Part shown: positions 1 through 64,000 of the stretch, piece after piece | How the letters are laid out: each line of letters begins with the position of its first letter | Numbering within the stretch: the stretch's first letter is position 1 | Source of the DNA: a virus | Lineage: Duplodnaviria > Caudoviricetes | Virus record (IMG/VR): IMGVR_UViG_3300036770_005357 | Strand: one strand, 5' to 3' | Length of the DNA: 64,000 bases | Made by a program: the position numbers and the translations under genes | The notes under the pieces: generated by a model | Databases searched by the model: none | Told to the model about the DNA's origin: nothing | What the model saw: only the letters and a program-made list of their open reading frames with translations

Positions 1-1
1 A

Positions 2-118
2 AGAATCGGATACAGTACTGTAGAAGTTTATTTAAAGTCGCATGATGTGAATAAGATAACAAAGAAGGATGTTACTTCTGCTAAACATTATGATGAATTG
101 ATAAAGGGTGATGAGTGA
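2..118 (+). CDS. C-terminal fragment of a pterin-4a-carbinolamine dehydratase-like protein (truncated by window edge)
   Basis: Manual translation from nt 2: RIGYSTVEVYLKSHDVNKITKKDVTSAKHYDELIKGDE*, matching the PCD C-terminal pattern Y..V.V.L.(T/S)HD...IT.KD...A...D. Confidence 0.55.
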   Translation, partial: RIGYSTVEVYLKSHDVNKITKKDVTSAKHYDELIKGDE

Positions 119-247
119 CGAGGTACTAGTATTTGGAGTGTTGTTACCTCTTTTTATTTGTATTGGTATAGTTCTTTATAATTTGATTTTTTATATTTTA
201 AATAACTACACGAATGTTGGTGTAGAAGATAGATATAAGAAACGCAA

Positions 248-664
248 ATGAGTTTCTTGGATGACATAGTTAAACAATATCCTATAAAAAACAATCAGTG
301 GAAATTTGTAAGTGATGATGATTTATCGTTGTTTTTTTATATTAATACCGAGATACATTATTCTAATTTACCCGAAGGAATTTATAGTGATGTCACGAGA
401 TATTTTGTAAGGAAAATTTATCCGTTGAATTATAAAATATCAAATGTTAAATTAGAAAAGTCGTTGAGGTTAGATCCTTGGAACAGAGAATTCAAATGTT
501 TTCCGTTTGATAAGTGTGTGGGAAACAATGTGTATGGTTGGGACGGCGATGTTTACGGATGGATTGCTATAAGAGATGTAGCTTATGAAAATGAAAGAGC
601 TTATGTAATTACAACAACCGTTAATAATAAAAAGGTATATTGTTTAGATATATTGAGGGGATAA
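248..664 (+). CDS. hypothetical protein
   Basis: 138-aa ORF, co-oriented and abutting the next gene. Confidence 0.6.
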   Translation: MSFLDDIVKQYPIKNNQWKFVSDDDLSLFFYINTEIHYSNLPEGIYSDVTRYFVRKIYPLNYKISNVKLEKSLRLDPWNREFKCFPFDKCVGNNVYGWDGDVYGWIAIRDVAYENERAYVITTTVNNKKVYCLDILRG

Positions 665-669
665 TAGTC

Positions 670-1041
670 ATGGAATATTTTATTGATAAAAGACTTTATA
701 TAAGTAACGGCAAAAAAGGTAGAGGTATATACACAAACGAACATATACCGGTTGATACCATAATAGAATATAGTCCAGTGATTACAAATTATGTTACTAG
801 TTGGCAAGATACGCCGTATGAACTTAAAAAAATGGCATTTAGTTTTCCTCAAGGAAGTGACAATTATGTAATCGCATTGGGTTATATTTGTTTATATAAT
901 CACGACGATAACAACAATGCACATTGGTATACTGATGAAGGTGGTGTTATTATAAAAACTGTTAGAGATATTAATATTGGCGAAGAAGTTTGTATACATT
1001 ATGGAGATGCATATTGGAGCGGTGGATGGCCAAAATATTAA
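670..1041 (+). CDS. SET-domain protein (lysine methyltransferase-like)
   Basis: KGRGIYT motif, LYNHDD (NHS equivalent), RDINIGEEVCIHYG..YW; ATG at 670 preferred over the track start at 640. Confidence 0.85.
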   Translation: MEYFIDKRLYISNGKKGRGIYTNEHIPVDTIIEYSPVITNYVTSWQDTPYELKKMAFSFPQGSDNYVIALGYICLYNHDDNNNAHWYTDEGGVIIKTVRDINIGEEVCIHYGDAYWSGGWPKY

Positions 1042-1088
1042 AAATATTTAAATTGTCGGTAATTTAAATTAATATATATTGACATATT

Positions 1089-1154
1089 GTTCTTGTGTTC
1101 AGACTAGTTTTTTATAATTAATTTGTTATAAACGATTAGTCTGTATACACGAAC
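1089..1154 (+). promoter_or_regulatory. long imperfect hairpin filling the leader of the 1030-aa gene
   Basis: Core 1100-1143 CAGACTAG...TTAGTCTG (~18 bp incl. G-U), extended by GTGT/ACAC and GTTC/GAAC to 1 nt before the ATG at 1156. Confidence 0.55.
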
Positions 1155-1155
1155 T

Positions 1156-4100
1156 ATGAAAGTTTTAAATTTATTAAAATTGTTTATTGCATTGTTATTT
1201 TTGATTGTTAATATCAATGCACAGGTTGTAACAAATACAGCCACATTGTATTCATCGGTAACTCAAGCTGATAATACTATTGTTCCTTCTGTACCCATAC
1301 CAATTACAATTGTCAGAACGAATGGAAGAATAGCAGAAATTTCTTTGAATATTGGTAATGTTTCACAGAATGCAAAACAAATTAATTTAAGGGTATATGA
1401 ATTAATTTATACCACAAATGTTGTTGAGTCACCGCTCACAAATTCTACTACAACCGGTGGAAGCACTGGTGGTACAACGGGCGGAAGTACTGGAGGTACA
1501 ACAGACGGTGGCACGACGGGTGGAAGCACTGGAAGTACCGGAGGTACAACGGATGGAGGTACAACAGACGGTGGCACGACGGGTGGAAGCACTGGAAGTA
1601 CCGGAGGTACAACGGATGGAGGTACAACAGACGGAACAACGGGTGGTTCTACTGGTGGAAGCACCGGAAGCACTGGTGGAAGCACTGGTGGTACAATATC
1701 AACAAATTATGTATATGTAACAAATAATGTTACACTAAATGTTACATTACAAACACAAACTGGTACAACGAACGATGTACAGATACCTGCTCAAACTATT
1801 TGGCATAACGATAAATTAGAAAACATATTGTTTGATATAACGAGTTTACCGGCTGATGCAATTATTGTACGGTTTAGAATATTGGATTACATTTACGACG
1901 AAAATGGTAATTTAGTTGGGCCACAAGGTTCAGGCACAAATAGTGGAGGTACCGGAACAGGTGGATCTGGTACAGGTACCGGAGGAAGTGATACGGGTGG
2001 ATCTGGTACAGGTACTGGCGGTGGCACAATTAGCCCACCACCACCTTCAGCGGATGCTGTACAATTTCCAGTTGAAGTACTTGGTGCTGATCAACATACA
2101 GAAGAATTTAAATTGGTTCTTAATGATAATTTAAATGATATCTACGGCGCAAGATTCACTATACACGGTTTAGGATTTACAAATAAAGCCTCGGTTAGTA
2201 TTAATGGATCACAATGGATTCCATTAAATAACAGAACGGTTATATTTCCAAGAAAATTTGAAAGAATATGGGTCGGAATTGGTGGTTTTCAAAACACATT
2301 AACAATGGTATTACCATTTGCCAGTAACAACATTATTCCTAGCGTAACTAATACGATTAAATTTAAGTTTAATGATATCACAAAACAAACCGTTGGATAT
2401 AGAGTATTAAATGCTGATATTGTAAGAAGACAGGATACCGCTGAAAAAGAATATACATTTGGACATCTTACAGGCAGGTTTTATACAAATACAGTTTATA
2501 ACTACACGCCTACAACACTTGCTACAACCAAGGTTATTGATGATCCTAAAAATTGGACTCCAGCATCAAGTGATCCTGTCGTAATTAATCAAGGAAAAGA
2601 TTTGTGGTTTAATGGTAATATTTCAGAACGAGGAGTCGCTTTAAATGCTAAGTGTGGTGATTGTCATTTTACAGACGGATATGATTTGAAGTATTTCAAT
2701 TATAGTGATAAATCAATTATAGCACGAAGTAAATATCATGGTTTGAGCGAGCAACAAGGTTTAGCATTAGCATCTTATATTCGTAGTTTGGATGTGCCAT
2801 ATCAAGAAAAAGGCAGACCTTGGAATCCACTTTATCAACCCGGACCCGGCATGAGTACTGTGCCAATTGACAATTGGGCTGCTGGTGCAGGCATGGATTG
2901 GGTATTAGATGATGATATAAAATCATTTAATTATATTTTTCCTAACGGAACACAAGATGGAATTGTATACAATGGTGTAGTTCAACCAATAGACATAAAC
3001 AAAGCATACAACATTCATGAAATACCAATTGCAATGCAACTGCCAGATTGGAATCATTGGTTGCCTAAAGTTCATTTGAAAGATAGTGCGCCTGAAATCT
3101 GGGATTGGAGTTTGACGAAAGATGGTGGCAGTGGTCGTAGATTCTTTGATTGGTTTATGGGTAGTATACCAAAAGATCAAGGAATGAAAGGTCTTGTTCA
3201 AATAATGAGATCATATGGAGAAAATACTGGTTATCAGTTGGTTCACATGGATCAATTCTTTCAGAAGAAATATTTTGATGCTGGAAAACGAATTCAATTC
3301 ATGAATGACATAAGAATGGCGTATCGTCATTGGGTAACCGTAAGAACATTAGAAATCATGCAAAAATGGAAGATGCAAGATTTGGGTCATGATATTCTTG
3401 AAGATAATGCTAATACAAGAGATCAATGGGGAGAAAGAGGAGCAAGATCATATATTGATTTAGGTAAGTTAGATAAAATCAAAGCACAATTTGGTAACAG
3501 TTATACGAATGTATTCAATGATAGAAGATGGTTTGCGAACAGTTTGCCTTTCCATCTAGCTCCACACATTGGAAATCTTGTAGCAGTGACGGATCAAAAC
3601 GATCCTAATTTCACTTATGAACCTTATGGTGATCAGTCTCCACAATGGTATCAACTACAAATGTATCTTGATGATAGCAATAGAATGCCAGAATATAACA
3701 TAATTGATTGGGGATATTTACATAACTTCTTGTGGGGAGCAACAAGTCAATGGGGACAATTAGCAAACTACAGTTTATATACAGGTAAACACAATGCTTT
3801 ACAATTCATAAACACTTTAAAATCATATGAAGCATATGCATTTAATGGAGATTACAAAGGTTTGCTTGAAGGGCTTTTAGATGATCATCATCCGCACATA
3901 AGATTATTTGGAGGTACTGTTCTTTTACATGCCGATAGTTCAAGTGCAAATAAATTTAATGAGTTCACAATGCATTATATTGATGCGTTACATACAAAAG
4001 AAAAGAAAGACATGATGGTCGGCATGTACAATCAAATACATAAAATACAAATAGATGTATTAGAACAAAATCCACAGATTGCTGACTATAATAATCTTAC

Positions 4101-4248
4101 AATGTCCGAAAACTTTTTAAGATACATGGGCGGTGATCCAAGTCTAATTCAAAGATTTGTTAATTTCAGAAAATCAAAATGGCCTAATGATACTTGGACA
4201 AGTCAGATCAAACATCTTTGGCCTCAACCATTCTATCCAGCATTGTAA
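1156..4248 (+). CDS. secreted multi-domain protein with G/T/S linkers and a c-type heme-binding motif (CxxCH)
   Basis: Signal peptide MKVLNLLKLFIALLFLIVNINA|Q; CGDCH at nt 2653-2667; GGST/GGTT low-complexity linkers. Confidence 0.75.
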   Translation: MKVLNLLKLFIALLFLIVNINAQVVTNTATLYSSVTQADNTIVPSVPIPITIVRTNGRIAEISLNIGNVSQNAKQINLRVYELIYTTNVVESPLTNSTTTGGSTGGTTGGSTGGTTDGGTTGGSTGSTGGTTDGGTTDGGTTGGSTGSTGGTTDGGTTDGTTGGSTGGSTGSTGGSTGGTISTNYVYVTNNVTLNVTLQTQTGTTNDVQIPAQTIWHNDKLENILFDITSLPADAIIVRFRILDYIYDENGNLVGPQGSGTNSGGTGTGGSGTGTGGSDTGGSGTGTGGGTISPPPPSADAVQFPVEVLGADQHTEEFKLVLNDNLNDIYGARFTIHGLGFTNKASVSINGSQWIPLNNRTVIFPRKFERIWVGIGGFQNTLTMVLPFASNNIIPSVTNTIKFKFNDITKQTVGYRVLNADIVRRQDTAEKEYTFGHLTGRFYTNTVYNYTPTTLATTKVIDDPKNWTPASSDPVVINQGKDLWFNGNISERGVALNAKCGDCHFTDGYDLKYFNYSDKSIIARSKYHGLSEQQGLALASYIRSLDVPYQEKGRPWNPLYQPGPGMSTVPIDNWAAGAGMDWVLDDDIKSFNYIFPNGTQDGIVYNGVVQPIDINKAYNIHEIPIAMQLPDWNHWLPKVHLKDSAPEIWDWSLTKDGGSGRRFFDWFMGSIPKDQGMKGLVQIMRSYGENTGYQLVHMDQFFQKKYFDAGKRIQFMNDIRMAYRHWVTVRTLEIMQKWKMQDLGHDILEDNANTRDQWGERGARSYIDLGKLDKIKAQFGNSYTNVFNDRRWFANSLPFHLAPHIGNLVAVTDQNDPNFTYEPYGDQSPQWYQLQMYLDDSNRMPEYNIIDWGYLHNFLWGATSQWGQLANYSLYTGKHNALQFINTLKSYEAYAFNGDYKGLLEGLLDDHHPHIRLFGGTVLLHADSSSANKFNEFTMHYIDALHTKEKKDMMVGMYNQIHKIQIDVLEQNPQIADYNNLTMSENFLRYMGGDPSLIQRFVNFRKSKWPNDTWTSQIKHLWPQPFYPAL
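1491..1634 (+). repeat. 63-bp perfect tandem repeat (~2.3 copies) encoding a GGTTD/GST linker
   Basis: 1501-1563 is identical to 1564-1626 and the period continues into both flanks. Confidence 0.9.
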
Positions 4249-4254
4249 AAAGTA

Positions 4255-4283
4255 TTGACACGGTTGAAACATTGTTGTATAGT
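4255..4283 (+). promoter_or_regulatory. sigma70-type promoter
   Basis: TTGACA-N17-TATAGT directly after the stop of the upstream gene, 9 nt before ATG 4293. Confidence 0.8.
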
Positions 4284-4292
4284 TTATCTAAT

Positions 4293-4577
4293 ATGACAAA
4301 GCCAATTAATGTTTCAACCGATATCAAAATCAACATCAAGGGTAATGAGTTCACGCTTTCAAAAGATGAAGCAAGTCAACTGATTACATCACTCAAGCGT
4401 GAACTTAATGTTTTAGACTATGATGCACAGTCTGTACCACAATATCCAATTAGTCCGTGGCCGGATTGCTCTACATTAGCTTATAGGAATGATCCAGCTT
4501 GGACTAAGCAAATCAATACAGATAATCCTGTTAGCATAAATGGTGTACATACAAACACTTATACATTTAATGCATAA
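4293..4577 (+). CDS. hypothetical protein (paralog of 5590..5970)
   Basis: ATG after promoter; IKINIKGNEFTLSKDEASQL resembles VKINDVEYALTSGEANAL. Confidence 0.6.
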   Translation: MTKPINVSTDIKINIKGNEFTLSKDEASQLITSLKRELNVLDYDAQSVPQYPISPWPDCSTLAYRNDPAWTKQINTDNPVSINGVHTNTYTFNA

Positions 4578-4579
4578 TT

Positions 4580-4834
4580 ATGACATTATTTAGTAGAATG
4601 AGTAAGGATGTTGAACCTTATAAGAAGTTTGAGGTAGAACTAAATCTTCCACATATTTGTTGTACTAACAAACCTTCTCGTAAAGAAGATTGTTGGATGG
4701 AAACGGAAGATTATAGAAATGTTGTGATGTTATTTGAAACGGGTATTCGTTATGTTTCTTCTAAGGGATATTTCTTTTTTAGCTTGTCAATATTTGGATT
4801 TGGGTTTAGCATAGTGAGACAAAATGAATACTGA
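4580..4834 (+). CDS. hypothetical protein
   Basis: 84-aa ORF in a tightly packed operon. Confidence 0.55.
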   Translation: MTLFSRMSKDVEPYKKFEVELNLPHICCTNKPSRKEDCWMETEDYRNVVMLFETGIRYVSSKGYFFFSLSIFGFGFSIVRQNEY

Positions 4835-5171
4835 TTTTATGTTTCGGGTATGGGATGTTGTCAACAAGTGTTATGTTGATAGCAAGCAAAATATTTTAGT
4901 TATTGATAGTAATGGTTATTTGCTTATCAATGAGATGCCAGTAGATGATGATAAGTATATTATAGAGAAGTGTACTGGATACAAGTGTGTTGACGGCAAC
5001 TATTTGTATGAAGGAGATTATGTTGAATGGAAATTAGGTTTGAAGATGGTACAGGCACGAATTTTGTTTCAACATTTTTGTTTTTGGGTGTATGAAATTA
5101 GGGGTGGGTGTATGTTATTTAGTCAACAACAGTATAAGTTGATTGGTAACAAAAATACTAACCCTATTTGA
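4824..5171 (+). CDS. YopX-like protein
   Basis: FRVWD ... EKCTGYKCVDGNYLYEGDYVE ... KLIGN pattern. Confidence 0.75.
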   Translation: MNTDFMFRVWDVVNKCYVDSKQNILVIDSNGYLLINEMPVDDDKYIIEKCTGYKCVDGNYLYEGDYVEWKLGLKMVQARILFQHFCFWVYEIRGGCMLFSQQQYKLIGNKNTNPI

Positions 5172-5205
5172 TTGACCGTTTACAATTATATGGTATGATG
5201 TAATT

Positions 5206-5577
5206 ATGATTAAAGTTGTTATAAATGCAAAATATGGTGGATTTGGATTGAGTCACGAAGCTATTATGCGATATGCTGAGCTTAAGGGATTGAAGATAGT
5301 GACTGAGGGTGTTAGGTATGATAGTATGACTGGCAAACCTATATATAGTAATTACTATATTGACAGTGTGAAGGAGGAGAACTATTTTAGTGTATATGAT
5401 TTTGAAGATAGGACTGACGCAGTACTTGTACAGGTTGTAGAGGAATTGGGTGAATTGGCTAATGGACCGCATGCCAAGCTTAAGGTGGTAGAGATACCTG
5501 ATGATGTGGAATGTTGGAAAATTGAAGAGTATGATGGATGGGAAAGTGTGCATGAATGTCATAGGGTGTTTAACTGA
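5206..5577 (+). CDS. conserved phage hypothetical protein
   Basis: KVVINAKYGGFGLS ... R.D..LVQVVEELG..ANG.HAKLKVVEIPDDV...IEEYDGWE pattern familiar from phage genomes. Confidence 0.7.
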   Translation: MIKVVINAKYGGFGLSHEAIMRYAELKGLKIVTEGVRYDSMTGKPIYSNYYIDSVKEENYFSVYDFEDRTDAVLVQVVEELGELANGPHAKLKVVEIPDDVECWKIEEYDGWESVHECHRVFN

Positions 5578-5589
5578 TTTATATAAATT

Positions 5590-5970
5590 ATGAATATGAA
5601 TAATATTAAAGTGACGCAAACAATTAATGTAAAGATTAATGATGTTGAATATGCATTAACATCCGGTGAAGCAAATGCATTATATAATGCGTTGGGTACT
5701 GTTTTGAATTTACATAAGCCATTGAGTATTCCGGATAAATATCCTATATATACTCCGTATGATATTTGGCGTGGTATTCCGCCTGTGACTTCTACTGAAA
5801 CTCCTCCTATGAATCTTTGTTCTAATGGAGAAACAGGCACTCCTCCTATCAATCAGTATAGTTGGAATAATGCTACTGCTGAAGAACGAAAAGAACGCCA
5901 TGACAGGGGTCTTTTTGCAAATAATCTTCCTCCTACAGGTTTTCCCAATCATATGTGTACAAATCATTGA
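5590..5970 (+). CDS. hypothetical protein (paralog of 4293..4577)
   Basis: Shared N-terminal module and Pro-rich tail. Confidence 0.6.
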   Translation: MNMNNIKVTQTINVKINDVEYALTSGEANALYNALGTVLNLHKPLSIPDKYPIYTPYDIWRGIPPVTSTETPPMNLCSNGETGTPPINQYSWNNATAEERKERHDRGLFANNLPPTGFPNHMCTNH

Positions 5971-5978
5971 TTATCAAT

Positions 5979-6200
5979 ATGAAAGCGACATTAGAGTATA
6001 ATTTACCGGAGGAACAAGATTTATATATTGGCGCTTGTCAAGGTGTAAATATAAAGAATGTTGTGCGTGATATTGACAATGAGATGCGAAATTGGTTAAA
6101 GCATGGCCATTCATTTAAGAGTGCTGATGAAGCGCTTGAAAAAGTGAGACAGATGTTGTATGATGATTTGAATCGTTATGGTATAAATTTGCATGAGTAA
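5979..6200 (+). CDS. conserved phage hypothetical protein
   Basis: MKATLEYNLPEEQ start motif. Confidence 0.6.
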   Translation: MKATLEYNLPEEQDLYIGACQGVNIKNVVRDIDNEMRNWLKHGHSFKSADEALEKVRQMLYDDLNRYGINLHE

Positions 6201-6549
6201 TTTTGTATTTAGAATTTGGGATAAACAATCTCAAAAATATGTAATGACCGGCGCACTTTATGGTTGTGAAGGTGTTGCCGGTTTATCCACTTATTTCAAT
6301 CGTAAAACACATATTGTACAACAATTTAGTGGATTGACTGATGTAAATGGTGAGAAGATTTTTGAAGGCGATGTATTAAAATATGGAACTAAGTTGGGCA
6401 TTGTTAATTTTAGTTATGGCTGTTTTTATGTTGAAAATGTTGCATTGAACGAGTATATTTGCAGTGAAATTTCTGCTTCAATGGATTATCCGTGGATTGA
6501 ATTAGAAAAATTTGGTAATGTATTAGAACATCCTGAATTGATTAAATGA
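6193..6549 (+). CDS. YopX-like protein
   Basis: FRIWDK ... QQFSGLTDVNGEKIFEGDVL ... GNVLEHPELI. Confidence 0.85.
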   Translation: MSNFVFRIWDKQSQKYVMTGALYGCEGVAGLSTYFNRKTHIVQQFSGLTDVNGEKIFEGDVLKYGTKLGIVNFSYGCFYVENVALNEYICSEISASMDYPWIELEKFGNVLEHPELIK

Positions 6550-6881
6550 ACGGTACTGAAACAAAAGATACTTCAATTATTCCGGTTGGTGTGTATTGTT
6601 ATACATGGAATGAATTACCTAGTGAAAAGAATAATTTTCGTGGTACGATTAATAAGTGTCCATATTTGAAGCGAGAAAATGTAAATGGAGTGGAATTTCC
6701 TTGGTGTGATTATCTTGAAAAGGGGGGATTTCCCAATGGTGGTAAATGGGCGGGTTGGGAAGATGAAGTTGTTGCTGAAAAAACTTTGATTGAACATTTT
6801 GGAAGTGAAGAGAAGATGAATGAAAAATTATCGTTGTCTCTTTTGTTTGACTTATGTAAGGAATGTAACATAAATGAATAA
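6546..6881 (+). CDS. hypothetical protein, Cys-containing
   Basis: 111-aa ORF with an ATGA overlap; IPVGVYCY...KCPY...WCDYL...DLCKECNIN. Confidence 0.6.
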   Translation: MNGTETKDTSIIPVGVYCYTWNELPSEKNNFRGTINKCPYLKRENVNGVEFPWCDYLEKGGFPNGGKWAGWEDEVVAEKTLIEHFGSEEKMNEKLSLSLLFDLCKECNINE

Positions 6882-6901
6882 ATGAAAGTGTAATCTTTTA
6901 C

Positions 6902-6930
6902 TTGACTTGTTATAAAGTGTGTGGTAAAGT
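6902..6930 (+). promoter_or_regulatory. sigma70-type promoter
   Basis: TTGACT-N17-TAAAGT with TG extension; near-identical to the element at 10921. Confidence 0.7.
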
Positions 6931-6939
6931 GTTATAACA

Positions 6940-7161
6940 ATGAAACGGGGACCAACAAAAAATACACTAGCATTTAGAGCTTTAATGTCTGCTGAAGAAG
7001 AGCAGCGTAAATTGACACTTGAGGAAGCTATCTTAATTCAAGGTAGTCGTGATTATTCACGGTTTAGCATTGGAGGCGATATTCTTACTCCTGACGAGCT
7101 GATTGAATATCAATACCAACGAATGCTTGAGAAAAACGCTCGTAAACAACAAACGAATTAA
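6940..7161 (+). CDS. hypothetical protein
   Basis: 73-aa ORF following promoter. Confidence 0.55.
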   Translation: MKRGPTKNTLAFRALMSAEEEQRKLTLEEAILIQGSRDYSRFSIGGDILTPDELIEYQYQRMLEKNARKQQTN

Positions 7162-7163
7162 AT

Positions 7164-7397
7164 ATGAAATCATTTAACAAACCGTTTTTACAATTATTGG
7201 AGATTGTAACTGATAAAGAACGCAGCAATGTTTTAACCGCAGAAAAAACTGTGGATATTATAGAACGAGACAACAGTGTTATTACAGGTTTTGTTGTAAC
7301 CGACAAATATGGTGATGTAGGCATCATTGATAAAGGTGCGGTAAAATGGATTGGCAAACAAGAATTCTTTGTTATGATGCAAGAAAAAACTAATTAG
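7164..7397 (+). CDS. hypothetical protein
   Basis: 77-aa ORF in operon. Confidence 0.55.
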   Translation: MKSFNKPFLQLLEIVTDKERSNVLTAEKTVDIIERDNSVITGFVVTDKYGDVGIIDKGAVKWIGKQEFFVMMQEKTN

Positions 7398-7420
7398 AAA
7401 GTTAAATGATATTGTAACTT

Positions 7421-7810
7421 ATGAGTGACCGTTTTAAATTTCGTATTTATTCTTTTCTAGAGAAGTCTTTCTACTTTTTCTCTATTGGAGATGGTGAAGA
7501 TGGTTATCCTCAAGGACTTGCTGGTGGTGTTAGTGAAATACAACAATATACAGGCTTAAAAGATAAAAATGGTAAAGACATTTATGAAGGTGATATTGTT
7601 AAAACGCTAGACAAAGACGCTATATCAGCAATATTCGTTAATTATACAGTGTATACCCGTGGTGTTATTACATGGTTACGCGAGGGATTTTGTATTTCTC
7701 AACCATATATTGGTAGCAACGAATTGCACAATTATACTCACTGTGATTGTTGTGACTGTGATTTGGAGATCATTGGCAATATATTTGAGAACAAAGAATT
7801 ATTAAGTTAA
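7421..7810 (+). CDS. YopX-like protein
   Basis: KFRIY ... QQYTGLKDKNGKDIYEGDIV ... EIIGNIFENKELL. Confidence 0.9.
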   Translation: MSDRFKFRIYSFLEKSFYFFSIGDGEDGYPQGLAGGVSEIQQYTGLKDKNGKDIYEGDIVKTLDKDAISAIFVNYTVYTRGVITWLREGFCISQPYIGSNELHNYTHCDCCDCDLEIIGNIFENKELLS

Positions 7811-7811
7811 T

Positions 7812-8027
7812 ATGAATAAAAGTGTTACTGAATTGTGTGCCGATTATCCCAATTTGGCAGAATATATTGTTCAATTGGAGAAACGAGAAAATAAACTTCT
7901 TAGAATTTTATATATGATTCGTAGTGGGAATGCTCCCCTATATGACTCTGATGATGCTATTAATTTTCAAAACGAAGTGGATGATATACTTGACCCGTGG
8001 ATTAGAAAAAATATTAATAAAGTATGA
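7812..8027 (+). CDS. hypothetical protein
   Basis: 71-aa ORF in operon. Confidence 0.5.
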   Translation: MNKSVTELCADYPNLAEYIVQLEKRENKLLRILYMIRSGNAPLYDSDDAINFQNEVDDILDPWIRKNINKV

Positions 8028-8452
8028 ATAACCGATTTAAATTTAGAGTGTGGGATAAAATAAATAATTCATTCTTTATCAATGAAGAAACTAAGGATGT
8101 ATATTTTGATATATGGCAATGGACAGATAAAATGTCAACTTGCTTAAAATATCCAATAGAAGACTGTATTTTTCAACAATATACAGGCTTAAAAGATAAA
8201 AATGGTAAAGAAATTTACGAAGGTGATATTATTCGCGGAATGTTTGATTTTGGACCTGCTGGTTTCACGGAAGAAATTCTACCTATAAATTGGCATAGTG
8301 AAAAAGGTTATCAATGGGAATATTGGCAGTTAATAACAATTGAAGTTGTGGGTAATATTTTTCAATATCCATGTAAACCCGACCATAATGGTGAATGTAT
8401 TATTTGCGATTGTTGGTTGATAGATTGTCCGATTTTGAATAAAAGTAAATAA
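8024..8452 (+). CDS. YopX-like protein with Cys-rich C-terminal tail
   Basis: KFRVWDK ... QQYTGLKDKNGKEIYEGDII ... EVVGNIF; tail CKPDHNGECIICDCWLIDCP. Confidence 0.9.
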   Translation: MNNRFKFRVWDKINNSFFINEETKDVYFDIWQWTDKMSTCLKYPIEDCIFQQYTGLKDKNGKEIYEGDIIRGMFDFGPAGFTEEILPINWHSEKGYQWEYWQLITIEVVGNIFQYPCKPDHNGECIICDCWLIDCPILNKSK

Positions 8453-8454
8453 TT

Positions 8455-8727
8455 ATGAAATATAAAGTTACATATTATGATTATGATACTGATTCAACGA
8501 TAACTAAAAATTGTATTGATATTGATTATAATACTATTGATAAAACTTTTAGTTTTTATCCAGTAGACGACCCTCCTCGTATTTATAGATCTGTTGTTAT
8601 TGACCATCCAGTAGTTAGTATTTATCAAAATGATCGTGGGCTTAGAATTACTGTAGATGGTTATCAATGTATAAAATCAGGTGGCTATTGGAAAACAAAA
8701 ACAATTATTGAAAGTGCGGATAAATAA
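8455..8727 (+). CDS. hypothetical protein
   Basis: 90-aa ORF in operon. Confidence 0.5.
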   Translation: MKYKVTYYDYDTDSTITKNCIDIDYNTIDKTFSFYPVDDPPRIYRSVVIDHPVVSIYQNDRGLRITVDGYQCIKSGGYWKTKTIIESADK

Positions 8728-8729
8728 CT

Positions 8730-8966
8730 ATGAGTGCATTTAAGTATAAAAAAGTAAAAGATTATAAAGTTGAAGTACGAACCAAAACCAATGTTAGTAT
8801 TGCAAGTATAGAACGAGATGTTGATGGTTATTTTTATTTTTGGATGGATGAAAGTATTAATGGAGCTTGGACTTCAAATACTTTAAGAGAAATTGCAAAT
8901 AAACTTGACGAACTCAACAAAGAGTGGGATACTACTATTAAAAGAGAATTCTCCGGGGAAAAATGA
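8730..8966 (+). CDS. conserved phage hypothetical protein
   Basis: DVDGYFYFW...GAWTSNTLREIANKLDELNKEWD pattern. Confidence 0.6.
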   Translation: MSAFKYKKVKDYKVEVRTKTNVSIASIERDVDGYFYFWMDESINGAWTSNTLREIANKLDELNKEWDTTIKREFSGEK

Positions 8967-9157
8967 ATAAACAATCAAACGCTATATTTTATTTAATTCT
9001 AACATTTATAATTGGATTTCTAACCACTTACATTATTACAAATGATGGAAAAGTAGTTACAATAGATAATTGCCAATATATCAAAACCTTTGGTGGAAGA
9101 GGTTTCTCATTAACCCATAAAGGTAATTGTACAAACAATATTCATCAAAACAAATGA
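8963..9157 (+). CDS. small membrane-anchored protein
   Basis: N-terminal hydrophobic helix; IDNCQYI...THKGNC.N..H pattern. Confidence 0.6.
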   Translation: MNKQSNAIFYLILTFIIGFLTTYIITNDGKVVTIDNCQYIKTFGGRGFSLTHKGNCTNNIHQNK

Positions 9158-9360
9158 ATAGAAAAGACTTTATAAAATCATTATTTGGTGTACCCGCTTT
9201 AATTTTAGCAAACAATACATCAAATATTTCTAGTAACAATACTGTTGCAAAAGATGTAGTATTTTATAATAAATTAAGTCTTGATTTAAAAGGGAATATT
9301 GGATTGGGTCCCAATCCGTCTTCTTATCCACTACATGTATATTATCCTAATGAAAACTAA
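9154..9360 (+). CDS. small protein with Tat-like N-terminus
   Basis: MNRKDFIKSLFGVPALILA; ATGA overlap with the previous stop. Confidence 0.5.
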   Translation: MNRKDFIKSLFGVPALILANNTSNISSNNTVAKDVVFYNKLSLDLKGNIGLGPNPSSYPLHVYYPNEN

Positions 9361-9361
9361 T

Positions 9362-9583
9362 ATGACTACAAAGTATTTAAGTGTATATCCTGAATGGCAT
9401 TGTAGAAGAAATGGAGGAGGATTATTTTTAGGAATAAGGATAATGTTTCCCCGCACTATTTGGCGCAATGATGCTTTAGGAATTGATGACACTTATAAAG
9501 CAATTACTTTGCAGTTAGGATTGATATTGTTTACTTTGCGCTTTGATTTAAAATATAATTACAAAAACATTACCGCTCAATAA
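9362..9583 (+). CDS. hypothetical protein
   Basis: ORF from MTTKYL in operon. Confidence 0.45.
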   Translation: MTTKYLSVYPEWHCRRNGGGLFLGIRIMFPRTIWRNDALGIDDTYKAITLQLGLILFTLRFDLKYNYKNITAQ

Positions 9584-9584
9584 T

Positions 9585-9926
9585 ATGACTAAATTGTATG
9601 TTAAATTAACTGCCAAACCTGATACTTGGTTTAAGGCCGGAACAGAAGTGTTTGATTATGATGAATATGGCAAACGAATTACGCTTGAGTCATACCACGA
9701 ATGGCTTAAATCTAAATCCATCTTAGTAAGAGGTATTCATATCTATGAAAATGGCGTTGAAGCTGAAGACGGTGAATTGTGCCGTATTGATGAATTTGAT
9801 ATTGAACTAACAGATAGTGAACGAGATATTCCGTGGCCTAAGCCATTAGATCCTCCAACTACTACTGCTGATGCAGAAGCCAGACAAAGAAGGTTTGAAG
9901 AGAATATCAGGCATATTCAAGGATAA
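9585..9926 (+). CDS. hypothetical protein
   Basis: 113-aa ORF. Confidence 0.55.
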   Translation: MTKLYVKLTAKPDTWFKAGTEVFDYDEYGKRITLESYHEWLKSKSILVRGIHIYENGVEAEDGELCRIDEFDIELTDSERDIPWPKPLDPPTTTADAEARQRRFEENIRHIQG

Positions 9927-9931
9927 ACTAA

Positions 9932-10282
9932 ATGACTGATAACCGCACATATTATTATGACATAAATGGTAAGATGGAGCCAGACTATGAAAGTATGGCG
10001 GCTTATTTATTGGATGAAGGTGTATTGTTTGTAACATCAGCAATTGATAGATGTAATCAAAAAGAGTGTTTGGGATTGTATATTTTAATCAATGATTACT
10101 TTGTTCCCGCTTCAGATGCTGAGTCTGTTACTTATGATGAATTGCCAAAACTATTTGAGATGTATAAAGAAAAACAATGGAATGGTGTGAGTAAATTTGT
10201 AGCAGATAAACGAGGTATTCCAGATCTTTCTTGGCGAGATAAAAATAGCGCATTTCAGAAAAAACTTGGGAATGATAAATAA
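9932..10282 (+). CDS. hypothetical protein
   Basis: 116-aa ORF. Confidence 0.55.
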   Translation: MTDNRTYYYDINGKMEPDYESMAAYLLDEGVLFVTSAIDRCNQKECLGLYILINDYFVPASDAESVTYDELPKLFEMYKEKQWNGVSKFVADKRGIPDLSWRDKNSAFQKKLGNDK

Positions 10283-10320
10283 TTTAGTCATAGTGGTTAT
10301 AGTCTATATTTATAGAATAT

Positions 10321-10902
10321 ATGATTAAGTTGACGGATATATTTAAAGAAATTATTGATTATGAATTTGTTTTGTGTAATAATAATCAATCATTGAATGA
10401 ATCTCCTGTAAGAGTTAATAGTATACCCACTGAATTATTTGCTAGTAATGGTTCAAATTATGAATATACCAAATACATCATAGAGAATGGAAAGTTGGTG
10501 GGTAATTATAAAGATTATAAAATATATCAGTTAGTTATTAACAATGAAATTATTGATATATTTATATATAACGAATTGGCTTACATATATTTCAAATATA
10601 AGTTAAATAATAATATTATACAAGAAATAACAATATGGCAAAATCCATTAACATTAGGATTGTTTAGAGATGTAATGTTTAATTACTATTTAGATAAGTT
10701 TGACGGCGTAATATCAGATGCAGTTCATTCAGTCAGTGGAGAAAATTATTGGAAAAAACTACTAAATAAAGCAAAAGAATCCGGTTTCAAAATATCTGTA
10801 TTAAGAGACAATTCAGTCAAAATTCCAATTGCCAATATCAATGATTTAGATAAATATAGACACTCAACATTATACAAATTTGTTATAGAAAAATCCAAAT
10901 AA
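10321..10902 (+). CDS. hypothetical protein with MIKL..I.KE N-terminus; possible degenerate GNAT-like C-terminal half
   Basis: MIKLTDIFKEII start; ISDAVHSVSGENYWKKL motif; TATTTATA at 10307-10314 upstream. Confidence 0.55.
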   Translation: MIKLTDIFKEIIDYEFVLCNNNQSLNESPVRVNSIPTELFASNGSNYEYTKYIIENGKLVGNYKDYKIYQLVINNEIIDIFIYNELAYIYFKYKLNNNIIQEITIWQNPLTLGLFRDVMFNYYLDKFDGVISDAVHSVSGENYWKKLLNKAKESGFKISVLRDNSVKIPIANINDLDKYRHSTLYKFVIEKSK

Positions 10903-10920
10903 AATTTTGCAAAAAAACTA

Positions 10921-10963
10921 TTGACTTTGTTATAAAGTGTGGGGTAAAGTGTGGGGTAAAGTG
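10921..10963 (+). promoter_or_regulatory. sigma70-type promoter carrying a 12-bp tandem duplication
   Basis: TTGACT-N18-TAAAGT; TAAAGTGTGGGG repeated at 10933, 10945 and partially at 10957. Confidence 0.7.
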
Positions 10964-10971
10964 AAGTTAAT

Positions 10972-11370
10972 ATGAATAACAATTTAAAATTTAGAATTTA
11001 TATTCCAGAATATAAAAGATTTGAGTATTTTGATTTGAATAATTTTGAGTTCTCGGATTTGAGTAAGTTTCATTATTCAGATAGAAATTTACATAGTAAA
11101 GAATATCCAATTCAACAATATGCAGTCTTGAATGATAAAAATGGTATACCGATTTACGAGGGTGACATACTATCTACCTATATGAATGATGTAGATACAA
11201 ACAAAAAAGGTGTTGTAACCCGTGCTATTAGTGGTGCCTATACTTGTATATACAATTACATTCCTAGTGACGAAGACAAATCAAAACTATTTACCCATTT
11301 TGTAATCAGTGTCGCCCACGAATCTGTTGTAGTTGGAAATATATTTGAAGATGCCGAACTATCAAAGTAA
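10972..11370 (+). CDS. YopX-like protein
   Basis: KFRIY ... QQYAVLNDKNGIPIYEGDIL ... VVGNIFEDAEL. Confidence 0.85.
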   Translation: MNNNLKFRIYIPEYKRFEYFDLNNFEFSDLSKFHYSDRNLHSKEYPIQQYAVLNDKNGIPIYEGDILSTYMNDVDTNKKGVVTRAISGAYTCIYNYIPSDEDKSKLFTHFVISVAHESVVVGNIFEDAELSK

Positions 11371-11371
11371 T

Positions 11372-11668
11372 ATGAATACTGATGAAATAATTGAAACATT
11401 GAGGCTGTTAAACAATAGATTACTTCAAATTGAGGAATATGTTAAAAAGCAAACGGAAATTCCAAAGAAGAATCTAAAGTCTCTAGAACAACATAATAAA
11501 GAATCATTAAGTAATTTTACCGCAATCAATCATCTCAACTCTGGCTTTGCTTGTCCAAAGTGTGGTGAAGAAATGTATTATTCTAATCCCGGTGTAGTAC
11601 TAGCTTCATATCCTCCTAAACGAAATGTTCGCTGTAACAATTGCAGTCATATGGATTATGTATACTAA
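11372..11668 (+). CDS. coiled-coil protein with C-terminal zinc ribbon
   Basis: CPKC ... CNNC. Confidence 0.6.
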   Translation: MNTDEIIETLRLLNNRLLQIEEYVKKQTEIPKKNLKSLEQHNKESLSNFTAINHLNSGFACPKCGEEMYYSNPGVVLASYPPKRNVRCNNCSHMDYVY

Positions 11669-11679
11669 TATTTTATAAT

Positions 11680-12006
11680 ATGATAAATTTATTTAAAAAA
11701 GAACAAAAAGCTAATGATCAAACTGTTGTCTGTAAAAACACTTCATACAATATAGCGTTATTGATAAATTATCGCAAGTGGAATTGTGAAGATAGAATGT
11801 CAACCTATAAAACTTTTCGTGATGGACTACTCACAACTGAAGAAGTGGATAAATCTAAAAAAGAATTTCAAGCAGTCATTCAAGATATTCATAACCAATT
11901 AAAAGATACAGCTAGTGAATATATTAGCATATACAATAATACTCTGTTAATTCATAGAAATAACTTTGTTGACGCGGGTGTATATGTAGAAATTATTAAT
12001 AATTAA
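11680..12006 (+). CDS. hypothetical protein
   Basis: ORF from MINLF. Confidence 0.5.
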   Translation: MINLFKKEQKANDQTVVCKNTSYNIALLINYRKWNCEDRMSTYKTFRDGLLTTEEVDKSKKEFQAVIQDIHNQLKDTASEYISIYNNTLLIHRNNFVDAGVYVEIINN

Positions 12007-12130
12007 ATGGAAACTCAACCTAATCTAATAGATATGTTACGAGACATTCGTAAAATTTACGAACAAATGCTTCTTGAAAATCAAGAACTTAAACTCAAAG
12101 TAACAGAACTAGAAACTAAATTATCAAATT

Positions 12131-12568
12131 ATGATAATAACATTCACAGGACAACCCAATAGTGGCAAAACCACTCTCAGCCAACAACTTACAGAATACC
12201 TCAAATTAAAAGGTCATACAGTAAATTGGATTGACGGTGATAACCTCCGTGAAATGGTCAAAAACTTTGATTACTCAGAAAGAGGTCGTAAACGAAATAT
12301 TGAAACAGCATACTCAATCGCTAAACTTTATAACAAAACAACTAATTATGTTGTCGTATCACTCGTATCGCCATTCAAATATCTACGAGAAAACCTAAAA
12401 AGTGATGCGTCAATCATAACAAAAGAAATATACCTACACTGTTCACGATTCAGAGAAGGTAAAATGGTTTCCTACTACGAACCGCCAACAAATAATTGCT
12501 TGACTATAGACACAGATAAGTCTAATATACCAGAATCACTAAAGCTAATCATAGATTATATCAGTTAA
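12131..12568 (+). CDS. cysC: adenylyl-sulfate (APS) kinase-like protein
   Basis: P-loop GQPNSGKTT, IDGDNLR, DYSERGRKRNI, SLVSPF, YEPP and IDT motifs. Confidence 0.8.
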   Translation: MIITFTGQPNSGKTTLSQQLTEYLKLKGHTVNWIDGDNLREMVKNFDYSERGRKRNIETAYSIAKLYNKTTNYVVVSLVSPFKYLRENLKSDASIITKEIYLHCSRFREGKMVSYYEPPTNNCLTIDTDKSNIPESLKLIIDYIS

Positions 12569-12717
12569 ATTGTGAAGAAATATGTAATGGAAGTTAATTT
12601 GCCTGTTGAAGTGTCTACCGAAGAAGCTGAAAAGCTCAAGGTACATCTTCAAGAATATTTGCGTAAACAAAACGATAAGATAAATGTTAAATTAATTACC
12701 GTCATAACCAATGACAA

Positions 12718-12915
12718 ATGAACACTCATGTTCCATATGCCATTAAATACAAATATCCACAATTTGAATTTAGAGGTAAACCAAAAATTATAAAAGATAG
12801 AACCATCATAGAAGCATATAACCCTACAACCGATATGAAGTTTCATTACAGTTTTGAAGAAGATTTCTTTTGGTTTGTTGGACAAATACCCGATTATAAA
12901 TTGCCTAAGTTATGA
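12718..12915 (+). CDS. hypothetical protein
   Basis: 65-aa ORF overlapping the next start. Confidence 0.5.
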   Translation: MNTHVPYAIKYKYPQFEFRGKPKIIKDRTIIEAYNPTTDMKFHYSFEEDFFWFVGQIPDYKLPKL

Positions 12916-13259
12916 ACGAACCTACTTTTGACAAAGACGGTTATCCCACAGAGGATACTATTAATAAAATTTCCACTTGGAAGATTGCAAATAAACAAGA
13001 TTTACTTGATTTGGTTGACTTTGCAAATCGTGCTTATCATAGTCACTATGGTAGTTGGTATATTATTGATGATTATAAAAAGTTGGAACCCTTTCATATT
13101 GAACCATTTAAAGCGCTTATTGTAAATACAGGCGGATGGAGTGGTAATGAAGAAATTATTGTTGCACTTGAGATGAACCATGTATTTTGGTCACTTGCAA
13201 GTGTAGCACAATTTAGAGGGGGAACATATATATTTACATTGGATGTACTAAATACTTAA
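12912..13259 (+). CDS. conserved phage hypothetical protein
   Basis: DGYPTED ... TGGWSGNEEII.AL...FW ... RGG pattern. Confidence 0.65.
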   Translation: MNEPTFDKDGYPTEDTINKISTWKIANKQDLLDLVDFANRAYHSHYGSWYIIDDYKKLEPFHIEPFKALIVNTGGWSGNEEIIVALEMNHVFWSLASVAQFRGGTYIFTLDVLNT

Positions 13260-13274
13260 TATTTATTATTAACT

Positions 13275-14051
13275 ATGTTTTCTTATATAATATCTTTATT
13301 TAAACGGTTACGATCTTCAAATAAAAATAAGGTTGATCAAATACTTTCACAAAATTCAAATGTCAAATCCGGATCTGTAGTTATTTTAGTACCGGTTGCA
13401 CATCATATTGAACCCGCTGTAGATGATGCCTTGAGAAAGTTGGAATCGTTTGGATATACAGTTTGGCGTAAATATGGTTGGTCAGCAATTGATCAGGGCA
13501 GATGTGCTATGGCACAAGAGGCTTTGGATCGAGGATTTGAACATTTATTTTGGATTGATGCGGATGTTGCTTTTTGGCCGTATGATGTGGAAAAGATTAT
13601 CAATCATAAACTTCAATTTGTAAGTGCTCCATATAGTGTTAAAGGATGGCCTGTATTAACTACACAATTTAAAGATAAAAATGTTAAATTAGGCGAAACT
13701 GGTGGTTTATATGAAGTAAACTATGCTGCTACTGGGTTTATGTATACACATCGTAGTGTATATGAAAAGATGGCTAAAGAACTAAAGATGGAAAAGGTAA
13801 AGATTTGGGGTGGTCAATATAATGTATATCCATATTTTTTCCCAATCTTAATTGACGGAGAATACCTTGGTGAGGACTTTGCTTTTTGTCATAGAGTAAA
13901 ACAAATAGGTATACCATTATACAGCGATACGCGTGTCAAATTATCTCACATAGGAAAATATTCATATAGTTATGAATTTCTCAATTCAGGAGTCAAAGAA
14001 GAGCCAACTAGTGTAGATTATGTTCAAAATGAAGATTTAAAGTTTAGTTAA
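13275..14051 (+). CDS. GT-A fold glycosyltransferase-like protein
   Basis: AIDQGR...FWIDADVAF (DxD), YAATGFM, GEDFAFC, HIG; paralog of 15078 and 27711. Confidence 0.75.
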   Translation: MFSYIISLFKRLRSSNKNKVDQILSQNSNVKSGSVVILVPVAHHIEPAVDDALRKLESFGYTVWRKYGWSAIDQGRCAMAQEALDRGFEHLFWIDADVAFWPYDVEKIINHKLQFVSAPYSVKGWPVLTTQFKDKNVKLGETGGLYEVNYAATGFMYTHRSVYEKMAKELKMEKVKIWGGQYNVYPYFFPILIDGEYLGEDFAFCHRVKQIGIPLYSDTRVKLSHIGKYSYSYEFLNSGVKEEPTSVDYVQNEDLKFS

Positions 14052-14170
14052 AATGTTATGAGACACGAAACTAAAATAAAATTAGCATTAGCTGGTTTTA
14101 TTTCCTTTTTTTTAATTAACTTGTATGTAATTATTAGACAACTGGTTACATACATATTTAGTTAATAAAA

Positions 14171-14425
14171 ATGAAGTCATATAAACATCAATTTACAGAT
14201 TGTACATTAACGGGTTATACAAATAAAACCCAATTTTATTCGTTTAAAGAACATCCCGAAATGATTCCTACATTTCCAAGCAGACAAGTGCTTGAAGATA
14301 TAAAGTCAAGTAAAATTGCTGGTGTTACTATTATTAAGTGTGGAAGATTTGGTGGTAATTGTGACAGTTTTAATGAAAAATGCATTGAACTTAGGAAAAA
14401 CGAATTGACTGTTCAAAAATTATAA
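14171..14425 (+). CDS. hypothetical protein
   Basis: 84-aa ORF. Confidence 0.5.
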   Translation: MKSYKHQFTDCTLTGYTNKTQFYSFKEHPEMIPTFPSRQVLEDIKSSKIAGVTIIKCGRFGGNCDSFNEKCIELRKNELTVQKL

Positions 14426-14439
14426 GTTAATATTTTATT

Positions 14440-15081
14440 ATGAATGTAAAACTTGTTGCGGTAACTTCACCGAAAATTGAGGGACTTAACAGTGCAGAAG
14501 ATATTGTGTCTTATTGTGCAAGAGTCAGTAATCCATCAAATCAGATGAATACTGAAACTGCTCCGAGACTTCTTAAATATTTAATCAAACATCAACATTG
14601 GAGTCCATTTGAAATGGCAAGTGTTACAGTTGAAATTGTCACAAGTAGAGCAATTGCAGCACAAATTCTAAGACACAGATCGTTCGCATTTCAAGAGTTC
14701 AGTCAACGATATAGTGTAGCTACAAAACTTGAAGACATTCAGTGGCGTCTACAAGGCAAAACCAATAGACAAGTCGGCGATGCTGAAGTTGATTTGTCAC
14801 CTGAAAAAATGGAATTGGTAAACAATGCACTAAATTCAAGTCTAACAGCATATGACGCTTTGATTGAAGCCGGTGTTGCTAAAGAGTGTGCTAGAATGGT
14901 ATTGCCATTGACTACTCAAACCACAATGTATATGACTGGTACGCTTCGTAGTTGGATTCATTATATTGAACTGAGAGCAAAAGAAGATACGCAGAAAGAA
15001 CATAGAGAAATTGCTGTGGGTATCAAAAATATATTCATTAAGGAATTTCCAGTTATCAGCGAAGCTTTGAGTTGGACATGA
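14440..15081 (+). CDS. thyX: FAD-dependent thymidylate synthase
   Basis: HWSPFEM, RHRSFAFQEFSQRY signature, ECARMVLP, LRSWIHY. Confidence 0.97.
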   Translation: MNVKLVAVTSPKIEGLNSAEDIVSYCARVSNPSNQMNTETAPRLLKYLIKHQHWSPFEMASVTVEIVTSRAIAAQILRHRSFAFQEFSQRYSVATKLEDIQWRLQGKTNRQVGDAEVDLSPEKMELVNNALNSSLTAYDALIEAGVAKECARMVLPLTTQTTMYMTGTLRSWIHYIELRAKEDTQKEHREIAVGIKNIFIKEFPVISEALSWT

Positions 15082-15812
15082 AAGTATATCTACCTATAAT
15101 TTGTTATAACAGAATGGTACACTCACAATTTATGATGAGTGTAATGGAAACTATTTTCAATACACAAAAGAAAGGTGTATCATTCTTAATTGATAACATT
15201 TATTTTGAAAGTTTAATTGCAAGAGCTAGAAATGCAGTTGCTTCTAATTTCATAAATAAGACCAACTGTGATTATATGATGTTTATTGATAGTGATATAT
15301 CATTTACAGCCGATGATTTTCTTAAACTTCTTGAAAGTGATAAACCACTGATTTCAGGATTATATCCCAAAAAATATATATCCACTTCAAAAGTTAAAGC
15401 TCTAGCATCTAAATCTACGATAACGAATAACTTTGAAGAGTTATGTACAGATTTTGCTACTGAGATTAGATTTAAGAAAGATCTAAAAAATATAGAAGAA
15501 GTAAAATATGCAGCTACGGGATTTATGTTGATTAAACGAGAAGTATTTAATCAAATAAAGAATAAGTTTCCGGAAGTAACTTATAAAAATGATATTGATG
15601 GTTATTCAGAATACGGCGAAGATCAGTATAATTTTTTTCCATGTCAAGTAAATCCTGAAACAAAAAAGTACGAAAGCGAAGACTATGGTTTTTGTAACTT
15701 ATATAGAAAAGCTGGTGGTACTATATATGCAAGAACCGATTGTAATTTGACTCACTATGGATGGAAAGGTTACAAAGGCAACATGTTGGAACAAAATAAA
15801 ATCTTTACATGA
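15078..15812 (+). CDS. GT-A fold glycosyltransferase-like protein
   Basis: ESLIARARN, MFIDSDISF, YAATGFMLIKR, SEDYGFC. Confidence 0.75.
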   Translation: MKVYLPIICYNRMVHSQFMMSVMETIFNTQKKGVSFLIDNIYFESLIARARNAVASNFINKTNCDYMMFIDSDISFTADDFLKLLESDKPLISGLYPKKYISTSKVKALASKSTITNNFEELCTDFATEIRFKKDLKNIEEVKYAATGFMLIKREVFNQIKNKFPEVTYKNDIDGYSEYGEDQYNFFPCQVNPETKKYESEDYGFCNLYRKAGGTIYARTDCNLTHYGWKGYKGNMLEQNKIFT

Positions 15813-15997
15813 AGAAGTATAAATATAGAGTAAAAATTCACAATGTAGAGTCAACCGACGAATTGGAAAAAATCATGAATGAATATGGTTCCGAGGGAGT
15901 TCGTGTGACTAAGGTAGATTTTATTGAATCTAAGATAATTAATGGTAGACAAACTGCTAGATATACATTATACTTAGAAGAGAAAATCAAAGAATGA
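15809..15997 (+). CDS. hypothetical protein
   Basis: 62-aa ORF with ATGA overlaps. Confidence 0.5.
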   Translation: MKKYKYRVKIHNVESTDELEKIMNEYGSEGVRVTKVDFIESKIINGRQTARYTLYLEEKIKE

Positions 15998-16380
15998 ATA
16001 AAGAAAAATATTATCTATTTCTGGATGACATTAGAAATCCAGAAGATGTGACTTGGGTATCATTGCCTAAAACTGAGTGGATTGTTGTACGAAATTATAA
16101 AGATTTTCGTAATGCTATTACAACCAAAGGCATACCAAGTTTTGTTGCTTATGACCATGATTTGTGTAATCAACACTATCAACCTGTTAAAGCATTAAAC
16201 CAACGCAACATAGATTATAACAAATATGTTGAAAAGACCGGATATGAGTGTTGCAAGTTTTTGGTAAATGAATGTATGAAAAGAGTCATTAAACATCCTG
16301 ATTTTGCAGTTCACAGCATGAATCCAGTTGGTGCAAAAAATATTATTAGTTATGTGGAATCGTATAATAACAGTTTCTGA
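15994..16380 (+). CDS. cyclic-phosphate-processing receiver-like domain protein
   Basis: LFLDDIRNP, YDHDL, TGYECCKFL, HSMNPVG motifs. Confidence 0.75.
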   Translation: MNKEKYYLFLDDIRNPEDVTWVSLPKTEWIVVRNYKDFRNAITTKGIPSFVAYDHDLCNQHYQPVKALNQRNIDYNKYVEKTGYECCKFLVNECMKRVIKHPDFAVHSMNPVGAKNIISYVESYNNSF

Positions 16381-16573
16381 TCGTATTATTGTAAATATAT
16401 ACAGTATACTACCAACGACAATATTATTGTTTATAGTATATTGGGCAATTGCTGCGCAAGTATTTGCATTCAGACATCCTTGGGCTACTAAAACAGAACA
16501 ATTCTTGTATACAAAAGAAGCGTTGTTATTTAGAACTGTATCCTATAAAGAGATGAGAGATTCATATAAATGA
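16328..16573 (+). CDS. small membrane protein (start uncertain)
   Basis: One hydrophobic helix followed by FAFRHPWAT. Confidence 0.4.
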   Translation: MVQKILLVMWNRIITVSDRIIVNIYSILPTTILLFIVYWAIAAQVFAFRHPWATKTEQFLYTKEALLFRTVSYKEMRDSYK

Positions 16574-16914
16574 AATTACTAATTGGTATAGTATTATTAA
16601 TATTTGTTTATATAATAGCTTGGCATCAATTATATGGTCAGTTTGTAGATAATTTTTATAAAAAGTATCAATTATACTTAATACTGTTAAGTGTGCCTTG
16701 TACATGGATATCAATATATGCTATTAGGTACATCACTGAACATTTTGAAGGTGAGATGTGGCCAAATAGAATATTGACATTCAGTATTGGTATAATAATG
16801 TTTACAATATTGACAACTATTTATTTCAATGAGAGGATTAATCTAAAAACAATAACCTTAATTGGTTTGAGTGGATTAATTGTTTTATTACAAGTTTTTT
16901 GGAAATATGAATAA
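16570..16914 (+). CDS. multi-pass small membrane protein
   Basis: Four hydrophobic segments. Confidence 0.65.
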   Translation: MKLLIGIVLLIFVYIIAWHQLYGQFVDNFYKKYQLYLILLSVPCTWISIYAIRYITEHFEGEMWPNRILTFSIGIIMFTILTTIYFNERINLKTITLIGLSGLIVLLQVFWKYE

Positions 16915-17101
16915 TACAATAATTAAAACAGATAATGATTTTGAGGTCACGCCGTTTGAAAAATGTATAGTTTGTGAGAAAGAAACAACTGTACCTAAAA
17001 ATCTTGATATAAATTATAGAGACAACTATATCGAGGGTGCGGGTCAACTTTGTAAAACTTGTTATGATAATGTAGATAATAGAAAATATATAAAACTATG
17101 A
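16907..17101 (+). CDS. small zinc-finger protein
   Basis: CIVC ... YIEGAGQLCKTC. Confidence 0.65.
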   Translation: MNNTIIKTDNDFEVTPFEKCIVCEKETTVPKNLDINYRDNYIEGAGQLCKTCYDNVDNRKYIKL

Positions 17102-17499
17102 GTGAATTAATTAAACCAAATGCTTTTGTATTTAAAGCACTAATTGAAAACGAATATAAATTGTGTCTCTGTCCTAGAGTTGATGGACAATGGAATGAAA
17201 AAGACATAGTTTTTATTAAAGATGAAAATGCTGCTAAAATGTTTGATGATGTACTTGACAATATTTTATTCAGCATTTTGTTTGTAGGTTATGAAGAAGA
17301 TCCTACGGGTGTAGGTGGTATTAAAATATTAAATACTAATTCTAAATTTATGAGAAGTGATAAAGATACTTCACAAAATCTTTATCAACGAGGAATATTT
17401 TTTAGTACAGTAGAGAAAGGATATCAACAATTCTATGAGCAATCAGAATCAAGCCGGGAAGGGCAGCAAGCCACGTCCGGTGAACAAGAATCAGTATAA
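17098..17499 (+). CDS. hypothetical protein
   Basis: 133-aa ORF; last 65 nt overlap the next small gene. Confidence 0.55.
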   Translation: MSELIKPNAFVFKALIENEYKLCLCPRVDGQWNEKDIVFIKDENAAKMFDDVLDNILFSILFVGYEEDPTGVGGIKILNTNSKFMRSDKDTSQNLYQRGIFFSTVEKGYQQFYEQSESSREGQQATSGEQESV

Positions 17500-17584
17500 T
17501 AAAAACTTTGATTCAATTAACTGGGGAAAACCTAAGACAAAAGATAAAGAGTTAGAAAGTAGAATCAAAGCTCACGAACAATAA
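17435..17584 (+). CDS. small basic phage protein (GKGSKPRP family), missed by the ORF track
   Basis: MSNQNQAGKGSKPRPVNKNQYNKNFDSINWGKPKTKDKELESRIKAHEQ*; ends just before the terminator. Confidence 0.6.
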   Translation: MSNQNQAGKGSKPRPVNKNQYNKNFDSINWGKPKTKDKELESRIKAHEQ

Positions 17585-17588
17585 ATAA

Positions 17589-17619
17589 ACCGCCAACAAT
17601 TAAGTTGGCGGTCTTTTTG
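17589..17619. terminator. intrinsic terminator at the convergence of the + operon and amtB
   Basis: ACCGCCAAC-AATTAA-GTTGGCGGT followed by CTTTTTG, A-rich on the other side. Confidence 0.85.
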
Positions 17620-17635
17620 TTATTATATATGTTAA

Positions 17636-19431
<1,796 letters not shown>

Positions 19432-19584
19432 TTATCCTTTCTTTTTTCAGATGAAACAATATGATGTAACATCTTTTATAACTAATGTATAAGTTTTGTA
19501 TAACTTTTTATACGATCAAAATGCTCACCATAAAATAGACTGGTCAATTATCTACACTACAATTTGGTTAAATTTATACAGTAC

Positions 19585-19613
19585 TTGACAATATTTAAAA
19601 GATGTGATATAGT
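19585..19613 (+). promoter_or_regulatory. sigma70-type promoter
   Basis: TTGACA-N17-TATAGT with TG extension, 10 nt before ATG 19624. Confidence 0.8.
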
Positions 19614-19623
19614 TATACAAACC

Positions 19624-20394
19624 ATGAAAATTGATTCCAAAGATAAAAAGATTTTGATATTCTCAGATCCTCATCAAGAAATTGATAAGGTTGATGATAT
19701 CATTAAACATGAAGCTGCTGATATCAACATTTGTTTGGGTGATTGGTTTGATAGTTTTTATAAAGACTATGATAGTGATTATAAAGCAACCGCTGATTAT
19801 CTATTGAAATATCTTGATACTAGAAACTCACATACTTGTTTTGGTAATCACGATGTTCACTACTTGTTCAATAGTGATGTTGCTAAATGTAGTGGTTACG
19901 AAGACCGTAAGTACTTTGCTATAGATGATGTAATTGGTAGATATAGAAAGTCTGTACAAGATTATTTTAAATGGTATTTTGTAATTGACGATTATTTGTG
20001 TACACATGCTGGTATACATCCAAATTACATACCTTCAACTGCAAAAAATAATGATGACATAATCAATTATATAGACAGTGAATGTGAACGGGCTACACTT
20101 GCGGCGAGAACTAATGACTATCATTGGTTTTTTAAGGCTGGTAGAGCAAGAGGCGGATTTGCCAGATATGGTGGTATTGTATGGTTAGACTTTGATAGAG
20201 AGTTTGAACCTATTGAGGATTTAAAACAAATCGTTGGTCATACACACAGAAGAAGTAAAGGTATTGAACAACATCATACAGAAGGATTCAGTGATCTGAC
20301 AGAAGCTAATAACCTGTGTATTGATTGTAATGTAAATCAATGGCTTACAATTACAAACGGTAAGATGGAGATAAAAAGTTATAAAGATTTGTAA
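19624..20394 (+). CDS. calcineurin-like metallophosphoesterase
   Basis: SDPH, LGDWFD, GNHD, THAG and VGHT motifs. Confidence 0.9.
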   Translation: MKIDSKDKKILIFSDPHQEIDKVDDIIKHEAADINICLGDWFDSFYKDYDSDYKATADYLLKYLDTRNSHTCFGNHDVHYLFNSDVAKCSGYEDRKYFAIDDVIGRYRKSVQDYFKWYFVIDDYLCTHAGIHPNYIPSTAKNNDDIINYIDSECERATLAARTNDYHWFFKAGRARGGFARYGGIVWLDFDREFEPIEDLKQIVGHTHRRSKGIEQHHTEGFSDLTEANNLCIDCNVNQWLTITNGKMEIKSYKDL

Positions 20395-20457
20395 CATCTG
20401 TGTGAACTACACAATAGTATCTTTACTTTAAAATAAGTTTATGATATTTTATAGTGT

Positions 20458-20646
20458 ATGATTGATATACGCTGTAATTATTGTGACACAGTTGCTTCTA
20501 TAAAGAATGGTTATATTCGTATGCAATGTCATTGTTGTGATGAAAACCGTATTATACCATTAACTGACCATGTAAATTATGATCAACACAATGATTATTT
20601 ATATTCCATGATGAGTGATGATTTTGTATATAACGAGGAGAAGTGA
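20458..20646 (+). CDS. small zinc-binding protein
   Basis: CNYC ... CHCC. Confidence 0.5.
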   Translation: MIDIRCNYCDTVASIKNGYIRMQCHCCDENRIIPLTDHVNYDQHNDYLYSMMSDDFVYNEEK

Positions 20647-20679
20647 CACTACTTATATTAAAGAGAAAGGTTTATTAAT

Positions 20680-20907
20680 ATGCCAGGTCCAATTTATTTA
20701 GGTATCAAAACACAAAATCCAGCATTAGGTATTACCAGCACAAATCCGGGTATTGCAAACGGAATGGCAGCTGCACAACAAATGGCTCAAGCTCAACAAC
20801 AACCTCAACCAGAACAAACACAAGGTAGATGGAATCAAGGTCAAGGTGTTCCGGTTATTGAAGTGCCATGGCACAAGGCTACGCCTGATATGAAAAATAT
20901 CAAATAA
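20680..20907 (+). CDS. small Gln/Pro-rich protein
   Basis: 75 aa; AAAQQMAQAQQQPQPEQ; followed by its own terminator. Confidence 0.55.
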   Translation: MPGPIYLGIKTQNPALGITSTNPGIANGMAAAQQMAQAQQQPQPEQTQGRWNQGQGVPVIEVPWHKATPDMKNIK

Positions 20908-20909
20908 TA

Positions 20910-20938
20910 TTGACTTACACTACAGTATGCCCTATACT
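20910..20938 (+). promoter_or_regulatory. sigma70-type promoter
   Basis: TTGACT-N17-TATACT. Confidence 0.7.
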
Positions 20939-20957
20939 CAAAGTATAGGGTTTTTTT
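20930..20957 (+). terminator. intrinsic terminator overlapping the -10 box
   Basis: CCCTATACT-CAA-AGTATAGGG followed by T7. Confidence 0.8.
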
Positions 20958-21536
20958 ATGCATCATTATCAACTTGAATTTGAGTTTAGAACAAAAGAAG
21001 AAAGAGAAAAAGATTACATAGACGCAATGTCTAAGATAAAGGATATTGACCTTAACTTTTATAGAATAAACAAATTTATGGATGAATTGCTTGACAATAT
21101 TCCATATGGTTGGCGAATCTATCATAAGACTCATCACATTAAATCGTGGATTGTATCAATTTATCAAAAACTTCGTTATGGAGTAAGTAATAAAGAATGT
21201 TGGAATCTAGATCAAACTATCACCAAGTTTATTTTACCAAGATTAAAACATTTCAAGAAAGTAAATGTACATTCACATCCAGCAAATTTGACAGAGGAAA
21301 AGTGGGATGCCATATTAGACGAAATTATTTGGACATTTGAATATTTAAATGATCCTGACAAATTTAATCCATTTCCATATTCATGTGCGATTCTTACATC
21401 AAGTAGAGTTTCCGGTAAAACTGAGAAACAAAAACAAGATTGGAAAAATTATGTAAATAAGTCTCTAGGACTAGAAGAACGAAAGAAAAAGGGTTTACAG
21501 TTATTTGCCGAATATTACGAAAATCTTTGGGATTGA
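20958..21536 (+). CDS. conserved phage hypothetical protein
   Basis: WNLD.TI..FILPRL..FK ... W..ILDEIIW.FE ... GL.LFA.YY..LWD pattern. Confidence 0.7.
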   Translation: MHHYQLEFEFRTKEEREKDYIDAMSKIKDIDLNFYRINKFMDELLDNIPYGWRIYHKTHHIKSWIVSIYQKLRYGVSNKECWNLDQTITKFILPRLKHFKKVNVHSHPANLTEEKWDAILDEIIWTFEYLNDPDKFNPFPYSCAILTSSRVSGKTEKQKQDWKNYVNKSLGLEERKKKGLQLFAEYYENLWD

Positions 21537-21560
21537 CATATTATAATTTTGTGGTATACT
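21533..21560 (+). promoter_or_regulatory. sigma70-type promoter
   Basis: TTGACA-N16-TATACT with TG extension. Confidence 0.65.
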
Positions 21561-21726
21561 TTTAATATGAAGACTGAATATTGGCTTTTTATACTTACAC
21601 TGTCGTATCTAATAAACACTTGTTTGGGTTGTTATTTTGTTTTTAACAACAGCAAATTTTTAGGTTATTTACATGCTGCTATAGCATCGGTGTCTGCTGG
21701 TATTTGGTTTTATATGAGGAGTATGT

Positions 21727-22734
21727 ATGGATCGTAAGTTAGCCTCTATTCGTAAGATTGAAGAAATCAAGCCTATTCAAGGCGCTGATAAGATTTGTGT
21801 CTATCGTGTAGGCGGATGGTGGGTTGTTGACACTGTAAATAAGTACAACGTTGGCGACTTGGTTGTTTATTATGAGATTGACAGCTTTCTTCCTATTAAG
21901 CCTGAATTTGAGTTTCTTCGTAAGAATAGTTACAAGAAAATGCCTAATGGCGATGATGGATTTAGACTCAAGACTATCAAGTTGCGCGGTCAACTTAGTC
22001 AAGGTCTTCTTACCAAGATTCCAGATACTATTGTAAATCCTAAAGAGGGCGATGATATTACTGAAATACTTGGTATTGTTAAGTATGAACCACCGATTCC
22101 TGCACAACTTGCTGGACTTGTAAAGGGTTTATTTCCGTCATTTATTCCAAAGACCGATGAAATTCGTGTACAGAACTTTGAATCTGATACAGGTTTAAAT
22201 GTTTATGGATCAATAGTTTACATTACTGAAAAACTTGATGGTACAAGTTTTACTTGTTACTTCAATAAAGGTGAATTCGGTGTTTGTAGCCGTAATCTTG
22301 AATTGAAAGAAACCGCTGAAAATACTCATTGGTCTGTTGCCAATAAGATGAAACTTCGTGAGAAGTTGAGTGCTTTGGGTAGAAATATAGCTCTACAAGG
22401 TGAATTATGTGGTACGGGTATTCAAAAGAATATGTATCGTTTCAATGATCAACGGGTGTATTTCTTTACAGCTTATGACATTGATAATGGTAGTAGATTA
22501 CACTTTGAAGAACTTAAAGAACTTATTTCTAATTTAGAACTTGAAATGGTACCTATACTAGATGATTTGTATAGACTTCCTTCTGAAAATCTTGTAGAGA
22601 AGATGCTTGCTTATGCTGATGGCAAGAGTTTCTTTAATAACACTGTTGACCGTGAAGGTGTAGTGATTCGTGGATTGATGGTGGATTTTAGCTTCAAGGC
22701 TATTAGTAACAATTTCTTGTTGAAAAATGACTGA
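21727..22734 (+). CDS. RNA ligase (DRB0094/Rnl5-like)
   Basis: RKLASIRKI, VYYEIDSFLP, RLKTIKLRGQLSQGL, motif I TEKLDGTS, QGEL.G, REGVV, FKAISN. Confidence 0.9.
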   Translation: MDRKLASIRKIEEIKPIQGADKICVYRVGGWWVVDTVNKYNVGDLVVYYEIDSFLPIKPEFEFLRKNSYKKMPNGDDGFRLKTIKLRGQLSQGLLTKIPDTIVNPKEGDDITEILGIVKYEPPIPAQLAGLVKGLFPSFIPKTDEIRVQNFESDTGLNVYGSIVYITEKLDGTSFTCYFNKGEFGVCSRNLELKETAENTHWSVANKMKLREKLSALGRNIALQGELCGTGIQKNMYRFNDQRVYFFTAYDIDNGSRLHFEELKELISNLELEMVPILDDLYRLPSENLVEKMLAYADGKSFFNNTVDREGVVIRGLMVDFSFKAISNNFLLKND

Positions 22735-22748
22735 AGAACTTGTACATA

Positions 22749-22774
22749 GGGGAGTTTACGACTCCTCTTTTTTT
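22749..22774 (+). terminator. intrinsic terminator after the RNA ligase gene
   Basis: GGGGAGT-TTACG-ACTCCTC followed by T7. Confidence 0.7.
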
Positions 22775-22990
22775 ATGAAAGAACTAGTTACAAATGAGAA
22801 CAATGAATGCTTGAGCGTTCGTTGTGATTTTTATCAGACATGTAAGAAGAATCGTGTGTCAAAGTTTTATAATACCAAGAGAAAGTTCTTGCCATTGGTA
22901 GAGAAAAACATTTGTTTTAGCTTTGACAGCGGAAAACGAAGTGATCTACCTGATAATGCTTACCCAAAAAAATTCGTTGACTTTCTATAA
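22775..22990 (+). CDS. hypothetical protein, Cys-containing
   Basis: ATG just after the terminator; MKELVTNENNEC... Confidence 0.4.
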   Translation: MKELVTNENNECLSVRCDFYQTCKKNRVSKFYNTKRKFLPLVEKNICFSFDSGKRSDLPDNAYPKKFVDFL

Positions 22991-23004
22991 ATGCATGATA
23001 GGAT
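22977..23004 (+). promoter_or_regulatory. sigma70-type promoter
   Basis: TTGACT-N16-TAGGAT with TGn extension, 8 nt before the ligase ATG. Confidence 0.65.
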
Positions 23005-23012
23005 TATAGTAT

Positions 23013-24110
23013 ATGAAGTTACCTATTCTTTATTCTCGTACAAATACTGGTGCTGTTCAAACTTGGACCGTTGAAGTTGTAGGCGATAAGTATCGCACTT
23101 TTTTCGGCCAGATTGATGGTATCATACAAAGTACCGAATGGACCTTTGTTGAAGCCAAGAATGTTGGTAAGAAAAATGCCACGACGGGCGAACAACAAGC
23201 ACTGAAGGAAGCCAATGCTCTTTGGAAGAAGAAGAAAGAGAGCGGTTATTTTGATGACATCGGTAATATTGATAATGATATCTTTACGGAACCTATGCTC
23301 GCTAAGAGTTATGATGACTATAAGGATGAAATTAAGTATCCGGTCTATAGTCAACCTAAGCTAGATGGTATCCGGTGTATTATTAAAAAGAATGGTATGT
23401 GGAGTAGGAATGGTAAACCAATCATTTCAGCTCCTCATGTACTGGAGGCTCTTAAGGACTTTTTTAATAAGTTCCCCACCGCAATTCTTGATGGTGAACT
23501 TTATTGTGATAAGTTAGCTAACGATTTCAATAAGATTTGTAGCTTGGTTAAGAAGACTGTTCCTACAAAGGAAGACCTTATTGAAAGTGCTAAAACTATT
23601 CAGTATTGGGTTTATGATTGGATTTTACCGGATGATTTCGGTGAACGGTCACATCAGATCAATGTCAATATTTTAAGTAATAATATTATTCGTAAGGTAC
23701 CTACTCATAGAGTTGATACACTTAATCAGCTTGATGATCTTTATGAAAAGTATATTGTTGAAGGATATGAGGGTCAGATGGTTCGTCTTGATAATGTTTA
23801 TGAAAACAAGCGTAGTAAGAATTTGCTTAAGCGTAAGGAGTTTCAAGACAGTGAATACAAGATTATTGATATTGTAGAGGGTGAAGGCAATAGGTCTGGT
23901 ATGGCTGGATATATGGTATTTAGGAATCACAAGGATATTCTGTTCCATAGTAATATTAAAGGAGATCGTGAATATTTGAAGGAACTGCTTAAGAACAAAA
24001 AGAAGTACATTGGTAAGATGGCTACAATTAAGTACTTTAATTTGACGCCTGGTGAGGAAATACCCAGATTCCCTTTTGTAATTAATATTGACCGTGAAAG
24101 TTATGAATGA
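23013..24110 (+). CDS. lig: ATP-dependent DNA ligase
   Basis: PMLA, motif I QPKLDGIRC, LDGELY, YEGQMVR, RSKNLLKRK, C-terminal OB fold ending IPRFP. Confidence 0.92.
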   Translation: MKLPILYSRTNTGAVQTWTVEVVGDKYRTFFGQIDGIIQSTEWTFVEAKNVGKKNATTGEQQALKEANALWKKKKESGYFDDIGNIDNDIFTEPMLAKSYDDYKDEIKYPVYSQPKLDGIRCIIKKNGMWSRNGKPIISAPHVLEALKDFFNKFPTAILDGELYCDKLANDFNKICSLVKKTVPTKEDLIESAKTIQYWVYDWILPDDFGERSHQINVNILSNNIIRKVPTHRVDTLNQLDDLYEKYIVEGYEGQMVRLDNVYENKRSKNLLKRKEFQDSEYKIIDIVEGEGNRSGMAGYMVFRNHKDILFHSNIKGDREYLKELLKNKKKYIGKMATIKYFNLTPGEEIPRFPFVINIDRESYE

Positions 24111-24294
24111 TAAGATACACACTAGTAAGATCGTACTTGAAATTGAATGGGTTGAACATCCACATCAACTAAACAATCCGGCTCAGTGGGATTGGAACAG
24201 AATTAAGAGTGATTTGGATTTGAAACGAGTTAAATTTATTGGTACATACACACAAGGATTGCCTGAGAAGGCAGCAAATTGGATTGATAATTAA
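24103..24294 (+). CDS. hypothetical protein
   Basis: ORF overlapping the ligase stop. Confidence 0.45.
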   Translation: MNDKIHTSKIVLEIEWVEHPHQLNNPAQWDWNRIKSDLDLKRVKFIGTYTQGLPEKAANWIDN

Positions 24295-24297
24295 AAT

Positions 24298-24483
24298 ATG
24301 ATTAAAGACAATACAAAAGTTGTAGAGTGGTTGAAAAATCAAATTGATAAAAAGTTTGCTAAAGATCTTGATTATAAAGAGATCAAGGTCTACTATAGTT
24401 GTGACCGTCCACATCCAGATTTGATTGTGGAATGTAAAACAAATAATGATGATCTAAACATTATTAGATTTTTGGTTGTATGA
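24298..24483 (+). CDS. hypothetical protein
   Basis: 61-aa ORF. Confidence 0.45.
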   Translation: MIKDNTKVVEWLKNQIDKKFAKDLDYKEIKVYYSCDRPHPDLIVECKTNNDDLNIIRFLVV

Positions 24484-24568
24484 ACATTCTGAATTTGTTT
24501 CACACAATATTGTTAGTTACACTGTTGGTGATTTTGGTCACAGTATTTTTTGATAATGAGGATTAATT

Positions 24569-24793
24569 ATGTTCAATAGTTCAGAAAGATTAGAGAGGAT
24601 ACGAGATTTTATTAAGTGTCAAAAAACTATAAACACTGTTCAAAAACAAATGGGCGGTAATACAAATTATAGTGATCTAATCTATAATGATATTGAATGG
24701 GCATGTAAAGAAATTGAAGAACTTAAATTGGAGATTGCAAGAACAAACAGTGTTGTAAAAGTTGGTAAATTTTCAGCAAAAAAGATTCTATGA
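24569..24793 (+). CDS. hypothetical protein
   Basis: 74-aa ORF. Confidence 0.5.
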   Translation: MFNSSERLERIRDFIKCQKTINTVQKQMGGNTNYSDLIYNDIEWACKEIEELKLEIARTNSVVKVGKFSAKKIL

Positions 24794-25002
24794 AGTCATT
24801 AATATTTAGTGTTGTACTAATTACAGTTGCTTATGCCAGTACAATTGCAGAACCTATAAAGGTATATTTTGTGGTATCTAGTAGGTCAGGCGATCGTACA
24901 ATTGAACGGGTATATCTTCTAAAAGAAAATGCTGAAAAATATTGTAATATGTACAAAGATAGTCATAATTATTCAATAGAAGAACATAAACTTAGTGAAT
25001 AA
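24790..25002 (+). CDS. small secreted/membrane protein
   Basis: Signal-like N-terminus MKSLIFSVVLITVAYA. Confidence 0.5.
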   Translation: MKSLIFSVVLITVAYASTIAEPIKVYFVVSSRSGDRTIERVYLLKENAEKYCNMYKDSHNYSIEEHKLSE

Positions 25003-25037
25003 ATTTTTTTAAAAATTGAGAAAGGCTAACTAAATAG

Positions 25038-25235
25038 ATGGAAACTCAGATAGACTCTATCATTAAAAATTATTGTAAGAAACTTAAAAAACTTGATAAA
25101 ACTAAAAGTATACCTTATCTAGTAAAAGACATAGATAAACTCATATATGACATGTACTATGAATTACATGCTTTGAGAGGTGTTACTAAGTTAGCCGAAT
25201 CTGTTGAAACACCTAAAAAAGGTCATTGTTGTTGA
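25038..25235 (+). CDS. hypothetical protein
   Basis: 65-aa ORF. Confidence 0.45.
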   Translation: METQIDSIIKNYCKKLKKLDKTKSIPYLVKDIDKLIYDMYYELHALRGVTKLAESVETPKKGHCC

Positions 25236-25238
25236 TTT

Positions 25239-25517
25239 ATGAAAAAGAAAAATGTTTTGTGTACAAACATCACACTGGATAAGTGTCCCGACTGTAAAGT
25301 TGACGCGGGTAAAAAACATAAAAAGAATTGTGATGTAGAACGTTGCAGTGTATGTGGTTCACAATATATCAGTTGTGGATGTGAAAATCATGATAAACAG
25401 TTTTCATATTGGACAGGTTTTTGGCCCGGAGAGCTAGAAGCGAGAGCGTTAAATATGGATTTGAACTCTCTATATACGACGGGCATGCATAAAATATTTT
25501 TTACAAAACCCAAATAA
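25239..25517 (+). CDS. Cys-rich zinc-binding protein
   Basis: CPDC...H...CD.ERC..CG.Q..SCGC...WTGFWPG. Confidence 0.65.
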   Translation: MKKKNVLCTNITLDKCPDCKVDAGKKHKKNCDVERCSVCGSQYISCGCENHDKQFSYWTGFWPGELEARALNMDLNSLYTTGMHKIFFTKPK

Positions 25518-25520
25518 TTT

Positions 25521-25781
25521 ATGGCAAAGAAAATTACAGAACATCTTGAACTAATAGCGCAACGAGTACCGCCCGGTGATAAATGGCGACTTGTGAATGA
25601 TACTCGTAAAATTATACACAATTCACTCACAGAAGCTTTAGAAGCTTATTTTATGGAAACTAAGTTTAAAGGTGAATATAGATTGGCACCGTTGGATAGT
25701 AAACTATATGTGATTAAATCAGTTGAAGAAGAAATCATTCCCGAAATAAAGAACTTCAATATTTACGGTGATCCTATTTAA
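25521..25781 (+). CDS. conserved phage hypothetical protein
   Basis: ELIAQRVPPGDKW ... L..ALEAYF pattern. Confidence 0.55.
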   Translation: MAKKITEHLELIAQRVPPGDKWRLVNDTRKIIHNSLTEALEAYFMETKFKGEYRLAPLDSKLYVIKSVEEEIIPEIKNFNIYGDPI

Positions 25782-26413
25782 TGTTTTATAATATTGTACA
25801 AATAGGTGCTTTTGTAGGTAATGACGATGTATATAAAATAATCATCAATGAACCTAATATAAATGCTTTGTTAATTGAACCCGTACCGTGGTACTTTGAT
25901 AAGTTAAAACAGAATTATGTTAACATACCCAATCCAAACCGTATATCATTTGATAATAGTGTTATACATACTTATGACGGTGAATGTACATTTCATTGTA
26001 TGAAAGAGGTTGAGTATGAATTTAATTATAATACCGACAAAAATTGGGGTCCAGAAATAAGCGGCGTAAATCTAGAACTAATTAAAGAACACGAACAATA
26101 TTTAAATAATCAACACTTTCAATACGAAACACTTAATTTAAAGTGTATAACTTCATTAAGCTTAATAAACAAGTATAATATAACAGATATAGAGTTTCTT
26201 AAGATTGATGCTGAAGGATTGGATTATGATTTGATCACTAATTGGCCATTTGACAAAGTAAAACCTAAATATCTTAAGTTTGAACACTGTCATTTAGACG
26301 GTCATATCAATAGGAATAGTTCAGCTAATACATTGAATTTATTTCTAAATAATAGAGGTTATAAGTTCCTCAAGGATGAAGGTATAGATAGGGTATATAC
26401 AAGAATTTTTTAA
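25781..26413 (+). CDS. FkbM-family SAM-dependent methyltransferase
   Basis: VQIGAFVG, LIEPVP, LKIDAEGLD and FEH motifs. Confidence 0.85.
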   Translation: MFYNIVQIGAFVGNDDVYKIIINEPNINALLIEPVPWYFDKLKQNYVNIPNPNRISFDNSVIHTYDGECTFHCMKEVEYEFNYNTDKNWGPEISGVNLELIKEHEQYLNNQHFQYETLNLKCITSLSLINKYNITDIEFLKIDAEGLDYDLITNWPFDKVKPKYLKFEHCHLDGHINRNSSANTLNLFLNNRGYKFLKDEGIDRVYTRIF

Positions 26414-26470
26414 TACATTTACCCGTTTAATATTATATTTATATGTAAATAACAATATAGATATAATATT

Positions 26471-26749
26471 ATGCCATTATCAAGTTCACAATATCCAGAA
26501 GTAGAATTGCCATCTCCGGTAATTACACAACAACAAGTAACATCCAGTGCTTATCAAATCACCGATGTAAACGACAATCCTGTACAAAAAACAGTTGTTG
26601 CAAGAGTAACTGTAGGACCAGGTGCAATTAATTTCTTCACCGTATGGAGTGGAGAATCATACGATCAAATCGGTCAATGGACCGACAGTGATCTTGTAAC
26701 TGCTGTAACTCCTTTGGTACAAGCAGCTTATCCACCAGTTACACCTTAA
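26471..26749 (+). CDS. small virion-associated-type protein
   Basis: 92 aa; TATTTATA upstream; VWSGESYDQIGQWTD pattern; stop overlaps the convergent gene. Confidence 0.55.
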   Translation: MPLSSSQYPEVELPSPVITQQQVTSSAYQITDVNDNPVQKTVVARVTVGPGAINFFTVWSGESYDQIGQWTDSDLVTAVTPLVQAAYPPVTP

Positions 26750-27714
26750 TCATTAAACAATTTCAACCATTGTGCTGATACTACATCAGCACAATATTTT
26801 TTTGCATCTACACTACATTTTCTTTGTGTTGTTACATCACTAAAGAATTGTTTAATATCATTTGTAACTGTATCGCTGTTCAATACTTCTTTTAAAGCAC
26901 CATAACCATTAGTACAATAGATGTAAGGTGTGGCTTTGAGTATTTCTGCTAATACAGCACTTACACAAAATGTTTCGGTCATAACATTGACATAAAACAT
27001 GCCTTCCGATCTAGCTAATAGATCTACCACTTGTTTAAATGTAAGCGTATTCAAATAATTTACGCTATAGTTTGCTATACTAATATCATTCCGGGGATTG
27101 TCATAACCAGGCAAACAAACATTCAATGATTTATTTTTAAGTGACGGACTTTTATCCTTAAGATACATCCAATATTGTAATGTATAACCATAACCTTTCA
27201 TCAAACTACTAGCATATACAAAATCTGATTTATTTTGTGGTAATTGATAATCATATACCCACTGTGGAATCATAAAGTTTATAATATGTTTATTCCAATC
27301 GGATGGATATTGATCATTACTATATTTGCTTAGTGTGACTAACTTACATTTACCACTATCAATTAATTCATAGTAAGGTAGATTTTGTGGACTATTATTA
27401 TCAGTCACCCAATGATAACAGTTCTTATGTTTGATTCTGCGTGGAATAATGCTATTACGAAGTAATATCAAATGATTACACTTAAATTGATATTGTTGAA
27501 CGCTTACATTAGGCAAATAAAGTACACCGTTATATTCTTTTTCAACGGTTGTATTGTTTAAACAAATTACTTTCTTACCCAATTTAGCAAACTCTTCAAG
27601 CAAAAATATTGCTTGCGATTCACTGCCACCCATGCCTTTAGTCAATAAATCCTCACCTGTATAAGGAACGCATACAGTGTCAAATAGTATTATATCAGCA
27701 AATAGTTCGTTCAT
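26746..27714 (-). CDS. GT-B (family 4-like) glycosyltransferase
   Basis: GMGGSESQAIFL, YASSLMKG, ETFCVSAVLAE motifs. Confidence 0.75.
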   Translation of the reverse strand: MNELFADIILFDTVCVPYTGEDLLTKGMGGSESQAIFLLEEFAKLGKKVICLNNTTVEKEYNGVLYLPNVSVQQYQFKCNHLILLRNSIIPRRIKHKNCYHWVTDNNSPQNLPYYELIDSGKCKLVTLSKYSNDQYPSDWNKHIINFMIPQWVYDYQLPQNKSDFVYASSLMKGYGYTLQYWMYLKDKSPSLKNKSLNVCLPGYDNPRNDISIANYSVNYLNTLTFKQVVDLLARSEGMFYVNVMTETFCVSAVLAEILKATPYIYCTNGYGALKEVLNSDTVTNDIKQFFSDVTTQRKCSVDAKKYCADVVSAQWLKLFND

Positions 27715-28526
27715 AACACTTTAAACATATCGTCATCTACAGTTTGTTGTGATGTTGGTGTTACAAAGTATTTGGATAATACTTCATTTTTAGTTGGTTG
27801 TTGAACTACACCTTGATTTTCAAACTTGGTTTTCCAATCAGCCAACCATTTTCTTACATCGCCCGTATAAGATTTATTACCTACATGTACCAAATCAATG
27901 TTTGTATCTAAAAACACTTTACCACCCATTTGTTGCCACTTGAATCCCATGATGATATCTTCACTTACAAAGTGATTATTTGCATTAATTGTACATGCAC
28001 AAATATTCTTAGTTAATTCAGGAGCGCCTTCTTTTTCAGATACATAAAATTCATTTTCATTTTCAAATAACTGTTTAACACAATTCTTTGATAACTTCAA
28101 GAAACCACATCCTAATCCATTTACTTCAAGTATACCGTTGTCGTCAGGTACTATATTGAAATTACTCGCATTTTCTCCAAGTGCTTTAAAAGCATACAAT
28201 TCTTCATCGTCATTCTTTTTACGATATGTACCACCAATCATATCTTTATCACTTAGAACTAACTTTACAAAATCAGATGGGTTCCAACCAATATCGCTGT
28301 CAATAAAGAACAATACATCCACAGCACTTTGATAAGCTACTCTAAAATAATCATTTCTAGCTCTTTGTATCAAACTATCAAAACAAAGAAAGTATGGTAA
28401 AACTTTGATGTTGTTTTGTTCACAGAGTGGTATGGTATTGATTAGACTGTCCATGAAACGGACATCAAATCTACCATCATAACTTGGTGCTGCTAGTAAA
28501 ACTGTAATAGGTTTATTTTCGTTCAT
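27711..28526 (-). CDS. GT-A fold glycosyltransferase-like protein
   Basis: DSLIQRARN, FFIDSDIGW, LGCGFLKL, VSED, HVG. Confidence 0.75.
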   Translation of the reverse strand: MNENKPITVLLAAPSYDGRFDVRFMDSLINTIPLCEQNNIKVLPYFLCFDSLIQRARNDYFRVAYQSAVDVLFFIDSDIGWNPSDFVKLVLSDKDMIGGTYRKKNDDEELYAFKALGENASNFNIVPDDNGILEVNGLGCGFLKLSKNCVKQLFENENEFYVSEKEGAPELTKNICACTINANNHFVSEDIIMGFKWQQMGGKVFLDTNIDLVHVGNKSYTGDVRKWLADWKTKFENQGVVQQPTKNEVLSKYFVTPTSQQTVDDDMFKVL

Positions 28527-29347
28527 ATGTTGTAATTAAAAGCTTTATAAAACCAATTGTATTTTTCTGTAATATAGTTGCAGTTGTGTCTGCCCAATAC
28601 ACTAAGATAATCTTCGGGTACCTGTTCAATTTTATTTCTTATTAAGTGATCGCCAAATGGTCTATAGAAGACATCATTTTCTTTGGTAAATTGAGCTATA
28701 TTATTGAAATCGTGTTGGTAATATGGTATTTCAAGATAGTTGTATATTTTTCTTACTTCTTGTTCTGGATTTGCACTGAAGTCTTCAAACTTTATGAATA
28801 AGCACTTCTGTGCAATCTTTCTTACTATAACATCATATATCACATCAATAGGAGCACATAGTGGTGGTGCTACATTTAGATACATATCTACTCTTTTATC
28901 TACAGTAGTACCTTTCATTTCATTCCAGTTTTGCATGCCAGCGTCTAGGTGTTGATTGTCTCTAAACTTCTTTTCTAGACTGCTTACGATACTTCTTAGA
29001 TCTCGTATCATTATGATAACTTTTGGATTGGGATCAAACCAATTTACGAAATCATATGTTACACTCCAACCTCTACACTTATCTACAACATATTTTCTGT
29101 CAGTAACATTATTATAAAAACCATATAAAGCACTTTTACAAAATCCTTTGAATCCATTGTCCATGATCTTACTATCTTGTGCTTTGAATTCTATTGCGTT
29201 TGTATAGTTATTTTTTGCATTGAGCAATAGATCACAAAGACCGCTTGTTGGACTGCCGTATATGTCTGGATTTTGAGCAAGCAAATTTTGCACGAGAGTT
29301 GAACCTGCGCGAGGCATGCTACTTTGGAAAAACACTTTTTCTACCAT
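28523..29347 (-). CDS. sulfotransferase (PAPS-dependent, Sulfotransfer_3-like)
   Basis: 5'-PSB loop MPRAGSTL, VDKCR.W, 3'-PB IIMIRDLRSIVSS, IKFEDF..NPE. Confidence 0.85.
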   Translation of the reverse strand: MVEKVFFQSSMPRAGSTLVQNLLAQNPDIYGSPTSGLCDLLLNAKNNYTNAIEFKAQDSKIMDNGFKGFCKSALYGFYNNVTDRKYVVDKCRGWSVTYDFVNWFDPNPKVIIMIRDLRSIVSSLEKKFRDNQHLDAGMQNWNEMKGTTVDKRVDMYLNVAPPLCAPIDVIYDVIVRKIAQKCLFIKFEDFSANPEQEVRKIYNYLEIPYYQHDFNNIAQFTKENDVFYRPFGDHLIRNKIEQVPEDYLSVLGRHNCNYITEKYNWFYKAFNYNI

Positions 29348-29390
29348 ATGATTATAACTATTTTTAAGCGGTTAAAATCTATTTTTATAT

Positions 29391-29807
29391 TTAACTCAAA
29401 TTATTTGCGTCAATGAATATTTGATCAATTTGTTGACTCGTTAATCCTAACTCTGTACCTATTTGTATAATAAGTGGATGATTTCTTTCTACTTGATTAC
29501 CATACTCCCATTGTTGTACAGCTACTATTTTTTCAGTTCCTGTCAAATTATCTATCATTGATTGTACATCATCAAATAAACCCATTATTTGTAGTTGTGC
29601 TCTTAATGACCAATTTGGAATGATTTGTGGTACAGGTGTTATTATTTGATTAATTACCCATTGACAATCTTGCCATATACAATTCTGTGTTGCTGGATCG
29701 TATTGTGGTTGTGGAGTTTCTACCCAACCTTTTCTTGTCAATGTTTCTATAACGGCAGGATCAGTTTCAGTTCTTAATTGACAATCGTATGTTAAAAATG
29801 TAATCAT
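29391..29807 (-). CDS. tail-fibre-associated small protein
   Basis: P.YDPATQ...W, WEYGNQVER.HPLI..IG..LGLT..QIDQIF..A pattern. Confidence 0.6.
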   Translation of the reverse strand: MITFLTYDCQLRTETDPAVIETLTRKGWVETPQPQYDPATQNCIWQDCQWVINQIITPVPQIIPNWSLRAQLQIMGLFDDVQSMIDNLTGTEKIVAVQQWEYGNQVERNHPLIIQIGTELGLTSQQIDQIFIDANNLS

Positions 29808-29829
29808 ATCTTTATTTAAATATTATTTT

Positions 29830-30546
29830 TCAAGAACAAGCAATTTTAAAAGTAAAAGCTGCCGACTTTTCATATCGTTTTCTTAAATCAACGGAAATAG
29901 ATCCAAATACAGCAATATAACAAATACTTACCATTCCATACCAATTTTGACCCGTGCCATGCCATCCTAGTCTATGTGTTAAATTTGTACCAGCGTTACC
30001 ATTCCTTATTGTTGATGACAAAATATTTGGAACGCCAACCGATATGTTACCGGCAGTTACACCTGTATATCTACCATTTATGTTAACATCAGTTACGTTA
30101 TTTGATGAGGAGTCTTGCATTTCTATTGCAGCAAATGGTTGAGTTGTTGTGAGAAATGTATTTGTATAATAAGATAAAAATCCCTGACGAGGAAATCTAG
30201 TAACAAAACCATCAGTTGCTATGATTACATCAATAGTAATATGTACATAATTTGGAGATCTATTTAATTTACCAACTATAACATATGATTGATCAGCAGT
30301 TGTAGTTATTCCACTAGTACTTGTTAAAATAGTGTTAGTACCATTAAAATCTACCGCTGGATTTCCGTTAATAAGTCTACTATAATATGTTGGTCTAACT
30401 GTTGCTTCGGTAAAATCAGTTGTTGTAGCTCTATTTGACCATGTTGTTAAAGCACTACCATTACTTACTCCGGTTATAAATCTTGAATCTAGAACTATAA
30501 TAGCACCTGAAGATTTTGCGTTTAAATGTCTATTTCTTCTATGCAT
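29830..30546 (-). CDS. virion beta-sandwich (LamG-like) protein
   Basis: VLDSRFITG...WSNR...PT.....ING.PAVDFNG pattern. Confidence 0.55.
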   Translation of the reverse strand: MHRRNRHLNAKSSGAIIVLDSRFITGVSNGSALTTWSNRATTTDFTEATVRPTYYSRLINGNPAVDFNGTNTILTSTSGITTTADQSYVIVGKLNRSPNYVHITIDVIIATDGFVTRFPRQGFLSYYTNTFLTTTQPFAAIEMQDSSSNNVTDVNINGRYTGVTAGNISVGVPNILSSTIRNGNAGTNLTHRLGWHGTGQNWYGMVSICYIAVFGSISVDLRKRYEKSAAFTFKIACS

Positions 30547-30552
30547 ATATTA

Positions 30553-33500
30553 TTACGCTGTTGTATAAGTTATTTCTACGCCTAATAATCTAGCGTCTAC
30601 AGCTAAAGTATCACTTGCATTCGTCGCATCTCTATAAATTTCAAATATAATTGGTTTACTATTAGCCAATGAACCGCTTATTGTAATTGCACTTGTTGCC
30701 GGACTTATGTGCATATCATATGCTTTAAGCAATGTATCTGTAGCTGTTTGACCTGTACCCAGATTGCCTGTAGAATTAAGTGTATCATCATCCGAATAGA
30801 TTCTACCTCTTAATCCCCAAACAACTGCGCCTGAACCACCGTTGGCTGACCAATAGAATTTGCCTGTTACTGTACTGGAACCATTCCAATTATTTGGAAG
30901 TACTCGCATTACTTGTACATATTCAATTATACCTGCGTCAAAATCTAGAGTATCATAATTTACTCTAGCACTGCCTGTTAATTCTGTGCTATTTACACCG
31001 GACCCACTGAATGATCTTGGAATCATTTCGCCTGCACCTATCCAAATGTTTGAACTATTTGGAACAGTTTTCCATACAGTTTTTGTGCCTGTTGTATAAA
31101 GTACACTACCACTTGTACCAGCACTATTATTACCATCATAATAAGCACCGTTTAGTCTCATACTACCCGATACTTGCAATTTTTGTGATGGTTTATTTGT
31201 ACCTATACCTACTCTACTACCGCTTATAACGAAGTCATTGGCATTGTATTTACCCATGAATATTCTATCATCACTCCAAACATCTACTACAGGCAGACCA
31301 CTTACATCATTTACAGTGAATAGTGAACCTGACAATGTATCTGTAACATTGAAGAGTGTACCTGTACCACCATCTGTTCTTAATACGCTTAAATTACTAC
31401 CGCTTCTATATACTTGTAATTTAGCGGATAAGCTACCGGATACGCCTATACCTACGAAGCTACCGGTACTATGTTGCAATCCTTGACCAAAGGCACTACC
31501 ACTTGCGAATATCAAGTTAGCTATATTTAATTGATTACTACCAGCAGGTTTTCCTGCGTCAATATTGTGTCCTATTATTATATTACTGTTGCCTGTCGTT
31601 ATATTATCACCAGCATCAACGCCTACAGCTATATTTCGTTGACCACTTGTTAATGTACCTAAAGCGCCGTAACCGAATGCGTTGTTATCATTACCGGTCG
31701 TATTATTTACTAAAGAATTATATCCAAATGCACTATTAGCAATACCAATTGTATTAGCTTGTAATGCTTGATGTCCGAAAGCACTATTTTGTATACCCGT
31801 TGTATTACTTGCTAACGCTAAATAACCGAAAGCATTATTGTTATTGGTAGTATTATTTAGTAATGCATAGGCACCAAAAGCATTACTACGATTGCCGGAT
31901 GAGTTATTATTTAACGCTTTATTACCAAATGCTGTATTAGCACCACCCGTTTTATTTAATCTCAATGCGAAATAACCAAATGCACTGTTTAATCTACCAC
32001 TTGTATTTTGGTAGAGTGCTTGATTTCCAAATGCACTATTTCTATTTCCAGTTGTATTACTTGCTAAAGCATAATTACCGAAAGCATTATTATTATTTGT
32101 TATGTTATTATAAAGCGCTTTATAACCAAATGAATTATTAGCACTTCCACTTATATTTTTAAATCCAGACAGTCTTCCAAAACCATTATTACTTGATCCT
32201 AATACATTACTTGCAAGTGCTAAATGACCAAAAGCACTATTAATATTACCCGTTATATTAGCAATTAAACTACCATATCCAAACGCACTGTTTCTGGTTC
32301 CAATTGTATTGTTCTTTAATGCTAGATGACCAAACGCTGAATTTATACCAGTTGTATTACTTGCTAATGCTCTATAACCGAAAGCATTATTATTATTTGT
32401 AGTATTATTCTTTAATGCTTCATAACCAAATGCACTGTTAAAATTACCGACTAAATTTGCTCTTAAAGCGTTTGTACCAAATGCACTATTTCTTGTACCA
32501 CTTGTATTAAATATAGAAGCGTAATGACCAAATGCATTGTTGTCAACACCTGTTGTATTATTAAGAAGAGCACTGTTACCAAATGCATTGTTTCTTACAC
32601 CTGTTGTATTAACTTTTAATGATTGATAACCAAAAGCACTGTTAAAATTACCTATTGTATTACTTGCTAATGCTTGATGACCAAATGCACTGTTTTTATA
32701 ACCAGTTGTATTGCTTGCTAGAGCAAAGTAACCGAAAGCATTGTTATTGTTAGTGGTATTTGCTCTGAGAGCATACATACCAAATGCATTATTATTATTT
32801 CCAGCAGTATTTAATCTGAGAGCAGATAAGCCTATTGAATTATTATTATTACCCGTTAAATTATCAAATTGTGATGCTCCACCTATAGCAATATTATATA
32901 ATCCGGATGTGTGTTTATTTAAAGCATAAGCACCGAAAGCAGTATTATACCTACCAGTCGTGTTACTTGCTAACGCTCTGTGACCAAATGCACTATTATT
33001 ATCTCCGGTTATATTATTTTGTAATGCTTGATGACCAAATGCACTATTAGCAGTACCAGTTGTATTGCTTGCTAATGCTCTATAACCAAATGCGTTATTA
33101 TTGTTTGTGGTGTTATTATATAATGCTTGATGACCAAACGCATTATTTCTTACACCGATTTGATTACTTGTTAATGCTAAGTGACCGAACGCATTATTTT
33201 GTGTACCTGTAGTATTACTACCTAAAGCTTTATAACCAAATGCGTTATTGTTATCACCCGTTGTATTTACAACAAGACTCAACTCGCCGAATGCGTTGTT
33301 TCTAGAACCAATCGTGTTATCTCTTAAAGCAGCTAAACCAAAAGCATTGTTTCTTACACCCGCCGTATTATTTGTTAAAGCGGCATAACCAAATGCACTA
33401 TTTCGGGTACCGATTGTATTGTCTTGTAACGCATAATTACCAAATGCTGTATTATATCTACCACTTGTATTACTTGCTAATGCAAAACTACCAAATGCAC

Positions 33501-36500
33501 TATTATTTGCAGCTGTATTAGTATAGAGTGCTTTATAACCGAAAGCACTGTTACTACTGCTTATTGTATTCGCGTTAAGTGCTCTATGTCCAAATGCACT
33601 ATTTCTTTGACCGGTAGTATTATTTTTTAACGCGTAGTAACCGAATGCGTTATTATTGCTTGTAGTATTGTTATATAAAGCAGCGGTACCAACAGCATTA
33701 TTATTATTACCTACAGTATTATTTTGTAAAGCCGATCTACCTATTGCAATATTATTACGACCAGTTGTATTAAATCTTAAAGCAGCTACGCCAAATGCAT
33801 TATTTTGATAACCAAATGTGTTGCTTGCTAATGCTAATATACCAAATGCATTGTTATTATTACCAGTAGTATTGCTTATTAAAGCTTTATAACCAAAAGC
33901 ACTATTACCAGCACCAGTCGTATTATTTTGTAATGTTAAATGACCAAAGGCACTGTTTTGTACACCAGTAGTATTGCTTGCTAGAGCATAACTACCAAAT
34001 GCATTGTTAGCATTTGTCGTATTACTACTTAAAGCACTTCTACCAAATGCGTTATTATTACTACCAATTGTATTATCTGTTAAAGCTCTTCTGCCAAATC
34101 CATTGTTATTTATACCGGAAATATTATCTCTCAAAGCCCAATCACCAAAAGCATTGTTGCTGTCACCAATTGTATTGTTTTGTAAAGCACCATTACCAAA
34201 TCCGTTGTTTAGTATACCAGTAGTATTATTTTGTAAAACACCATTACCAAATGCATTGTTGTTTCTTCCGATCGTATTATTTCTTAATGCGGCATAACCA
34301 AATGCATTGTTTTGTGTACCGGTTGTATTTGATCTTAAAGCAAATGCACCGAATGCACTATTTCCTCCCGCTATATTCGTATATAGTGCTCCATAACCGA
34401 ATGCACTGTTACTACTGCTTATTGTATTAGCTTGTAATGCTCTATGACCAAAAGCGCTGTTACGATATCCTGTTGTATTACTTCTCAAAGCATAAGCACC
34501 AAACGCATTATTATTATTCGTAGTATTATTTTGTAAAGCTACATTACCAAATGCGTTGTTATTGTTACCTATACTATTACTATTTAAAGCACCATTGCCA
34601 AATGCATTATTATATTGACCACTTGTATTATTTGTTAAAGCTTGTGTACCAAACGCGTTATTTCTTGTACCCGTTGTATTATTTACTAAAGCTCTATCAC
34701 CAAAAGCATTATTTCTAACACCGATTGTATTACTTGCTAGAGATTGATAACCAAATGCACTATTTTGTACACCGGTTGTATTATTTTGTAATGCTTGATG
34801 ACCAAAAGCACTATTAGCAGTACCAGTTGTATTGCTTGCTAAAGCATAAAATCCGAAAGCATTATTATTGTTTGTGGTATTTGCTTGTAAAGCATTTCTA
34901 CCAAAAGCATTGTTACTACCACCGGTTTGATTTGATGCTAATGCTAATGTACCAAAAGCATTATTATTAGCAGCGTCAACAATATTATGACCGGCTCTAT
35001 AACCAAATGCATTGTTATTGTTACCAATAGTAACACTATATAATGTTCTATAACCAAATCCACTGTTATTTACACCGGTTGTATTAAATCTTAATGTATT
35101 TACACCAAACGCATTATTTCTCGCACCTATCGTATTACTTTGTAATGCATTTATTCCGAAAGCATTATTATTACTACCTACAGTATTTTTATACAGTGCA
35201 TAATGACCGAACGCTGCATTTTGTACACCACTTGTACTATTTCTAAGTGCTGAATTACCAAATGCGTTATTGACTATACCCGTGGTATTACTTGCTAAAG
35301 CTAAATAACCGAAAGCATTATTTCCAAAACCAATTGTATTGTTTTGCAATGCTTTATGACCGAAAGCACTATTAACATTACCAGTTGTATTACTTGCTAA
35401 TGACAAGTGACCGAAAGCACTGTTACCATGACCTGTTGTATTATTTGTTAATGACTTATAACCAAAAGCATTATTGTTGTTGGTTGTATTAGCTACTAAA
35501 GCATAAAATCCAAAGGCATTGTTATTATTACCCGATACATTATTTACTAAAGTTTGTGAACCAACTGCTGTGTTGCCATTACCAACTGTATTTGTTACCA
35601 AAGCGAAATTGCCTAGAGCTGTATTTTTTATACCAATGGTATTTGCATATAAAGCTCCTCGTCCAAATGCGATATTGTTGTTACCCGATGTATTTAGTCT
35701 TAAAGCATGACTTCCAAATGCACTGTTCCAATATCCGGTTGTATTAAGTTGTAATGCTAAATATCCAAATGCAGCATTTTCATATCCGGTTATATTATTT
35801 GCTAATGCTAAACTACCAAATGCACTGTTACTATATCCTCTATTTGTATAAAGTGCTAAATAACCGAAAGCACTGTTACTGCCACTGATTGTATTTGCAT
35901 TAAGTGCTCTGTGACCAAATGCACTATTTTTAGTTCCGGTTGTATTGCTTCGGAGAGCCATATAACCAAACGCGTTATTATTACTCGTTGTATTATTATA
36001 TAATGCTTGAAAGCCTACAGCGTTATTATTATTACCAATTGTATTATTAGTTAAAGCACTTCTTCCTACAGCAACATTTCTAATACCACTTGTATTAAAT
36101 ACTAAAGCGTTTGTACCTAATGCTGTATTATTTGTTCCCGTTGAATTTTGTTGTAATGCTTGAAGACCTACAGCAACATTATAATTACCGAATGTATTAA
36201 ACATTAAAGCCGCTTGACCAAATGCACTGTTAAAATTACCGGTAGTATTACTAGCTAAAGCTATGTCACCGAATGCACTGTTTTGTTTACCTCTATTTGT
36301 ATATAGTGCTTTATAACCAAATGCACTGTTACTGCTACTAATTGTATTAGCTTGTAACGCTCTATGACCAAATGCACTGTTTCTATGTCCGGTTGTGTTA
36401 CTTGCTAATGCAAAATTACCGAAAGCGTTATTACCACTTGTTGTATTATTTAAAAGAGTTTGATAACCGAATGCATTATTATTGTCACCAACTAAATTAT

Positions 36501-38847
36501 TATTTAGAGATTGCATTCCAAATGCATTATTTAATACACCGGTTGTGTTACTAAATAATGCATTTAATCCTACAGCAGTATTTCGCCCTCCGGTTGTATT
36601 GTTAAATAAAGCTGCACTTCCTATTGCTACATTATATTTGCCGAATGTATTTTTATATAAAGTAGTGCTCCCAAATGCGACATTAGCTCTGCCTGTAGTA
36701 TTATTTTTTAACGATTGATTGCCGAATGCGCTATTAGAATCTCCTTTGTTCGTATAAAGTGATTTATAACCGAAAGCGCTATTACTACCACTGATAGTAT
36801 TTGCTCTTAATGCTTGATGACCGAAAGCACTGTTTTGTGCACCAGTTGTATTGCTTGCTAAAGCCAAATAGCCAAAAGCATTATTGTTACTAGTTGAATT
36901 ATTTCTTAAAGCATAAAAACCGAATGCATTATTTCTATTAACAGGCGTACCCAATCCTAAAGCACCAACACCAACAGAAACATTGTTAATACCTGATGTA
37001 TTAGAATATAAAGAACCTACACCAACAGCTGTATTTGACGCTCCTGTAGTATTTTTATTTAAAGCATTATTACCAAACGCACTATTATTTGTACCAATCG
37101 TATTAAACATTAACGATTTATAACCAAACGCACTATTACCACCACCTGTTGTATTTTTATTTAAAGCATAATAACCAAATGCATTATTATTATTACCTAT
37201 TGTATTATTATTTAAAGCGCCGTATCCAAATGCATTATTTTTATAACCCGAAATATTACTTGTAAGAGCTAAATTACCAAATGCATTGTTATAATTACCA
37301 CTTGTATTATTCTTCAGTGATTGATTACCGAAAGCATTGTTAGATATACCAGTTGTATTGCTTGCTAGAGCAAGATAACCGAATGCACTGTTAAAATTAC
37401 CTATTGTATTATTCTTCAATGCTTGAAGACCAAATGCACTATTAGCTACACCTGTTGTATTACTTGCTAAAGCATAACTACCAAAAGCACTATTATTATT
37501 TGTAAGATTATTATACAAAGCATAAATACCGAATGCGTTATTACGAAACCCCGATACATTTTTAGTTAATGATTTTGCACCAAATGCTGTATTTGAACCG
37601 CCTGTACGATTGAGTCTTAATGCGAAATAACCGAATCCGCTATTGAAAGTACCACTTGTATTTTGATATAATGTTTGATGGCCAAATGCAGAATTAACTG
37701 CGCCTGTTGTATTACTTGCTAGTGCTAAATAACCGAAAGCATTATTACTGTCACCTGTGTGTTTACTTAAAGCGTAAAATCCAAATGCATTGTTTCTATT
37801 ACCAATTAAATTATATTGTAAAGCATTTCCACCAAATGCATTATTTCTAACGCCACTCGTATTTCTTCTTAAAGCACCAACGCCAAATGCACTATTAACA
37901 TTACCAGTTGTATTGCTTGCTAAAGCTATATAACCAAAAGCGCTATTACCTTGACCAATCGTATTATTTAGTAATGTTTTGTGGCCAAATGCACTGTTGC
38001 TTATTCCAGTTGTATTGCTTGCTAACGCTAGATAACCGAAAGCATTATTAGCATTTGTAGTGTTGTTTAGTAAAGCACCGTGCCCAAATGCGTTGTTATT
38101 ATTACCTCCTAAATTAGCTTGTAATGTATCAACTCCGAATGCGTTATTGTTTACTCCAGTTACATTTACTTTTAATGCATAAGCACCGAAAGCGTTGTTA
38201 AAATTTGCATTGGAACTTGCTAATGCTGCGGATCCAAATGCTGAATTTAAAATACCAGATGTATTTGTTATCAAACTTTGATGTCCCACAGCAGTATTTG
38301 CATAACCTGTAGTATTACCACTTAATGCTTGTCTACCAACTGCGGTATTTGCATAACCTGTAGTATTGTTATACATTGCATAACTACCGAAAGCACTATT
38401 ACTATTACCAGTTGTATTGTTGTATAGAGTGCCTCTACCAAATGCTGTATTTAATGTACCACCTGTATTAAAATTTAAAGCACCAGCGCCTACAGCAGTA
38501 TTGCTTATTACAACACCACCACCTCTACCAACTCCTATACCTTGAATTACAGCAGATTGACTTACATATAAATTTCCTTGTACTGATAATTTAGAACCGG
38601 GACTTGTTGTACCTATGCCGATATTACCACCGGTTTCATACATTACGCTATTGCCAATAGAATTGGCAGCCGTAAACTTAGGAATATAATTTGTTGTACC
38701 CGCTATATTTGTGGTTACTATACTACCACTGAAGCTTCCCGTAAAACTTTTCGCTTCTACACTGTTCTCAAACCTTACAAAGCTACTGCTTACAGTGATA
38801 TTACCGCTGCTTGTTATAAAGCTATTTTTTATTTGAATTTTAGCCAT
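30553..38847 (-). CDS. giant fibre/adhesin with ~165 14-aa N.AFG..AL..N.TG repeats
   Basis: Continuous ORF; start ATG 38847 (the track start is TTG); repeats span ~31570-38500; C-terminal beta-sandwich domain. Confidence 0.9.
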   Translation of the reverse strand: MAKIQIKNSFITSSGNITVSSSFVRFENSVEAKSFTGSFSGSIVTTNIAGTTNYIPKFTAANSIGNSVMYETGGNIGIGTTSPGSKLSVQGNLYVSQSAVIQGIGVGRGGGVVISNTAVGAGALNFNTGGTLNTAFGRGTLYNNTTGNSNSAFGSYAMYNNTTGYANTAVGRQALSGNTTGYANTAVGHQSLITNTSGILNSAFGSAALASSNANFNNAFGAYALKVNVTGVNNNAFGVDTLQANLGGNNNNAFGHGALLNNTTNANNAFGYLALASNTTGISNSAFGHKTLLNNTIGQGNSAFGYIALASNTTGNVNSAFGVGALRRNTSGVRNNAFGGNALQYNLIGNRNNAFGFYALSKHTGDSNNAFGYLALASNTTGAVNSAFGHQTLYQNTSGTFNSGFGYFALRLNRTGGSNTAFGAKSLTKNVSGFRNNAFGIYALYNNLTNNNSAFGSYALASNTTGVANSAFGLQALKNNTIGNFNSAFGYLALASNTTGISNNAFGNQSLKNNTSGNYNNAFGNLALTSNISGYKNNAFGYGALNNNTIGNNNNAFGYYALNKNTTGGGNSAFGYKSLMFNTIGTNNSAFGNNALNKNTTGASNTAVGVGSLYSNTSGINNVSVGVGALGLGTPVNRNNAFGFYALRNNSTSNNNAFGYLALASNTTGAQNSAFGHQALRANTISGSNSAFGYKSLYTNKGDSNSAFGNQSLKNNTTGRANVAFGSTTLYKNTFGKYNVAIGSAALFNNTTGGRNTAVGLNALFSNTTGVLNNAFGMQSLNNNLVGDNNNAFGYQTLLNNTTSGNNAFGNFALASNTTGHRNSAFGHRALQANTISSSNSAFGYKALYTNRGKQNSAFGDIALASNTTGNFNSAFGQAALMFNTFGNYNVAVGLQALQQNSTGTNNTALGTNALVFNTSGIRNVAVGRSALTNNTIGNNNNAVGFQALYNNTTSNNNAFGYMALRSNTTGTKNSAFGHRALNANTISGSNSAFGYLALYTNRGYSNSAFGSLALANNITGYENAAFGYLALQLNTTGYWNSAFGSHALRLNTSGNNNIAFGRGALYANTIGIKNTALGNFALVTNTVGNGNTAVGSQTLVNNVSGNNNNAFGFYALVANTTNNNNAFGYKSLTNNTTGHGNSAFGHLSLASNTTGNVNSAFGHKALQNNTIGFGNNAFGYLALASNTTGIVNNAFGNSALRNSTSGVQNAAFGHYALYKNTVGSNNNAFGINALQSNTIGARNNAFGVNTLRFNTTGVNNSGFGYRTLYSVTIGNNNNAFGYRAGHNIVDAANNNAFGTLALASNQTGGSNNAFGRNALQANTTNNNNAFGFYALASNTTGTANSAFGHQALQNNTTGVQNSAFGYQSLASNTIGVRNNAFGDRALVNNTTGTRNNAFGTQALTNNTSGQYNNAFGNGALNSNSIGNNNNAFGNVALQNNTTNNNNAFGAYALRSNTTGYRNSAFGHRALQANTISSSNSAFGYGALYTNIAGGNSAFGAFALRSNTTGTQNNAFGYAALRNNTIGRNNNAFGNGVLQNNTTGILNNGFGNGALQNNTIGDSNNAFGDWALRDNISGINNNGFGRRALTDNTIGSNNNAFGRSALSSNTTNANNAFGSYALASNTTGVQNSAFGHLTLQNNTTGAGNSAFGYKALISNTTGNNNNAFGILALASNTFGYQNNAFGVAALRFNTTGRNNIAIGRSALQNNTVGNNNNAVGTAALYNNTTSNNNAFGYYALKNNTTGQRNSAFGHRALNANTISSSNSAFGYKALYTNTAANNSAFGSFALASNTSGRYNTAFGNYALQDNTIGTRNSAFGYAALTNNTAGVRNNAFGLAALRDNTIGSRNNAFGELSLVVNTTGDNNNAFGYKALGSNTTGTQNNAFGHLALTSNQIGVRNNAFGHQALYNNTTNNNNAFGYRALASNTTGTANSAFGHQALQNNITGDNNSAFGHRALASNTTGRYNTAFGAYALNKHTSGLYNIAIGGASQFDNLTGNNNNSIGLSALRLNTAGNNNNAFGMYALRANTTNNNNAFGYFALASNTTGYKNSAFGHQALASNTIGNFNSAFGYQSLKVNTTGVRNNAFGNSALLNNTTGVDNNAFGHYASIFNTSGTRNSAFGTNALRANLVGNFNSAFGYEALKNNTTNNNNAFGYRALASNTTGINSAFGHLALKNNTIGTRNSAFGYGSLIANITGNINSAFGHLALASNVLGSSNNGFGRLSGFKNISGSANNSFGYKALYNNITNNNNAFGNYALASNTTGNRNSAFGNQALYQNTSGRLNSAFGYFALRLNKTGGANTAFGNKALNNNSSGNRSNAFGAYALLNNTTNNNNAFGYLALASNTTGIQNSAFGHQALQANTIGIANSAFGYNSLVNNTTGNDNNAFGYGALGTLTSGQRNIAVGVDAGDNITTGNSNIIIGHNIDAGKPAGSNQLNIANLIFASGSAFGQGLQHSTGSFVGIGVSGSLSAKLQVYRSGSNLSVLRTDGGTGTLFNVTDTLSGSLFTVNDVSGLPVVDVWSDDRIFMGKYNANDFVISGSRVGIGTNKPSQKLQVSGSMRLNGAYYDGNNSAGTSGSVLYTTGTKTVWKTVPNSSNIWIGAGEMIPRSFSGSGVNSTELTGSARVNYDTLDFDAGIIEYVQVMRVLPNNWNGSSTVTGKFYWSANGGSGAVVWGLRGRIYSDDDTLNSTGNLGTGQTATDTLLKAYDMHISPATSAITISGSLANSKPIIFEIYRDATNASDTLAVDARLLGVEITYTTA

Positions 38848-38872
38848 AAATGTAGTCAATTATAAATATTAA

Positions 38873-41800
38873 CTACATTTTTCTTATCATCGCTTTTATA
38901 ATATAACTTTCACCTTCACCAGCTTCCAACGCTTGAGCTATAACTTTACCAAATAAATCCTTCTTGAATATAGATCCTCGTTTTACAGCCTTACCATGAC
39001 CCTTTTTCTTGCTGGTAACTATATAATCACCTATTTCTACCTTGCCAGTTACTAATATAGGTTCAGCACCCAATACGATAGGTTCATCTCTACCATTTTT
39101 AGCTACACCCATTACCAATTCATCTTCATCAATTTCACAAGGCGCACATCCATTGTACTTCCATACAACAATTGTACCGGTAGCCAATTGAGCTAAATCT
39201 CTAGTTCTTAAATTAGCTTCTAATATACCACCTACAGTGGTTTGTACGACATATATATCACTAAATCTATTGCTTGGACCACCTAAAGCATATACACCAT
39301 CACCTACAGGAGCAATACTACCACTTACTTGTAATCTAAATGATGGACTTGTTGTACCTATACCAACATTACCGTTACTATCAACATTAACTCTTCTATT
39401 ACCTTGACCGTCGGCAAGTATGATGTTGTTAGCTAATGTTGCACTTAAACTTGTTACATTCGCACCGAGAATTGTATTATAATTACCCGTGGTAATTCCT
39501 CTACCTGTATTAAATCCGAGTATTGTATTTGTTCTACCAGTTGTTACATCATAACCAGATGATTGACCTACCGCGGTATTTTCCAAACCAGTTGTAGTAC
39601 TTCTTAATGAATAAGCACCAAATGAACTGTTGTCAGCACCTGTAGTTTGACTAAACAAAGCTTCTCTACCGAAAGCACTATTTTTTGAACCTATTGTATT
39701 GTTTTGTAAAGTGGTATGACCGAAAGCACTATTATTTGTTCCGGTTGTATTGCTTGCTAATGCTAAATAACCAAATGAATTGTTATTGTTTGTGGTGTTA
39801 TTATACAGAGCTTTTAATCCAAAAGCGTTGTTATTACTACCTATTGTGTTAAGCTGTAATGTTTGATGACCGAATGCGGCGTTATTTACACCCGATGTAT
39901 TACTTCTTAAAGCATAATAACCGAAAGCATTATTATTTGCACCGGTAGTATTATTTCTTAAAACACTTGAACCAAATGCATTGTTTTTAGCACCCGTACT
40001 ATTTGTATACAATGCTCTAAAACCAAATGCATTATTATTTCCACCTGTAGCTGCGCCTAGAGCAGAACCTCTTAAAGCTTCTGTACCAAATGCGTTGTTA
40101 GCTGCACCCGCTGTATTATTATACAGTGTTCTAAATCCGAAAGCATTATTTGAACCCGCGTTGATATTTTTCAAAGATCCATAACCAAATGCGCAAATAT
40201 TGTTAACACTTCCTGATTGATACATCGCAAATGCACCAAAAGCACTATTATTGAGTCCACCGCTTCTTCTTTGAAACGCTCTGTAACCAAATGCACTGTT
40301 ACCATAACCGGTTGTATTACTTGCTAATGCAACATGTCCAAATGCACTGTTTCTAAACCCGGTTGTATTACTTGCTAGTGTTTGATGACCAAATGCACTG
40401 TTATTTACGCCGGTTGTATTAGCAGTTAAAGATTGATATCCGAAAGCATTGTTGTTATTTGTAGTATTATTTCTCAAAGCATTTCTACCGAATGCGTTGT
40501 TGTTACTACCGATTAAATTTTCGGTTAAAGCTGCAGATCCAAAAGCTGTATTTAAAGTACCGGAAGTATTTTTGCTTAATGCATATGCGCCAAAAGCGCT
40601 ATTTCTTATACCCGTTGTATTGCTTATTAATGCATTATGACCAAATGCACTATTATAATTACCAAATGTATTATTATTTAATGCTCTATGACCAAATGCA
40701 CTATTAAATGTACCAGTTGTATTGTTCGCTAATGCCGAATAACCGAAAGCATTATTATTGTCTGTTGTATTATTATAGAGAGCTTTAAATCCAAATCCAT
40801 TATTATTGTTACCAATAGTATATGATAGTGCTCTGTAACCAAATGCATTATTATAATTACCATTACCACCCGTGGATAAAGCCTTATATCCAAAAACATT
40901 ATTGCCAGTACCACCACCGCCATATAACGCATAATTGCCAAATGCGTTATTTTTAATGTTACCAGCCCCACCTTTTATAGCACTAAATCCAAACGCATTA
41001 TTATGTTCGCCATTTTGATTGTTATTTAAAGTAAAATTACCAAATGCATTATTTTTTTGACCGGATGAATTATATTGTAAAGCATAATAACCAAATGCAT
41101 TATTATGATCGCTTTGATTGCTATACAAAGCACTTACACCAAATGCATTGTTGTTTAGGCCAATAAGATTTCTATTTAAAGCACTAAATCCAAAAGCACA
41201 ATTATTTCTACCACTAGTATTGCTGGCTAATGCTAAATCACCAAATGCACTGTTTTTATAACCAGTTGTATTATTTATAAATGCACTATTACCTACAACT
41301 GTATTAGTAACTATATCACCACCACCTCTACCGATTCTTACACCATCAATTATGCTAGTTGCACTGCTACCACTAACATGGAAAATTGCTGCTGGAGATG
41401 TAGTACCAATACCAATTCTACTACCACTTTCAAATATAGGCGTTACAGTATCACCTATAGTAGTACTACTTGTAAATTTAACAATTGTATTGGTTGTACC
41501 ACTTACAGCTACACTTGTACCACTCGTACCAGCACTGCCAGATGTACCTGAACTACCAGATGAACCGCTTGTACCTGATGATCCGGAAGATCCACTTGTA
41601 CCGCTGCTGCCAGATGTACCTGAACTTCCACTCGTACCTGATGATCCGGATGAACCACTTGTACCTGATGATCCGGAAGATCCGCTTGTACCAGATGAAC
41701 CACTTGTACCGCTGCTGCCAGATGTACCTGAACTTCCACTAGTACCCGACGATCCGGATGAACCACTCGTACCACTACTACCACTTGTACCACTCGTACC

Positions 41801-42871
41801 ACTACTACCACTTGTACCGCTGCTACCAGATGATCCATTTTCACCACTTGTTCCACTTGAACCAGATGTTCCGCTTGTACCGGAAGATCCAGATGAACCA
41901 CTGCTACCAGATGATCCACTGCTACCGGAACTACCACTTGTACCACTGCTGCCAGATGATCCATTTTCACCACTTGTTCCACTTGATCCGGATGTTCCAC
42001 TTGATCCGGAAGAACCACTACTTCCACTTGATCCGGATGTACCACTTGATCCACTACTACCACTAGTACCATTTTCACCACTGCTGCCTGATGTACCACT
42101 TGAACCACTAGAACCGGATGTTCCACTTGATCCGGAAGAACCACTACTTCCACTTGTACCACTTTCACCACTACTACCACTACTACCATTTTCACCCGAT
42201 GTACCGCTGGTACCATTACTACCTGTAACTTGTCTTAAACCACCTCTTGTGGCTAATGCGTATCCACTTATAGGACTTATGAATGTAAATCTTGCGTGGT
42301 TATTATCTAATAATGTGGTTGTAGATGGTAAGATATATTGATCTGAAGTATTGAATGCTTGTACAATTACTTCTTTTGCACCTAAACTATGTGTAAAGTT
42401 CCATACACTTTGATTTGTAAAACTTTGTACGATACTATTACCGAAATTGGTTGCGTAACTTGATGAATATGTGAATAGTGCCCAACTACTTGTTATAGGG
42501 TAAGTGCTACCCGTAGTGAGTGTTGTACCACCACTACTAGCATTTAATGCATAACTTGCTGTAAGTGCCCAACTACTTGTTATGGGATACAAGCTACCAG
42601 TATTTAATGTAGTTCCACCATTTAAAGCATATATAGCCCAACTCGCTGTAATTGGATATGTACTACCTGTATATAAGGTACCGCCTATTGTTCTTTTACC
42701 TACATTATTATTACCGTCCAGTGTTAAAAACTCTGTATTTGAAGAAACTGTGGGTATATTGGTTAATTTAACACGGGAAGATGTAACTCCCAACAATACA
42801 TTCAATGATCCGGATAAAAAAAGTGATCCTGTGACTGTTGGATTTAATATTTGCGGTGAGTCTATTTTCAT
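38873..42871 (-). CDS. fibre protein: HNLG module, Gly-X-Y (GSS/GTS) tract, ~44 14-aa repeats, C-terminal chaperone-like domain
   Basis: Translation; C-terminus PI.VTG.V..GDYIVTS.K.GHG...K.I..ALE. Confidence 0.85.
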   Translation of the reverse strand: MKIDSPQILNPTVTGSLFLSGSLNVLLGVTSSRVKLTNIPTVSSNTEFLTLDGNNNVGKRTIGGTLYTGSTYPITASWAIYALNGGTTLNTGSLYPITSSWALTASYALNASSGGTTLTTGSTYPITSSWALFTYSSSYATNFGNSIVQSFTNQSVWNFTHSLGAKEVIVQAFNTSDQYILPSTTTLLDNNHARFTFISPISGYALATRGGLRQVTGSNGTSGTSGENGSSGSSGESGTSGSSGSSGSSGTSGSSGSSGTSGSSGENGTSGSSGSSGTSGSSGSSGSSGSSGTSGSSGTSGENGSSGSSGTSGSSGSSGSSGSSGSSGSSGTSGTSGSSGTSGENGSSGSSGTSGSSGTSGTSGSSGTSGSSGSSGTSGSSGTSGSSGTSGSSGTSGSSGSSGTSGSSGSSGTSGSSGTSGSSGTSGSSGSSGTSGSSGSSGTSGSAGTSGTSVAVSGTTNTIVKFTSSTTIGDTVTPIFESGSRIGIGTTSPAAIFHVSGSSATSIIDGVRIGRGGGDIVTNTVVGNSAFINNTTGYKNSAFGDLALASNTSGRNNCAFGFSALNRNLIGLNNNAFGVSALYSNQSDHNNAFGYYALQYNSSGQKNNAFGNFTLNNNQNGEHNNAFGFSAIKGGAGNIKNNAFGNYALYGGGGTGNNVFGYKALSTGGNGNYNNAFGYRALSYTIGNNNNGFGFKALYNNTTDNNNAFGYSALANNTTGTFNSAFGHRALNNNTFGNYNSAFGHNALISNTTGIRNSAFGAYALSKNTSGTLNTAFGSAALTENLIGSNNNAFGRNALRNNTTNNNNAFGYQSLTANTTGVNNSAFGHQTLASNTTGFRNSAFGHVALASNTTGYGNSAFGYRAFQRRSGGLNNSAFGAFAMYQSGSVNNICAFGYGSLKNINAGSNNAFGFRTLYNNTAGAANNAFGTEALRGSALGAATGGNNNAFGFRALYTNSTGAKNNAFGSSVLRNNTTGANNNAFGYYALRSNTSGVNNAAFGHQTLQLNTIGSNNNAFGLKALYNNTTNNNNSFGYLALASNTTGTNNSAFGHTTLQNNTIGSKNSAFGREALFSQTTGADNSSFGAYSLRSTTTGLENTAVGQSSGYDVTTGRTNTILGFNTGRGITTGNYNTILGANVTSLSATLANNIILADGQGNRRVNVDSNGNVGIGTTSPSFRLQVSGSIAPVGDGVYALGGPSNRFSDIYVVQTTVGGILEANLRTRDLAQLATGTIVVWKYNGCAPCEIDEDELVMGVAKNGRDEPIVLGAEPILVTGKVEIGDYIVTSKKKGHGKAVKRGSIFKKDLFGKVIAQALEAGEGESYIIKAMIRKM

Positions 42872-42948
42872 CTGTTATATAAATAGTAACTATAAATATT
42901 CAATAACCAATCTTATTATTGATATTCTTTATAACAATTCATTTATTA

Positions 42949-43674
42949 TTACAATCCAAATCTAGTTTTAACCGCGGAATAATTTTGTGAAATTTCTGTC
43001 GATGTTAATTCTCTATTATATAGTTGAAACGAATAAATAGTACCTTTGAAATAAACTTGTCCAGACGTTCCAAATGCTAGACGCATTTGTTGTCCATTAA
43101 CATTCAACATTGTTCCATTAAAAAAAGTAGCTGAATTTTCTAAATTATTGTTAATATATATTTTAGCAGTCGCAGTTGTTGTATTATTAAATGTAGCTGA
43201 AACCATAACATTTGTACCAAAATTAATACTTGTTGTTCCAAATAGTTGATAAAAAGTACCACCAGCAGTTTTTGCGGCAAATTCAAGTTTTTGTGTTCCA
43301 CCACCATTATTGAATTGAAAATAAGGAACAATTGGATTTCCGCTTGCATCACAAATAGCAAAAAAAGGAATGCTTCCCAAAGCATACGACATGTTTAACC
43401 AAACACAACAACTAAAACCATTAAGATTTAAATTATTAGAACTAACTGTACCAACACTTATATAATCATTAGTACCATCAAAAACTATACCGCCACCGTT
43501 ACTTGCATTAAACGATGGACCGTTAGTCAAAGTTCCATTGTTACTTTTACCACTTAAATCTGTCCAAGTTGTTGCACCACCTTGTGCATAAGATCTTAAT
43601 TGTGCAGCATCATAGTTAATCAACAATCCACTTGTTACTATTTGTATACCACTTGCTGTTGCTCCTCTATACAT
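42949..43674 (-). CDS. LamG/concanavalin A-like lectin-domain protein
   Basis: IVTSGLLINYDAA...W.DLSG..NNGTL.NGP.F...IVFDGTNDY ... LYNRELT..EI.QNY.A.K.RFGL. Confidence 0.8.
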   Translation of the reverse strand: MYRGATASGIQIVTSGLLINYDAAQLRSYAQGGATTWTDLSGKSNNGTLTNGPSFNASNGGGIVFDGTNDYISVGTVSSNNLNLNGFSCCVWLNMSYALGSIPFFAICDASGNPIVPYFQFNNGGGTQKLEFAAKTAGGTFYQLFGTTSINFGTNVMVSATFNNTTTATAKIYINNNLENSATFFNGTMLNVNGQQMRLAFGTSGQVYFKGTIYSFQLYNRELTSTEISQNYSAVKTRFGL

Positions 43675-43679
43675 AAAAT

Positions 43680-46600
43680 TTACGCGCTTAAGTTACCAAA
43701 CATATACCATTCATTGGTACCTACTTTAACCAAACTTGCTACACCATATCTAGCATTTATTTTATACCAGTTGTTTGCTGTTCTTAATTGAACACCGCCA
43801 CCTGAACTACCTGTTATTGTGGTTTGACCTGCACCATATTGTACAATATCTACTTTGGTACCTACTTTGAATGCTACTTGTGCATTTGTGGGTACATTCA
43901 CCGTATTAGCTGTAGCTACATTCATTTCAATAAGTTTACTTGCATCTGAAAGTGACATTGTATAGTTACCTGTTCTTCTATTGAATGTTGCATAATCTGT
44001 AAGTGAACCGCTTACTTCTAATTTAGATGATGGATTTGTTGTACCTATACCAATTTTACTTCCGGTTTCAAATATAATACTATTACCTACAGCTGTTGTA
44101 CTTGTAAATTTAGCGACATAGTTGGTTGTACCTGATACTGTACCACTTCCACCACCGCCTGCGCTAGCGAGTGCGTATGAAGCGGTACCAAAGAATCTGC
44201 CTTTACCATTGGTTGTAAACATGTTACTACCAGATACTCTAGTAGCATATAAACTACCATTCACTTCTAATGGATAAGCAGGACTCGTCGTTCCTATACC
44301 TACATTACCATTGCTAATTATAGACAATTTATAAGAATTGTTAGTATATAGATGTAATGGATTAGCTCCTATTGTACCCACTTCAAATGTTGTTGATGAA
44401 GCTAATATACTACCAATTCTCGTACCAGATACACCCATATCAAAATAAGGACTTTGACCTGTGTTTGAATTGATTTCAATACCGGCACTTGAACCTGATA
44501 TACCTAAAACTTTACCGTAATTTCTAGCAAAAATATCAGGACTACTTGTACCTATACCTACATTACCACCAAACACTTTATTAAATGATGTTTGTAAACT
44601 ATCTTCGGATATACTTGTTGCAAATGTTGTAATAGATCCACTATCAAATGTAGAATACCGGCTATTACCAAAAACATCGGTTTGTATAGTCCAATTGCTA
44701 TCTTGCAAATAACCATCATCACCATTTAGTTCAATATAAAGATTTCCAGCAGTTGCACTAGAAGCAGATACATACGAATTTACAACGACATTACCAACTT
44801 TTTCAACGGTTGTTAAATTAGTATTAAAATTATATGTATAACCTGAATATCCAACATAATCTAAATAATTTACACCCGAAGCATTATCTGCCATTGCTAT
44901 GGCTTTTACTTTAACAATAAAATCAGCACCGGCACCTGCTTTTGTAAACGGTATAGTTATTCTTATAGGATTATTTGTAGTTACAGTATTGACTTTACTA
45001 TAAATAATTGTTGAATCTAAAGTCATCAATCCAGCAACATGTAATTTGTTTTTTGGACTTGTTGTTCCTATACCTATATTACCATCACTTTTAATATATA
45101 ACATCGCTGCGGTTGTTTCAGCGTCGGCAGAAAATCTTATATTACTTGTTCCACCATAACCGGTTTTTATATTCAAATCGTTATCAGATCCATGATTAAC
45201 ACTATTATAATATCCATACCACCCTTTAAATGTACCGGATGCATTCATTAAACCTAAATGAGCATTTACACCCTTTATGTTAATTGTACCTACAGATCCC
45301 GCACCAGTACCTACAACTTGAAGTAAAGTACTTGGACTACTTGTACCTATACCAACATTACCATCACTGGCAACCCTCATTTTTTCAGTACCATTAGTTC
45401 CCATCGTCATAATGTTTGAAGCGTTTAATACCAAATTATTACCCATTCTAATTTGAGTATTTGTGACGGGCCCTTGAATTGTACTTTCGTCTTCTGATAA
45501 TTTTATTGCAGCTACTCCACCGGAATTTGATTGAACTATATGTAATTTAGCACTCGGACTTGTTGTGCCTATACCAACACTACTACCTGTAAGAGTCATT
45601 ACTATAGTACTCGCATTACCAGTATAGAAATTTAATCCTCTATCAGCACTACCAATCGTTTGTATATATGACATCTTGGTAGTATCAGAACCCATTTCAA
45701 CAGAATAAGAATTACTACTATTACCAGATATTCGTATAGCTTTTTGACCAGCACCATATATTTGAAGACCACCACCAGCTATAGTTGGACTTGTTGTACC
45801 TATACCTATATTACCGCCTGTTGTTGATGTTAAATTAATATTACCACTTCCATTATAAATGTATAGAGTTTCATCACTCGCAAACCTAATTGCTGCACCA
45901 TCATGTTGTCCTATCCAAAATTCTCTGCCTAGAGTTGTGATTAATGCCGATCCACCAGCAACTGACGCTGCATTATAAGAACCACCTCCGATTGATGGTA
46001 TATATCTGATATAGCTAGTATTATCTTCTACAGTCAAAGCAAATAAATCACTTATTACAGTTCCCGTATATACATTTAATTTAGCAGCAGGACCTGTTGT
46101 ACCTATACCTACATTGCCATCAGCAGCAATTCTTAACCTTTCACTACAAGTTCCACCGGATGTAGTGTAAAACTTCATATGACTTGGTGCACCACTTGCA
46201 GTAGATGAACTTACTACCAAAAAGGCACTTCCAGTCAAATTATTTGGCGCGCCATTTAATGGTCCCAGTGTACCAATATTACCAAATGCTATAGTATTGT
46301 TACCATTAGCAGCATTTGCAACGAACAAATTACCTTTTAAATCTAATTTTGTAGCAGGACTTGTTGTACCTATACCAACATTACCACCACTAGTAACGCG
46401 TAACTTTTCACTAAATGTTCCCGATGAATTTGCTGTATGTATTCTAAATGTGCCACTTTCGTCACCTGCCGTACTATTTTCTTTTACACCATCAATTGCA
46501 ACGAAATGTGCTACAGCACTATTAGAAGTTTTGTATCCCTTGAACAGTATTGCACCACCAACATTTGTAGTAGCATTTGCTGTATCTCTCAATACCAATG

Positions 46601-47696
46601 TACCAGCGTTTGTGGATGAATAAGTTTTTCCAGTTGCACCTACTACATCCAAAATACATTCAGGACTTGTTGTGCCTATACCTACATTACCATCACTTTT
46701 TATACGAACTCTTTCTGATAAATTTGTTTGAATTGATATAAAACCTGTATCATTATTTACTAAATAAAAATCTGTGCTATATTTTTGTATATAAGAATTA
46801 CCGTTACTATTTCTTAAAGCGCATATAGCATCACTAGGACCATACATTTCAATCAAAGCACGATTACTTACGGGATATATAAGTGATGTTGTACCTACAC
46901 CTATATTACCCATAAATAATGCTGCGGGTACTGTAGCTGATCCAGTAATGTGCAATTTAGCTATGGGACTACTTGTGCCTATACCTACATTGCCACCACC
47001 TAAAACGGTCATTACGGTAACATTATTACTACTTCCTCTGAAAATTGTTGCTCCGTCATTGGCTGTGGTTATATAATTTGAACCAGCATTTAAATAATTT
47101 AAATGTGTAATGTAAGCAGCTGCAGAACTTATTCGTACTTCTCCTGAACTTACTTCCAATTTAGCAGCGGGACTACTTGTGCCTATACCTACATTACCAT
47201 TTGTATCAATTCTAGCTTTTTCAGTTGCATTTGTTTGAAAAGCCAAAGATTTACTAGACAAACCGCCTACAATTGCTACATTAGTATCCCATGTTAAATA
47301 ACCATAATTTGCACCCGATCCCCAATACATTACACCATCGCCTGTCAAAACAAATTGACTAATACCACTTCCTAGTATCCTAAATCCGTCACTTGTAGAT
47401 GAAGCCACTACTTCTAATTTGTAAGCAGGACTTGTTGTGCCTATACCGATATTACCACTGTTGTCATAAATTACACTATTACCTAAATTTGAGGTAGAAG
47501 TGAATTTGGGAACATAATTTGTGGTACCGGAAATATTTTTGACACTACCGCTTAAACTGCCAGTGAAGCTGGCAGCTTTGAGAGTACCTGTATAAGTTAG
47601 ATTGCTGCCTGTTAGCATCAATCTTTGTTGGGTATTGCTACCGTCTTGGAATGTTATTAGTTTACTTCCGGGCGTTATTACGATATCATTTGGCAT
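43680..47696 (-). CDS. fibre protein with many GNVGIGTTSP repeats and a C-terminal tip domain
   Basis: More than ten GN(V/I)GIGT(T/S)SP units; C-terminal TGNYT.....SKLIEMN...GTKVDIVQYGAGQ. Confidence 0.85.
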   Translation of the reverse strand: MPNDIVITPGSKLITFQDGSNTQQRLMLTGSNLTYTGTLKAASFTGSLSGSVKNISGTTNYVPKFTSTSNLGNSVIYDNSGNIGIGTTSPAYKLEVVASSTSDGFRILGSGISQFVLTGDGVMYWGSGANYGYLTWDTNVAIVGGLSSKSLAFQTNATEKARIDTNGNVGIGTSSPAAKLEVSSGEVRISSAAAYITHLNYLNAGSNYITTANDGATIFRGSSNNVTVMTVLGGGNVGIGTSSPIAKLHITGSATVPAALFMGNIGVGTTSLIYPVSNRALIEMYGPSDAICALRNSNGNSYIQKYSTDFYLVNNDTGFISIQTNLSERVRIKSDGNVGIGTTSPECILDVVGATGKTYSSTNAGTLVLRDTANATTNVGGAILFKGYKTSNSAVAHFVAIDGVKENSTAGDESGTFRIHTANSSGTFSEKLRVTSGGNVGIGTTSPATKLDLKGNLFVANAANGNNTIAFGNIGTLGPLNGAPNNLTGSAFLVVSSSTASGAPSHMKFYTTSGGTCSERLRIAADGNVGIGTTGPAAKLNVYTGTVISDLFALTVEDNTSYIRYIPSIGGGSYNAASVAGGSALITTLGREFWIGQHDGAAIRFASDETLYIYNGSGNINLTSTTGGNIGIGTTSPTIAGGGLQIYGAGQKAIRISGNSSNSYSVEMGSDTTKMSYIQTIGSADRGLNFYTGNASTIVMTLTGSSVGIGTTSPSAKLHIVQSNSGGVAAIKLSEDESTIQGPVTNTQIRMGNNLVLNASNIMTMGTNGTEKMRVASDGNVGIGTSSPSTLLQVVGTGAGSVGTINIKGVNAHLGLMNASGTFKGWYGYYNSVNHGSDNDLNIKTGYGGTSNIRFSADAETTAAMLYIKSDGNIGIGTTSPKNKLHVAGLMTLDSTIIYSKVNTVTTNNPIRITIPFTKAGAGADFIVKVKAIAMADNASGVNYLDYVGYSGYTYNFNTNLTTVEKVGNVVVNSYVSASSATAGNLYIELNGDDGYLQDSNWTIQTDVFGNSRYSTFDSGSITTFATSISEDSLQTSFNKVFGGNVGIGTSSPDIFARNYGKVLGISGSSAGIEINSNTGQSPYFDMGVSGTRIGSILASSTTFEVGTIGANPLHLYTNNSYKLSIISNGNVGIGTTSPAYPLEVNGSLYATRVSGSNMFTTNGKGRFFGTASYALASAGGGGSGTVSGTTNYVAKFTSTTAVGNSIIFETGSKIGIGTTNPSSKLEVSGSLTDYATFNRRTGNYTMSLSDASKLIEMNVATANTVNVPTNAQVAFKVGTKVDIVQYGAGQTTITGSSGGGVQLRTANNWYKINARYGVASLVKVGTNEWYMFGNLSA

Positions 47697-47710
47697 ATAT
47701 TATAAATATT

Positions 47711-50700
47711 TTATAATTCGGGTACAAGTTTAGGTATATCTTTTCTTTCAGCGACTACATAATAGTAACAATTTATTGGGGTATTATTGTTATTATTTAT
47801 TAAGATAGTATTATCACTTATATTTTCTACATAAAGTTCTTGATAAGATTTTATTGGCGTCAATGTCACTGTTATAGTATCACTATGTACTAAATAAGGC
47901 CAATAATCAGGTAGTTCTATAACATTATTATTTTCTAATTTACCACGCACAAATACTGTATGCTCAGGCGACTCAGTTACACCATGTACAAGCCACTTGA
48001 CACTCTTAGCAGGATCAGGATGCTTAATCACGAAACTCTTCGTCGTAGCACCAAAACTACCACTCACTTGTAATCTGTAGCCAGGAGCACTAGTGCCAAT
48101 ACCTACACTGCCATTACCTTTAACAACCAATAAACTGTTGCCCGAATGATCTTCAACAGATAAAGCATAGTTTGATGAATGTTCTCTTATTCTTACACCA
48201 GCAGATGAAGCAGAAACATTTGCAGCGGTTAAATTGTTTAATCTTTCAAATAATCCTACATTGGCTTTGCCAGGACTACCATTGGCTTCTACAACATAAC
48301 ATACAGGAGTAGTTGCACTAGCAGCATTTCTATATAATTTAAGTATTGAAGCATTGGACGATCCACTCACTTCAAGTCTGCCAGTAGGACTTGTTGTGCC
48401 TATACCAACATTTCCTCCATTAGGATTTAACAACAAAGGATAATTAGCAGATAAACTTGTTTCGTCGGTAGATTGTAACCACGCACCGGCGCCACCGCTT
48501 CGTATACCAATATCTAGTACAGCATTATCATTTGTATTACTAATTCTAATTATGCCATTTTGAGAAGTACCCGTTGTTGCTGGATTTCCAACAGCCCCGT
48601 CTATATGAAATTTTTGAACGGGACTACTTGTACCTATACCTACATTACCATTTTCTTGTACTCTGAATAATTCTGTACCAGATTTTACTGCATTATTTTG
48701 TACAATAAATGCTTTATTTGTATCATTATCATTACTATCAATACTTACATAAACATTTCCGGCACTTGATAGATACAAACTATTATTAGACGATGCATCT
48801 TGAGCAACAGTAAGATCATAACTGTTATCTCTCTTTAGATAAATAAATTGATTAGCTGCATCATTTCCAAAATAAAGTTCACCGGCCAAAGCAGTTGATG
48901 CGAGTAATGCTGAACCAGAAACTACACTTAATTTTTGTGTAGGCGATGTTGTGCCTATACCTACATTGCCGGTACGAATTATAGTTAATGCATTAATAGA
49001 TCCTTCTTCGTAACGAATTATAAATTCACCATTGCTACTTGGATCTGCATTGCGAATAGACCAACGATAACCCGTATTTGATCCTAATGTTAATTTTGGA
49101 TCATAAGTTGCATCACCTAATAAAACTAAATTACTATTATAAAAAGTTGAATCTATTCCGCCTCTTATTCTAGTACTGCCTACCACTTCCAATTTAGCAG
49201 CAGGACTTGTTGTGCCTATACCTATATTACCAGCACTATTAACCCGCATTTTTTCGGTAGCACCTGTAATGTCTTTTATTATAAAATTAGTACCTAAAAA
49301 AATATAATCGGCAGCATAAGAATAAAAATCATTATAACCCGGACTTCCACCTCTATTAAAAGATTGAATAAAGTTTGATCCAATTTCTATATTTTGTGTA
49401 CTACCATTACTTATTACTAATTTCTCTTGAGGGTTTGTTGTTCCTACACCTACATTACCACTACTATTGATACGCATTTTTTCAGCCGGATTTGATGGAT
49501 GTTCCCGGGTAAAAAATCTCAAGTAAGTACTTACATTTCCAGATGTTGAGTTTTCTTTTCCACCATGTATTATTGCGCCTGTATTAAGATCAACACCGTT
49601 ATATAAATTGCCAAATGAAATACCACCACCAATATCAGTTGCTACGGTACTTGTTGAGTCAACGCTTAGTATATTTGATGGATAAACCGAACTAAATAAA
49701 GTACCGTTAACATGTAATTTTTGACCGGGACTTGTTGTGCCAATACCAACATTACCATTGCTGCCAGTAATACGCATTCTTTCAGTACCATTAAATCCAA
49801 ATAAAATACTACCAGCATCATTTCTTATCACGAAATCATTTGTATTTCCACCAGCGGCGCCTAAATAATTACCACCAACACCAATTACAGCTTTGCTTGA
49901 ACCTGCTTTCTTAAAATTAATCTTAGGACCGGCAGTAGAAGGATTATCAGCACTTGCTGCTATATCCAATAATTCAGCAGGACTACTTGTACCAATACCA
50001 ACATTACTGCCGTTATCATATATAACACTGTCACCCAATTTATTTCCAGCAGTTGCTTTTGGTACATAATTGGTTGTTAAATCAACATTATTATTTGGAC
50101 CGGTTATTAGTTTATTTTGACTATTTGTTGCGGTACTACCACTTACAAAGAAATAATTACCAAAACTGTCCCACAATATGCTACTTTTAGCCGTACTACC
50201 ACTGTCATTCATTTCTATACCAGCATAACGCTTATAAGGACTTAAAGCGTTAAGTGTAATGATATTATCACCAATTACAACTTTGCTGCTGGTAATATAA
50301 ACATAACTAGCACTCAATATTGTACTAGCACCGGTTACACTCAAATTACCATTTACAGTTAATGTAGTACCATCAAATGTCAAATTACTCTCTACAGTAG
50401 CACTACTGCCAAATCCATTGTAAGTTACAACACCATTATTTGTAGATCCAGTCAGTGCCAATGTACCATTCACTCCACTCGTACCAGCACTTCCACTTGA
50501 ACCTGATGTACCTGAACTACCAGATGAACCAGTTGAACCAGACGACCCAGATGATCCTGATGTACCACTTGAACCACTTGTACCGGAACTACCACTTGTA
50601 CCAGATGAACCTGATGTACCCGAACTACCGGATGATCCTGATGTACCACTTGAACCACTTGTACCGGAACTACCACTTGTACCAGCAGAACCGCTTGTAC

Positions 50701-52165
50701 CGGAACTACCGCTTGATCCACTACTACCAGATGATCCCGATGTTCCACTTGATCCACTTGTACCGGATTCACCGCTGCTACCAGATGAACCACTACTACC
50801 AGATGATCCCGATGTACCACTTGATCCACTACTACCGGATGATCCTGATGTACCACTTGAACCACTTGTACCGGATTCACCGCTGCTACCAGATGAACCA
50901 CTACTACCAGATGATCCCGATGTACCACTTGAACCACTTGTACCAGATTCACCGCTTGATCCACTACTACCGGATGATCCTGATGTACCACTTGAACCAC
51001 TTGTACCGGATTCACCGCTGCTACCAGATGAACCACTACTACCAGATGATCCCGATGTTCCACTTGATCCACTCGTACCGGATTCACCGCTGCTACCAGA
51101 TGAACCACTACTACCAGATGATCCCGATGTTCCACTTGAACCACTTGTACCGGAACTACCGCTTGATCCACTACTACCAGATGATCCCGATGTTCCACTT
51201 GAACCACTTGTACCGGAACTACCGCTTGATCCACTACTACCAGATGATCCCGATGTTCCACTTGATCCACTCGTACCGGAACTACCGCTTGATCCACTAC
51301 TACCAGATGATCCCGATGTTCCACTTGATCCACTCGTACCGGATGATCCTGATGTACCACTTGAACCAGAACTTCCGCTGGTACCACTCGTACCACTTGA
51401 ACCTGCTGGAGTTGCTGTAGACTTATAAATGTTACCGGTTGAATCGTCTACAGTTAAATAATATCCCGTTGCATTCGTACTCAATGATGTTAATTGAGCA
51501 TTGCTCGCCGTTACATAACCACTTATTAATGTATTCTGACCAATCGTCACTACTATACCATCGTCACTTATACTGCTATTATTTATTTGATTACCAGCAA
51601 CAGCTTTAGGAATATAATTTACAGTCAAATTACTAACATTATCCGGACCCAAAATCAACTTGTTCTGACTATTTGTTGCGGTACTACCACTTATAAAAAA
51701 ATAATTGCCTAAACTATCCCATAATATGCTACTCTTAGCACTGCTTCCACTGTCATACATCTCCATACCAGCATAACGCTTATATGGACTATAAGCATTA
51801 AGTGTAATAATGTTATCACCAATTACAACCTGACTGCTTGTAAAATATATGTAACTAGCACTTACCGAAGTCAATGTACCATTTACAAATAAATTTCCAT
51901 TGATTATAGCTCCACTAGCAGTAATATTACCGCCTTTTAAATTTGAAACAATATAAGAATAACTGCTTGAAATTGAATTGTTACTCCAACTACTTGTTAT
52001 GGGATAAGTACTGCCTGTATATATTTTTGTACCACCACTACCAGCATTCAACGCAAAACTTGCGGTAATTGCTTTACTAGCAGTAGCATACATTATATTT
52101 TTGCTAAAGAAGCTACTAGAAAGATGTAGTGATCCGGATACAAATATTGGGCCGTAAATGTTCAT
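47711..52165 (-). CDS. fibre protein: duplicated ~100-aa module, ~310-aa GSS tract, GNVGIG repeats, C-terminal chaperone-like domain
   Basis: Translation; C-terminus TKSFVIKHP...L.HG..ESPE..V..RG...IELPDYW..LV. Confidence 0.85.
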   Translation of the reverse strand: MNIYGPIFVSGSLHLSSSFFSKNIMYATASKAITASFALNAGSGGTKIYTGSTYPITSSWSNNSISSSYSYIVSNLKGGNITASGAIINGNLFVNGTLTSVSASYIYFTSSQVVIGDNIITLNAYSPYKRYAGMEMYDSGSSAKSSILWDSLGNYFFISGSTATNSQNKLILGPDNVSNLTVNYIPKAVAGNQINNSSISDDGIVVTIGQNTLISGYVTASNAQLTSLSTNATGYYLTVDDSTGNIYKSTATPAGSSGTSGTSGSSGSSGTSGSSGTSGSSGTSGSSGSSGSSGSSGTSGSSGTSGSSGSSGSSGSSGTSGSSGTSGSSGSSGSSGSSGTSGSSGTSGSSGSSGSSGSSGESGTSGSSGTSGSSGSSGSSGSSGESGTSGSSGTSGSSGSSGSSGESGTSGSSGTSGSSGSSGSSGSSGESGTSGSSGTSGSSGSSGSSGTSGSSGSSGSSGSSGESGTSGSSGTSGSSGSSGSSGSSGTSGSAGTSGSSGTSGSSGTSGSSGSSGTSGSSGTSGSSGTSGSSGTSGSSGSSGSTGSSGSSGTSGSSGSAGTSGVNGTLALTGSTNNGVVTYNGFGSSATVESNLTFDGTTLTVNGNLSVTGASTILSASYVYITSSKVVIGDNIITLNALSPYKRYAGIEMNDSGSTAKSSILWDSFGNYFFVSGSTATNSQNKLITGPNNNVDLTTNYVPKATAGNKLGDSVIYDNGSNVGIGTSSPAELLDIAASADNPSTAGPKINFKKAGSSKAVIGVGGNYLGAAGGNTNDFVIRNDAGSILFGFNGTERMRITGSNGNVGIGTTSPGQKLHVNGTLFSSVYPSNILSVDSTSTVATDIGGGISFGNLYNGVDLNTGAIIHGGKENSTSGNVSTYLRFFTREHPSNPAEKMRINSSGNVGVGTTNPQEKLVISNGSTQNIEIGSNFIQSFNRGGSPGYNDFYSYAADYIFLGTNFIIKDITGATEKMRVNSAGNIGIGTTSPAAKLEVVGSTRIRGGIDSTFYNSNLVLLGDATYDPKLTLGSNTGYRWSIRNADPSSNGEFIIRYEEGSINALTIIRTGNVGIGTTSPTQKLSVVSGSALLASTALAGELYFGNDAANQFIYLKRDNSYDLTVAQDASSNNSLYLSSAGNVYVSIDSNDNDTNKAFIVQNNAVKSGTELFRVQENGNVGIGTSSPVQKFHIDGAVGNPATTGTSQNGIIRISNTNDNAVLDIGIRSGGAGAWLQSTDETSLSANYPLLLNPNGGNVGIGTTSPTGRLEVSGSSNASILKLYRNAASATTPVCYVVEANGSPGKANVGLFERLNNLTAANVSASSAGVRIREHSSNYALSVEDHSGNSLLVVKGNGSVGIGTSAPGYRLQVSGSFGATTKSFVIKHPDPAKSVKWLVHGVTESPEHTVFVRGKLENNNVIELPDYWPYLVHSDTITVTLTPIKSYQELYVENISDNTILINNNNNTPINCYYYVVAERKDIPKLVPEL

Positions 52166-52246
52166 ATAGTTACTACTGCTAAGTACACTATATAATTATA
52201 ATAAACATAACCAATTGTAATGGATTAATTTTAACGATATTAATAC

Positions 52247-53107
52247 TCAAGAAACCGTGACAATTCCAAAATAATCACTGCCACCCGTCGCCGGTTTACA
52301 ATAAATAAAAATACAATCATTAGCACTAATACTTAAACCACTAAATGTATAGGTTTGTACAGTATATTGTGTAACCGTTTTAGTTTGTGAAACTCCTTGA
52401 ATTGTTGCGGTAGAGAAATCAGATCCATTTGATGATTTATATACCGCTATTTCAGTACTATTGCTCGCAACACCATTTTGTCTTATATAAACATTAACCG
52501 TTGACAAACCAGATGCGGGAATCAAAAATGCCGAATCAGCAACAGTGCTGGCAGAAGCATCAGATGTTCTTGTAAACGCATTAAAATAAAATGCATTGGC
52601 ATTGCTTCTATTAGCACCAACTACTATACGAACAACAGATGTAGCAGATATAGGCGATGTACCACTTGTTCCACTACTACCAGTTGCGCCACTTGTACCG
52701 GCACTACCACTACTACCGGATGTACCACTTGAACCACTCGTACCACTAGACCCACTACTACCATTTTGACCACTAGTACCACTTGAACCGTTTTGTCCAC
52801 TACTACCAGATGAACCATCTTGACCACTTGTACCACTGCTACCTGTTTGACCGCTAGTACCACTACTTCCACCAGTACCTGTGTTACCACTACTTCCACT
52901 ACTACCAGATGTACCCGAACCACCTCCGCCTCCACCACCTACCGTTTTTTGTACAGTACCATCAGAGGTTATTGTAAGATATGTTGTATTGGATGGATTT
53001 GTTACAAGATTTGTTAATTTGATATATGAAGATGTTAATGAACTATCTACAACAACTTTACCTATTGCTGTACTACTTACCAATAATGTTGGTTCATATA
53101 TCTTCAT
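52247..53107 (-). CDS. short fibre/spike protein with Gly-X-Y tract
   Basis: GSSGTSG repeats between N- and C-terminal domains. Confidence 0.75.
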   Translation of the reverse strand: MKIYEPTLLVSSTAIGKVVVDSSLTSSYIKLTNLVTNPSNTTYLTITSDGTVQKTVGGGGGGGSGTSGSSGSSGNTGTGGSSGTSGQTGSSGTSGQDGSSGSSGQNGSSGTSGQNGSSGSSGTSGSSGTSGSSGSAGTSGATGSSGTSGTSPISATSVVRIVVGANRSNANAFYFNAFTRTSDASASTVADSAFLIPASGLSTVNVYIRQNGVASNSTEIAVYKSSNGSDFSTATIQGVSQTKTVTQYTVQTYTFSGLSISANDCIFIYCKPATGGSDYFGIVTVS

Positions 53108-53121
53108 TTGTTATATAAATA

Positions 53122-54354
53122 TTATGTTAGTTCTCTAACTATCAAAGATGGATATACCGTGTAAGTATTATCTATGGTTTTTATACCAACCGCTAATATA
53201 TCACTCGTATTATCTATTTTTCTACCCAAACCATAATATGGATCCAATACAATCATTTGTGCTACACTGTTAGCTGCTGTACCCGCAAAATATCCAGTAG
53301 CTATTACTGTGCCGGGATTCGTTATAACATTACCGGCTGCAACCACACCAACTTGCGTAACCACAGATCCACTTGCATTATTGTATGTTACATCATTTGT
53401 TACAGTCGGATTTACTAACAATTCCCATCTACCAGCAAAAGTACTACTGTTACCAGGCTTTATCAACAAATCCAATTGTTCAGGTATAATTTGAGCACAC
53501 TTGGATGTACTACTATTATATCTTAAAAATAATATTGCATCATATTCCGATGCACCAATTGTAGCACCGTTGTTACTAGTAACTACAACTCTTTTACCTG
53601 TATTATCAAAACCACCTTCACTTATAACAGTACTACAAACTTGCGTCATCAAACTACCGGTTGTAGTATTTTTGTGGGTACTCATTTCATATCTTACAGG
53701 CAAATTAGGATTTCTCAAGTAAACGGTTTCTAAACTATTGTAATTTGTTATTTCATGTACATATATCAACGCACCTTTTTGTACAACACCATATCTTATT
53801 CTACCTATACCCAACCATTCATAGTCCATCATGAAAATTTGTGCTTTATTTGTATCCAATATATTTGCACTAGGACCGCTGCCATTCATTTTATCTAAAT
53901 TCCAATTACTTTGACTTATGAATGTATCTGTTCTTACACCATTGATAGTTTTTCTAAGCACCACACCAAAACTACTACCACTCATTTGGAAAAAGTATCC
54001 GTTATCATCATCAAAACTACCAAAACTTTTCTTTATACCATCTACTCTGTTACCGAATTTGCCTGTACAAATAATTTGTTGAGATTTTCCCGGTTGATAT
54101 ACAAATATTCTTTTAGTTTGTTTTATTGCTCTACTACCACTTGTTGAAGTTACTTTGAATGTACTATCAGCACTACCACTATTCCATGTCACGGTAGCGC
54201 CTGTTGTAGTTTTGATATCAAAGTAGAAGCTACCACTGTCTACTACTTGTTTACTATCAAACAGAGTAGTTGGTTGACTTACACGCCATTTACCGAATGC
54301 GTCTATACTTGGACTATCGGCTGCTAATATTCTTGTTTTTTCAAAGTATGACAT
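53122..54354 (-). CDS. putative virion structural protein
   Basis: IDAFG.WRVS.PTTLFD ... YQPGKSQ ... GSFDDDNGYFF ... MDYEWLGIGR pattern common in large-phage virion regions. Confidence 0.7.
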   Translation of the reverse strand: MSYFEKTRILAADSPSIDAFGKWRVSQPTTLFDSKQVVDSGSFYFDIKTTTGATVTWNSGSADSTFKVTSTSGSRAIKQTKRIFVYQPGKSQQIICTGKFGNRVDGIKKSFGSFDDDNGYFFQMSGSSFGVVLRKTINGVRTDTFISQSNWNLDKMNGSGPSANILDTNKAQIFMMDYEWLGIGRIRYGVVQKGALIYVHEITNYNSLETVYLRNPNLPVRYEMSTHKNTTTGSLMTQVCSTVISEGGFDNTGKRVVVTSNNGATIGASEYDAILFLRYNSSTSKCAQIIPEQLDLLIKPGNSSTFAGRWELLVNPTVTNDVTYNNASGSVVTQVGVVAAGNVITNPGTVIATGYFAGTAANSVAQMIVLDPYYGLGRKIDNTSDILAVGIKTIDNTYTVYPSLIVRELT

Positions 54355-54357
54355 AAA

Positions 54358-55542
54358 TTATAATATCCAATATTGGTTTGTTCCATCACTTTGCACCATC
54401 ATATTTGTTCCTCTGTGACTAATACTTTGCGTCACATCATAATCTATATATGAAGCATTTGCTACAGTTACATGTACATCGTGACCAGTCTTATCTATTT
54501 TCTTTATATTATATATGTTTGTATTACCCACCGGATTTGGTAATACTACATTAAACGATCCGCTTGTAGCATCACATAATATCGTATAATCAGTGGTTCT
54601 TACAACTGTATAATTGTTATAAATTCTTCTTACGGGATAAGTTACACCGCTTACTTGTATATAACTACTTGTTGCTGTATAAAGTGCCCAACTACTTGTT
54701 ATGGGGTATGTGCTACCGGTTTGCAATAACGAACCACTTCTTATTTTCAAACCACTTCTACTTGCAATTGCCCATCCACTTTCACTTACGGGAAAAGTGA
54801 GCGTCACAACATTATTATTATTTAATTTTATGTTTGATGGTACAATTTGATTGTTACCATAATCGTATGCTTGTACTAGTACAGGCAAATCATCCAAATT
54901 ATGTGTAAATACCCAAGTACTACTACTAACAAATTGTTGTGCTACTGTATCGCCTGTTAAATCACATGTACATGGCGCCCAACTAGCACTTAGTGCCCAA
55001 CTACTTGTTATAGGATAGGTACTACCTGTACCTAGATAAAAACTTTGTGTTAATCTTTGTGTGACGCTATTTAAACCTCCCAACGAAGCTACTGCTGTAC
55101 CACAAGTGTCACGACTAAAAGCAATTATTGCTGTATTTTCATCGTATAAATTTATTACTTCAGGTATTAACTGATTGTTATACTCATCATATGTTTGTAT
55201 AACAACATATTGATTTCCCAGATTATGATTGAATGTCCAAATACTACTGCTACAAAATGAACCGGTTACACTTGAACCCACTGGACAGTTACAATTGAGT
55301 GCGTAACTAGCTGTTAGTGCCCAACTGCTTGTTATTGGGTAAGTGCTACCTGTATTTAGTGTAGTACCGCCTGAACCTGAAGGACAGTTACAATTGAGTG
55401 CGTAACTTGCTGTAACATTTAGAAATTGAACTTGACTACCGGTGCCGTCTAATACTATGCCACTATCATAGTATTGAAGTAACTTATTATAACTCTCACA
55501 TATTTTTTGTGAATTGAGGTTTTGTGATGGAAAAACCGGCAT
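54358..55542 (-). CDS. putative fibre adaptor with two W.F.HNL modules
   Basis: WTFNHNLG and WVFTHNL modules; three TGSTYPITSSWAL motifs. Confidence 0.7.
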   Translation of the reverse strand: MPVFPSQNLNSQKICESYNKLLQYYDSGIVLDGTGSQVQFLNVTASYALNCNCPSGSGGTTLNTGSTYPITSSWALTASYALNCNCPVGSSVTGSFCSSSIWTFNHNLGNQYVVIQTYDEYNNQLIPEVINLYDENTAIIAFSRDTCGTAVASLGGLNSVTQRLTQSFYLGTGSTYPITSSWALSASWAPCTCDLTGDTVAQQFVSSSTWVFTHNLDDLPVLVQAYDYGNNQIVPSNIKLNNNNVVTLTFPVSESGWAIASRSGLKIRSGSLLQTGSTYPITSSWALYTATSSYIQVSGVTYPVRRIYNNYTVVRTTDYTILCDATSGSFNVVLPNPVGNTNIYNIKKIDKTGHDVHVTVANASYIDYDVTQSISHRGTNMMVQSDGTNQYWIL

Positions 55543-55557
55543 ATCATATTATATTAA

Positions 55558-56085
55558 TTATAAACCTCTTTTAAGAATATTTTTGATAAGTTCTTTCTTT
55601 TCAGCTTTTGTTAACTTACTATTTTCACTTATCTTCTTTATTTCTTCATTAATATAACCAAGCACTATTTCCTTATCACTCAACACCTTTTCTTGTTTCT
55701 TCTTTGGTTCTTCTACAACCACTTTCTTTTTATCTTCTTTAACCTTGATTTCAATAAGTGGCTTTTGTTTGACGCTCTTAACTTCTTTGATTTCTACTTT
55801 ATTATATGTTTCAAATTCCACTTCACTTTCCCATGGCGTAATCAATTGATTTTCAACGATTACTTCCAATTTGATTTTGGCACTATCTTTTTCGGTGAAG
55901 TATTTCTTTAAACTTTTGATGGGTACACTGATACTATCTTTATCTATTTCTCCGTAGAAGACGAGGTTTACATCGTCACTTTCAATGATTAATCTTGCAC
56001 TACTATTTTTATATGAAGCGTTTTTGATACTTGCTTCACAGAGGAAAGTTTCTTCTTTGTCTAAGTATATGGTATAGGCACTCAT
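55558..56085 (-). CDS. hypothetical protein (Ig-like N-terminus, Lys/Glu-rich C-terminus)
   Basis: 175-aa ORF preceded by TATTTATA. Confidence 0.6.
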   Translation of the reverse strand: MSAYTIYLDKEETFLCEASIKNASYKNSSARLIIESDDVNLVFYGEIDKDSISVPIKSLKKYFTEKDSAKIKLEVIVENQLITPWESEVEFETYNKVEIKEVKSVKQKPLIEIKVKEDKKKVVVEEPKKKQEKVLSDKEIVLGYINEEIKKISENSKLTKAEKKELIKNILKRGL

Positions 56086-56140
56086 TTTAATAAATTATAA
56101 ATATAAATATATAAAAGATACTGTATTTGATTACTTAATT

Positions 56141-57013
56141 TTACTTAATTAAAGTCCAACCTTTATGAGATTTTATATGTCCTTTCTTTAAATTAGATAC
56201 TCCAGATCTAGACAATTTAAATTCAGTATAAAATTCATAAGCTGTACAAATTCGTGTTATATTTAAATTTGAGTTATAAAACTTGTAAATTGTTTTATCA
56301 TACGATGCATTATTTTCTCCCATATATAAACCAATTCTACTATCACTTAATTTTTTCCTAATTTCATTTGAATACTTTTTTCCTTTATTTGCAAGTCCTA
56401 TTTTCCGTTTATGATCTTCGCTTAGTTTTTTTCCTTTATTAAAAATATGTAGTTTTAATTTAGCAGCAGCTGTTAGTTTTATTCCTTTATGAACTTCTGA
56501 TAACTTTAATCTTATTTCTTCAGTTACTTTTCGGCCCGTATTTGCTTTACTAATTTTTTGTTTACTATACTCACTTAATTCACCACCTCGAGCGTCATAA
56601 TTGAGATTGTAACTCATTTTAGATTCAACCTTAACTATATCTAAGTATTTTTGTTCTACCAATAATAATTCTTCGCTTTTGACAAGTTCTATTATTTGAA
56701 ACTCAAAATTAGATTCGCCGTGTTTATTCCAAGCATTTTGTAAAAAATCATTGGGATGTTTATTTAATCGTAATACTCTTCTATGTTCATCCCATCTTTT
56801 TTGAATATTTTTAGAACTGCCTACATAATATTTTCCATCTATTTTATTAATTATCCTGTAAATCCCGCTTTTTATCGTAGTATCGTTCAAGATTTTTTCG
56901 CTTAATGTCTGTTCTGTTTCTAAGATAGTATCGCATTTGTCGTTCTCTTCTTTCTGCGATAAGTTCTTCAATTGGCCTGTTAAGTTTTTTTCTTCCCATA
57001 AATTATTATTCAT
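56141..57013 (-). mobile_element. free-standing GIY-YIG homing endonuclease with NUMOD3-like repeats
   Basis: SGIYRIINKIDGKYYVGSS..I..RW..H, E..Y, YNL; repeated S.EHKRKIG.ANKGK motifs. Confidence 0.88.
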
Positions 57014-57055
57014 ACTTTATAAATATAAAATGTAGAATAAAAAGTAGAAAAAATA

Positions 57056-57451
57056 TTAAGAAAGCAAGTTATTTAAATCGTTGTCACTATATCGTTTTAT
57101 GTTTTTAACATCTATACCTGCTTCTGACATCGTGTTAATAATAAACTTCACATCTTCAACTTTAACAAAAATATTTTTAGCTGGTAATTCAATTTTTTTC
57201 TTGTACTTTTTATTTGCACACTTTACATATATGTCTATTAAAATAGACCTTATTTCTTGATTTTTTTTCTGAAAGTCTAGCAGAGCCTTTTGTTGATCCA
57301 AGTAATCCCCATAATTTCCATCTCCCCATTCCTGTGGATTGCGAGCACCACCAAATACTTCTTCTATAACAGCACCTATACACTCTGACCACTTATTGCA
57401 TGTAGTGCCCCAAGTTTCACAGACATCACCAAATGTACCTGTAACACTCAT
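57056..57451 (-). CDS. hypothetical protein
   Basis: 131-aa ORF. Confidence 0.55.
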   Translation of the reverse strand: MSVTGTFGDVCETWGTTCNKWSECIGAVIEEVFGGARNPQEWGDGNYGDYLDQQKALLDFQKKNQEIRSILIDIYVKCANKKYKKKIELPAKNIFVKVEDVKFIINTMSEAGIDVKNIKRYSDNDLNNLLS

Positions 57452-58650
57452 ATTCCAAATCTTGTTCTCGTAGCATTAAAGTTTTGAAGCACTTCACTGG
57501 CAGATAATGCACGGTTGTATAGTTGAAAATTAGCTATATTACCACTATGATAATATGGACCTGGATTTGCAGAACCATCTATATTTGAACCTAAGCTAAA
57601 TTTAGGACTAGATGCTACTGCTCCAGTACTTTGTGACGCTGTATTTTTTAATACTCCATTTATATAAATTTTAACATTAGTACCATCAGCGGTTACCCCA
57701 ATATGATACCAAGTGTTTGTTGAAGGTACAATCCCAGAACTCACTCTTCCATAACCACTTCCAAATTCAAATACAAGTTCATCTGATACTACATTGAATC
57801 CATAAGCAAGTAATGCTAAACCGCCCGTCGGACCACCAATATCTCTGCCTATACATAACAAAAATCTATCTGAAGTTGGATCTGAAAAAGTAGCCCATAC
57901 AACAAATGAAAGAGTTGTGGTAGGAGGATTTGGTATTGAAGAATTTATAACATAATCATCTACACCATCAAATGTAATAACGCCAAGATTACTGGAACCG
58001 AATACAGGAGCATTAGTGAATGTTCCATTATTATTATTTCCACTTAAATCACGAAATGTTAGATTTTTTGTTCCATTAGTCGCTCCAACTGAAGCTACAT
58101 AATCCCCAGCAACCGTACCAAGAACAACTTGAGGACCCCATATGTAATATGTACAATTTCCAGTTGTATTTCTAAATTGCATTCCACGACTAGTATCACT
58201 AACAGAAGAAATATAATATGTATACCTCGTCCAAGTGGTTGTCAATGTTTGACTATAAGTCATATGACTATCATTTAAACCAAAATCTATAGTTTCACCA
58301 CCACTAGCACCTCTAGCGTATACCGTAACCGTATAACCTTTGCCTGATGATAAAATAACAGAAGGATATACCGAATATAACAACCCCCAAGCTTCAGTAT
58401 TATTGCAGGTTACATTGGATCCTCTTACTACTTTTATAGCTGTATTTGTACCTAATGGATCCGTTACATCTGTTGTATTATAAGTTATATTACTTGTTGG
58501 ACCACAATATCCACTCCAATTAGTGGTTAAAGTGTTTGTATAAGTCAATAAATTAGTAACAGGTTGTCCTGTACAACTTTTTCTATTAGCAGCATCTAGA
58601 TACAGTACTAAACCATTTCTTACAATATTTGGACCACGAATAAAAGCCAT
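57448..58650 (-). CDS. LamG-like protein with an inserted carbohydrate-binding-like domain
   Basis: GP.IV..GLVLYLDAANRKS, ~170-aa insert (TLTTTWTRY...WGPQ), then the LamG core. Confidence 0.8.
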   Translation of the reverse strand: MAFIRGPNIVRNGLVLYLDAANRKSCTGQPVTNLLTYTNTLTTNWSGYCGPTSNITYNTTDVTDPLGTNTAIKVVRGSNVTCNNTEAWGLLYSVYPSVILSSGKGYTVTVYARGASGGETIDFGLNDSHMTYSQTLTTTWTRYTYYISSVSDTSRGMQFRNTTGNCTYYIWGPQVVLGTVAGDYVASVGATNGTKNLTFRDLSGNNNNGTFTNAPVFGSSNLGVITFDGVDDYVINSSIPNPPTTTLSFVVWATFSDPTSDRFLLCIGRDIGGPTGGLALLAYGFNVVSDELVFEFGSGYGRVSSGIVPSTNTWYHIGVTADGTNVKIYINGVLKNTASQSTGAVASSPKFSLGSNIDGSANPGPYYHSGNIANFQLYNRALSASEVLQNFNATRTRFGI

Positions 58651-58661
58651 ATATCTAATAA

Positions 58662-59357
58662 CTATATACCAAATCTGCCTCTCGTAGCATTAAAGTTTTG
58701 AAGTACTTCGGTAGCACTTAAACCCCTATTATATAATTTAACATTTGCTATATATCCATTATGATATGTATGAAACCCAGCATAGCCAATTGTAACATTT
58801 TCATTAGACCATGCCCACGGCCCCCCCGCAGTTGCAGTTCCTATTGAAACTGCATTCAAATATAAAACATGTGCGTCACCAGAAGTAGTAGCTACTACAT
58901 GATACCATGTATTTAAACTTAATTGGGTAGTAGTAACATAAATACCAGGATCAGATCCTCCATATCTTTGCCATAAAAGATATCTATTAGGACCATAATA
59001 CCAAAGTCCAAATGTTCTATTATTAGCACCACCACTACTTGATCCAGTTCCAACAATTCTTACCCAATCGCTTGGAGATGAAGATATATAAAACCAAGAT
59101 TCAACCGTAATATTTGTTGTTAATTGTATGGAAGATCCTTGACCACAATTTACATAATCATTTGTACCGTCAAAAACAATAGTGCCACGACCGTTATTAC
59201 TAAAACCGGGACTATTGATTAATGTACTCGTATTACCATTATTACTTAAATCTCGCCAAGAATTACTACCACTAACATAACTTTTTCTATTAGCAGCATC
59301 TAGGTAAAGTGCCAGACCACTTGTTACGATTGATGGATTGCCTGCTATACCAGCCAT
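58662..59357 (-). CDS. LamG-like protein
   Basis: Conserved paralog termini; ITVESWFY, WYHVVAT, YNRGLSATEVLQNFNATRGRFGI. Confidence 0.8.
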   Translation of the reverse strand: MAGIAGNPSIVTSGLALYLDAANRKSYVSGSNSWRDLSNNGNTSTLINSPGFSNNGRGTIVFDGTNDYVNCGQGSSIQLTTNITVESWFYISSSPSDWVRIVGTGSSSGGANNRTFGLWYYGPNRYLLWQRYGGSDPGIYVTTTQLSLNTWYHVVATTSGDAHVLYLNAVSIGTATAGGPWAWSNENVTIGYAGFHTYHNGYIANVKLYNRGLSATEVLQNFNATRGRFGI

Positions 59358-59362
59358 AAATA

Positions 59363-59650
59363 TTAAATTGGCATAAAGCTACCTGTATTTGTCCATTCAG
59401 GTGTGCTTAATATGGTTAATATTTCTTCGTATGTATATGGACCTTCTTTTGTGGATAAACTACTTGTGAAATATGGAGCAACACCATCCCATTTGACGAA
59501 GGTTTTTGTGCCGTCAATACTTTTTCTTACAGTGTCTTCACTTGTTTCACATACTTTCGTAAAATCTACGAGATTAAGTTCACTTACATTAAATATAAGA
59601 AAACTTCTATCTTCGTACGGCGGTAAATTTGATGTTAGTTCTTCACTCAT
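59363..59650 (-). CDS. small tail-associated protein
   Basis: RKS.DGTKTFVKWDG ... EGPYTYEEIL.IL.T.EW pattern, usually next to LamG genes in large phages. Confidence 0.6.
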   Translation of the reverse strand: MSEELTSNLPPYEDRSFLIFNVSELNLVDFTKVCETSEDTVRKSIDGTKTFVKWDGVAPYFTSSLSTKEGPYTYEEILTILSTPEWTNTGSFMPI

Positions 59651-59664
59651 ATGTTTGTATATAA

Positions 59665-60393
59665 CTATAATCCAAATCGTGTCTTAACTGCATTAAAATT
59701 TTGAAGCACTTCACTAGCAGATAAAGTTCTGTCATATATTAATGTTTGAGCAACTCTTCCTGTAAAAGCTCTCTCTACACCCCCTAAACTAAATCCTTTA
59801 CCTATAGTAATATTATTCATTACCGCTATAAATCCAGTTGGACTGCCATATGAACCTCTTGATAATCCCGTTGAATTTCCGTTATAAAAAGTTGTTGAAG
59901 TATTTGAACTACCATTATATGTAATTCCAGCACAGTGCCAAGTATTTGCCGTTAATCCAGATTGAACAACTGCTTGTGTATAAAATGCATCATTATTATT
60001 AGTGATGTTTGAATAAACCCATGTAAGATTTCCAGCATCATTCATTTCTAATCTCGGACCTATATTTCCTGTAGTTCCATTATACCCATAATTACAATCT
60101 ATTGGATTTTCATAATTACTAACCGATGTTGGATAAAACCAAACAATTACAGAAAATGAAGCAAAAGAACCTACTAATGCTCCAGACGATGCATAATCAT
60201 CGCTGCCATCAAAAACAATACTTCCTCCATTAGAACTGTTAAATGTTGTAGCTCCAAAATTGTATAATGTACTATTATAACTAGTATTAGCTAAATTTAA
60301 CCAACTATTACCACTGCCTTTATAACTTTTTTTATTAGCGGCATCTAGATAAAGTACCAGACCACTTCTAACAATTTGCGGTCCAAAATTCAT
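59665..60393 (-). CDS. LamG-like protein
   Basis: GPQIVRSGLVLYLDAANKKSY ... YDRTLSASEVLQNFNAVKTRFGL. Confidence 0.8.
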   Translation of the reverse strand: MNFGPQIVRSGLVLYLDAANKKSYKGSGNSWLNLANTSYNSTLYNFGATTFNSSNGGSIVFDGSDDYASSGALVGSFASFSVIVWFYPTSVSNYENPIDCNYGYNGTTGNIGPRLEMNDAGNLTWVYSNITNNNDAFYTQAVVQSGLTANTWHCAGITYNGSSNTSTTFYNGNSTGLSRGSYGSPTGFIAVMNNITIGKGFSLGGVERAFTGRVAQTLIYDRTLSASEVLQNFNAVKTRFGL

Positions 60394-60406
60394 AACAAAC
60401 TACAAA

Positions 60407-60763
60407 TTAACCCAATGAACCTGTTGTTGCCCAAGGTAATGGCAATTGTACAACAGGCGGATTAATCAAATTATCAATTTGTGTTTGTACAGCACTTTCA
60501 TATGCCAACTTTTGTTCCTCACCCATTGATGTCCATACCCATCCCAATACTTCAGCTTCAGTCAATTGTTCATATGGTATAAATGCTGATCCTGAATGAA
60601 TACTCACACCATTACATCCATATACTCTACCATTATAAGTGCTTCCACTATACTCTTGACTGCCTAAACAATCCCAGTGTACATTGAATACTACATCAAT
60701 ATAATTGTCATACTTTGGATAAGAATCCATACATCCTACACGCCATGTAATTGTTGCACTCAT
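60407..60763 (-). CDS. small tail-associated protein
   Basis: W.V..MD...DVVFNVHW ... FIPYEQLTE..VLGWV ... QI....NPPVV.LPLPW. Confidence 0.65.
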   Translation of the reverse strand: MSATITWRVGCMDSYPKYDNYIDVVFNVHWDCLGSQEYSGSTYNGRVYGCNGVSIHSGSAFIPYEQLTEAEVLGWVWTSMGEEQKLAYESAVQTQIDNLINPPVVQLPLPWATTGSLG

Positions 60764-60781
60764 AATAATTTATATAATCCT

Positions 60782-61363
60782 TTATTTATAAATATACTTT
60801 TTAAGTATTTCCTTCAATTTTATTTCTTTAAGATTGTCACCCTCAAACTTTCTAGGTGTACTCAAATCAACCAACTTATATTTAATCGGTAAATCTTTTA
60901 TAGTTCTATATGTAGCCAATATGTTTTTGCTGCTGTCATCCACAAAGAATATATCATTATATCCTTCATTGTTTATCTTGTTCAATATCCAATTCGCTTT
61001 AGCCTGTGGATTGCCATCTCCTAAAGCTACTACATCTATATCCACATTAAAGTACTTCTTTATAATTTCTTTTATGTGAGGTATTGCTTCAGTGCCTCTA
61101 GCAGTCAATATCACATAAGATCTATTATCAGTACCAGCAGAAACAATCTTATAAAACCGTTTAGCTACAGGTCTTATCAATGTTGGATTTATTACTTTAG
61201 CAAATTGACTAAAATCAAAACGATCACCCGGCAGTGGTTCATACAAAGCATATTCAGCAGGTGTCATCTCTACCGTTTCACCACTTGATTTAGTTAATAT
61301 AACTTTACCTTCGGTTTCAAAAATTGTATCATCAAAGTCAAAAATGCGAAGCTTCTTTATCAT
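60782..61363 (-). CDS. HAD-superfamily phosphatase-like protein
   Basis: IFDFDDTIF (DxD motif I), ILTAR (II), K (III), FVDDS..N (IV). Confidence 0.8.
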   Translation of the reverse strand: MIKKLRIFDFDDTIFETEGKVILTKSSGETVEMTPAEYALYEPLPGDRFDFSQFAKVINPTLIRPVAKRFYKIVSAGTDNRSYVILTARGTEAIPHIKEIIKKYFNVDIDVVALGDGNPQAKANWILNKINNEGYNDIFFVDDSSKNILATYRTIKDLPIKYKLVDLSTPRKFEGDNLKEIKLKEILKKYIYK

Positions 61364-61548
61364 ATACAATAAGTATCATCAAATTTACTCTCAACTTGTG
61401 GCTTATAATCTTTGACTCGTTCCATGACAACATCTCGTTCACCGTTTGTATAAAACATCCAGTCTCGTATTTCTTCCCAACTACGACCACAACCAATACA
61501 GATTTGTTCGTTATCTAATTTGCAAATTCTTTTGCACGGACTCTTCAT
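61360..61548 (-). CDS. DUF1289-like small Cys protein
   Basis: SPCKRICKLD...CIGCGRS.EEI.DW. Confidence 0.8.
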   Translation of the reverse strand: MKSPCKRICKLDNEQICIGCGRSWEEIRDWMFYTNGERDVVMERVKDYKPQVESKFDDTYCI

Positions 61549-61674
61549 TATCTGTATTATATGTTATTTTCTTTATTAATTCTTTTGATAGTTGTACTAC
61601 CCTAAATAGTGATACTACACACACACCTAGTGATAATATATTTATTAGTGTTGATCCATCATTCATATTCATAT

Positions 61675-61911
61675 TCATATTATTATTTTCTTACATTGTT
61701 CATATAGTATACCAACATAAAACTTAATAAATCTTATGTTGTCATTAAATGTCAAAAATATTATGGAAATGTAAAAAGACATTTCAAACATTATTTTCGT
61801 CGTATCCTTAATCGTTAAAAGAACTTCCTTAAATTCTTTAAGAATTTCATTCAACTTTCTCAAATATTTTATTATTTCATCAGACATTAAATGATAAAAA
61901 CCTACCAGCAT
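61675..61911 (-). CDS. hypothetical protein
   Basis: 78-aa ORF. Confidence 0.35.
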   Translation of the reverse strand: MLVGFYHLMSDEIIKYLRKLNEILKEFKEVLLTIKDTTKIMFEMSFYISIIFLTFNDNIRFIKFYVGILYEQCKKIII

Positions 61912-61960
61912 TCGCCAGTAGGTTTTCGTTAAAAGTTATTCATTGTTAACTAAAACAATA

Positions 61961-62425
61961 TTACTTTTTCTTTAACTTCTTACCCTTCTCCAAAGCAGCA
62001 CCAATTGCTTTGCGTCTCTTCATCAAATACTTATCAGTACCATCCGTCTTACCATCATTGTTTACATCACTGTCTTCCTTACCAACCGGATCCATACCTT
62101 CTTCGTAACATTCTTCACAATCCAATTCAGCTAACATCTCTTCAATACTACTTTCTTCAAGAGTTTGACCAATACGATTCTTTAACATCTTACCAATTCT
62201 ACCAAATAAAGCAGCGTCACCTTTGTCACCTTTTGAAGCATTCTTCTTTTCGTGTTTATCAATTTGATGTACTAAATTCTTGGTTACCTTCGTTTCAGGT
62301 TCCTTTGGTTCAACCTTCTTAGGTTCTTCCTTCTTTTCACCCTTTTTAGCTTCTTCGTATGTGTCTTCAGCTACAACTTCTGAAAAAGCTTCACGAATTA
62401 GTTTCTTTAAATCTTCTTTGGTCAT
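61961..62425 (-). CDS. Lys/Glu-rich protein with D.DVNNDGK.D EF-hand/dockerin-like loop
   Basis: Start MTKEDLKKLIRE with AAGGAG upstream; VGKEDSDVNNDGKTDGTDKYL..RR.AI. Confidence 0.7.
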   Translation of the reverse strand: MTKEDLKKLIREAFSEVVAEDTYEEAKKGEKKEEPKKVEPKEPETKVTKNLVHQIDKHEKKNASKGDKGDAALFGRIGKMLKNRIGQTLEESSIEEMLAELDCEECYEEGMDPVGKEDSDVNNDGKTDGTDKYLMKRRKAIGAALEKGKKLKKK

Positions 62426-62462
62426 ATTTGATATTCTCCTTATTATAATACTAATAAATATA

Positions 62463-62780
62463 TCAATAGGGAATAACAATGCCCTTTTTTACAAGTTTCT
62501 CATACCACTCCCTACCCTCCCTAGTAAACCGCCCATCCCACAATAATTCATACTTGCTCTGTAACTCCTCTACCATTGCAGTACCATAACCCTTATGCCT
62601 ATAATCATGCTTTATAAAGATAAACTCTATATAAACTTGCATGTCCAAAAAGTACTCCTTATAGTACTTACAATATCCAACAAATTTATCGTCACCCAAT
62701 AGATTGTCGTAAATGTTACAACAATAATCATATTGAATATCACTAGAGCCAATAAACTTATGCTCAAATGTCAACAACAT
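62463..62780 (-). CDS. GNAT-family acetyltransferase
   Basis: IEFIFI...YRHKGYGTAMV (motif A). Confidence 0.75.
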   Translation of the reverse strand: MLLTFEHKFIGSSDIQYDYCCNIYDNLLGDDKFVGYCKYYKEYFLDMQVYIEFIFIKHDYRHKGYGTAMVEELQSKYELLWDGRFTREGREWYEKLVKKGIVIPY

Positions 62781-62817
62781 ATTTTAACCCGTCAATAGGT
62801 TAAATATAAATATCTAC

Positions 62818-63024
62818 TTATCCACTAATTACACTCTTACCACCATAATCACCCAACTCACTCAAATCACCCTTCACCTTAAGTACCCCACCACCAACCA
62901 TCTGTAACTTGCTATATCCATCCTCCTTAAACGGAAACGCCCATATAACATTATCCACATTAACCATAATGGGTCCACTGCTACTATCATTGTTGATAAT
63001 CTCAAATTTTACAAAATGTGCCAT
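62818..63024 (-). CDS. hypothetical protein
   Basis: 68-aa ORF. Confidence 0.5.
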   Translation of the reverse strand: MAHFVKFEIINNDSSSGPIMVNVDNVIWAFPFKEDGYSKLQMVGGGVLKVKGDLSELGDYGGKSVISG

Positions 63025-63051
63025 AACTTATTTGTCTTTCTATATAAAAAT

Positions 63052-63130
63052 TGGAGCGGTGTCTCGGACTTATTTATTCACCGGCCTTCTCACAGGAATG
63101 TAAGCGTGCTCCTCATGACACTAACACCGC
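63052..63130 (-). tRNA. degenerate tRNA-Gly-like RNA (TCC in a 6-nt loop, 13-nt T-loop)
   Basis: GCGGTGT/ACACCGC acceptor stem, U73, encoded CCA; D-arm identical to the neighbouring copy. Confidence 0.6.
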
Positions 63131-63139
63131 ATCAAAATC

Positions 63140-63213
63140 TGGAGCGGAATCTCGGACTTGCACCGGCCTTGTGAACTGGTAGTCCACCGTGCTCCTCATG
63201 ACACTAATTCCGC
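63140..63213 (-). tRNA. atypical tRNA-Gly(ACC)
   Basis: GCGGAAT/ATTCCGC acceptor stem, GTGT/GCAC D-stem, GTGGA-CTACCAG-TTCAC anticodon arm, T-loop TGCAAGT, U73-CCA. Confidence 0.75.
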
Positions 63214-63532
63214 ATTAAATCTAATAAAATAGGGAGGATTAATGATTACCTCCAAGTTTCTTAACTACGATATGTTATTCGTCCACAATCCATAAAGTTA
63301 ATTACTCTCTATGTTCACGATCGATGGGACTCTTTTACCCACAACAAGCCACGATTTATCATACGATTTTAGCTACGATCTCGTTACGCTCAAACTTAAA
63401 GTTGTACGACTTCAAATTCTCCATAGACTTACATACCATAATTATTACTTCAACCAATATGCCATGTTTTTCAACACAACACACTGTGCGTTATACCCTA
63501 AACGAAGGTATTGTTCCGCCACTATCTTAAAT

Positions 63533-63543
63533 TGTTAAAGAAC
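63533..63543 (-). promoter_or_regulatory. boxA-like antitermination element
   Basis: GTTCTTTAACA on the - strand (compare boxA GCTCTTTAACA), just downstream of tRNA-Leu. Confidence 0.6.
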
Positions 63544-63553
63544 TATCAAAAAA

Positions 63554-63641
63554 TGGTGGGCAAGGTGGGATTTGAACCCACAGCGTTTCTAATGTAAGGG
63601 ATTTTAAGTCCCTCGTGTTTCTCCAGTTTCACCACTTGCCC
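63554..63641 (-). tRNA. trnL: tRNA-Leu(UAA)
   Basis: GGGCAAG/CTTGCCC acceptor stem, AGGGA-CTTAAAA-TCCCT, long variable arm, GTGGG-TTCAAAT-CCCAC, A73-CCA. Confidence 0.95.
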
Positions 63642-63648
63642 ATTTAAA

Positions 63649-63659
63649 TTTTAAAGAAC
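63649..63659 (-). promoter_or_regulatory. boxA-like antitermination element
   Basis: GTTCTTTAAAA immediately upstream of tRNA-Leu. Confidence 0.6.
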
Positions 63660-63668
63660 CGTCACTTA

Positions 63669-64000
63669 CTACTTTCTTATCTTACCACAGGTTTTCTTTT
63701 CGTCAAGCGCTTTAATAAATATCAATTTCTTATTTTCGCCTGTAGGTTTGACAAACTTTTCTTTTAGTTGTTCACCTTTATCCCACTTCATACTCACACT
63801 TTTATGTGAAGGTAATCCAGCGGTTTCACCAATACATTTCCAATTATCAGCTCGATATACAGCGCCATTGTTACCACCAGCAACAAAGGTTATTATATAT
63901 TTCAAATCATCACCATATTTCTTCTTCCATTCAATTGGAGCTAATTTTCTCAACTGTTTAAGAATCATAGTTCCAGCATTTGGAATCTTTCGTTTCAAAC
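63669..64000 (-). CDS. C-terminal part of a Mom/DUF4338-like protein (truncated by window edge)
   Basis: IITFV...NNGAVYRADNWKCIGETAG motif. Confidence 0.55.
   Translation of the reverse strand, partial: LKRKIPNAGTMILKQLRKLAPIEWKKKYGDDLKYIITFVAGGNNGAVYRADNWKCIGETAGLPSHKSVSMKWDKGEQLKEKFVKPTGENKKLIFIKALDEKKTCGKIRK
63679..63706 (-). promoter_or_regulatory. sigma70-type promoter of the tRNA cluster
   Basis: TTGACG-N16-TAAGAT with TGn extension. Confidence 0.65.

What the first reader, a model, noticed from the sequence alone, without database searches (positions are those of the whole stretch)
1156..4248. Phage-encoded secreted c-type heme protein (1030 aa)
Seen: cleavable signal peptide, beta-rich N-terminal domains joined by Gly/Thr/Ser linkers, a single CGDCH (nt 2653-2667) followed by DGYDLKYFNYSDKSIIARS.YHGL...GRPWNPLYQPGPG, and a long Trp-rich helical C-terminal region. 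Established: CxxCH in an exported protein is the covalent heme c attachment motif and needs host cytochrome c maturation. Inference: a redox or peroxidase-like or surface enzyme that the phage places in the host envelope. C-type cytochromes of this size are not a recognised phage auxiliary class. From memory the heme-domain block resembles uncharacterised bacterial hypothetical proteins, which I could not verify.
Basis: partly seen in the sequence, partly recalled or inferred. Interest (0 to 1): 0.75.

Follow-up and report, generated by a model that had tools for sequence, protein, structure and literature searches.

The report
Phage copy of unnamed secreted heme-c protein
An uncultured aquatic phage carries, and keeps under strong selection, a gene for an exported protein that almost certainly binds one heme covalently; it belongs to a large, unnamed bacterial family that probably acts on or binds polysaccharides, so the phage seems to equip its host's envelope with a sugar-directed redox protein.

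Summary
ORF 1156-4248 (+) encodes 1030 aa with a Sec-type signal peptide, two small beta modules joined by Gly/Thr/Ser linkers, and a 730-aa body. The protein's only two cysteines form CGDCH (nt 2653-2667).

The body belongs to a large bacterial family with no Pfam or NCBIfam model and no solved relative: about 890 clusters at 50% identity, mainly in Acidobacteriota, Verrucomicrobiota, Bacteroidota, Rhodothermota and Myxococcota. CxxCH is invariant. A His 23 residues later (His528) is kept in 253 of 258 homologs, and the heme domain of the window protein has no Met.

AlphaFold models (pLDDT 83-86) show three parts: a CBM6/35-like beta sandwich, a class I cytochrome c fold around CxxCH, and a helical domain with no convincing structural match.

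Long bacterial members add PA14, malectin, CBM4/9, discoidin and type IX secretion domains. This points to an extracellular, glycan-directed role.

The phage copies form one clade beside Verrucomicrobiota sequences. They occur as two paralogs (tandem or fused in relatives) and show dN/dS of 0.03-0.1.

Best reading: a host-derived, exported, bis-His mono-heme, glycan-directed redox protein. Its chemistry is unknown.

The parts
1156..4248 (+). Whole gene, 1030 codons plus stop; protein P0001
   Evidence: orthologs at 72-95% identity in metagenomes and three IMG/VR viral contigs
1156..1221 (+). Signal peptide, aa 1-22, predicted cleavage A22|Q23
   Evidence: Read from the sequence. The same junction is kept in phage orthologs although their leader sequences differ. 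No Cys, so not a lipoprotein.
1222..1440 (+). Phage-specific N-terminal beta module 1, aa 23-95
   Evidence: Absent from bacterial homologs (alignment A1); no family match
1441..1704 (+). Gly/Thr/Ser linker 1, aa 96-183, built from tandem repeats
   Evidence: Tandem Repeats Finder: 63-bp unit x2.3 at 100% match, plus 24-, 15- and 12-bp arrays. Length and composition vary among orthologs.
1705..1929 (+). Phage-specific N-terminal beta module 2, aa 184-258
   Evidence: Found only in this phage protein family. It is up to 96% identical even in proteins of the other paralog group. dN/dS 0.03.
1930..2052 (+). Gly/Ser/Thr linker 2, aa 259-299
2053..2520 (+). CBM6/35-like (PL4 domain III-like) beta sandwich, aa 300-455, with a phage-clade hairpin insertion at about aa 430-455
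   Evidence: AF2 pLDDT mostly above 90. VIA Z 8.6 to the 5ta0 C-terminal domain, 7.7 to the BcsB carbohydrate-binding domain, 6.9 to CBM35. Foldseek probability 0.97-1.0 to CBM6/CBM35. PF14683 is hit by 15 of 61 family members.
2551..2811 (+). Class I cytochrome c-like domain, aa 466-552
   Evidence: VIA matches to eight c-type cytochromes over model residues about 18-104: Z 5.1-5.9, rmsd 2.1-5.6 A (six at 2.1-3.6 A), 12-26% identity; examples 4pw9_B, 6h5l_B, 3mk7_C, 4o1w_A, 1h1o_B. Weak Cytochrom_C hits in 5 of 61 members.
2653..2667 (+). CGDCH heme c attachment motif (Cys500, Cys503, His504)
   Evidence: Invariant in 61 of 61 aligned sequences. 257 of 258 fetched homologs have CxxCH; the exception is a C-terminal fragment. 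These are the only Cys in the protein.
2737..2739 (+). His528, candidate sixth (distal) heme ligand
   Evidence: Invariant. CxxCH-x23-H is present in 253 of 258 homologs. The domain aa 456-552 has no Met and only these two His. The ligand role is an inference.
2812..3075 (+). Highly conserved Trp/Pro-rich loop region, aa 553-640 (GRPWNP.YQPGPG, WAAGAG, PDWN.WLP..H)
   Evidence: Densest run of invariant residues in the family; pLDDT above 90; dN/dS 0.03-0.1
3076..4245 (+). Helical domain, aa 641-1030, with conserved D643, E733, R790, W792, W831, Y832, Q835, D851 and Y854
   Evidence: AF2 helices. No convincing match in PDB, Swiss-Prot AFDB, BFVD or named Atlas clusters.
4255..4283 (+). Near-consensus sigma-70-type promoter (TTGACA-17-TATAGT) for the next gene (ATG at 4294); marks the 3' boundary of the unit
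   Evidence: (11 of 12 matches). Metagenome contigs diverge from the window right at 4250-4251 (table 7).

Best explanation
The gene is a phage-borne member of a large, unnamed bacterial family of exported modular proteins.

The family core has four parts:
- a CBM6/35-like beta sandwich;
- a class I cytochrome c domain that carries one covalently bound heme on Cys500 and Cys503, with His504 proximal and, by inference, His528 distal (bis-His);
- a very conserved Trp/Pro-rich loop region;
- a helical domain of unknown fold with a cluster of conserved Asp, Glu, Arg, Tyr, Gln and Trp residues.

History (inferred from the tree and from comparisons between copies): the phage lineage took the gene once from a Verrucomicrobiota-like donor, which is probably its host phylum. 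It then duplicated the gene and added its own N-terminal extension of two small beta modules on flexible repeat linkers. That extension is exchanged between copies.

Mode of action (inferred, not shown): during infection the precursor is exported by Sec. The host's cytochrome c maturation system attaches heme. The mature protein works in the host envelope as a glycan-directed redox protein. The beta sandwich, and in bacterial relatives extra lectin-like modules, hold it on a polysaccharide. The heme then passes electrons to or from a site formed by the loop region and the helical domain, or to a partner enzyme.

Shown here: the ORF, the signal peptide, motif invariance, the folds, family size and spread, monophyly of the phage copies, and purifying selection. 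Inferred: heme occupancy, bis-His ligation, glycan targeting, and any benefit to the phage.
For: Heme c:
- CxxCH is invariant in 61 of 61 aligned sequences and present in 257 of 258 homologs.
- It uses the only two Cys of the protein.
- It lies in a region that matches eight solved class I c-type cytochromes at Z 5.1-5.9.
- The protein has an export signal.
- Non-significant but in-register phmmer alignments to cytochrome c4 cover both the N-terminal helix with CxxCH and the C-terminal LS...YI..L helix.

Bis-His ligation:
- His528 is invariant at a fixed 23-residue spacing.
- There is no Met in residues 456-552.

Family:
- 879 hits and 893 clusters at 50% identity.
- At least 380 matching stretches in species-representative genomes of many phyla.
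- No Pfam, NCBIfam or PDB sequence match.

Glycan direction:
- CBM-like fold and PF14683 hits in 15 of 61 members.
- Long homologs carry PA14, Malectin, CBM_4_9, F5/8 type C, GLEYA, CHB_HEX_C and type IX secretion CHU_C/Por tails.
- Conserved acidic, aromatic and Arg residues in the helical domain.

Phage ownership and function:
- Phage genes lie on both sides in the window and in independent contigs.
- GC matches the window.
- The phage clade is monophyletic (support 100) and groups with Verrucomicrobiota (support 99).
- The phage AmtB is 73-78% identical to bacterial AmtB proteins, and nearly all of the few that carry names (six of seven) are from Verrucomicrobiota.
- dN/dS is 0.03-0.1 over the heme, loop and helical parts.
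- Tandem paralogs occur in relatives.
- The gene occurs in at least 9 sequencing studies of aquatic habitats.
Against: - No experiment exists on any member of the family, so heme occupancy and activity are unproven.
- The window protein itself gives no Pfam cytochrome hit at E<=1, and the structural Z-scores for the 70-80-residue heme domain are modest.
- The helical domain resembles nothing characterised, so a catalytic site is conjecture.
- Bacterial loci show no conserved neighbour, such as an LPMO, reductase or CAZyme, that would define a pathway.
- Bis-His heme argues against direct peroxidase or oxygenase chemistry at the iron.
- The tree places the phage clade on a long branch with deviant composition, so the Verrucomicrobiota origin is not secure.
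- The phage-specific N-terminal modules have no assigned role.
Confidence: 0.6

Rival explanations
1. It is a glycan-binding or glycan-cleaving protein (lectin, hydrolase or lyase) whose work is done by the helical domain and the beta sandwich. The heme is only a structural or redox-sensing cofactor. The phage uses the protein to open, trim or mask capsule or exopolysaccharide, for release or for superinfection exclusion.
For: CBM-like fold and lectin-type fusions. A conserved His/Asp/Glu/Arg/Tyr/Gln/Trp set in the loop and helical parts resembles carbohydrate-active sites. A sulfatase lies next to the homolog in a related phage contig, and the window holds a sulfotransferase. Six-coordinate bis-His heme is a poor catalyst (inference).
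Against: No similarity to any GH, PL or CE fold or family. The heme motif and its surroundings are the most strictly conserved part of the protein, which is unusual for a merely structural cofactor.
Confidence: 0.15
2. It is a periplasmic respiratory-type electron carrier, an auxiliary metabolic gene that boosts host energy metabolism in the way proposed for phage soxD or phage multi-heme cytochromes.
For: Class I cytochrome c fold. Phage c-type cytochrome genes have precedents (scan notes). The phage also carries amtB/glnK, so it invests in host physiology.
Against: The heme domain is under 10% of a 1030-aa protein. Bacterial relatives are fused to lectin-like modules and type IX secretion tails, which means cell-surface or extracellular location. 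There are no conserved respiratory neighbours. The predicted bis-His ligation is not that of typical soluble respiratory class I carriers, which use His/Met.
Confidence: 0.1
3. The CxxCH does not bind heme. It is a redox-active disulfide or a metal site in a non-heme protein.
For: No Pfam cytochrome model reaches significance on the window protein. No experimental data exist.
Against: The His of CxxCH is invariant, as is a second His at fixed spacing. With only two Cys a Cys-rich Zn site is impossible. The surrounding fold matches solved c-type cytochromes with CxxCH in register. All members carry export signals, as heme c attachment requires.
Confidence: 0.05
4. It is a virion fibre or decoration protein, and the N-terminal beta modules and linkers are a stalk.
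For: Repeat linkers and small beta modules resemble fibre or decoration architecture. The modules are exchanged between paralogs as host-range modules are. The window is rich in large fibre genes.
Against: A cleavable Sec signal peptide is incompatible with cytoplasmic virion assembly. The gene lies in the early or auxiliary region on the opposite strand from the structural block. No PHROG structural family matches apart from one low-complexity hit. No BFVD structural match.
Confidence: 0.05

Closest known systems
The unnamed bacterial family itself (examples: hypothetical proteins of Verrucomicrobia MAG UWPOB_VERRUCO2, Archangium gephyra, Hymenobacter montanus, Maribacter sp., Terriglobia MAGs)
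   Same: Residues 300-1030 align end to end at 28-37% identity (E down to 1e-98). Every invariant residue is kept: CxxCH, His528, W556/P558/Q561/P564, W635, D643 and W831. The predicted fold is the same (AFDB clusters at E 5e-33, TM 0.70).
   Different: The phage proteins add about 280 N-terminal residues (two beta modules plus repeat linkers) that no bacterial member has. They also carry clade-specific insertions in the sandwich and the helical domain, have low GC, and come as two phage paralog groups.
Cbp2D-type secreted modular cytochromes of Cellvibrio japonicus (CjX183 domain; PMC8981238)
   Same: A secreted multi-domain protein in which a small class I c-type cytochrome domain with one CxxCH is tethered to carbohydrate-binding modules. 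CjX183 was shown to reduce LPMOs. This is the best functional analogy for a glycan-directed heme c module.
   Different: No detectable sequence relationship was found. CjX183 is His/Met ligated and has a stabilising disulfide. Here the domain has no Met, has a conserved second His and no further Cys. Cbp2D has CBM2, YceI-like and FN3 domains, not this sandwich plus helical domain. No LPMO is seen near the phage gene or the bacterial genes.
Planctomycete-specific cytochrome c proteins (PSCyt1-3; PF07635, PF07583, PF07627) of the PVC superphylum
   Same: Large exported proteins of Verrucomicrobia and Planctomycetes with a single heme c motif joined to domains of unknown function. They are found near sulfatases and CBM proteins, and their function is unknown (PMC5615132).
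   Different: No PSCyt model matches the window protein or any of 61 family members at E<=1. The partner domains differ.
Phage soxD auxiliary metabolic genes (PMC8190135)
   Same: A c-type cytochrome gene (CxxCH) carried on viral contigs and thought to act in the host periplasm.
   Different: SoxD is a subunit of a defined sulfur-oxidation enzyme encoded beside soxC. The present protein is ten times larger than a heme domain, stands alone, and belongs to no known pathway.

Membership tests
Unnamed CBM-like + cytochrome c + helical-domain family (bacterial hypothetical proteins) | Full-length alignment of the roughly 640-730-aa core with significant E-values | tested here: met
   E 1e-98 to 1e-62, with 47-98% of the query region (residues 300-1030) covered; full-length for the nearest bacterial members. 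893 clusters at 50% identity.
Unnamed CBM-like + cytochrome c + helical-domain family (bacterial hypothetical proteins) | Invariant CxxCH, His at +23, the W-P-Q-P loop motif, and W/D/W in the later part | tested here: met
   All 22 invariant columns of the 61-sequence alignment are present in the window protein; motif counts.
Class I c-type cytochrome (Pfam Cytochrom_C PF00034 / Cytochrome_CBB3 PF13442) | CxxCH in an exported polypeptide | tested here: met
Class I c-type cytochrome (Pfam Cytochrom_C PF00034 / Cytochrome_CBB3 PF13442) | Class I fold around the motif | tested here: met
   Eight solved class I c-type cytochromes align to model residues about 18-104: Z 5.1-5.9, rmsd 2.1-5.6 A (six at 2.1-3.6 A), 12-26% identity. 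The Z values are modest, as expected for a domain of 70-80 residues.
Class I c-type cytochrome (Pfam Cytochrom_C PF00034 / Cytochrome_CBB3 PF13442) | Score above the Pfam gathering threshold | tested here: not met
   No hit at E<=1 for the window protein. Only 5 of 61 relatives reach E 0.034 or worse.
Class I c-type cytochrome (Pfam Cytochrom_C PF00034 / Cytochrome_CBB3 PF13442) | Distal Met ligand | tested here: not met
   No Met in residues 456-552. The invariant His528 occupies the stretch just before the C-terminal helix.
Class I c-type cytochrome (Pfam Cytochrom_C PF00034 / Cytochrome_CBB3 PF13442) | Covalently bound heme | not testable with these tools
   Needs heme staining, spectroscopy or mass spectrometry.
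CBM6/CBM35-like or PL4 domain III (PF14683) carbohydrate-binding beta sandwich | Jelly-roll fold | tested here: met
   VIA Z 8.6 (5ta0), 7.7 (BcsB), 6.9 (CBM35 2w46, 2wz8) over about 100-108 residues at rmsd 3.2-3.7 A. Foldseek probability 0.97-1.0.
CBM6/CBM35-like or PL4 domain III (PF14683) carbohydrate-binding beta sandwich | Pfam model match | tested here: inconclusive
   None for the window protein. 15 of 61 relatives match PF14683, best E 3e-5.
CBM6/CBM35-like or PL4 domain III (PF14683) carbohydrate-binding beta sandwich | Sugar binding | not testable with these tools
   Needs glycan arrays or affinity gels.
Planctomycete-specific cytochrome c (PSCyt1-3) | Match to PF07635, PF07583 or PF07627 | tested here: not met
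   Absent from the hit lists at E<=1.
Cbp2D / X183-type LPMO-reducing cytochromes | His/Met class I heme domain tethered to a CBM, with an LPMO partner in the organism | tested here: not met
   No Met ligand is available. No LPMO was found in the window ORFs scanned or in the clustered neighbours. Only the general architecture is shared.
Phage auxiliary (host-derived) gene | Cellular homologs, with the phage copies nested as a clade; flanked by phage genes; under purifying selection | tested here: met

The most novel reading that the evidence does not exclude
The family is a new class of extracellular, polysaccharide-directed heme-c oxidoreductase: an undescribed 'auxiliary activity'-type carbohydrate enzyme whose catalytic site is formed by the conserved loop and the novel helical domain, fed by a bis-His heme. 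Phages of Verrucomicrobiota have captured it, duplicated it and re-tooled it with their own exchangeable N-terminal modules. They would use it to remodel host or environmental glycans during infection.
Probability: 0.3. Interest if true: 0.8.

Novelty: new variant of a known kind. Interest (0 to 1): 0.55.

Why it matters
Two things would matter if the reading holds.

First, the family is very large (about 900 clusters at 50% identity) and is spread across the main polysaccharide-degrading soil and water phyla. Yet it has no Pfam model, no solved structure and no assay. A heme c domain wired to a CBM-like module and a new helical domain is a concrete candidate for unknown extracellular redox chemistry on glycans. 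Bacterial electron donors for oxidative polysaccharide breakdown are still poorly known.

Second, a phage lineage found in many aquatic metagenomes keeps one or two copies under strong purifying selection and has added its own swappable N-terminal module. This says the protein gives a measurable benefit during infection. It also extends the short list of phage-borne c-type cytochromes from small respiratory carriers to a large modular envelope protein. Finally, it offers a compact, cysteine-free, well-modelled member for expression.

Tried and rejected
- Sequence searches of the window protein gave only low-complexity linker hits or nothing: Pfam, NCBIfam, PHROGs and PDB, and a 61-sequence profile against PDB.
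- blastn and tblastn against 50,697 GenBank phage records found no match to the gene.
- Foldseek against PDB, for the whole body and for the heme plus helical part, gave nothing at E<=0.001.
- For the helical domain, VIA-wide gave only designed helical repeats and TPR-like rows at Z<=7.2 with rmsd 6-9 A. I treat these as generic.
- Swiss-Prot AFDB, BFVD and named Atlas clusters gave no usable match. This does not prove that the fold is new.
- Conserved gene neighbours were sought in 79 bacterial loci by all-against-all clustering. None was shared beyond close relatives. The small clusters were GT4, a Ser/Thr kinase, Wza-like export, peptidases, ROK and UvrC.
- No second copy of the gene was found in the window.
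- A cytochrome c maturation gene (PF01578) was searched in the one related IMG/VR record held, 85.6 kb and estimated 58% complete. None was found. This says little, because the record is a fragment and no whole genome is held for the window.
- BLASTP found no relationship between the two N-terminal modules.
- Expression: one metatranscriptome library holds three short contigs inside the gene at 94-100% identity. Contigs of an RNA library cannot exclude carried-over DNA, so transcription is not shown.
- I did not use complex prediction, because the report makes no protein-protein binding claim.
Full report

ORF 1156-4248 on the + strand is open and encodes 1030 residues. The N-terminus (MKVLNLLKLFIALLFLIVNINA|Q) has the basic, hydrophobic and small-residue layout of a signal peptidase I substrate. 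Four phage orthologs have different leader sequences but the same (A/S)|Q-(V/I)(V/I)TN junction.

Residues 23-95 and 184-258 are small beta-rich modules. They are separated by Gly/Thr/Ser linkers whose DNA is partly tandem repeat, including a perfect 63-bp unit present 2.3 times.

Its two Cys are the only Cys in the protein. By my arithmetic, two Cys and 24 His placed at random in 1030 positions would form CxxCH about 5 times in 100,000.

Trp is enriched in residues 553-640 (5.7%) and 641-1030 (3.6%).

THE SURROUNDINGS ARE PHAGE

The - strand from about 30 to 60 kb holds huge tail-fibre and virion proteins and a homing endonuclease. The + strand holds ThyX, a T4-type RNA ligase, an ATP-dependent DNA ligase, a metallophosphatase, a SET-domain protein, an FkbM methyltransferase and a sulfotransferase, plus an AmtB ammonium transporter.

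The gene's GC (0.34-0.35) equals that of the window. No whole genome is held for the window.

WHAT THE PROTEIN BELONGS TO

The window protein has no Pfam, NCBIfam or PDB sequence match, and GenBank phages hold no relative. Residues 300-1030, however, find 879 proteins in the word-indexed search and 893 clusters at 50% identity in the exhaustive search. These fall into three sets:

- 72-95% identical proteins of 970-1017 aa from metagenomes, including three IMG/VR viral contigs.
- A second set at 40-44% identity with the same overall architecture.
- A very large set of 640-700-aa bacterial proteins at 28-37% identity, all without Pfam domains in the core.

A scan of one genome per prokaryote species found at least 380 encoding stretches. 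They lie in Acidobacteriota (Terriglobia, Bryobacterales), Verrucomicrobiota, Bacteroidota (Hymenobacter, Maribacter, Aquimarina, Cytophagaceae), Rhodothermales, Myxococcota (Archangium), Chloroflexota, Armatimonadota and others.

In a 61-sequence alignment the invariant columns include C500, C503, H504, G508, D510, L511, S517, I521, R524, H528, W556, P558, Q561, P564, W635, D643 and W831. Of the 258 family proteins fetched, 257 have CxxCH (256 have exactly one and one has two). The single exception is a C-terminal fragment.

STRUCTURE

AlphaFold2 was run on the 61-sequence alignment. It gave pLDDT 86 and pTM 0.90 for residues 300-1030, and pLDDT 83 and pTM 0.86 for residues 449-1030.

Residues 300-430 form a jelly-roll beta sandwich:
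- VIA Z 8.6 to the C-terminal domain of GH86 (5ta0), 7.7 to the BcsB carbohydrate-binding domain, and 6.9 to CBM35.
- Foldseek probability 0.97-1.0 to CBM6 and CBM35.
- 15 of 61 family members hit PF14683, the CBM-like domain III of PL4 lyases.

Residues about 466-552 align with eight different solved class I c-type cytochromes (SorU 4pw9_B, 6h5l_B, CcoP 3mk7_C, 4o1w_A, c4 1h1o_B, c552 9vr0, QcrC 7rh5_O, and the quinohemoprotein ADH domain 1kb0). The values are Z 5.1-5.9, rmsd 2.1-5.6 A (six at 2.1-3.6 A) and 12-26% identity. Each Z is modest, as expected for 60-80 aligned residues. The recurrence, the in-register CxxCH and the weak in-register phmmer alignments to cytochrome c4 together make the assignment sound.

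The helical domain (641-1030) finds only designed repeats and TPR-like proteins at high rmsd. It finds nothing useful in Swiss-Prot AFDB, BFVD or named Atlas clusters. In AFDB clusters, only uncharacterised family members and two 'cytochrome c domain-containing' proteins match.

THE HEME SITE

The heme domain of the window protein (residues 456-552) has no Met and only two His, namely His504 of the motif and His528. The spacing CxxCH-x23-H is kept in 253 of 258 homologs. His528 lies just before the C-terminal helix (LSEQQGLALASYIRSL), the stretch where cbb3/c4-type class I cytochromes carry the distal Met (and general knowledge of the class).

I therefore infer bis-His, six-coordinate heme. 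That fits electron transfer better than peroxidase chemistry. His640 (93% conserved), outside the domain, is the only alternative.

With two Cys in total, a Zn site or an inter-domain disulfide is not an option.

HINTS TO FUNCTION

Bacterial loci share no conserved neighbour, so the protein appears self-contained. Multi-domain bacterial members add PA14, Malectin, CBM_4_9, F5/8 type C, GLEYA, CHB_HEX_C, Ig-like, fn3 and PKD domains, and type IX secretion tails (CHU_C, Por_Secre_tail).

This is the accessory-domain repertoire of extracellular carbohydrate-active proteins. Together with the CBM-like sandwich and the conserved Asp/Glu/Arg/Tyr/Gln/Trp cluster of the loop and helical parts, it supports a glycan-directed role. 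The chemistry is unknown.

The best functional analogy is Cbp2D of Cellvibrio japonicus. There a class I heme c domain tethered to CBMs reduces LPMOs (PMC8981238). That domain is His/Met ligated, and no sequence relationship to it was found. The PSCyt proteins of the PVC superphylum are a second analogy (PMC5615132), but their Pfam models do not match.

THE PHAGE STORY

A maximum-likelihood tree of 80 sequences puts all eight phage proteins in one clade (support 100). The clade splits into two paralog groups and joins two Verrucomicrobiota subclades (support 99). The phage branch is long and its composition deviates, so the donor is probable, not proven.

Independently, the phage AmtB is 73-78% identical to bacterial AmtB proteins, and nearly all of the few that carry names (six of seven) are from Verrucomicrobiota. 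A Verrucomicrobiota host is therefore my working inference.

In a 137-kb related contig the two paralogs sit in tandem and are 39% identical. In a Global Ocean Sampling fragment the second body follows the first in the same frame through a linker. The window has one copy.

Against orthologs, dN/dS is 0.03-0.1 for the heme, loop and helical parts.

The gene is mosaic. Against the IMG/VR ortholog L009, the last 730 codons have dS of 0-0.11, while the first 300 have dS near 1. Module 2 is up to 96% identical in proteins whose bodies are only 42% identical to the window's. So the phage-specific N-terminal extension is exchanged between copies. Its role is unknown; it may be a spacer, an anchor or a targeting device.

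Flanks differ between strains right at the stop codon. A near-consensus promoter for the next gene follows at 4255-4283. The gene therefore behaves as a self-contained cassette.

The gene is present in runs of at least nine studies, from subsurface, marine, riverine, freshwater and lagoon samples. One RNA library holds short pieces of it, which does not prove transcription.

HOW IT MOST LIKELY WORKS (INFERENCE)

1. The precursor is exported by Sec.
2. The leader is cleaved before Gln23.
3. The host's cytochrome c maturation system attaches heme.
4. The protein acts in the envelope of the infected cell as a glycan-bound redox module.

The signal peptide argues against virion assembly. The size, the fusions in relatives and the lack of respiratory neighbours argue against a plain respiratory carrier.

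NOVELTY

Phage c-type cytochromes have precedents: soxD on two viral contigs (PMC8190135) and multi-heme cases noted elsewhere in this scan. The scan had also already met the bacterial family on other DNA and reached the same reading (e1-2380767).

New here are the phage capture of this family, its duplication, the phage-only exchangeable N-terminal modules, and the argument for bis-His ligation. I rate it a new variant of a known kind (modular secreted heme c proteins; host-derived phage genes), with moderate interest. Interest would be high if the family proves to be a new carbohydrate-directed oxidoreductase.

Noticed in passing
AmtB is 73-78% identical to bacterial AmtB proteins, and nearly all of the few named ones (six of seven) are from Verrucomicrobiota. 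This gives an independent hint to the host phylum.
   Followed up: partly
window 1156-2052 compared with L009:4723-5620, and proteins P0018/P0020: The gene is a mosaic. The first 300 codons have dS near 1 against an ortholog whose last 730 codons have dS of 0-0.11. N-terminal module 2 is 83-96% identical in proteins of the other paralog group, whose bodies are only 42-44% identical. The N-terminal extension is therefore exchanged between copies or strains.
   Followed up: partly
L001:10001-16016 and protein P0016: Related phages carry two paralogs in tandem (39% identical). In a Global Ocean Sampling fragment a second body follows the first in frame through a Gly/Thr linker, which suggests that the two copies work together.
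   Followed up: partly
window 1491-1634: A perfect 63-bp tandem repeat (2.3 copies, 100% match) encodes part of the Gly/Thr/Ser linker. This implies recent expansion. Linker length and composition differ among orthologs (GT-rich against PT-rich).
   Followed up: yes
L004:7756-9354: In a related 37-kb phage contig a sulfatase gene (PF00884 plus SGSH_C) lies just upstream of the heme-protein gene. The window itself encodes a sulfotransferase (28523-29347). These phages therefore carry several genes for sulfated glycans.
   Followed up: no
window 640-1041 (+): A SET-domain protein (PF00856, E 1.5e-11) is encoded directly upstream of the heme-protein gene. Lysine methyltransferase domains are unusual in phages.
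   Followed up: no
window 4255-4283 and 4294: A near-consensus sigma-70-type promoter (TTGACA-17-TATAGT) lies 7 bases after the stop codon and drives a small gene that starts MTKP. Metagenome contigs from three studies diverge from the window exactly here, so the downstream neighbour is variable.
   Followed up: partly
window 30553-38859 and 38873-52165 (- strand): Very large structural genes (2768, 1332, 1338 and 1484 aa) match PHROG virion, tail-spike and collagen-like fibre families through many repeated stretches. A homing endonuclease (56141-57013) sits among the structural genes.
   Followed up: no
L005:10028-10615 and L006:775-2686: In two bacterial loci a peroxiredoxin/redoxin gene lies next to the family member. 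In one of them CcdA-like DsbD_TM and DsbD_N genes also lie nearby. The association was not conserved across the 79 loci examined.
   Followed up: partly

Follow-up and report, generated by a model that had tools for sequence, protein, structure and literature searches.

The 64,000-nucleotide stretch of viral DNA analysed here (the window; IMG/VR record IMGVR_UViG_3300036770_005357) carries on its minus strand a giant gene, P0001, whose product consists for the most part of short tandem repeats. Its open reading frame extends from an upstream in-frame TTG at 38859 to a stop codon at 30553-30555 (30553 to 38859; 2,768 aa), although translation most likely begins at the ATG at 38847. The start-site evidence comes from a relative, P0003, which begins MAKIQIKNSFITSSG and aligns with P0001 from residue 5 on. 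P0001 is a real gene, and it probably encodes a structural fibre protein of a large, uncultured T4-like aquatic phage. When 8 kb of the module was compared by megablast with 50,697 phage records, no match was found, and hence no close cultured relative. The features of the locus are the following.

30553 to 38847, minus strand: giant fibre gene P0001, encoding 2,764 aa when translated from its ATG (open reading frame list and translation)
38707 to 38847, minus strand: N-terminal segment of P0001, about 47 aa, 69% identical to the start of P0003 across 32 aa
38503 to 38706, minus strand: cap module of about 68 aa ahead of the array (TTNYIPKFT...GNIGIGTTSP...GRGGG), similar to a module of P0002
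31636 to 38502, minus strand: tandem repeat array, 136 units and 2,289 aa with no spacers (segmentation, position counts, DNA periods, PHROG, AF2)
31474 to 31635, minus strand: degenerate terminal repeats and neck (NIAVGVDAGDNITTG..., QLNIANLIFA), from segmentation
31060 to 31473, minus strand: fibre module or modules, about 138 aa, with an IGIGT..P..KLQVSG motif that recurs in other giant fibres
30556 to 31059, minus strand: C-terminal predicted jelly-roll, 168 aa, of CBM6/35/36-like fold (AF2 and structure comparison)
38873 to 42871, minus strand: fibre gene P0002, 1,332 aa (translation, Pfam Collagen, repeat segmentation, cap alignment)
29830 to 30546, minus strand: small gene, 238 aa, co-oriented and starting 6 nt past the P0001 stop (open reading frame list)

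The array fills residues 120-2408 (TTG numbering) without interruption, much as the initial annotation had it in describing some 2300 aa of unbroken repeats. Segmentation yields 136 regular units flanked by one or two degenerate ones, rather than the roughly 165 first estimated, and the period of 14 residues then given has to be replaced: 113 units are 17 aa long, 23 are 16 aa long and none has 14 aa. The motif itself was read correctly. The units follow the consensus N-[NS]-A-F-G-x-x-A-L-x-x-N-T-T-G-x-x, 119 of the 136 having Phe at position 4, and the remark that Phe stands where Val or Ile is usual holds for the family, position 4 being Val (40%), Ile (26%) or Leu (19%) across 3,194 units of 127 homologues. 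N1 and G5 are invariant in 113/113 17-mers and are specified by differing codons (AAT or AAC; four Gly codons), from which it follows that the array is not due to chance. At the DNA level repeat periods of 51 and 102 nt are found, and the copies are only 63-81% identical, which argues for old conservation at the protein level and not for an assembly artefact. The array is strongly basic (106 K+R versus 21 D+E) and contains 132 N-x-S/T triplets. Similarity between units has weak maxima at spacings of 9 and 17-18 units, and the 16-mers come back every 3-12 units; given such weak peaks and irregular spacing, no super-repeat is claimed.

By PHROG profile and shared unit, the array belongs to a family of 17-residue NTAVG-type fibre repeats. 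It matches PHROG 23837, 6002 and 4636 (E=0, 0 and 5.6e-247, in 18-29 matched stretches), families labelled 'virion structural protein' or 'tail spike', as well as annotated tail fibres of pelagiphages, roseophages, P-SSM2 and SPO1. Its relatives include 1,282 long proteins of 1,500-4,800 aa, variously labelled 'tail fiber domain-containing', 'YadA-like head' and 'FhaB-like', most of which end in an S74 fibre chaperone. The giant proteins named 'tail fiber domain-containing' or 'beta strand repeat-containing' are uncharacterised, as are the phage fibres, for example those annotated in Pelagibacter phage HTVC112P, Methylophilales phage Venkman, P-SSM2 and SPO1 (gp2.52). These NTA[VIL]GxxALxxNTTGxx fibres share with P0001 the 17/16-aa unit, its conserved positions, cap and neck motifs of the IGIGTTSP type and a C-terminal tip that is modular. 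P0001 differs from them in having Phe for V/I/L at position 4 and N/S for T/V at position 2, and in ending with a CBM-like jelly-roll instead of the S74 chaperone; PF13884 (Peptidase_S74) has no match in P0001 or P0002. The longest uninterrupted array among about 275 sampled relatives has 81 units, as against 136 in P0001, so that 'longest array of its kind' applies within that sample. P0001 is an extreme member of a common, structurally unsolved phage and bacterial fibre-repeat family. Neither Pfam nor NCBIfam matches the array or either end, with P0001 searched whole and in pieces, and a 281-aa piece draws nothing from Pfam even at E<=1. Likewise no PDB sequence is matched at E<=10 by the protein or by a profile of the array, although HMMER composition filters may hide weak PDB and Pfam matches of such a sequence. 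The literature search returned no specific account of a 17-residue tail-fibre repeat, nor of Hep_Hag in phage fibres.

The modules at the two ends of the array resemble parts of other fibres. The N-terminal segment, which resembles the start of the otherwise mosaic relative P0003, is probably a virion-attachment handle. The cap is 46% identical (E 7e-23) to a P0002 module that directly follows a collagen triple-helix tract, the QLNIANLIFA neck motif is found twice in P0003, and the stretch 31060 to 31473, modelled with low confidence as a single chain by AF2, is found again, in as many as 19 copies, in other giant fibre proteins. The C-terminal 168 aa are modelled well (block-mean pLDDT 82-98) as a beta-jelly-roll of the CBM6/35/36 class. 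Foldseek retrieves Eph ligand-binding domains and CBM35/22/36 at E ~1e-4, and VIA-align superimposes the model on CBM36 and an agarase CBM with Z 12.2 and 2.5-2.9 A rmsd over 123-125 residues, the range for CBM36, CBM6 and agarase CBMs overall being Z 12.2-11.1, 2.5-3.1 A and 119-135 residues. Identity to solved CBMs is just 5-17% and Pfam has no match for the domain. The predicted fold suggests that this domain is probably a receptor (glycan) binder. At E<=1e-10 a query containing it finds over 5,000 proteins, many of them matched in this C-terminal part alone and at their own C-terminus; the locus search of viral contigs gave no relatives of the C-terminal 335 aa.

P0001 and four other fibre-like genes form one run, closely spaced and all in the same orientation. 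The genes flanking it match PHROG tail-fibre families with collagen-like tracts, one being a ConA-like lectin, and a neighbouring protein is 30-34% identical to virion structural proteins of T4-like cyanophages. Within and beside the run the phage has genes for glycan, sulfation and methylation functions, with a sulfotransferase, a methyltransferase and a putative glycosyltransferase among the neighbours. The gene thus sits in a tail-fibre module, and the original proposal of a giant virion fibre built of beta-solenoid-type repeats, related to those of YadA heads and with an unusual Phe ladder, is supported. When all fibre genes of the window are compared, the 17-mer occurs in P0001 and P0002 only. 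P0002 is composed, in order, of an N-terminal domain, a Gly-X-Y collagen tract (about 41516-42229, residues about 215-452; PF01391, E 7.5e-33), the cap (41306-41506), 17/16-aa repeats (39581-41305), a neck and a C-terminal domain. The second gene had been credited with about 44 repeats of the P0001 type; the type is indeed shared, whereas segmentation counts about 34 regular and about 3 degenerate units. The 238-aa gene downstream, possibly fibre-associated, has no Pfam or PHROG match and one distant relative, on a viral contig (L001) from the related-locus search.

How the array folds was approached through one AF2 run on residues 271-608 as a single chain, with a 6-row alignment of paralogous segments. 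The model (pLDDT 84.2, pTM 0.78) places about three short strands in each 17-mer, and a wide VIA-align search finds its best fits among right-handed beta-helices of the EtpA/Vag8 type (2.9-3.6 A rmsd), a class that takes in EtpA/FhaB-type TpsA proteins and autotransporter passengers (Vag8, Ag43, TibA). On EtpA (8vba) it aligns with Z 19.1 and 2.9 A rmsd over 333/338 residues, and on 7akv with Z 18.4; from the EtpA alignment we read one coil per repeat. The array is predicted to be a three-faced right-handed beta-solenoid, the three-stranded right-handed coil being a feature of the single-chain AF2 model only. AF2 tends to favour solenoids for repeat sequences, and Foldseek with the array model gives no PDB match at E<=1e-3 and just weak rows for beta-helix and LRR structures. 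Differences from the TpsA and autotransporter helices are also apparent: Pfam detects no TPS secretion domain or autotransporter beta-barrel in P0001, identity to the solved helices is 5-7%, and the P0001 coil of 17 residues is shorter than those of right-handed beta-helix adhesins, which have about 19-25 residues. The 'FhaB-like' proteins of prasinoviruses and Bodo saltans virus are grouped with the right-handed helices; BFVD models of viral 'FhaB-like' proteins show 33-37% identity and TM up to 0.82, and similar viral proteins have been described from AF models as right-handed beta-3-solenoids (PMC12906663).

What we infer for P0001 concerns its trimeric state, length, attachment point, receptor class and direction of coil turn. 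The short N-terminal handle would fix the protein to the virion and the cap module of about 68 aa would start the beta-solenoid, in which each of the 136 17/16-residue repeats would form one coil with a rise of about 0.48 nm. Three parallel chains would then make a stiff rod, likely about 65 nm long at that rise per rung, and not the 80 nm that had been calculated. The trimer is proposed by analogy, because the paralogue P0002 has a similar cap and repeats right after a collagen tract, which must be trimeric; P0001 has neither collagen nor S74, and the solved S74-type fibre tips are trimers (PMC10769870). Because the conserved residues come as neighbouring pairs (A3-F4, A8-L9, N12-T13), the strands may be packed on both faces, against the coil interior and against adjacent chains, with N1 and N12 as Asn ladders at the turns and F4 as a continuous Phe ladder. 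The rod would hold out the CBM-type jelly-roll for a first, reversible contact with host surface polysaccharide, while its basic, Asn/Thr-rich surface may add weak lateral binding. A rod of 65 nm with a glycan-binding-type tip, as modelled, suggests first contact with a thick host polysaccharide layer.

The initial annotation assigned the array to the left-handed trimeric beta-roll of YadA-type heads, and one part of this stands. The repeats are related: in the homologue P0095, 17-mers run unbroken into 14-mers, after which comes S74, and these 14-mers are matched by Pfam YadA_head (E 2.5e-12) as well as by a solved head, that of BoaA (3s6l; E 0.0055). The YadA-like heads (YadA 1P9H, BoaA 3S6L, BpaC 7O23, UspA1 3PR7) have in common with P0001 an A-hydrophobic-G core and, as proposed for its turns, Asn ladders; like them P0001 is a probable trimer, its repeat number is expandable and the 4.8 A rise per layer of YadA-type heads (PMC9543794) would apply. 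The array would be far longer than any of the solved heads, much as was claimed relative to typical ones, the largest described, BpaC, having 42 predicted layers (PMC9543794) against 136 in P0001. Whether the array is itself a true left-handed parallel beta-roll trimer, with its coil enlarged from 14 to 17 residues and the three-fold axis of a rod of about 65 nm lined by Phe4, the counterpart of the Ile that precedes Gly in NSVAIG, is doubtful. The 14-mers share the first half of the unit, x-x-A-[VIF]-G-x-x-[AS], with the array, PF05658 is present in several family members, ESM-Atlas neighbours are auto-named 'YadA-like head domain-containing', BpaC shows the highest sequence identity (21%) in the structural match list, and marine phage tail fibres have been assigned as YadA-like (3S6L) in print (PMC3909814). 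Against this, solved rolls have 14 residues per layer, or 15 as in UspA1 (PMC9543794), as opposed to 17/16 in P0001; PF05658 finds no match in P0001 at E<=1; and the residue three before Gly, hydrophobic in true 14-mers, is polar (N/S). The structure comparison, made with the single-chain AF2 model only, also weakens the assignment, that model deviating by 8.7 A from BpaC and 7.9 A from UspA1. Nor does Pfam detect in P0001 the coiled-coil stalk and C-terminal membrane anchor of trimeric autotransporters.

Published labels for the 17-mer are in conflict between a YadA-like left-handed roll and an FhaB-like right-handed helix, for a repeat that lacks both a Pfam model and a solved structure and yet is among the commonest long-fibre building blocks of aquatic phages, giant viruses and ultrasmall or predatory bacteria. 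With 136 near-perfect units, no spacers and a defined cap and tip, P0001 is an unusually clean test object, and a structure of its type of repeat could settle handedness, chain packing and rise, and hence fibre reach, for the whole family.

It is also conceivable, if unlikely, that the 17-mer constitutes a beta-solenoid class of its own, neither the 14-mer left-handed roll nor the classical right-handed helix. As a separate matter, and just as unlikely, the fibre may be modified by the products of the phage's glycan, sulfation and methylation genes. The N-x-S/T triplets and a Thr ladder, one set per coil, would then bear sulfated sugars, giving a regularly spaced 'bottle-brush' fibre. The beta-helices of TibA and AIDA-I are glycosylated along their coils, and the chlorovirus 'glyco-repeat' proteins have the same fold prediction as the P0001 array.

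The three-solenoid build has its weak side in the precedent of solved fibre parts beside S74 chaperones, which are intertwined triple beta-helices and not three separate solenoids (PMC10769870). On the model of such stalks (K1F endosialidase, T5 pb1, Bdellovibrio mosaic adhesive trimer or MAT fibres), the three chains of P0001 would intertwine as a triple-stranded beta-helix or beta-prism, with each 17-mer spanning about two faces and a rod of roughly 130 nm. Like P0001, these fibres are built from phage-fibre modules and have swappable C-terminal binding tips; the solved MAT, T5 and K1F structures, which do not include the P0001 shaft repeat, are intertwined trimers, and the S74 in which most family members end is a chaperone for triple-beta-helix folding (PMC10769870); moreover, single-chain AF2 cannot reveal strand exchange. 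We nevertheless consider intertwining improbable, since P0001 and P0002 lack S74 and AF2 makes a confident closed coil from one chain. The 14-mers that adjoin the 17-mers of P0095 match YadA-type heads, which are not intertwined, and the uneven unit (10 residues from G5 to G15, 7 from G15 to the next G5) would fit poorly to an equal-faced three-fold prism.

There remains the placement of the fibre on the virion. That P0001 forms some other appendage, such as a whisker or head fibre, or is not carried on the particle and instead is released or displayed during infection, might be argued from the label of two of the three PHROG families, just 'virion structural protein', from an N-terminal handle that matches no known baseplate adaptor and from giant viruses of eukaryotes, which bear the 17-mer on tail-less particles; but this is a poor prospect beside a run of co-oriented fibre-like genes, a C-terminal binding-type domain such as receptor-binding proteins have, and relatives in cultured phages annotated as tail fibres or spikes.

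The giant fibre protein P0001 is encoded by a single ORF on the minus strand, 30553..38859, which yields 2,768 aa when translated from an in-frame TTG. Translation almost certainly begins at the ATG at 38847 (residue 5 in the TTG numbering, which is kept here for P0001 residues), because the N-terminus of P0003, its nearest relative (MAKIQIKNSFITSSG), aligns exactly to that Met; the end coordinate of the initial annotation is the same position. Segmentation of the protein, by anchoring on A-[FVIL]-G triplets that were then chained, places the repeat array at residues 120 to 2408 with zero spacers and divides it into 136 units, 113 of 17 aa and 23 of 16 aa. The motif, the coordinates, the uninterrupted length of about 2,300 aa and the dominance of Phe that had been noted initially are all borne out, position 4 being a Phe codon in 119 of the 136 units. 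The 14-residue period and the estimate of ~165 repeats are incorrect and give way to these values, and the ~44 repeats ascribed to the next gene, which encodes the fibre protein P0002, are reduced to about 34.

Among the 113 17-mers, N1 and G5 are invariant (113/113), followed by L9 (108/113), N12 (107/113), A3 and G15 (106/113 each), F4 (98/113), T13 (90/113) and A8 (87/113), while positions 6, 7, 10, 11, 16 and 17 vary freely. Asn makes up 21% of the array, which has a single Pro and no Cys and contains 132 N-x-S/T triplets and 106 basic versus 21 acidic residues, for a net charge of about +85. Its DNA has periods of 51 and 102 nt with an identity of only 63-81%, and every synonymous codon occurs at the invariant Asn and Gly positions; what is conserved is therefore the protein sequence, and this conservation is old. 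Recent duplication and assembly artefact are both ruled out as origins of the array by the same identity range and varied codons.

Searches of the array against Pfam and NCBIfam gave no match. PHROG families 23837 and 6002 ("virion structural protein") and 4636 ("tail spike protein") match it with E=0 to 6e-247, each over 18-29 stretches. By tblastn the repeat is present in annotated tail fibres of pelagiphages, roseophages, P-SSM2/5, SPO1-like Bacillus phages and a haloarchaeal virus, and in the "FhaB-like adhesion protein" of a Methylophilales phage. A search among 5.8 billion proteins returned 1,282 matches of 1,522-4,844 aa, most with a C-terminal S74 fibre chaperone and a few with Pfam YadA_head, named, where names are given, "tail fiber domain-containing", "beta strand repeat-containing" or "trimeric autotransporter adhesin". 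Because the family consensus, N-T-A-[V/I/L]-G-x-N-A-L-x-x-N-T-T-G-x-x (3,194 17-mers from 127 fetched relatives), has V/I/L at position 4, P0001 is, by its sequence, a Phe-type variant, and this type is common to P0001, P0002 and the database homologues P0003, P0066, P0094 and P0111. Counted loosely, P0001 has 138 units in one unbroken stretch; the runner-up among about 275 fetched relatives has 81. The gene does not represent a novel type of system: it stands at the extreme of a fibre-repeat family that is already known and abundant and whose structure is unsolved.

The fold of the array was predicted in one single-chain AF2 run on a 20-unit stretch (residues 271-608), for which six paralogous segments, non-overlapping and aligned in register, served as input. 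The model (mean pLDDT 84.2, pTM 0.78) is all-beta, its strands recurring as about 6+3+2 residues per 17-mer. Foldseek against the PDB gave no significant match to it, and an exhaustive VIA-align search gave the following.

EtpA (8vba): Z 19.1, rmsd 2.9 Å, 333/338 residues aligned
Vag8 (7akv): Z 18.4, rmsd 3.1 Å
phi29 gp12 (3gq7): Z 16.3, rmsd 3.6 Å
Several tailspikes: Z 13.4-16.1, rmsd 3.8-6.8 Å
TibA (4q1q): Z 14.9, rmsd 5.2 Å
BpaC (7o23), YadA-type head: Z 14.6, rmsd 8.7 Å, 21% identity (the highest identity listed)
UspA1 (3pr7), YadA-type head: Z 14.4, rmsd 7.9 Å
Hexapeptide left-handed helices: Z about 10, rmsd about 10 Å

The matches ahead of the YadA-type heads (EtpA, Vag8 and so on) are right-handed three-faced beta-helices. 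The Z-score, derived from internal distances, is blind to mirror images, which rmsd distinguishes; because rmsd favours the right-handed helices, the model is read as right-handed, with one coil per repeat. It resembles structures predicted for viral proteins, with TM up to 0.82 (Bodo saltans virus "FhaB-like", chlorovirus "glyco-repeat", P-SSM5 and Tenacibaculum phage proteins), and prasinovirus proteins of such kind are described, on the basis of AF models, as right-handed beta-3-solenoids (2026, PMC12906663), but this agreement is not independent evidence, because it comes from the same kind of prediction.

It is also possible that the array is a YadA-type left-handed roll, and several observations speak against the right-handed reading. 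In the homologue P0095, 17-mers run unbroken into 14-mers that match Pfam YadA_head (E 2.5e-12) and the solved BoaA head 3s6l, and its N-terminal part matches YadA itself (1p9h, E 1e-9); ESM-Atlas neighbours carry the automatic name "YadA-like head", and marine phage fibres have been assigned as YadA-like in print (PMC3909814). In solved rolls each layer comprises 14 or 15 residues and adds a rise of 4.8 Å, and the predicted layers number at most 42 (PMC9543794). The specific assignment made initially, a 14-mer YadA beta-roll forming an ~80-nm rod, is not borne out, nor are its derived numbers, the units being of 17/16 aa and 136 in all. An intertwined triple beta-helix, the form of solved fibre parts adjoining S74 chaperones (PMC10769870), is possible too and would give a rod of roughly 130 nm. 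The right-handed and YadA-roll readings both imply one rung per repeat, so that under either the modelled rod would be about 65 nm long. The earlier idea of a very long adhesive fibre carrying an aromatic ladder holds in broad terms. The P0001 gene is real and striking, and its greatest use is as an ideal test case for working out how the 17-mer family folds.

P0001 residues 52-140, which take in the cap ahead of the array, align with residues 456-543 of P0002 (46% identity, E 7e-23), where the cap begins four residues past a 238-aa Gly-X-Y tract (Pfam Collagen, E 7.5e-33). Collagen is an obligate trimer, and the same cap and repeats directly follow it in P0002, so that in both proteins these parts almost certainly form trimers. 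Conserved array residues adjoin in pairs (A3-F4, A8-L9, N12-T13), so that both strand faces seem constrained, a pattern that supports continuous interchain packing, as inferred rather than measured. The C-terminal ~240 aa of P0002 (38873-39601, minus strand) contain no S74 chaperone; their sole match is sub-threshold, to the end of the endosialidase tail-spike model PF12219 (E 3.3e-4), and the last ~130 aa have no family match. Near the P0002 N-terminus (residues ~68-130, ~42480-42670, minus strand) stand three tandem copies of a ~29-aa unit, TGS.YPITSSWAL..., visible in the DNA as an 87-nt tandem repeat.

The first ~47 residues of P0001 are shared with the otherwise mosaic P0003 and are likely an attachment handle. 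P0003 (ENA metagenome) also has Phe-type repeats, and because it pairs the same handle with an array interrupted by Laminin_G_3 and metallophosphatase-like domains (precomputed Pfam), its sequence suggests that related phages carry a mosaic fibre set on a common handle. At the other end, the P0001 array is followed by one or two degenerate units, a QLNIANLIFA neck and about 138 aa of an IGIGT..P..KLQVSG module, found in up to 19 copies in other giant fibres. The last 168 aa, modelled by AF2 from a 39-sequence alignment, form a beta-sandwich (pLDDT mostly above 90) that matches CBM36, CBM6, CBM35 and agarase CBMs (Z 12.2-10.6, rmsd 2.5-3.1 Å) and, by Foldseek, Eph ligand-binding domains and CBMs. 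As a query, the last 335 aa retrieve >5,000 proteins at E<=1e-10, many of them matching over the last domain only, at their own C-terminus. We infer that the tip would bind glycan, a shared fold not being a shared ligand.

In the stretch that starts at ~26.7 kb and extends past 60 kb, almost every gene is on the minus strand, with tight spacing. Upstream of P0001 are the following, with more virion proteins beyond the last.

38873-42871, minus strand, P0002
42949-43674, minus strand, ConA-like lectin
43680-47696, minus strand, 1,338-aa fibre with about 20 GNVGIGTTSP modules
47711-52165, minus strand, 1,484-aa collagen-like fibre

The modules of the 1,338-aa fibre are 60-90 aa each and centred on GNVGIGTTSPxxKLxV; because the same motif caps the P0001 and P0002 arrays, it looks like a general building block of this phage's fibres. 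Downstream of P0001, and near the fibre run on the opposite strand, are the following.

6 nt past the P0001 stop, 238-aa gene with no assigned family
28523-29347, minus strand, sulfotransferase (Pfam), downstream of the 238-aa gene
25781-26413, plus strand, FkbM-type methyltransferase (Pfam)
12131-12568, plus strand, APS kinase (Pfam)

The last three are in the fibre gene run or next to it, and the phage's neighbouring sulfation and glycan genes may decorate the regular N-T-T ladder of P0001. A virion protein near P0001 has 30-34% identity to T4-like cyanophage proteins, and a DNA-level search with 8 kb of the fibre module against 50,697 phage records gave no match; an uncultured T4-like aquatic phage fits both results. 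The early region, which adjoins the fibre module, includes four plus-strand genes.

14440-15081, plus strand, ThyX
15994-16380, plus strand, cREC_REC domain protein
21727-22734, plus strand, RNA ligase
23013-24110, plus strand, ATP-dependent DNA ligase

A GIY-YIG-type homing endonuclease gene (56141-57013, minus strand; PHROG 314, E 6e-39) sits within the virion-protein run.

Follow-up and report, generated by a model that had tools for sequence, protein, structure and literature searches.

Phage tRNA genes are usually viewed as codon supplements and, lately, as stand-ins for host tRNAs that defence systems destroy. Those of the T4/T5-type arrays are structurally canonical, and published accounts describe phage tRNAs that evade anticodon nucleases, PARIS and retrons, as T5 tRNA-Lys does with PARIS and tRNA-Tyr with retron effectors. 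One toxSAS toxin, FaRel2, picks tRNA-Gly via acceptor pairs 1, 2, 4 and 5. Non-proteogenic tRNAs have so far been reported from staphylococci only, with proteogenic and non-proteogenic copies of tRNA-Gly side by side in S. aureus (PMC7826273). The non-proteogenic genes carry TGC or TGT in the T loop, a change that the original prediction for this locus had named and that the S. aureus sequences bear out (PMC7826273). tRNA-Gly requires a tight-binding body for EF-Tu (PMC7826273), and EF-Tu affinity is set by the first three T-stem pairs, 49-65 to 51-63, as the original prediction had also stated; C32 is described as the position on which the reading of all four Gly codons by an unmodified UCC anticodon depends (PMC7826273). 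Glycine tRNAs with A34 are essentially missing from cellular genomes, as had been supposed (PMC4928997). A tRNA-Gly engineered to carry ACC (Boren et al. 1993, cited in PMC4928997) is reported to accept glycine from GlyRS and to function in elongation, which shows that A34 as such is workable.

The window, meaning the whole 64-kb stretch of DNA analysed here, carries near one end two glycine-type tRNA-like genes with the following neighbours.

63213-63140, minus strand, 74 nt: E1, a variant tRNA-Gly with anticodon ACC
63130-63052, minus strand, 79 nt: E2, a paralogue sharing the body of E1, with UUCC in an altered loop
63131..63139, minus strand, 9 nt: spacer between E1 and E2, GAUUUUGAU
63223..63540, minus strand, about 320 nt: conserved non-coding stretch (ncRNA), alignable in relatives
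63554-63641, minus strand: canonical tRNA-Leu(UAA), upstream in the tRNA array that also holds E1 and E2, called by ARAGORN at default settings and matched by Rfam RF00005 at 60.5 bits

Bacterial GlyRS recognizes G1-C72, C2-G71, G3-C70, U73, C35 and C36, and E1 and E2 have all of these together with an encoded CCA. Divided by structural element, E1 reads GCGGAAT TA GTGT CATGAGGA GCAC G GTGGA CTACCAG TTCAC AAGG CCGG TGCAAGT CCGAG ATTCCGC T CCA, and E2 reads GCGGTGT ... CTTAC ATTCCT GTGAG AAGG CCGG TGAATAAATAAGT CCGAG ACACCGC T CCA. The anticodon loop of E1 is regular (7 nt, CUACCAG, with C32, U33 and A37) and its T loop is UGCAAGU. In E2 the anticodon loop has 6 nt closed by a C-G pair or, alternatively, 8 nt (CAUUCCUG), and an AAUAAAU insert brings the T loop to 13 nt. 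Both genes have C at position 14 and TG in place of TT at positions 54-55, the T loop beginning TGC in E1 and TGA plus the insert in E2. The T stem is irregular in both, with G49.G65 and C50.A64 mismatches or, drawn differently, 4 bp with a bulged A, so that the affected pairs are 49-65, 50-64 and 51-63. The minimum-free-energy fold of E1 is the cloverleaf. The 19-nt D arm occurs in exactly two copies in the window, those of E1 and E2, where shuffled sequences are expected to yield 0. All that the original prediction had stated about the sequence of 63052-63213 holds: the identical D arm, the 9-nt gap, the loops, the glycine identity elements, the CCA, the T-arm defects and C14. By the family-model scores and homologue covariation given below, E1 and E2 are confirmed as real cloverleaf RNA genes, far beyond chance.

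Standard tools overlook these genes. ARAGORN, a check that had been proposed for the locus, calls tRNA-Leu(UAA) alone in the window at its default settings, missing E1 and E2, and reports E1 as tRNA-Gly(acc) only once the threshold is lowered to 80% (-ps80). Rfam RF00005 (gathering score 29 bits) does not match E1 or E2 even at E<=10, nor are the family members of relatives G001 and G002 among its matches in a search of these genomes. A covariance model built from the family homologues, R1, gives E1 93.5 bits and E2 76.3 bits; family members score 47.8-94.3 bits and the other tRNAs of these phages at most 43 bits, a maximum set by their own canonical tRNA-Gly. ARAGORN at default finds 1 of the 53 distinct family members described below and misses 52, which means that metagenome surveys under-count the tRNA repertoires of phages.

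The family was assembled from 27 IMG/VR loci and 80 metagenome loci; these lie on over 100 contigs of aquatic phages or metagenomes and yield 53 distinct homologues. Among 50,697 cultured or deposited phage records, megablast and blastn match tRNA-Leu alone and leave E1, E2 and the ncRNA unmatched. Cells of the cloverleaf stems are paired in 98.1% of cases across 23 distinct homologues and in 97.7% across 49, compared with 30-51% in slid controls, and double (compensatory) changes occur in 14 of 20 pairs in the smaller set and 16 of 20 in the larger; 0 of 500 shuffles reach the observed pairing or covariation values. Acceptor pairs 4-7 and every pair of the anticodon and T stems vary, while pairs 1-3, U73-CCA, C35-C36 and A58 are near-invariant over the 53 members and U54-G55 of the T loop is invariant or nearly so; C36 or C2-G71 is lost in rare members. 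The T stem has 4 bp plus a bulge or mismatch on both of two bodies, types A and B. Tandem pairs recur in related contigs with spacers of 8-14 nt, and orthologues of E2 with the same insert and loop type are found in L020, L026, L027 and metagenome contigs, their stem changes compensated; the 13-nt T loop of the E2 type is found again on several backgrounds. The original prediction had argued for selection on both copies, and the homologues indeed do not decay at random. These comparisons strongly support the view that selection maintains the family, both copies included, and by the same measure E1 and E2 are not decaying copies. The family is, judged from its sequences, a conserved and previously unannotated set of glycine-type tRNA variants of large freshwater and other aquatic phages.

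Close in kind are staphylococcal NP1-NP3 and S. epidermidis tRNA-Gly Ia/Ib, with which the phage genes share the glycine identity set, U73, CCA and tandem copies. The T loop TGCAAGT (in which G55 replaces U/Psi55), C32 and G38 are identical in phage type B and the S. aureus non-proteogenic genes (L093), both groups deviate at the T-stem pairs that govern EF-Tu affinity, and in both, canonical GCC and UCC isoacceptors stand alongside. On the phage side this coexistence is seen in relative G001 (complete, 295,831 bp), which has, beside the variant, canonical tRNA-Gly(GCC) and tRNA-Gly(UCC) whose D and T loops are normal. A phage-only model gives the staphylococcal genes 44-59 bits and canonical phage tRNA-Gly 37-43 bits. 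The staphylococcal genes are cellular, whereas the phage family is virus-encoded and missed by standard tRNA finders; they have a fixed 7-nt UCC loop, C37 and a T stem weakened by A-U pairs, whereas the phage genes have ACC or UCC in a loop of variable length, A37 and a mismatched or bulged T stem, and type B, unlike the staphylococcal genes, retains the D-loop GG. No Fem transferase is found in relatives G001 and G002, and G55 is common to other tRNA identities in them: G55 T loops are found in Cys, Tyr, Asn, Gln and Asp tRNAs of G001 and G002. In one complete relative the only Cys, Tyr and Asn tRNAs have G55, which is thus probably compatible with the function of these phage tRNAs.

Compared with known phage tRNAs, the family retains all that GlyRS needs yet breaks near-universal rules of decoding tRNAs (U/Psi55, a regular T stem and, often, U33 and the 7-nt loop), and it bears an almost unused anticodon, ACC. 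Contigs of freshwater and other aquatic phages carry it widely. Our preferred reading, which we hold tentatively and at somewhat less than even odds, is that E1 and E2 are variant tRNAs charged by GlyRS, that E1 would read GGU, and that the family may have been shaped by host factors that target tRNAs. As in T4/T5-type arrays, the genes lie in a phage tRNA operon with anticodons that match preferred codons. The other array tRNAs (Arg UCU, Lys UUU, Glu UUC, Ile UAU, Leu UAA, Leu CAA) suit the A/U-ending codons that the phage prefers, with shares in the window of 63% for AGA, 69% for AAA, 85% for GAA, 43% for AUA and 44% for UUA, and the family always sits in such an array. Glycine makes up 9.7% of the window's codons, GGU being 63% and GGA 24% of these, and in the Gly-X-Y fibre tracts GGU and GGA together reach 96%. 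The commonest anticodon loop of the family is CUACCAG (15 of 53 distinct sequences), and it is present on both bodies, A and B.

By this decoding account, E1 and E2 would be cut from the array transcript and glycylated by host GlyRS, and E1 would serve as an extra decoder with Watson-Crick pairing to GGU, the most used glycine codon of the phage; if unmodified, its A34 may read the entire glycine box. Like the engineered tRNA-Gly(ACC), E1 places ACC on a glycine body, but the former was made in the laboratory by mutating a canonical tRNA, while the phage family is natural, present in many genomes and built on a deviant one. Escape from host factors which recognise or attack ordinary tRNA-Gly may lie behind the odd elbow, the T stem and the variation of acceptor pairs 4-7, E1 being a possible defence-resistant substitute beside canonical phage tRNA-Gly genes. 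Like the T5 tRNA-Lys and the tRNA-Tyr noted above, the family is diversified where tRNA-targeting proteins read, in the anticodon loop and acceptor pairs 4-7, the latter including pairs 4 and 5 read by FaRel2; unlike those tRNAs, it departs from the rules in both T loop and T stem and often in the length of the anticodon loop, and carries A34 in a glycine anticodon. E2 and the other copies with 6- or 8-nt loops keep the charging elements, and normal decoding by them is probably impossible; what this type does is the point of the proposal held least firmly, the candidates being a decoder that is resistant but inefficient, a decoy and a carrier. Were decoding correct, the family would provide a natural A34 glycine decoder and show how far bacterial translation tolerates a deviant tRNA body.

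Several features count against decoding and bear on the main alternative, in which E1 and E2 are non-decoding glycine acceptors, charged by GlyRS or at least bound by proteins that recognise tRNA-Gly yet kept away from the ribosome, and serve either as glycyl donors for some transferase or as decoys or sponges for host factors. The targets named for a decoy are toxSAS or GNAT toxins and anticodon nucleases that read the acceptor stem or anticodon of tRNA-Gly. We consider this alternative quite possible, if less probable than decoding. Constraint falls on the GlyRS identity set and not on decoding geometry: a 7-nt anticodon loop with U33 is present in 19 of the 53 distinct members, E1 among them and E2 not, 29 (55%) have loops of 8 (or 6) nt, four members have lost U33 and a G33 lineage is kept on two diverged bodies, some contigs have a sole copy with an 8-nt loop, and the 13-nt T loop recurs. 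The T-stem irregularities strike EF-Tu determinants, TGCAAGT with C32 and G38 and the scores of the phage-only model draw the family towards the S. aureus genes, and the presence of canonical Gly(GCC) and Gly(UCC) in G001, as in S. aureus (PMC7826273), means that extra decoding capacity is not obviously needed. Were this alternative correct, non-proteogenic or decoy tRNAs would extend from one bacterial family to viruses.

Set against it, the near-complete relatives G001 and G002 contain no FemAB (PF02388), Acetyltransf_6 (PF13480), Leu_Phe_trans (PF03588) or LPG_synthase_C (PF09924) domain, though a host might supply such an enzyme, and no class II aaRS core (tRNA-synt_2b); in Streptomyces and MAG contigs with comparable G55 Gly-like genes, no Fem-like gene lies nearby. 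G55 is not glycine-specific in these phages, and odd 8- or 6-nt loops, with 4-base anticodons called by ARAGORN, are also found in tRNA-like genes of other identities in relatives, which speaks against a biosynthetic role confined to glycine. This alternative leaves the recurrence of ACC and the codon-matched array unexplained, and the diversification of acceptor pairs 4-7 is not what would be expected of a decoy, which ought to resemble host tRNA-Gly. The original prediction had listed three functions without choosing among them (glycyl donors outside translation, decoys, and GGU/GGA boosters), and for its analogy with staphylococci, a role outside translation, the evidence points both ways: canonical glycine genes coexist with the variant and many anticodon loops depart from the 7-nt U33 form, but the T-loop change is not confined to glycine and no Fem, Leu/Phe-transferase or aminoacyl-PG synthase gene accompanies it in the two relatives. 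The boldest version, that these are the first virus-encoded non-proteogenic tRNAs, charged with glycine, kept off the ribosome by the G55 elbow, the defective T stem and non-7-nt loops, and used as glycyl donors or toxin sponges, we regard as possible but less likely than not.

It is improbable that E1, with its 7-nt loop, alone is functional and that E2 and other altered copies are slowly decaying pseudogenes kept by linkage and gene conversion. E2 does combine two defects, the 6-/8-nt anticodon loop and the 13-nt T loop, rare members lack C36 or C2-G71, and many relatives have an ACC copy alone, so that a second copy is not obligatory. However, the stems of E2-type copies are kept perfect through compensated changes (e.g., CTTAC/GTGAG vs TTCAC/GTGAG), their identity elements are intact over many contigs and on several acceptor backgrounds, and in some contigs an 8-nt-loop copy is the sole member at this locus.

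We give very little weight to the idea that copies with 8-nt loops might be naturally occurring quadruplet or +1-frameshifting tRNAs, as sufD and sufJ are, with GGA-N or GGU-N as their sites. sufD is a derivative of tRNA-Gly and, like sufJ and sufA6, has an anticodon loop one nucleotide too long in a tRNA that can otherwise be charged, charging being predicted for the phage genes. The 8-nt loops arose at least four times, as C[A]UUCCAG, C[C]UUCCAG, C[C]UACCAG and CUA[U]CCAG, and the 4-base anticodons that ARAGORN calls in other tRNA-like genes of relatives fit the same idea. Unlike in the suppressors, the extra base lies at varying loop positions and no frameshift site is known; in every 8-nt loop the end C and G can pair to leave a loop of 6 nt or smaller, and GGA and GGU are so frequent that a general shifter would harm the phage.

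The order Leu(UAA), ncRNA and one or more Gly-like copies recurs in relatives; in many of them the first Gly-like gene follows directly on the 3' side of the ncRNA, which is probably co-transcribed. The ncRNA is alignable in L001, L003, L006, L017-L025 and L150 and missing in L002, L007, L004 and L191, and is thus not required for the family. That E1 and E2 are tRNA-shaped RNase P/Z punctuation for the array and this upstream ncRNA, never charged, is highly unlikely: the position of the first copy directly after the ncRNA would suit such a signal, but a signal has no need of invariant G1-C72, C2-G71, G3-C70, U73, C35, C36 and CCA, and the family is also found without the ncRNA. As to what the ncRNA is, manA RNA was rejected (17.6 and 9.9 bits vs a gathering score of 55.2), and a T-box-like reading was dropped: over the 3' ~150 nt, the part compared, L001 (ACC first copy) and L006 (UCC first copy) differ by 1 base, with no codon-like covariation with the anticodon. 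Six metatranscriptome runs match small parts of the 2-kb stretch, and in the four examined, all assembled as contigs, E1, E2 and tRNA-Leu are uncovered, which is uninformative on expression of E1 and E2, as standard RNA-seq rarely recovers tRNAs; contigs from three studies cover the ncRNA and neighbouring ORFs.

Neighbouring ORFs were also considered as partners. A small GNAT gene at 62463-62780 is syntenic in at least 30 loci; it was set aside as an evident partner, being 16 kb away in G001 and absent from G002, generic by PDB comparison and without a PADLOC match. Structural proteins are uninformative about the host, their best matches, to cyanophage, Flavobacterium-phage and Salicola-phage proteins, being about 30% identical. 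An upstream Mom-like ORF was likewise rejected as a partner: in relatives the two tRNA-Leu genes are adjacent with nothing between, and this ORF looks like an insertion specific to the window.

E1 and E2, two neighbouring glycine-type tRNA-like genes separated by a 9-nt spacer, can each be read as a cloverleaf from the sequence, and cloverleaves are also their minimum-free-energy folds.

63213-63140, minus strand: E1, 74 nt
63130-63052, minus strand: E2, 79 nt

Both have a 7-bp acceptor stem (E1, GCGGAAU/AUUCCGC; E2, GCGGUGU/ACACCGC), a 5-bp anticodon stem, a 4-nt variable loop (AAGG), and U73 followed by an encoded CCA, and they share an identical 19-nt D arm that occurs exactly twice in the window, with no occurrence expected by chance. 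The E1 anticodon loop is regular (CUACCAG, anticodon ACC); that of E2 reads AUUCCU with a C-G closing pair or, alternatively, as the 8-nt loop CAUUCCUG. The T arms are CCGG-UGCAAGU-CCGAG in E1 and CCGG-UGAAUAAAUAAGU-CCGAG in E2. The sequence features that the original prediction described for these two genes are all correct. ARAGORN, which it had proposed as a check, reports only tRNA-Leu(UAA) at 63554-63641 in this region at default settings; E1 is called, as tRNA-Gly(acc), only with the threshold lowered to 80%, and E2 at neither setting. The Rfam tRNA model matches neither gene even at E ≤ 10.

We find the D-arm 19-mer in seven IMG/VR contigs, in the same tRNA-like frame every time; T-arm pattern searches bring the viral loci to 27, and one metagenome scan adds 80 further loci. 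Near-identical DNA is present in runs labelled subsurface, freshwater, aquatic and marine metagenomes from several studies, and the elements are absent from 50,697 cultured or deposited phage records searched by megablast/blastn. A covariance model built here from 20 copies (R1) gives family members 47.8-94.3 bits, with truncated copies at the low end, and the other tRNAs of these phages 43 bits or less, the top value being their own canonical tRNA-Gly. With its default settings, ARAGORN recognises just 1 of the 53 distinct full-length members.

The family is conserved and selected: its members fold as tRNAs, have the complete glycine identity set and an encoded CCA, and lie in phage tRNA operons. 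Across the 23 distinct rows of the viral set, 98.1% of stem cells are paired, versus 33-49% with slid partners, both-side changes occur in 14 of 20 pairs, and none of 500 shuffles matches the pairing and covariation values; an independent metagenome set (49 distinct rows) gives 97.7% versus 30-51%, with both-side changes in 16 of 20 pairs. Compensated variation extends over acceptor pairs 4-7, the whole 5-bp anticodon stem and every pair of the T stem (e.g., CCGG/CCG(A)G versus UUGG/CCAA at locus L004), and little or no variation is seen at G1-C72, C2-G71, G3-C70, U73-CCA, C35, C36, U54, G55 and A58. Such a pattern befits an RNA that needs both a tRNA fold and the bacterial GlyRS identity set. 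These paired stems and compensatory changes exclude random decay of the family and bear out the selection argued for in the original prediction.

Judged by these identity elements, the family is like tRNA-Gly in its predicted charging, and we infer that E1 and E2 would be processed from the array transcript and glycylated by the host GlyRS. In contrast to a canonical elongator tRNA, it lacks the Rfam score, the TTC of the T loop and a regular T stem, and E2 also lacks a 7-nt anticodon loop. No comparable family was found in the literature searched.

Several body types can be distinguished. Type A begins GCGGGUC, has a D loop AAAGAGA without GG, a T arm CGAA-AUGCAAAG-UUCG and almost always the anticodon loop CUACCAG; type B, to which E1 and E2 belong, has a D loop C(U)AUGAGGA and a T arm CCGG-UGCAAGU-CCGAG; in the rarer types C, D and E the T stem is a regular 5-bp helix, yet the T loop keeps its UG.

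Anticodon loops among the 53 distinct full-length family members
CUACCAG: 15
CUUCCAG: 4
7-nt loop without U33 (CGACCAG, CAACCAG, CCACCAG): 4
One extra base (CAUUCCAG/CAUUCCUG, CCUUCCAG, CCUACCAG, CUAUCCAG, CAUUCUAG): 29
Left unclassified by the script: 1

The G33 lineage is maintained on two bodies with different acceptor stems and T arms (L004/L154 and L177), and the AAUAAAU T-loop insert of E2 is found again on four acceptor backgrounds.

The usual gene order is tRNA-Leu(UAA), a conserved ncRNA, a first Gly-like copy (ACC, sometimes UCC), an optional second copy, and then tRNA-Ile(UAU)/tRNA-Met or protein genes.

63223-63540, minus strand: ncRNA stretch of ~320 nt, directly upstream of the first Gly-like gene

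This stretch, kept in many related contigs, terminates in a GGAGG...CCUCC hairpin and is covered by metatranscriptome contigs from three studies at a word depth above that of neighbouring ORFs; its only Rfam matches are weak and manA-like (17.6 and 9.9 bits versus a gathering score of 55.2), and it is probably a stable phage RNA with no assigned family. A minimal GNAT acetyltransferase (105 aa, 62463-62780, minus strand; PF00583, 32.7 bits) has homologues of 40-49% identity 0.4-5 kb downstream of Gly-like genes at no fewer than 30 related loci, where the next ORF (61961-62479) accompanies it; in the related jumbo phages, the homologue is 16 kb distant (G001) or absent (G002), and the synteny may be no more than a conserved gene order. 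An ORF that runs off the window close upstream of tRNA-Leu(UAA) (63669-63998, minus strand) weakly matches a Mom-like DNA-modification family (phrog_1384, E 7e-7) and looks like an inserted cassette, because two tRNA-Leu genes are adjacent in relatives. In the 304-kb phage contig G002, the G33 Gly-like gene is immediately preceded by two small c-type-cytochrome-like ORFs that contain CxxCH haem-binding motifs (L004, ~320-990). In the window, a homing-endonuclease-like ORF (56141-57013, minus strand; phrog_314, E 6e-39) lies amid virion structural genes.

Glycine accounts for 9.7% of codons in window ORFs (GGU 63%, GGA 24%, GGC 11%, GGG 2%), GGU and GGA make up 96% of the Gly codons in three Gly-X-Y fibre tracts, and the other array tRNAs in relatives read phage-preferred A/U-ending codons; ACC and UCC are thus the two anticodons to be expected of an array that supplements codon usage. 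[quoted passage not shown] The complete relative G001 (295,831 bp, CheckV 100%; 31 Rfam tRNA matches) encodes canonical tRNA-Gly(GCC) and tRNA-Gly(UCC), each having GG in the D loop, a UUCGAUU T loop and a 5-bp T stem, plus a type A ACC copy, and G002 (303,564 bp) a canonical Gly(GCC) plus a type B copy with G33, which makes the variant an extra paralogue, as in staphylococci. The G002 tRNA-Gly(GCC) (L151, 3683-3756), otherwise canonical-looking, ends CCCGC A CCA, with discriminator A73, not the bacterial U73.

Staphylococcal non-proteogenic tRNA-Gly genes carry TGC or TGT rather than TTC in the T loop, in agreement with the GUGC given in the original prediction, bind EF-Tu weakly and were known from S. 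aureus and S. epidermidis only (Rietmeyer et al., PMC7826273). Searching genomes for the phage T-arm pattern turns up tandem copies in many genomes of Staphylococcus, Macrococcus and Mammaliicoccus; the staphylococcal genes score 44-59 bits with R1, share this hallmark T loop with the phage family (TGCAAGT, identical to type B), and have C32 and G38 in common with it. G001 and G002 have TGC T loops in tRNA-Cys, -Tyr, -Asn, -Gln and -Asp as well, including the sole Cys, Tyr and Asn tRNAs of G001, and in relatives ARAGORN assigns anticodon loops of 8 or 6 nt to tRNA-like genes with other identities ('ctct', 'gata' and 'tc'; L149 3202-3277, L152 8270-8343, L153 403-474), so loop-length change is not limited to the Gly family. 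G55 and the altered loop lengths therefore appear to be lineage traits of these phage tRNA arrays and not marks of a glycine-specific pathway. We do not place the family in the staphylococcal class, since G55 also occurs outside Gly tRNAs in G001 and G002 and these two genomes contain no Fem partner (FemAB, Acetyltransf_6, Leu/Phe-transferase, LPG-synthase C domain and class II synthetase core all absent). Loss of U55 is unusually frequent in this jumbo-phage lineage: ARAGORN-called Cys, Tyr, Asn, Gln and Asp tRNAs have TGCAAGT, TGCGAGT, TGCAAAT, TGCGAAT or TGAAAAT (L149, G001:197800-201600; L152, G002:84500-97000), and Ile, Phe, His and Lys tRNAs at these loci AGC or ATC. Many of the U55-less tRNAs are queuosine-family tRNAs, targets of known nucleases.

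We tentatively favour decoding, in which E1-type copies (C32, U33, A34, A37) would be Watson-Crick readers of the dominant GGU codon; the entire Gly box may be within reach of unmodified A34, or of U34 combined with C32. Decoding would explain the array context, the recurrent ACC and the G55 in non-Gly tRNAs. The unusual elbow and T stem, the deviating acceptor pairs 4-7 and the loop variants may have arisen in an arms race against tRNA-Gly-recognising host proteins. As precedents, published accounts describe phage tRNAs escaping anticodon nucleases, PARIS and retron effectors, and tRNA-Gly is selected by toxSAS enzymes via acceptor pairs 1, 2, 4 and 5. It is possible, if less probable, that E1/E2-type RNAs are instead glycine carriers or decoys, which would account for the canonical Gly tRNAs alongside the variant, the loss of U33, the 8-/6-nt loops, the 13-nt T loop and the defects at EF-Tu determinants, but leaves ACC unexplained and has no partner enzyme in G001 or G002. 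Decay of the second copy only is unlikely given the compensated changes and the five loci where an 8-nt-loop copy is the sole copy (L191, L197, L199, L213, L225). Quadruplet decoding seems very improbable, and we give equally little credence to pure processing signals, against which the invariant identity set counts.

TGCAAGT Gly-type tRNA genes also occur in Streptomyces (L028 4829-4901, L086 4499-4574), Bacillota MAGs (L041 6492-6567, L056 7142-7217, L035 7775-7850), one of which has two genes that appear to contain ACC, and a Verrucomicrobiota MAG (L060 286-359), with no Fem-like neighbour seen beside those of Streptomyces and the MAG contigs; this occurrence outside Staphylococcaceae contrasts with the published staphylococci-only view of such paralogues. 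A tRNA-Cys with the TGCAAGT T loop is found in Saccharibacteria (L069, L080, L102) and Kofleriaceae.
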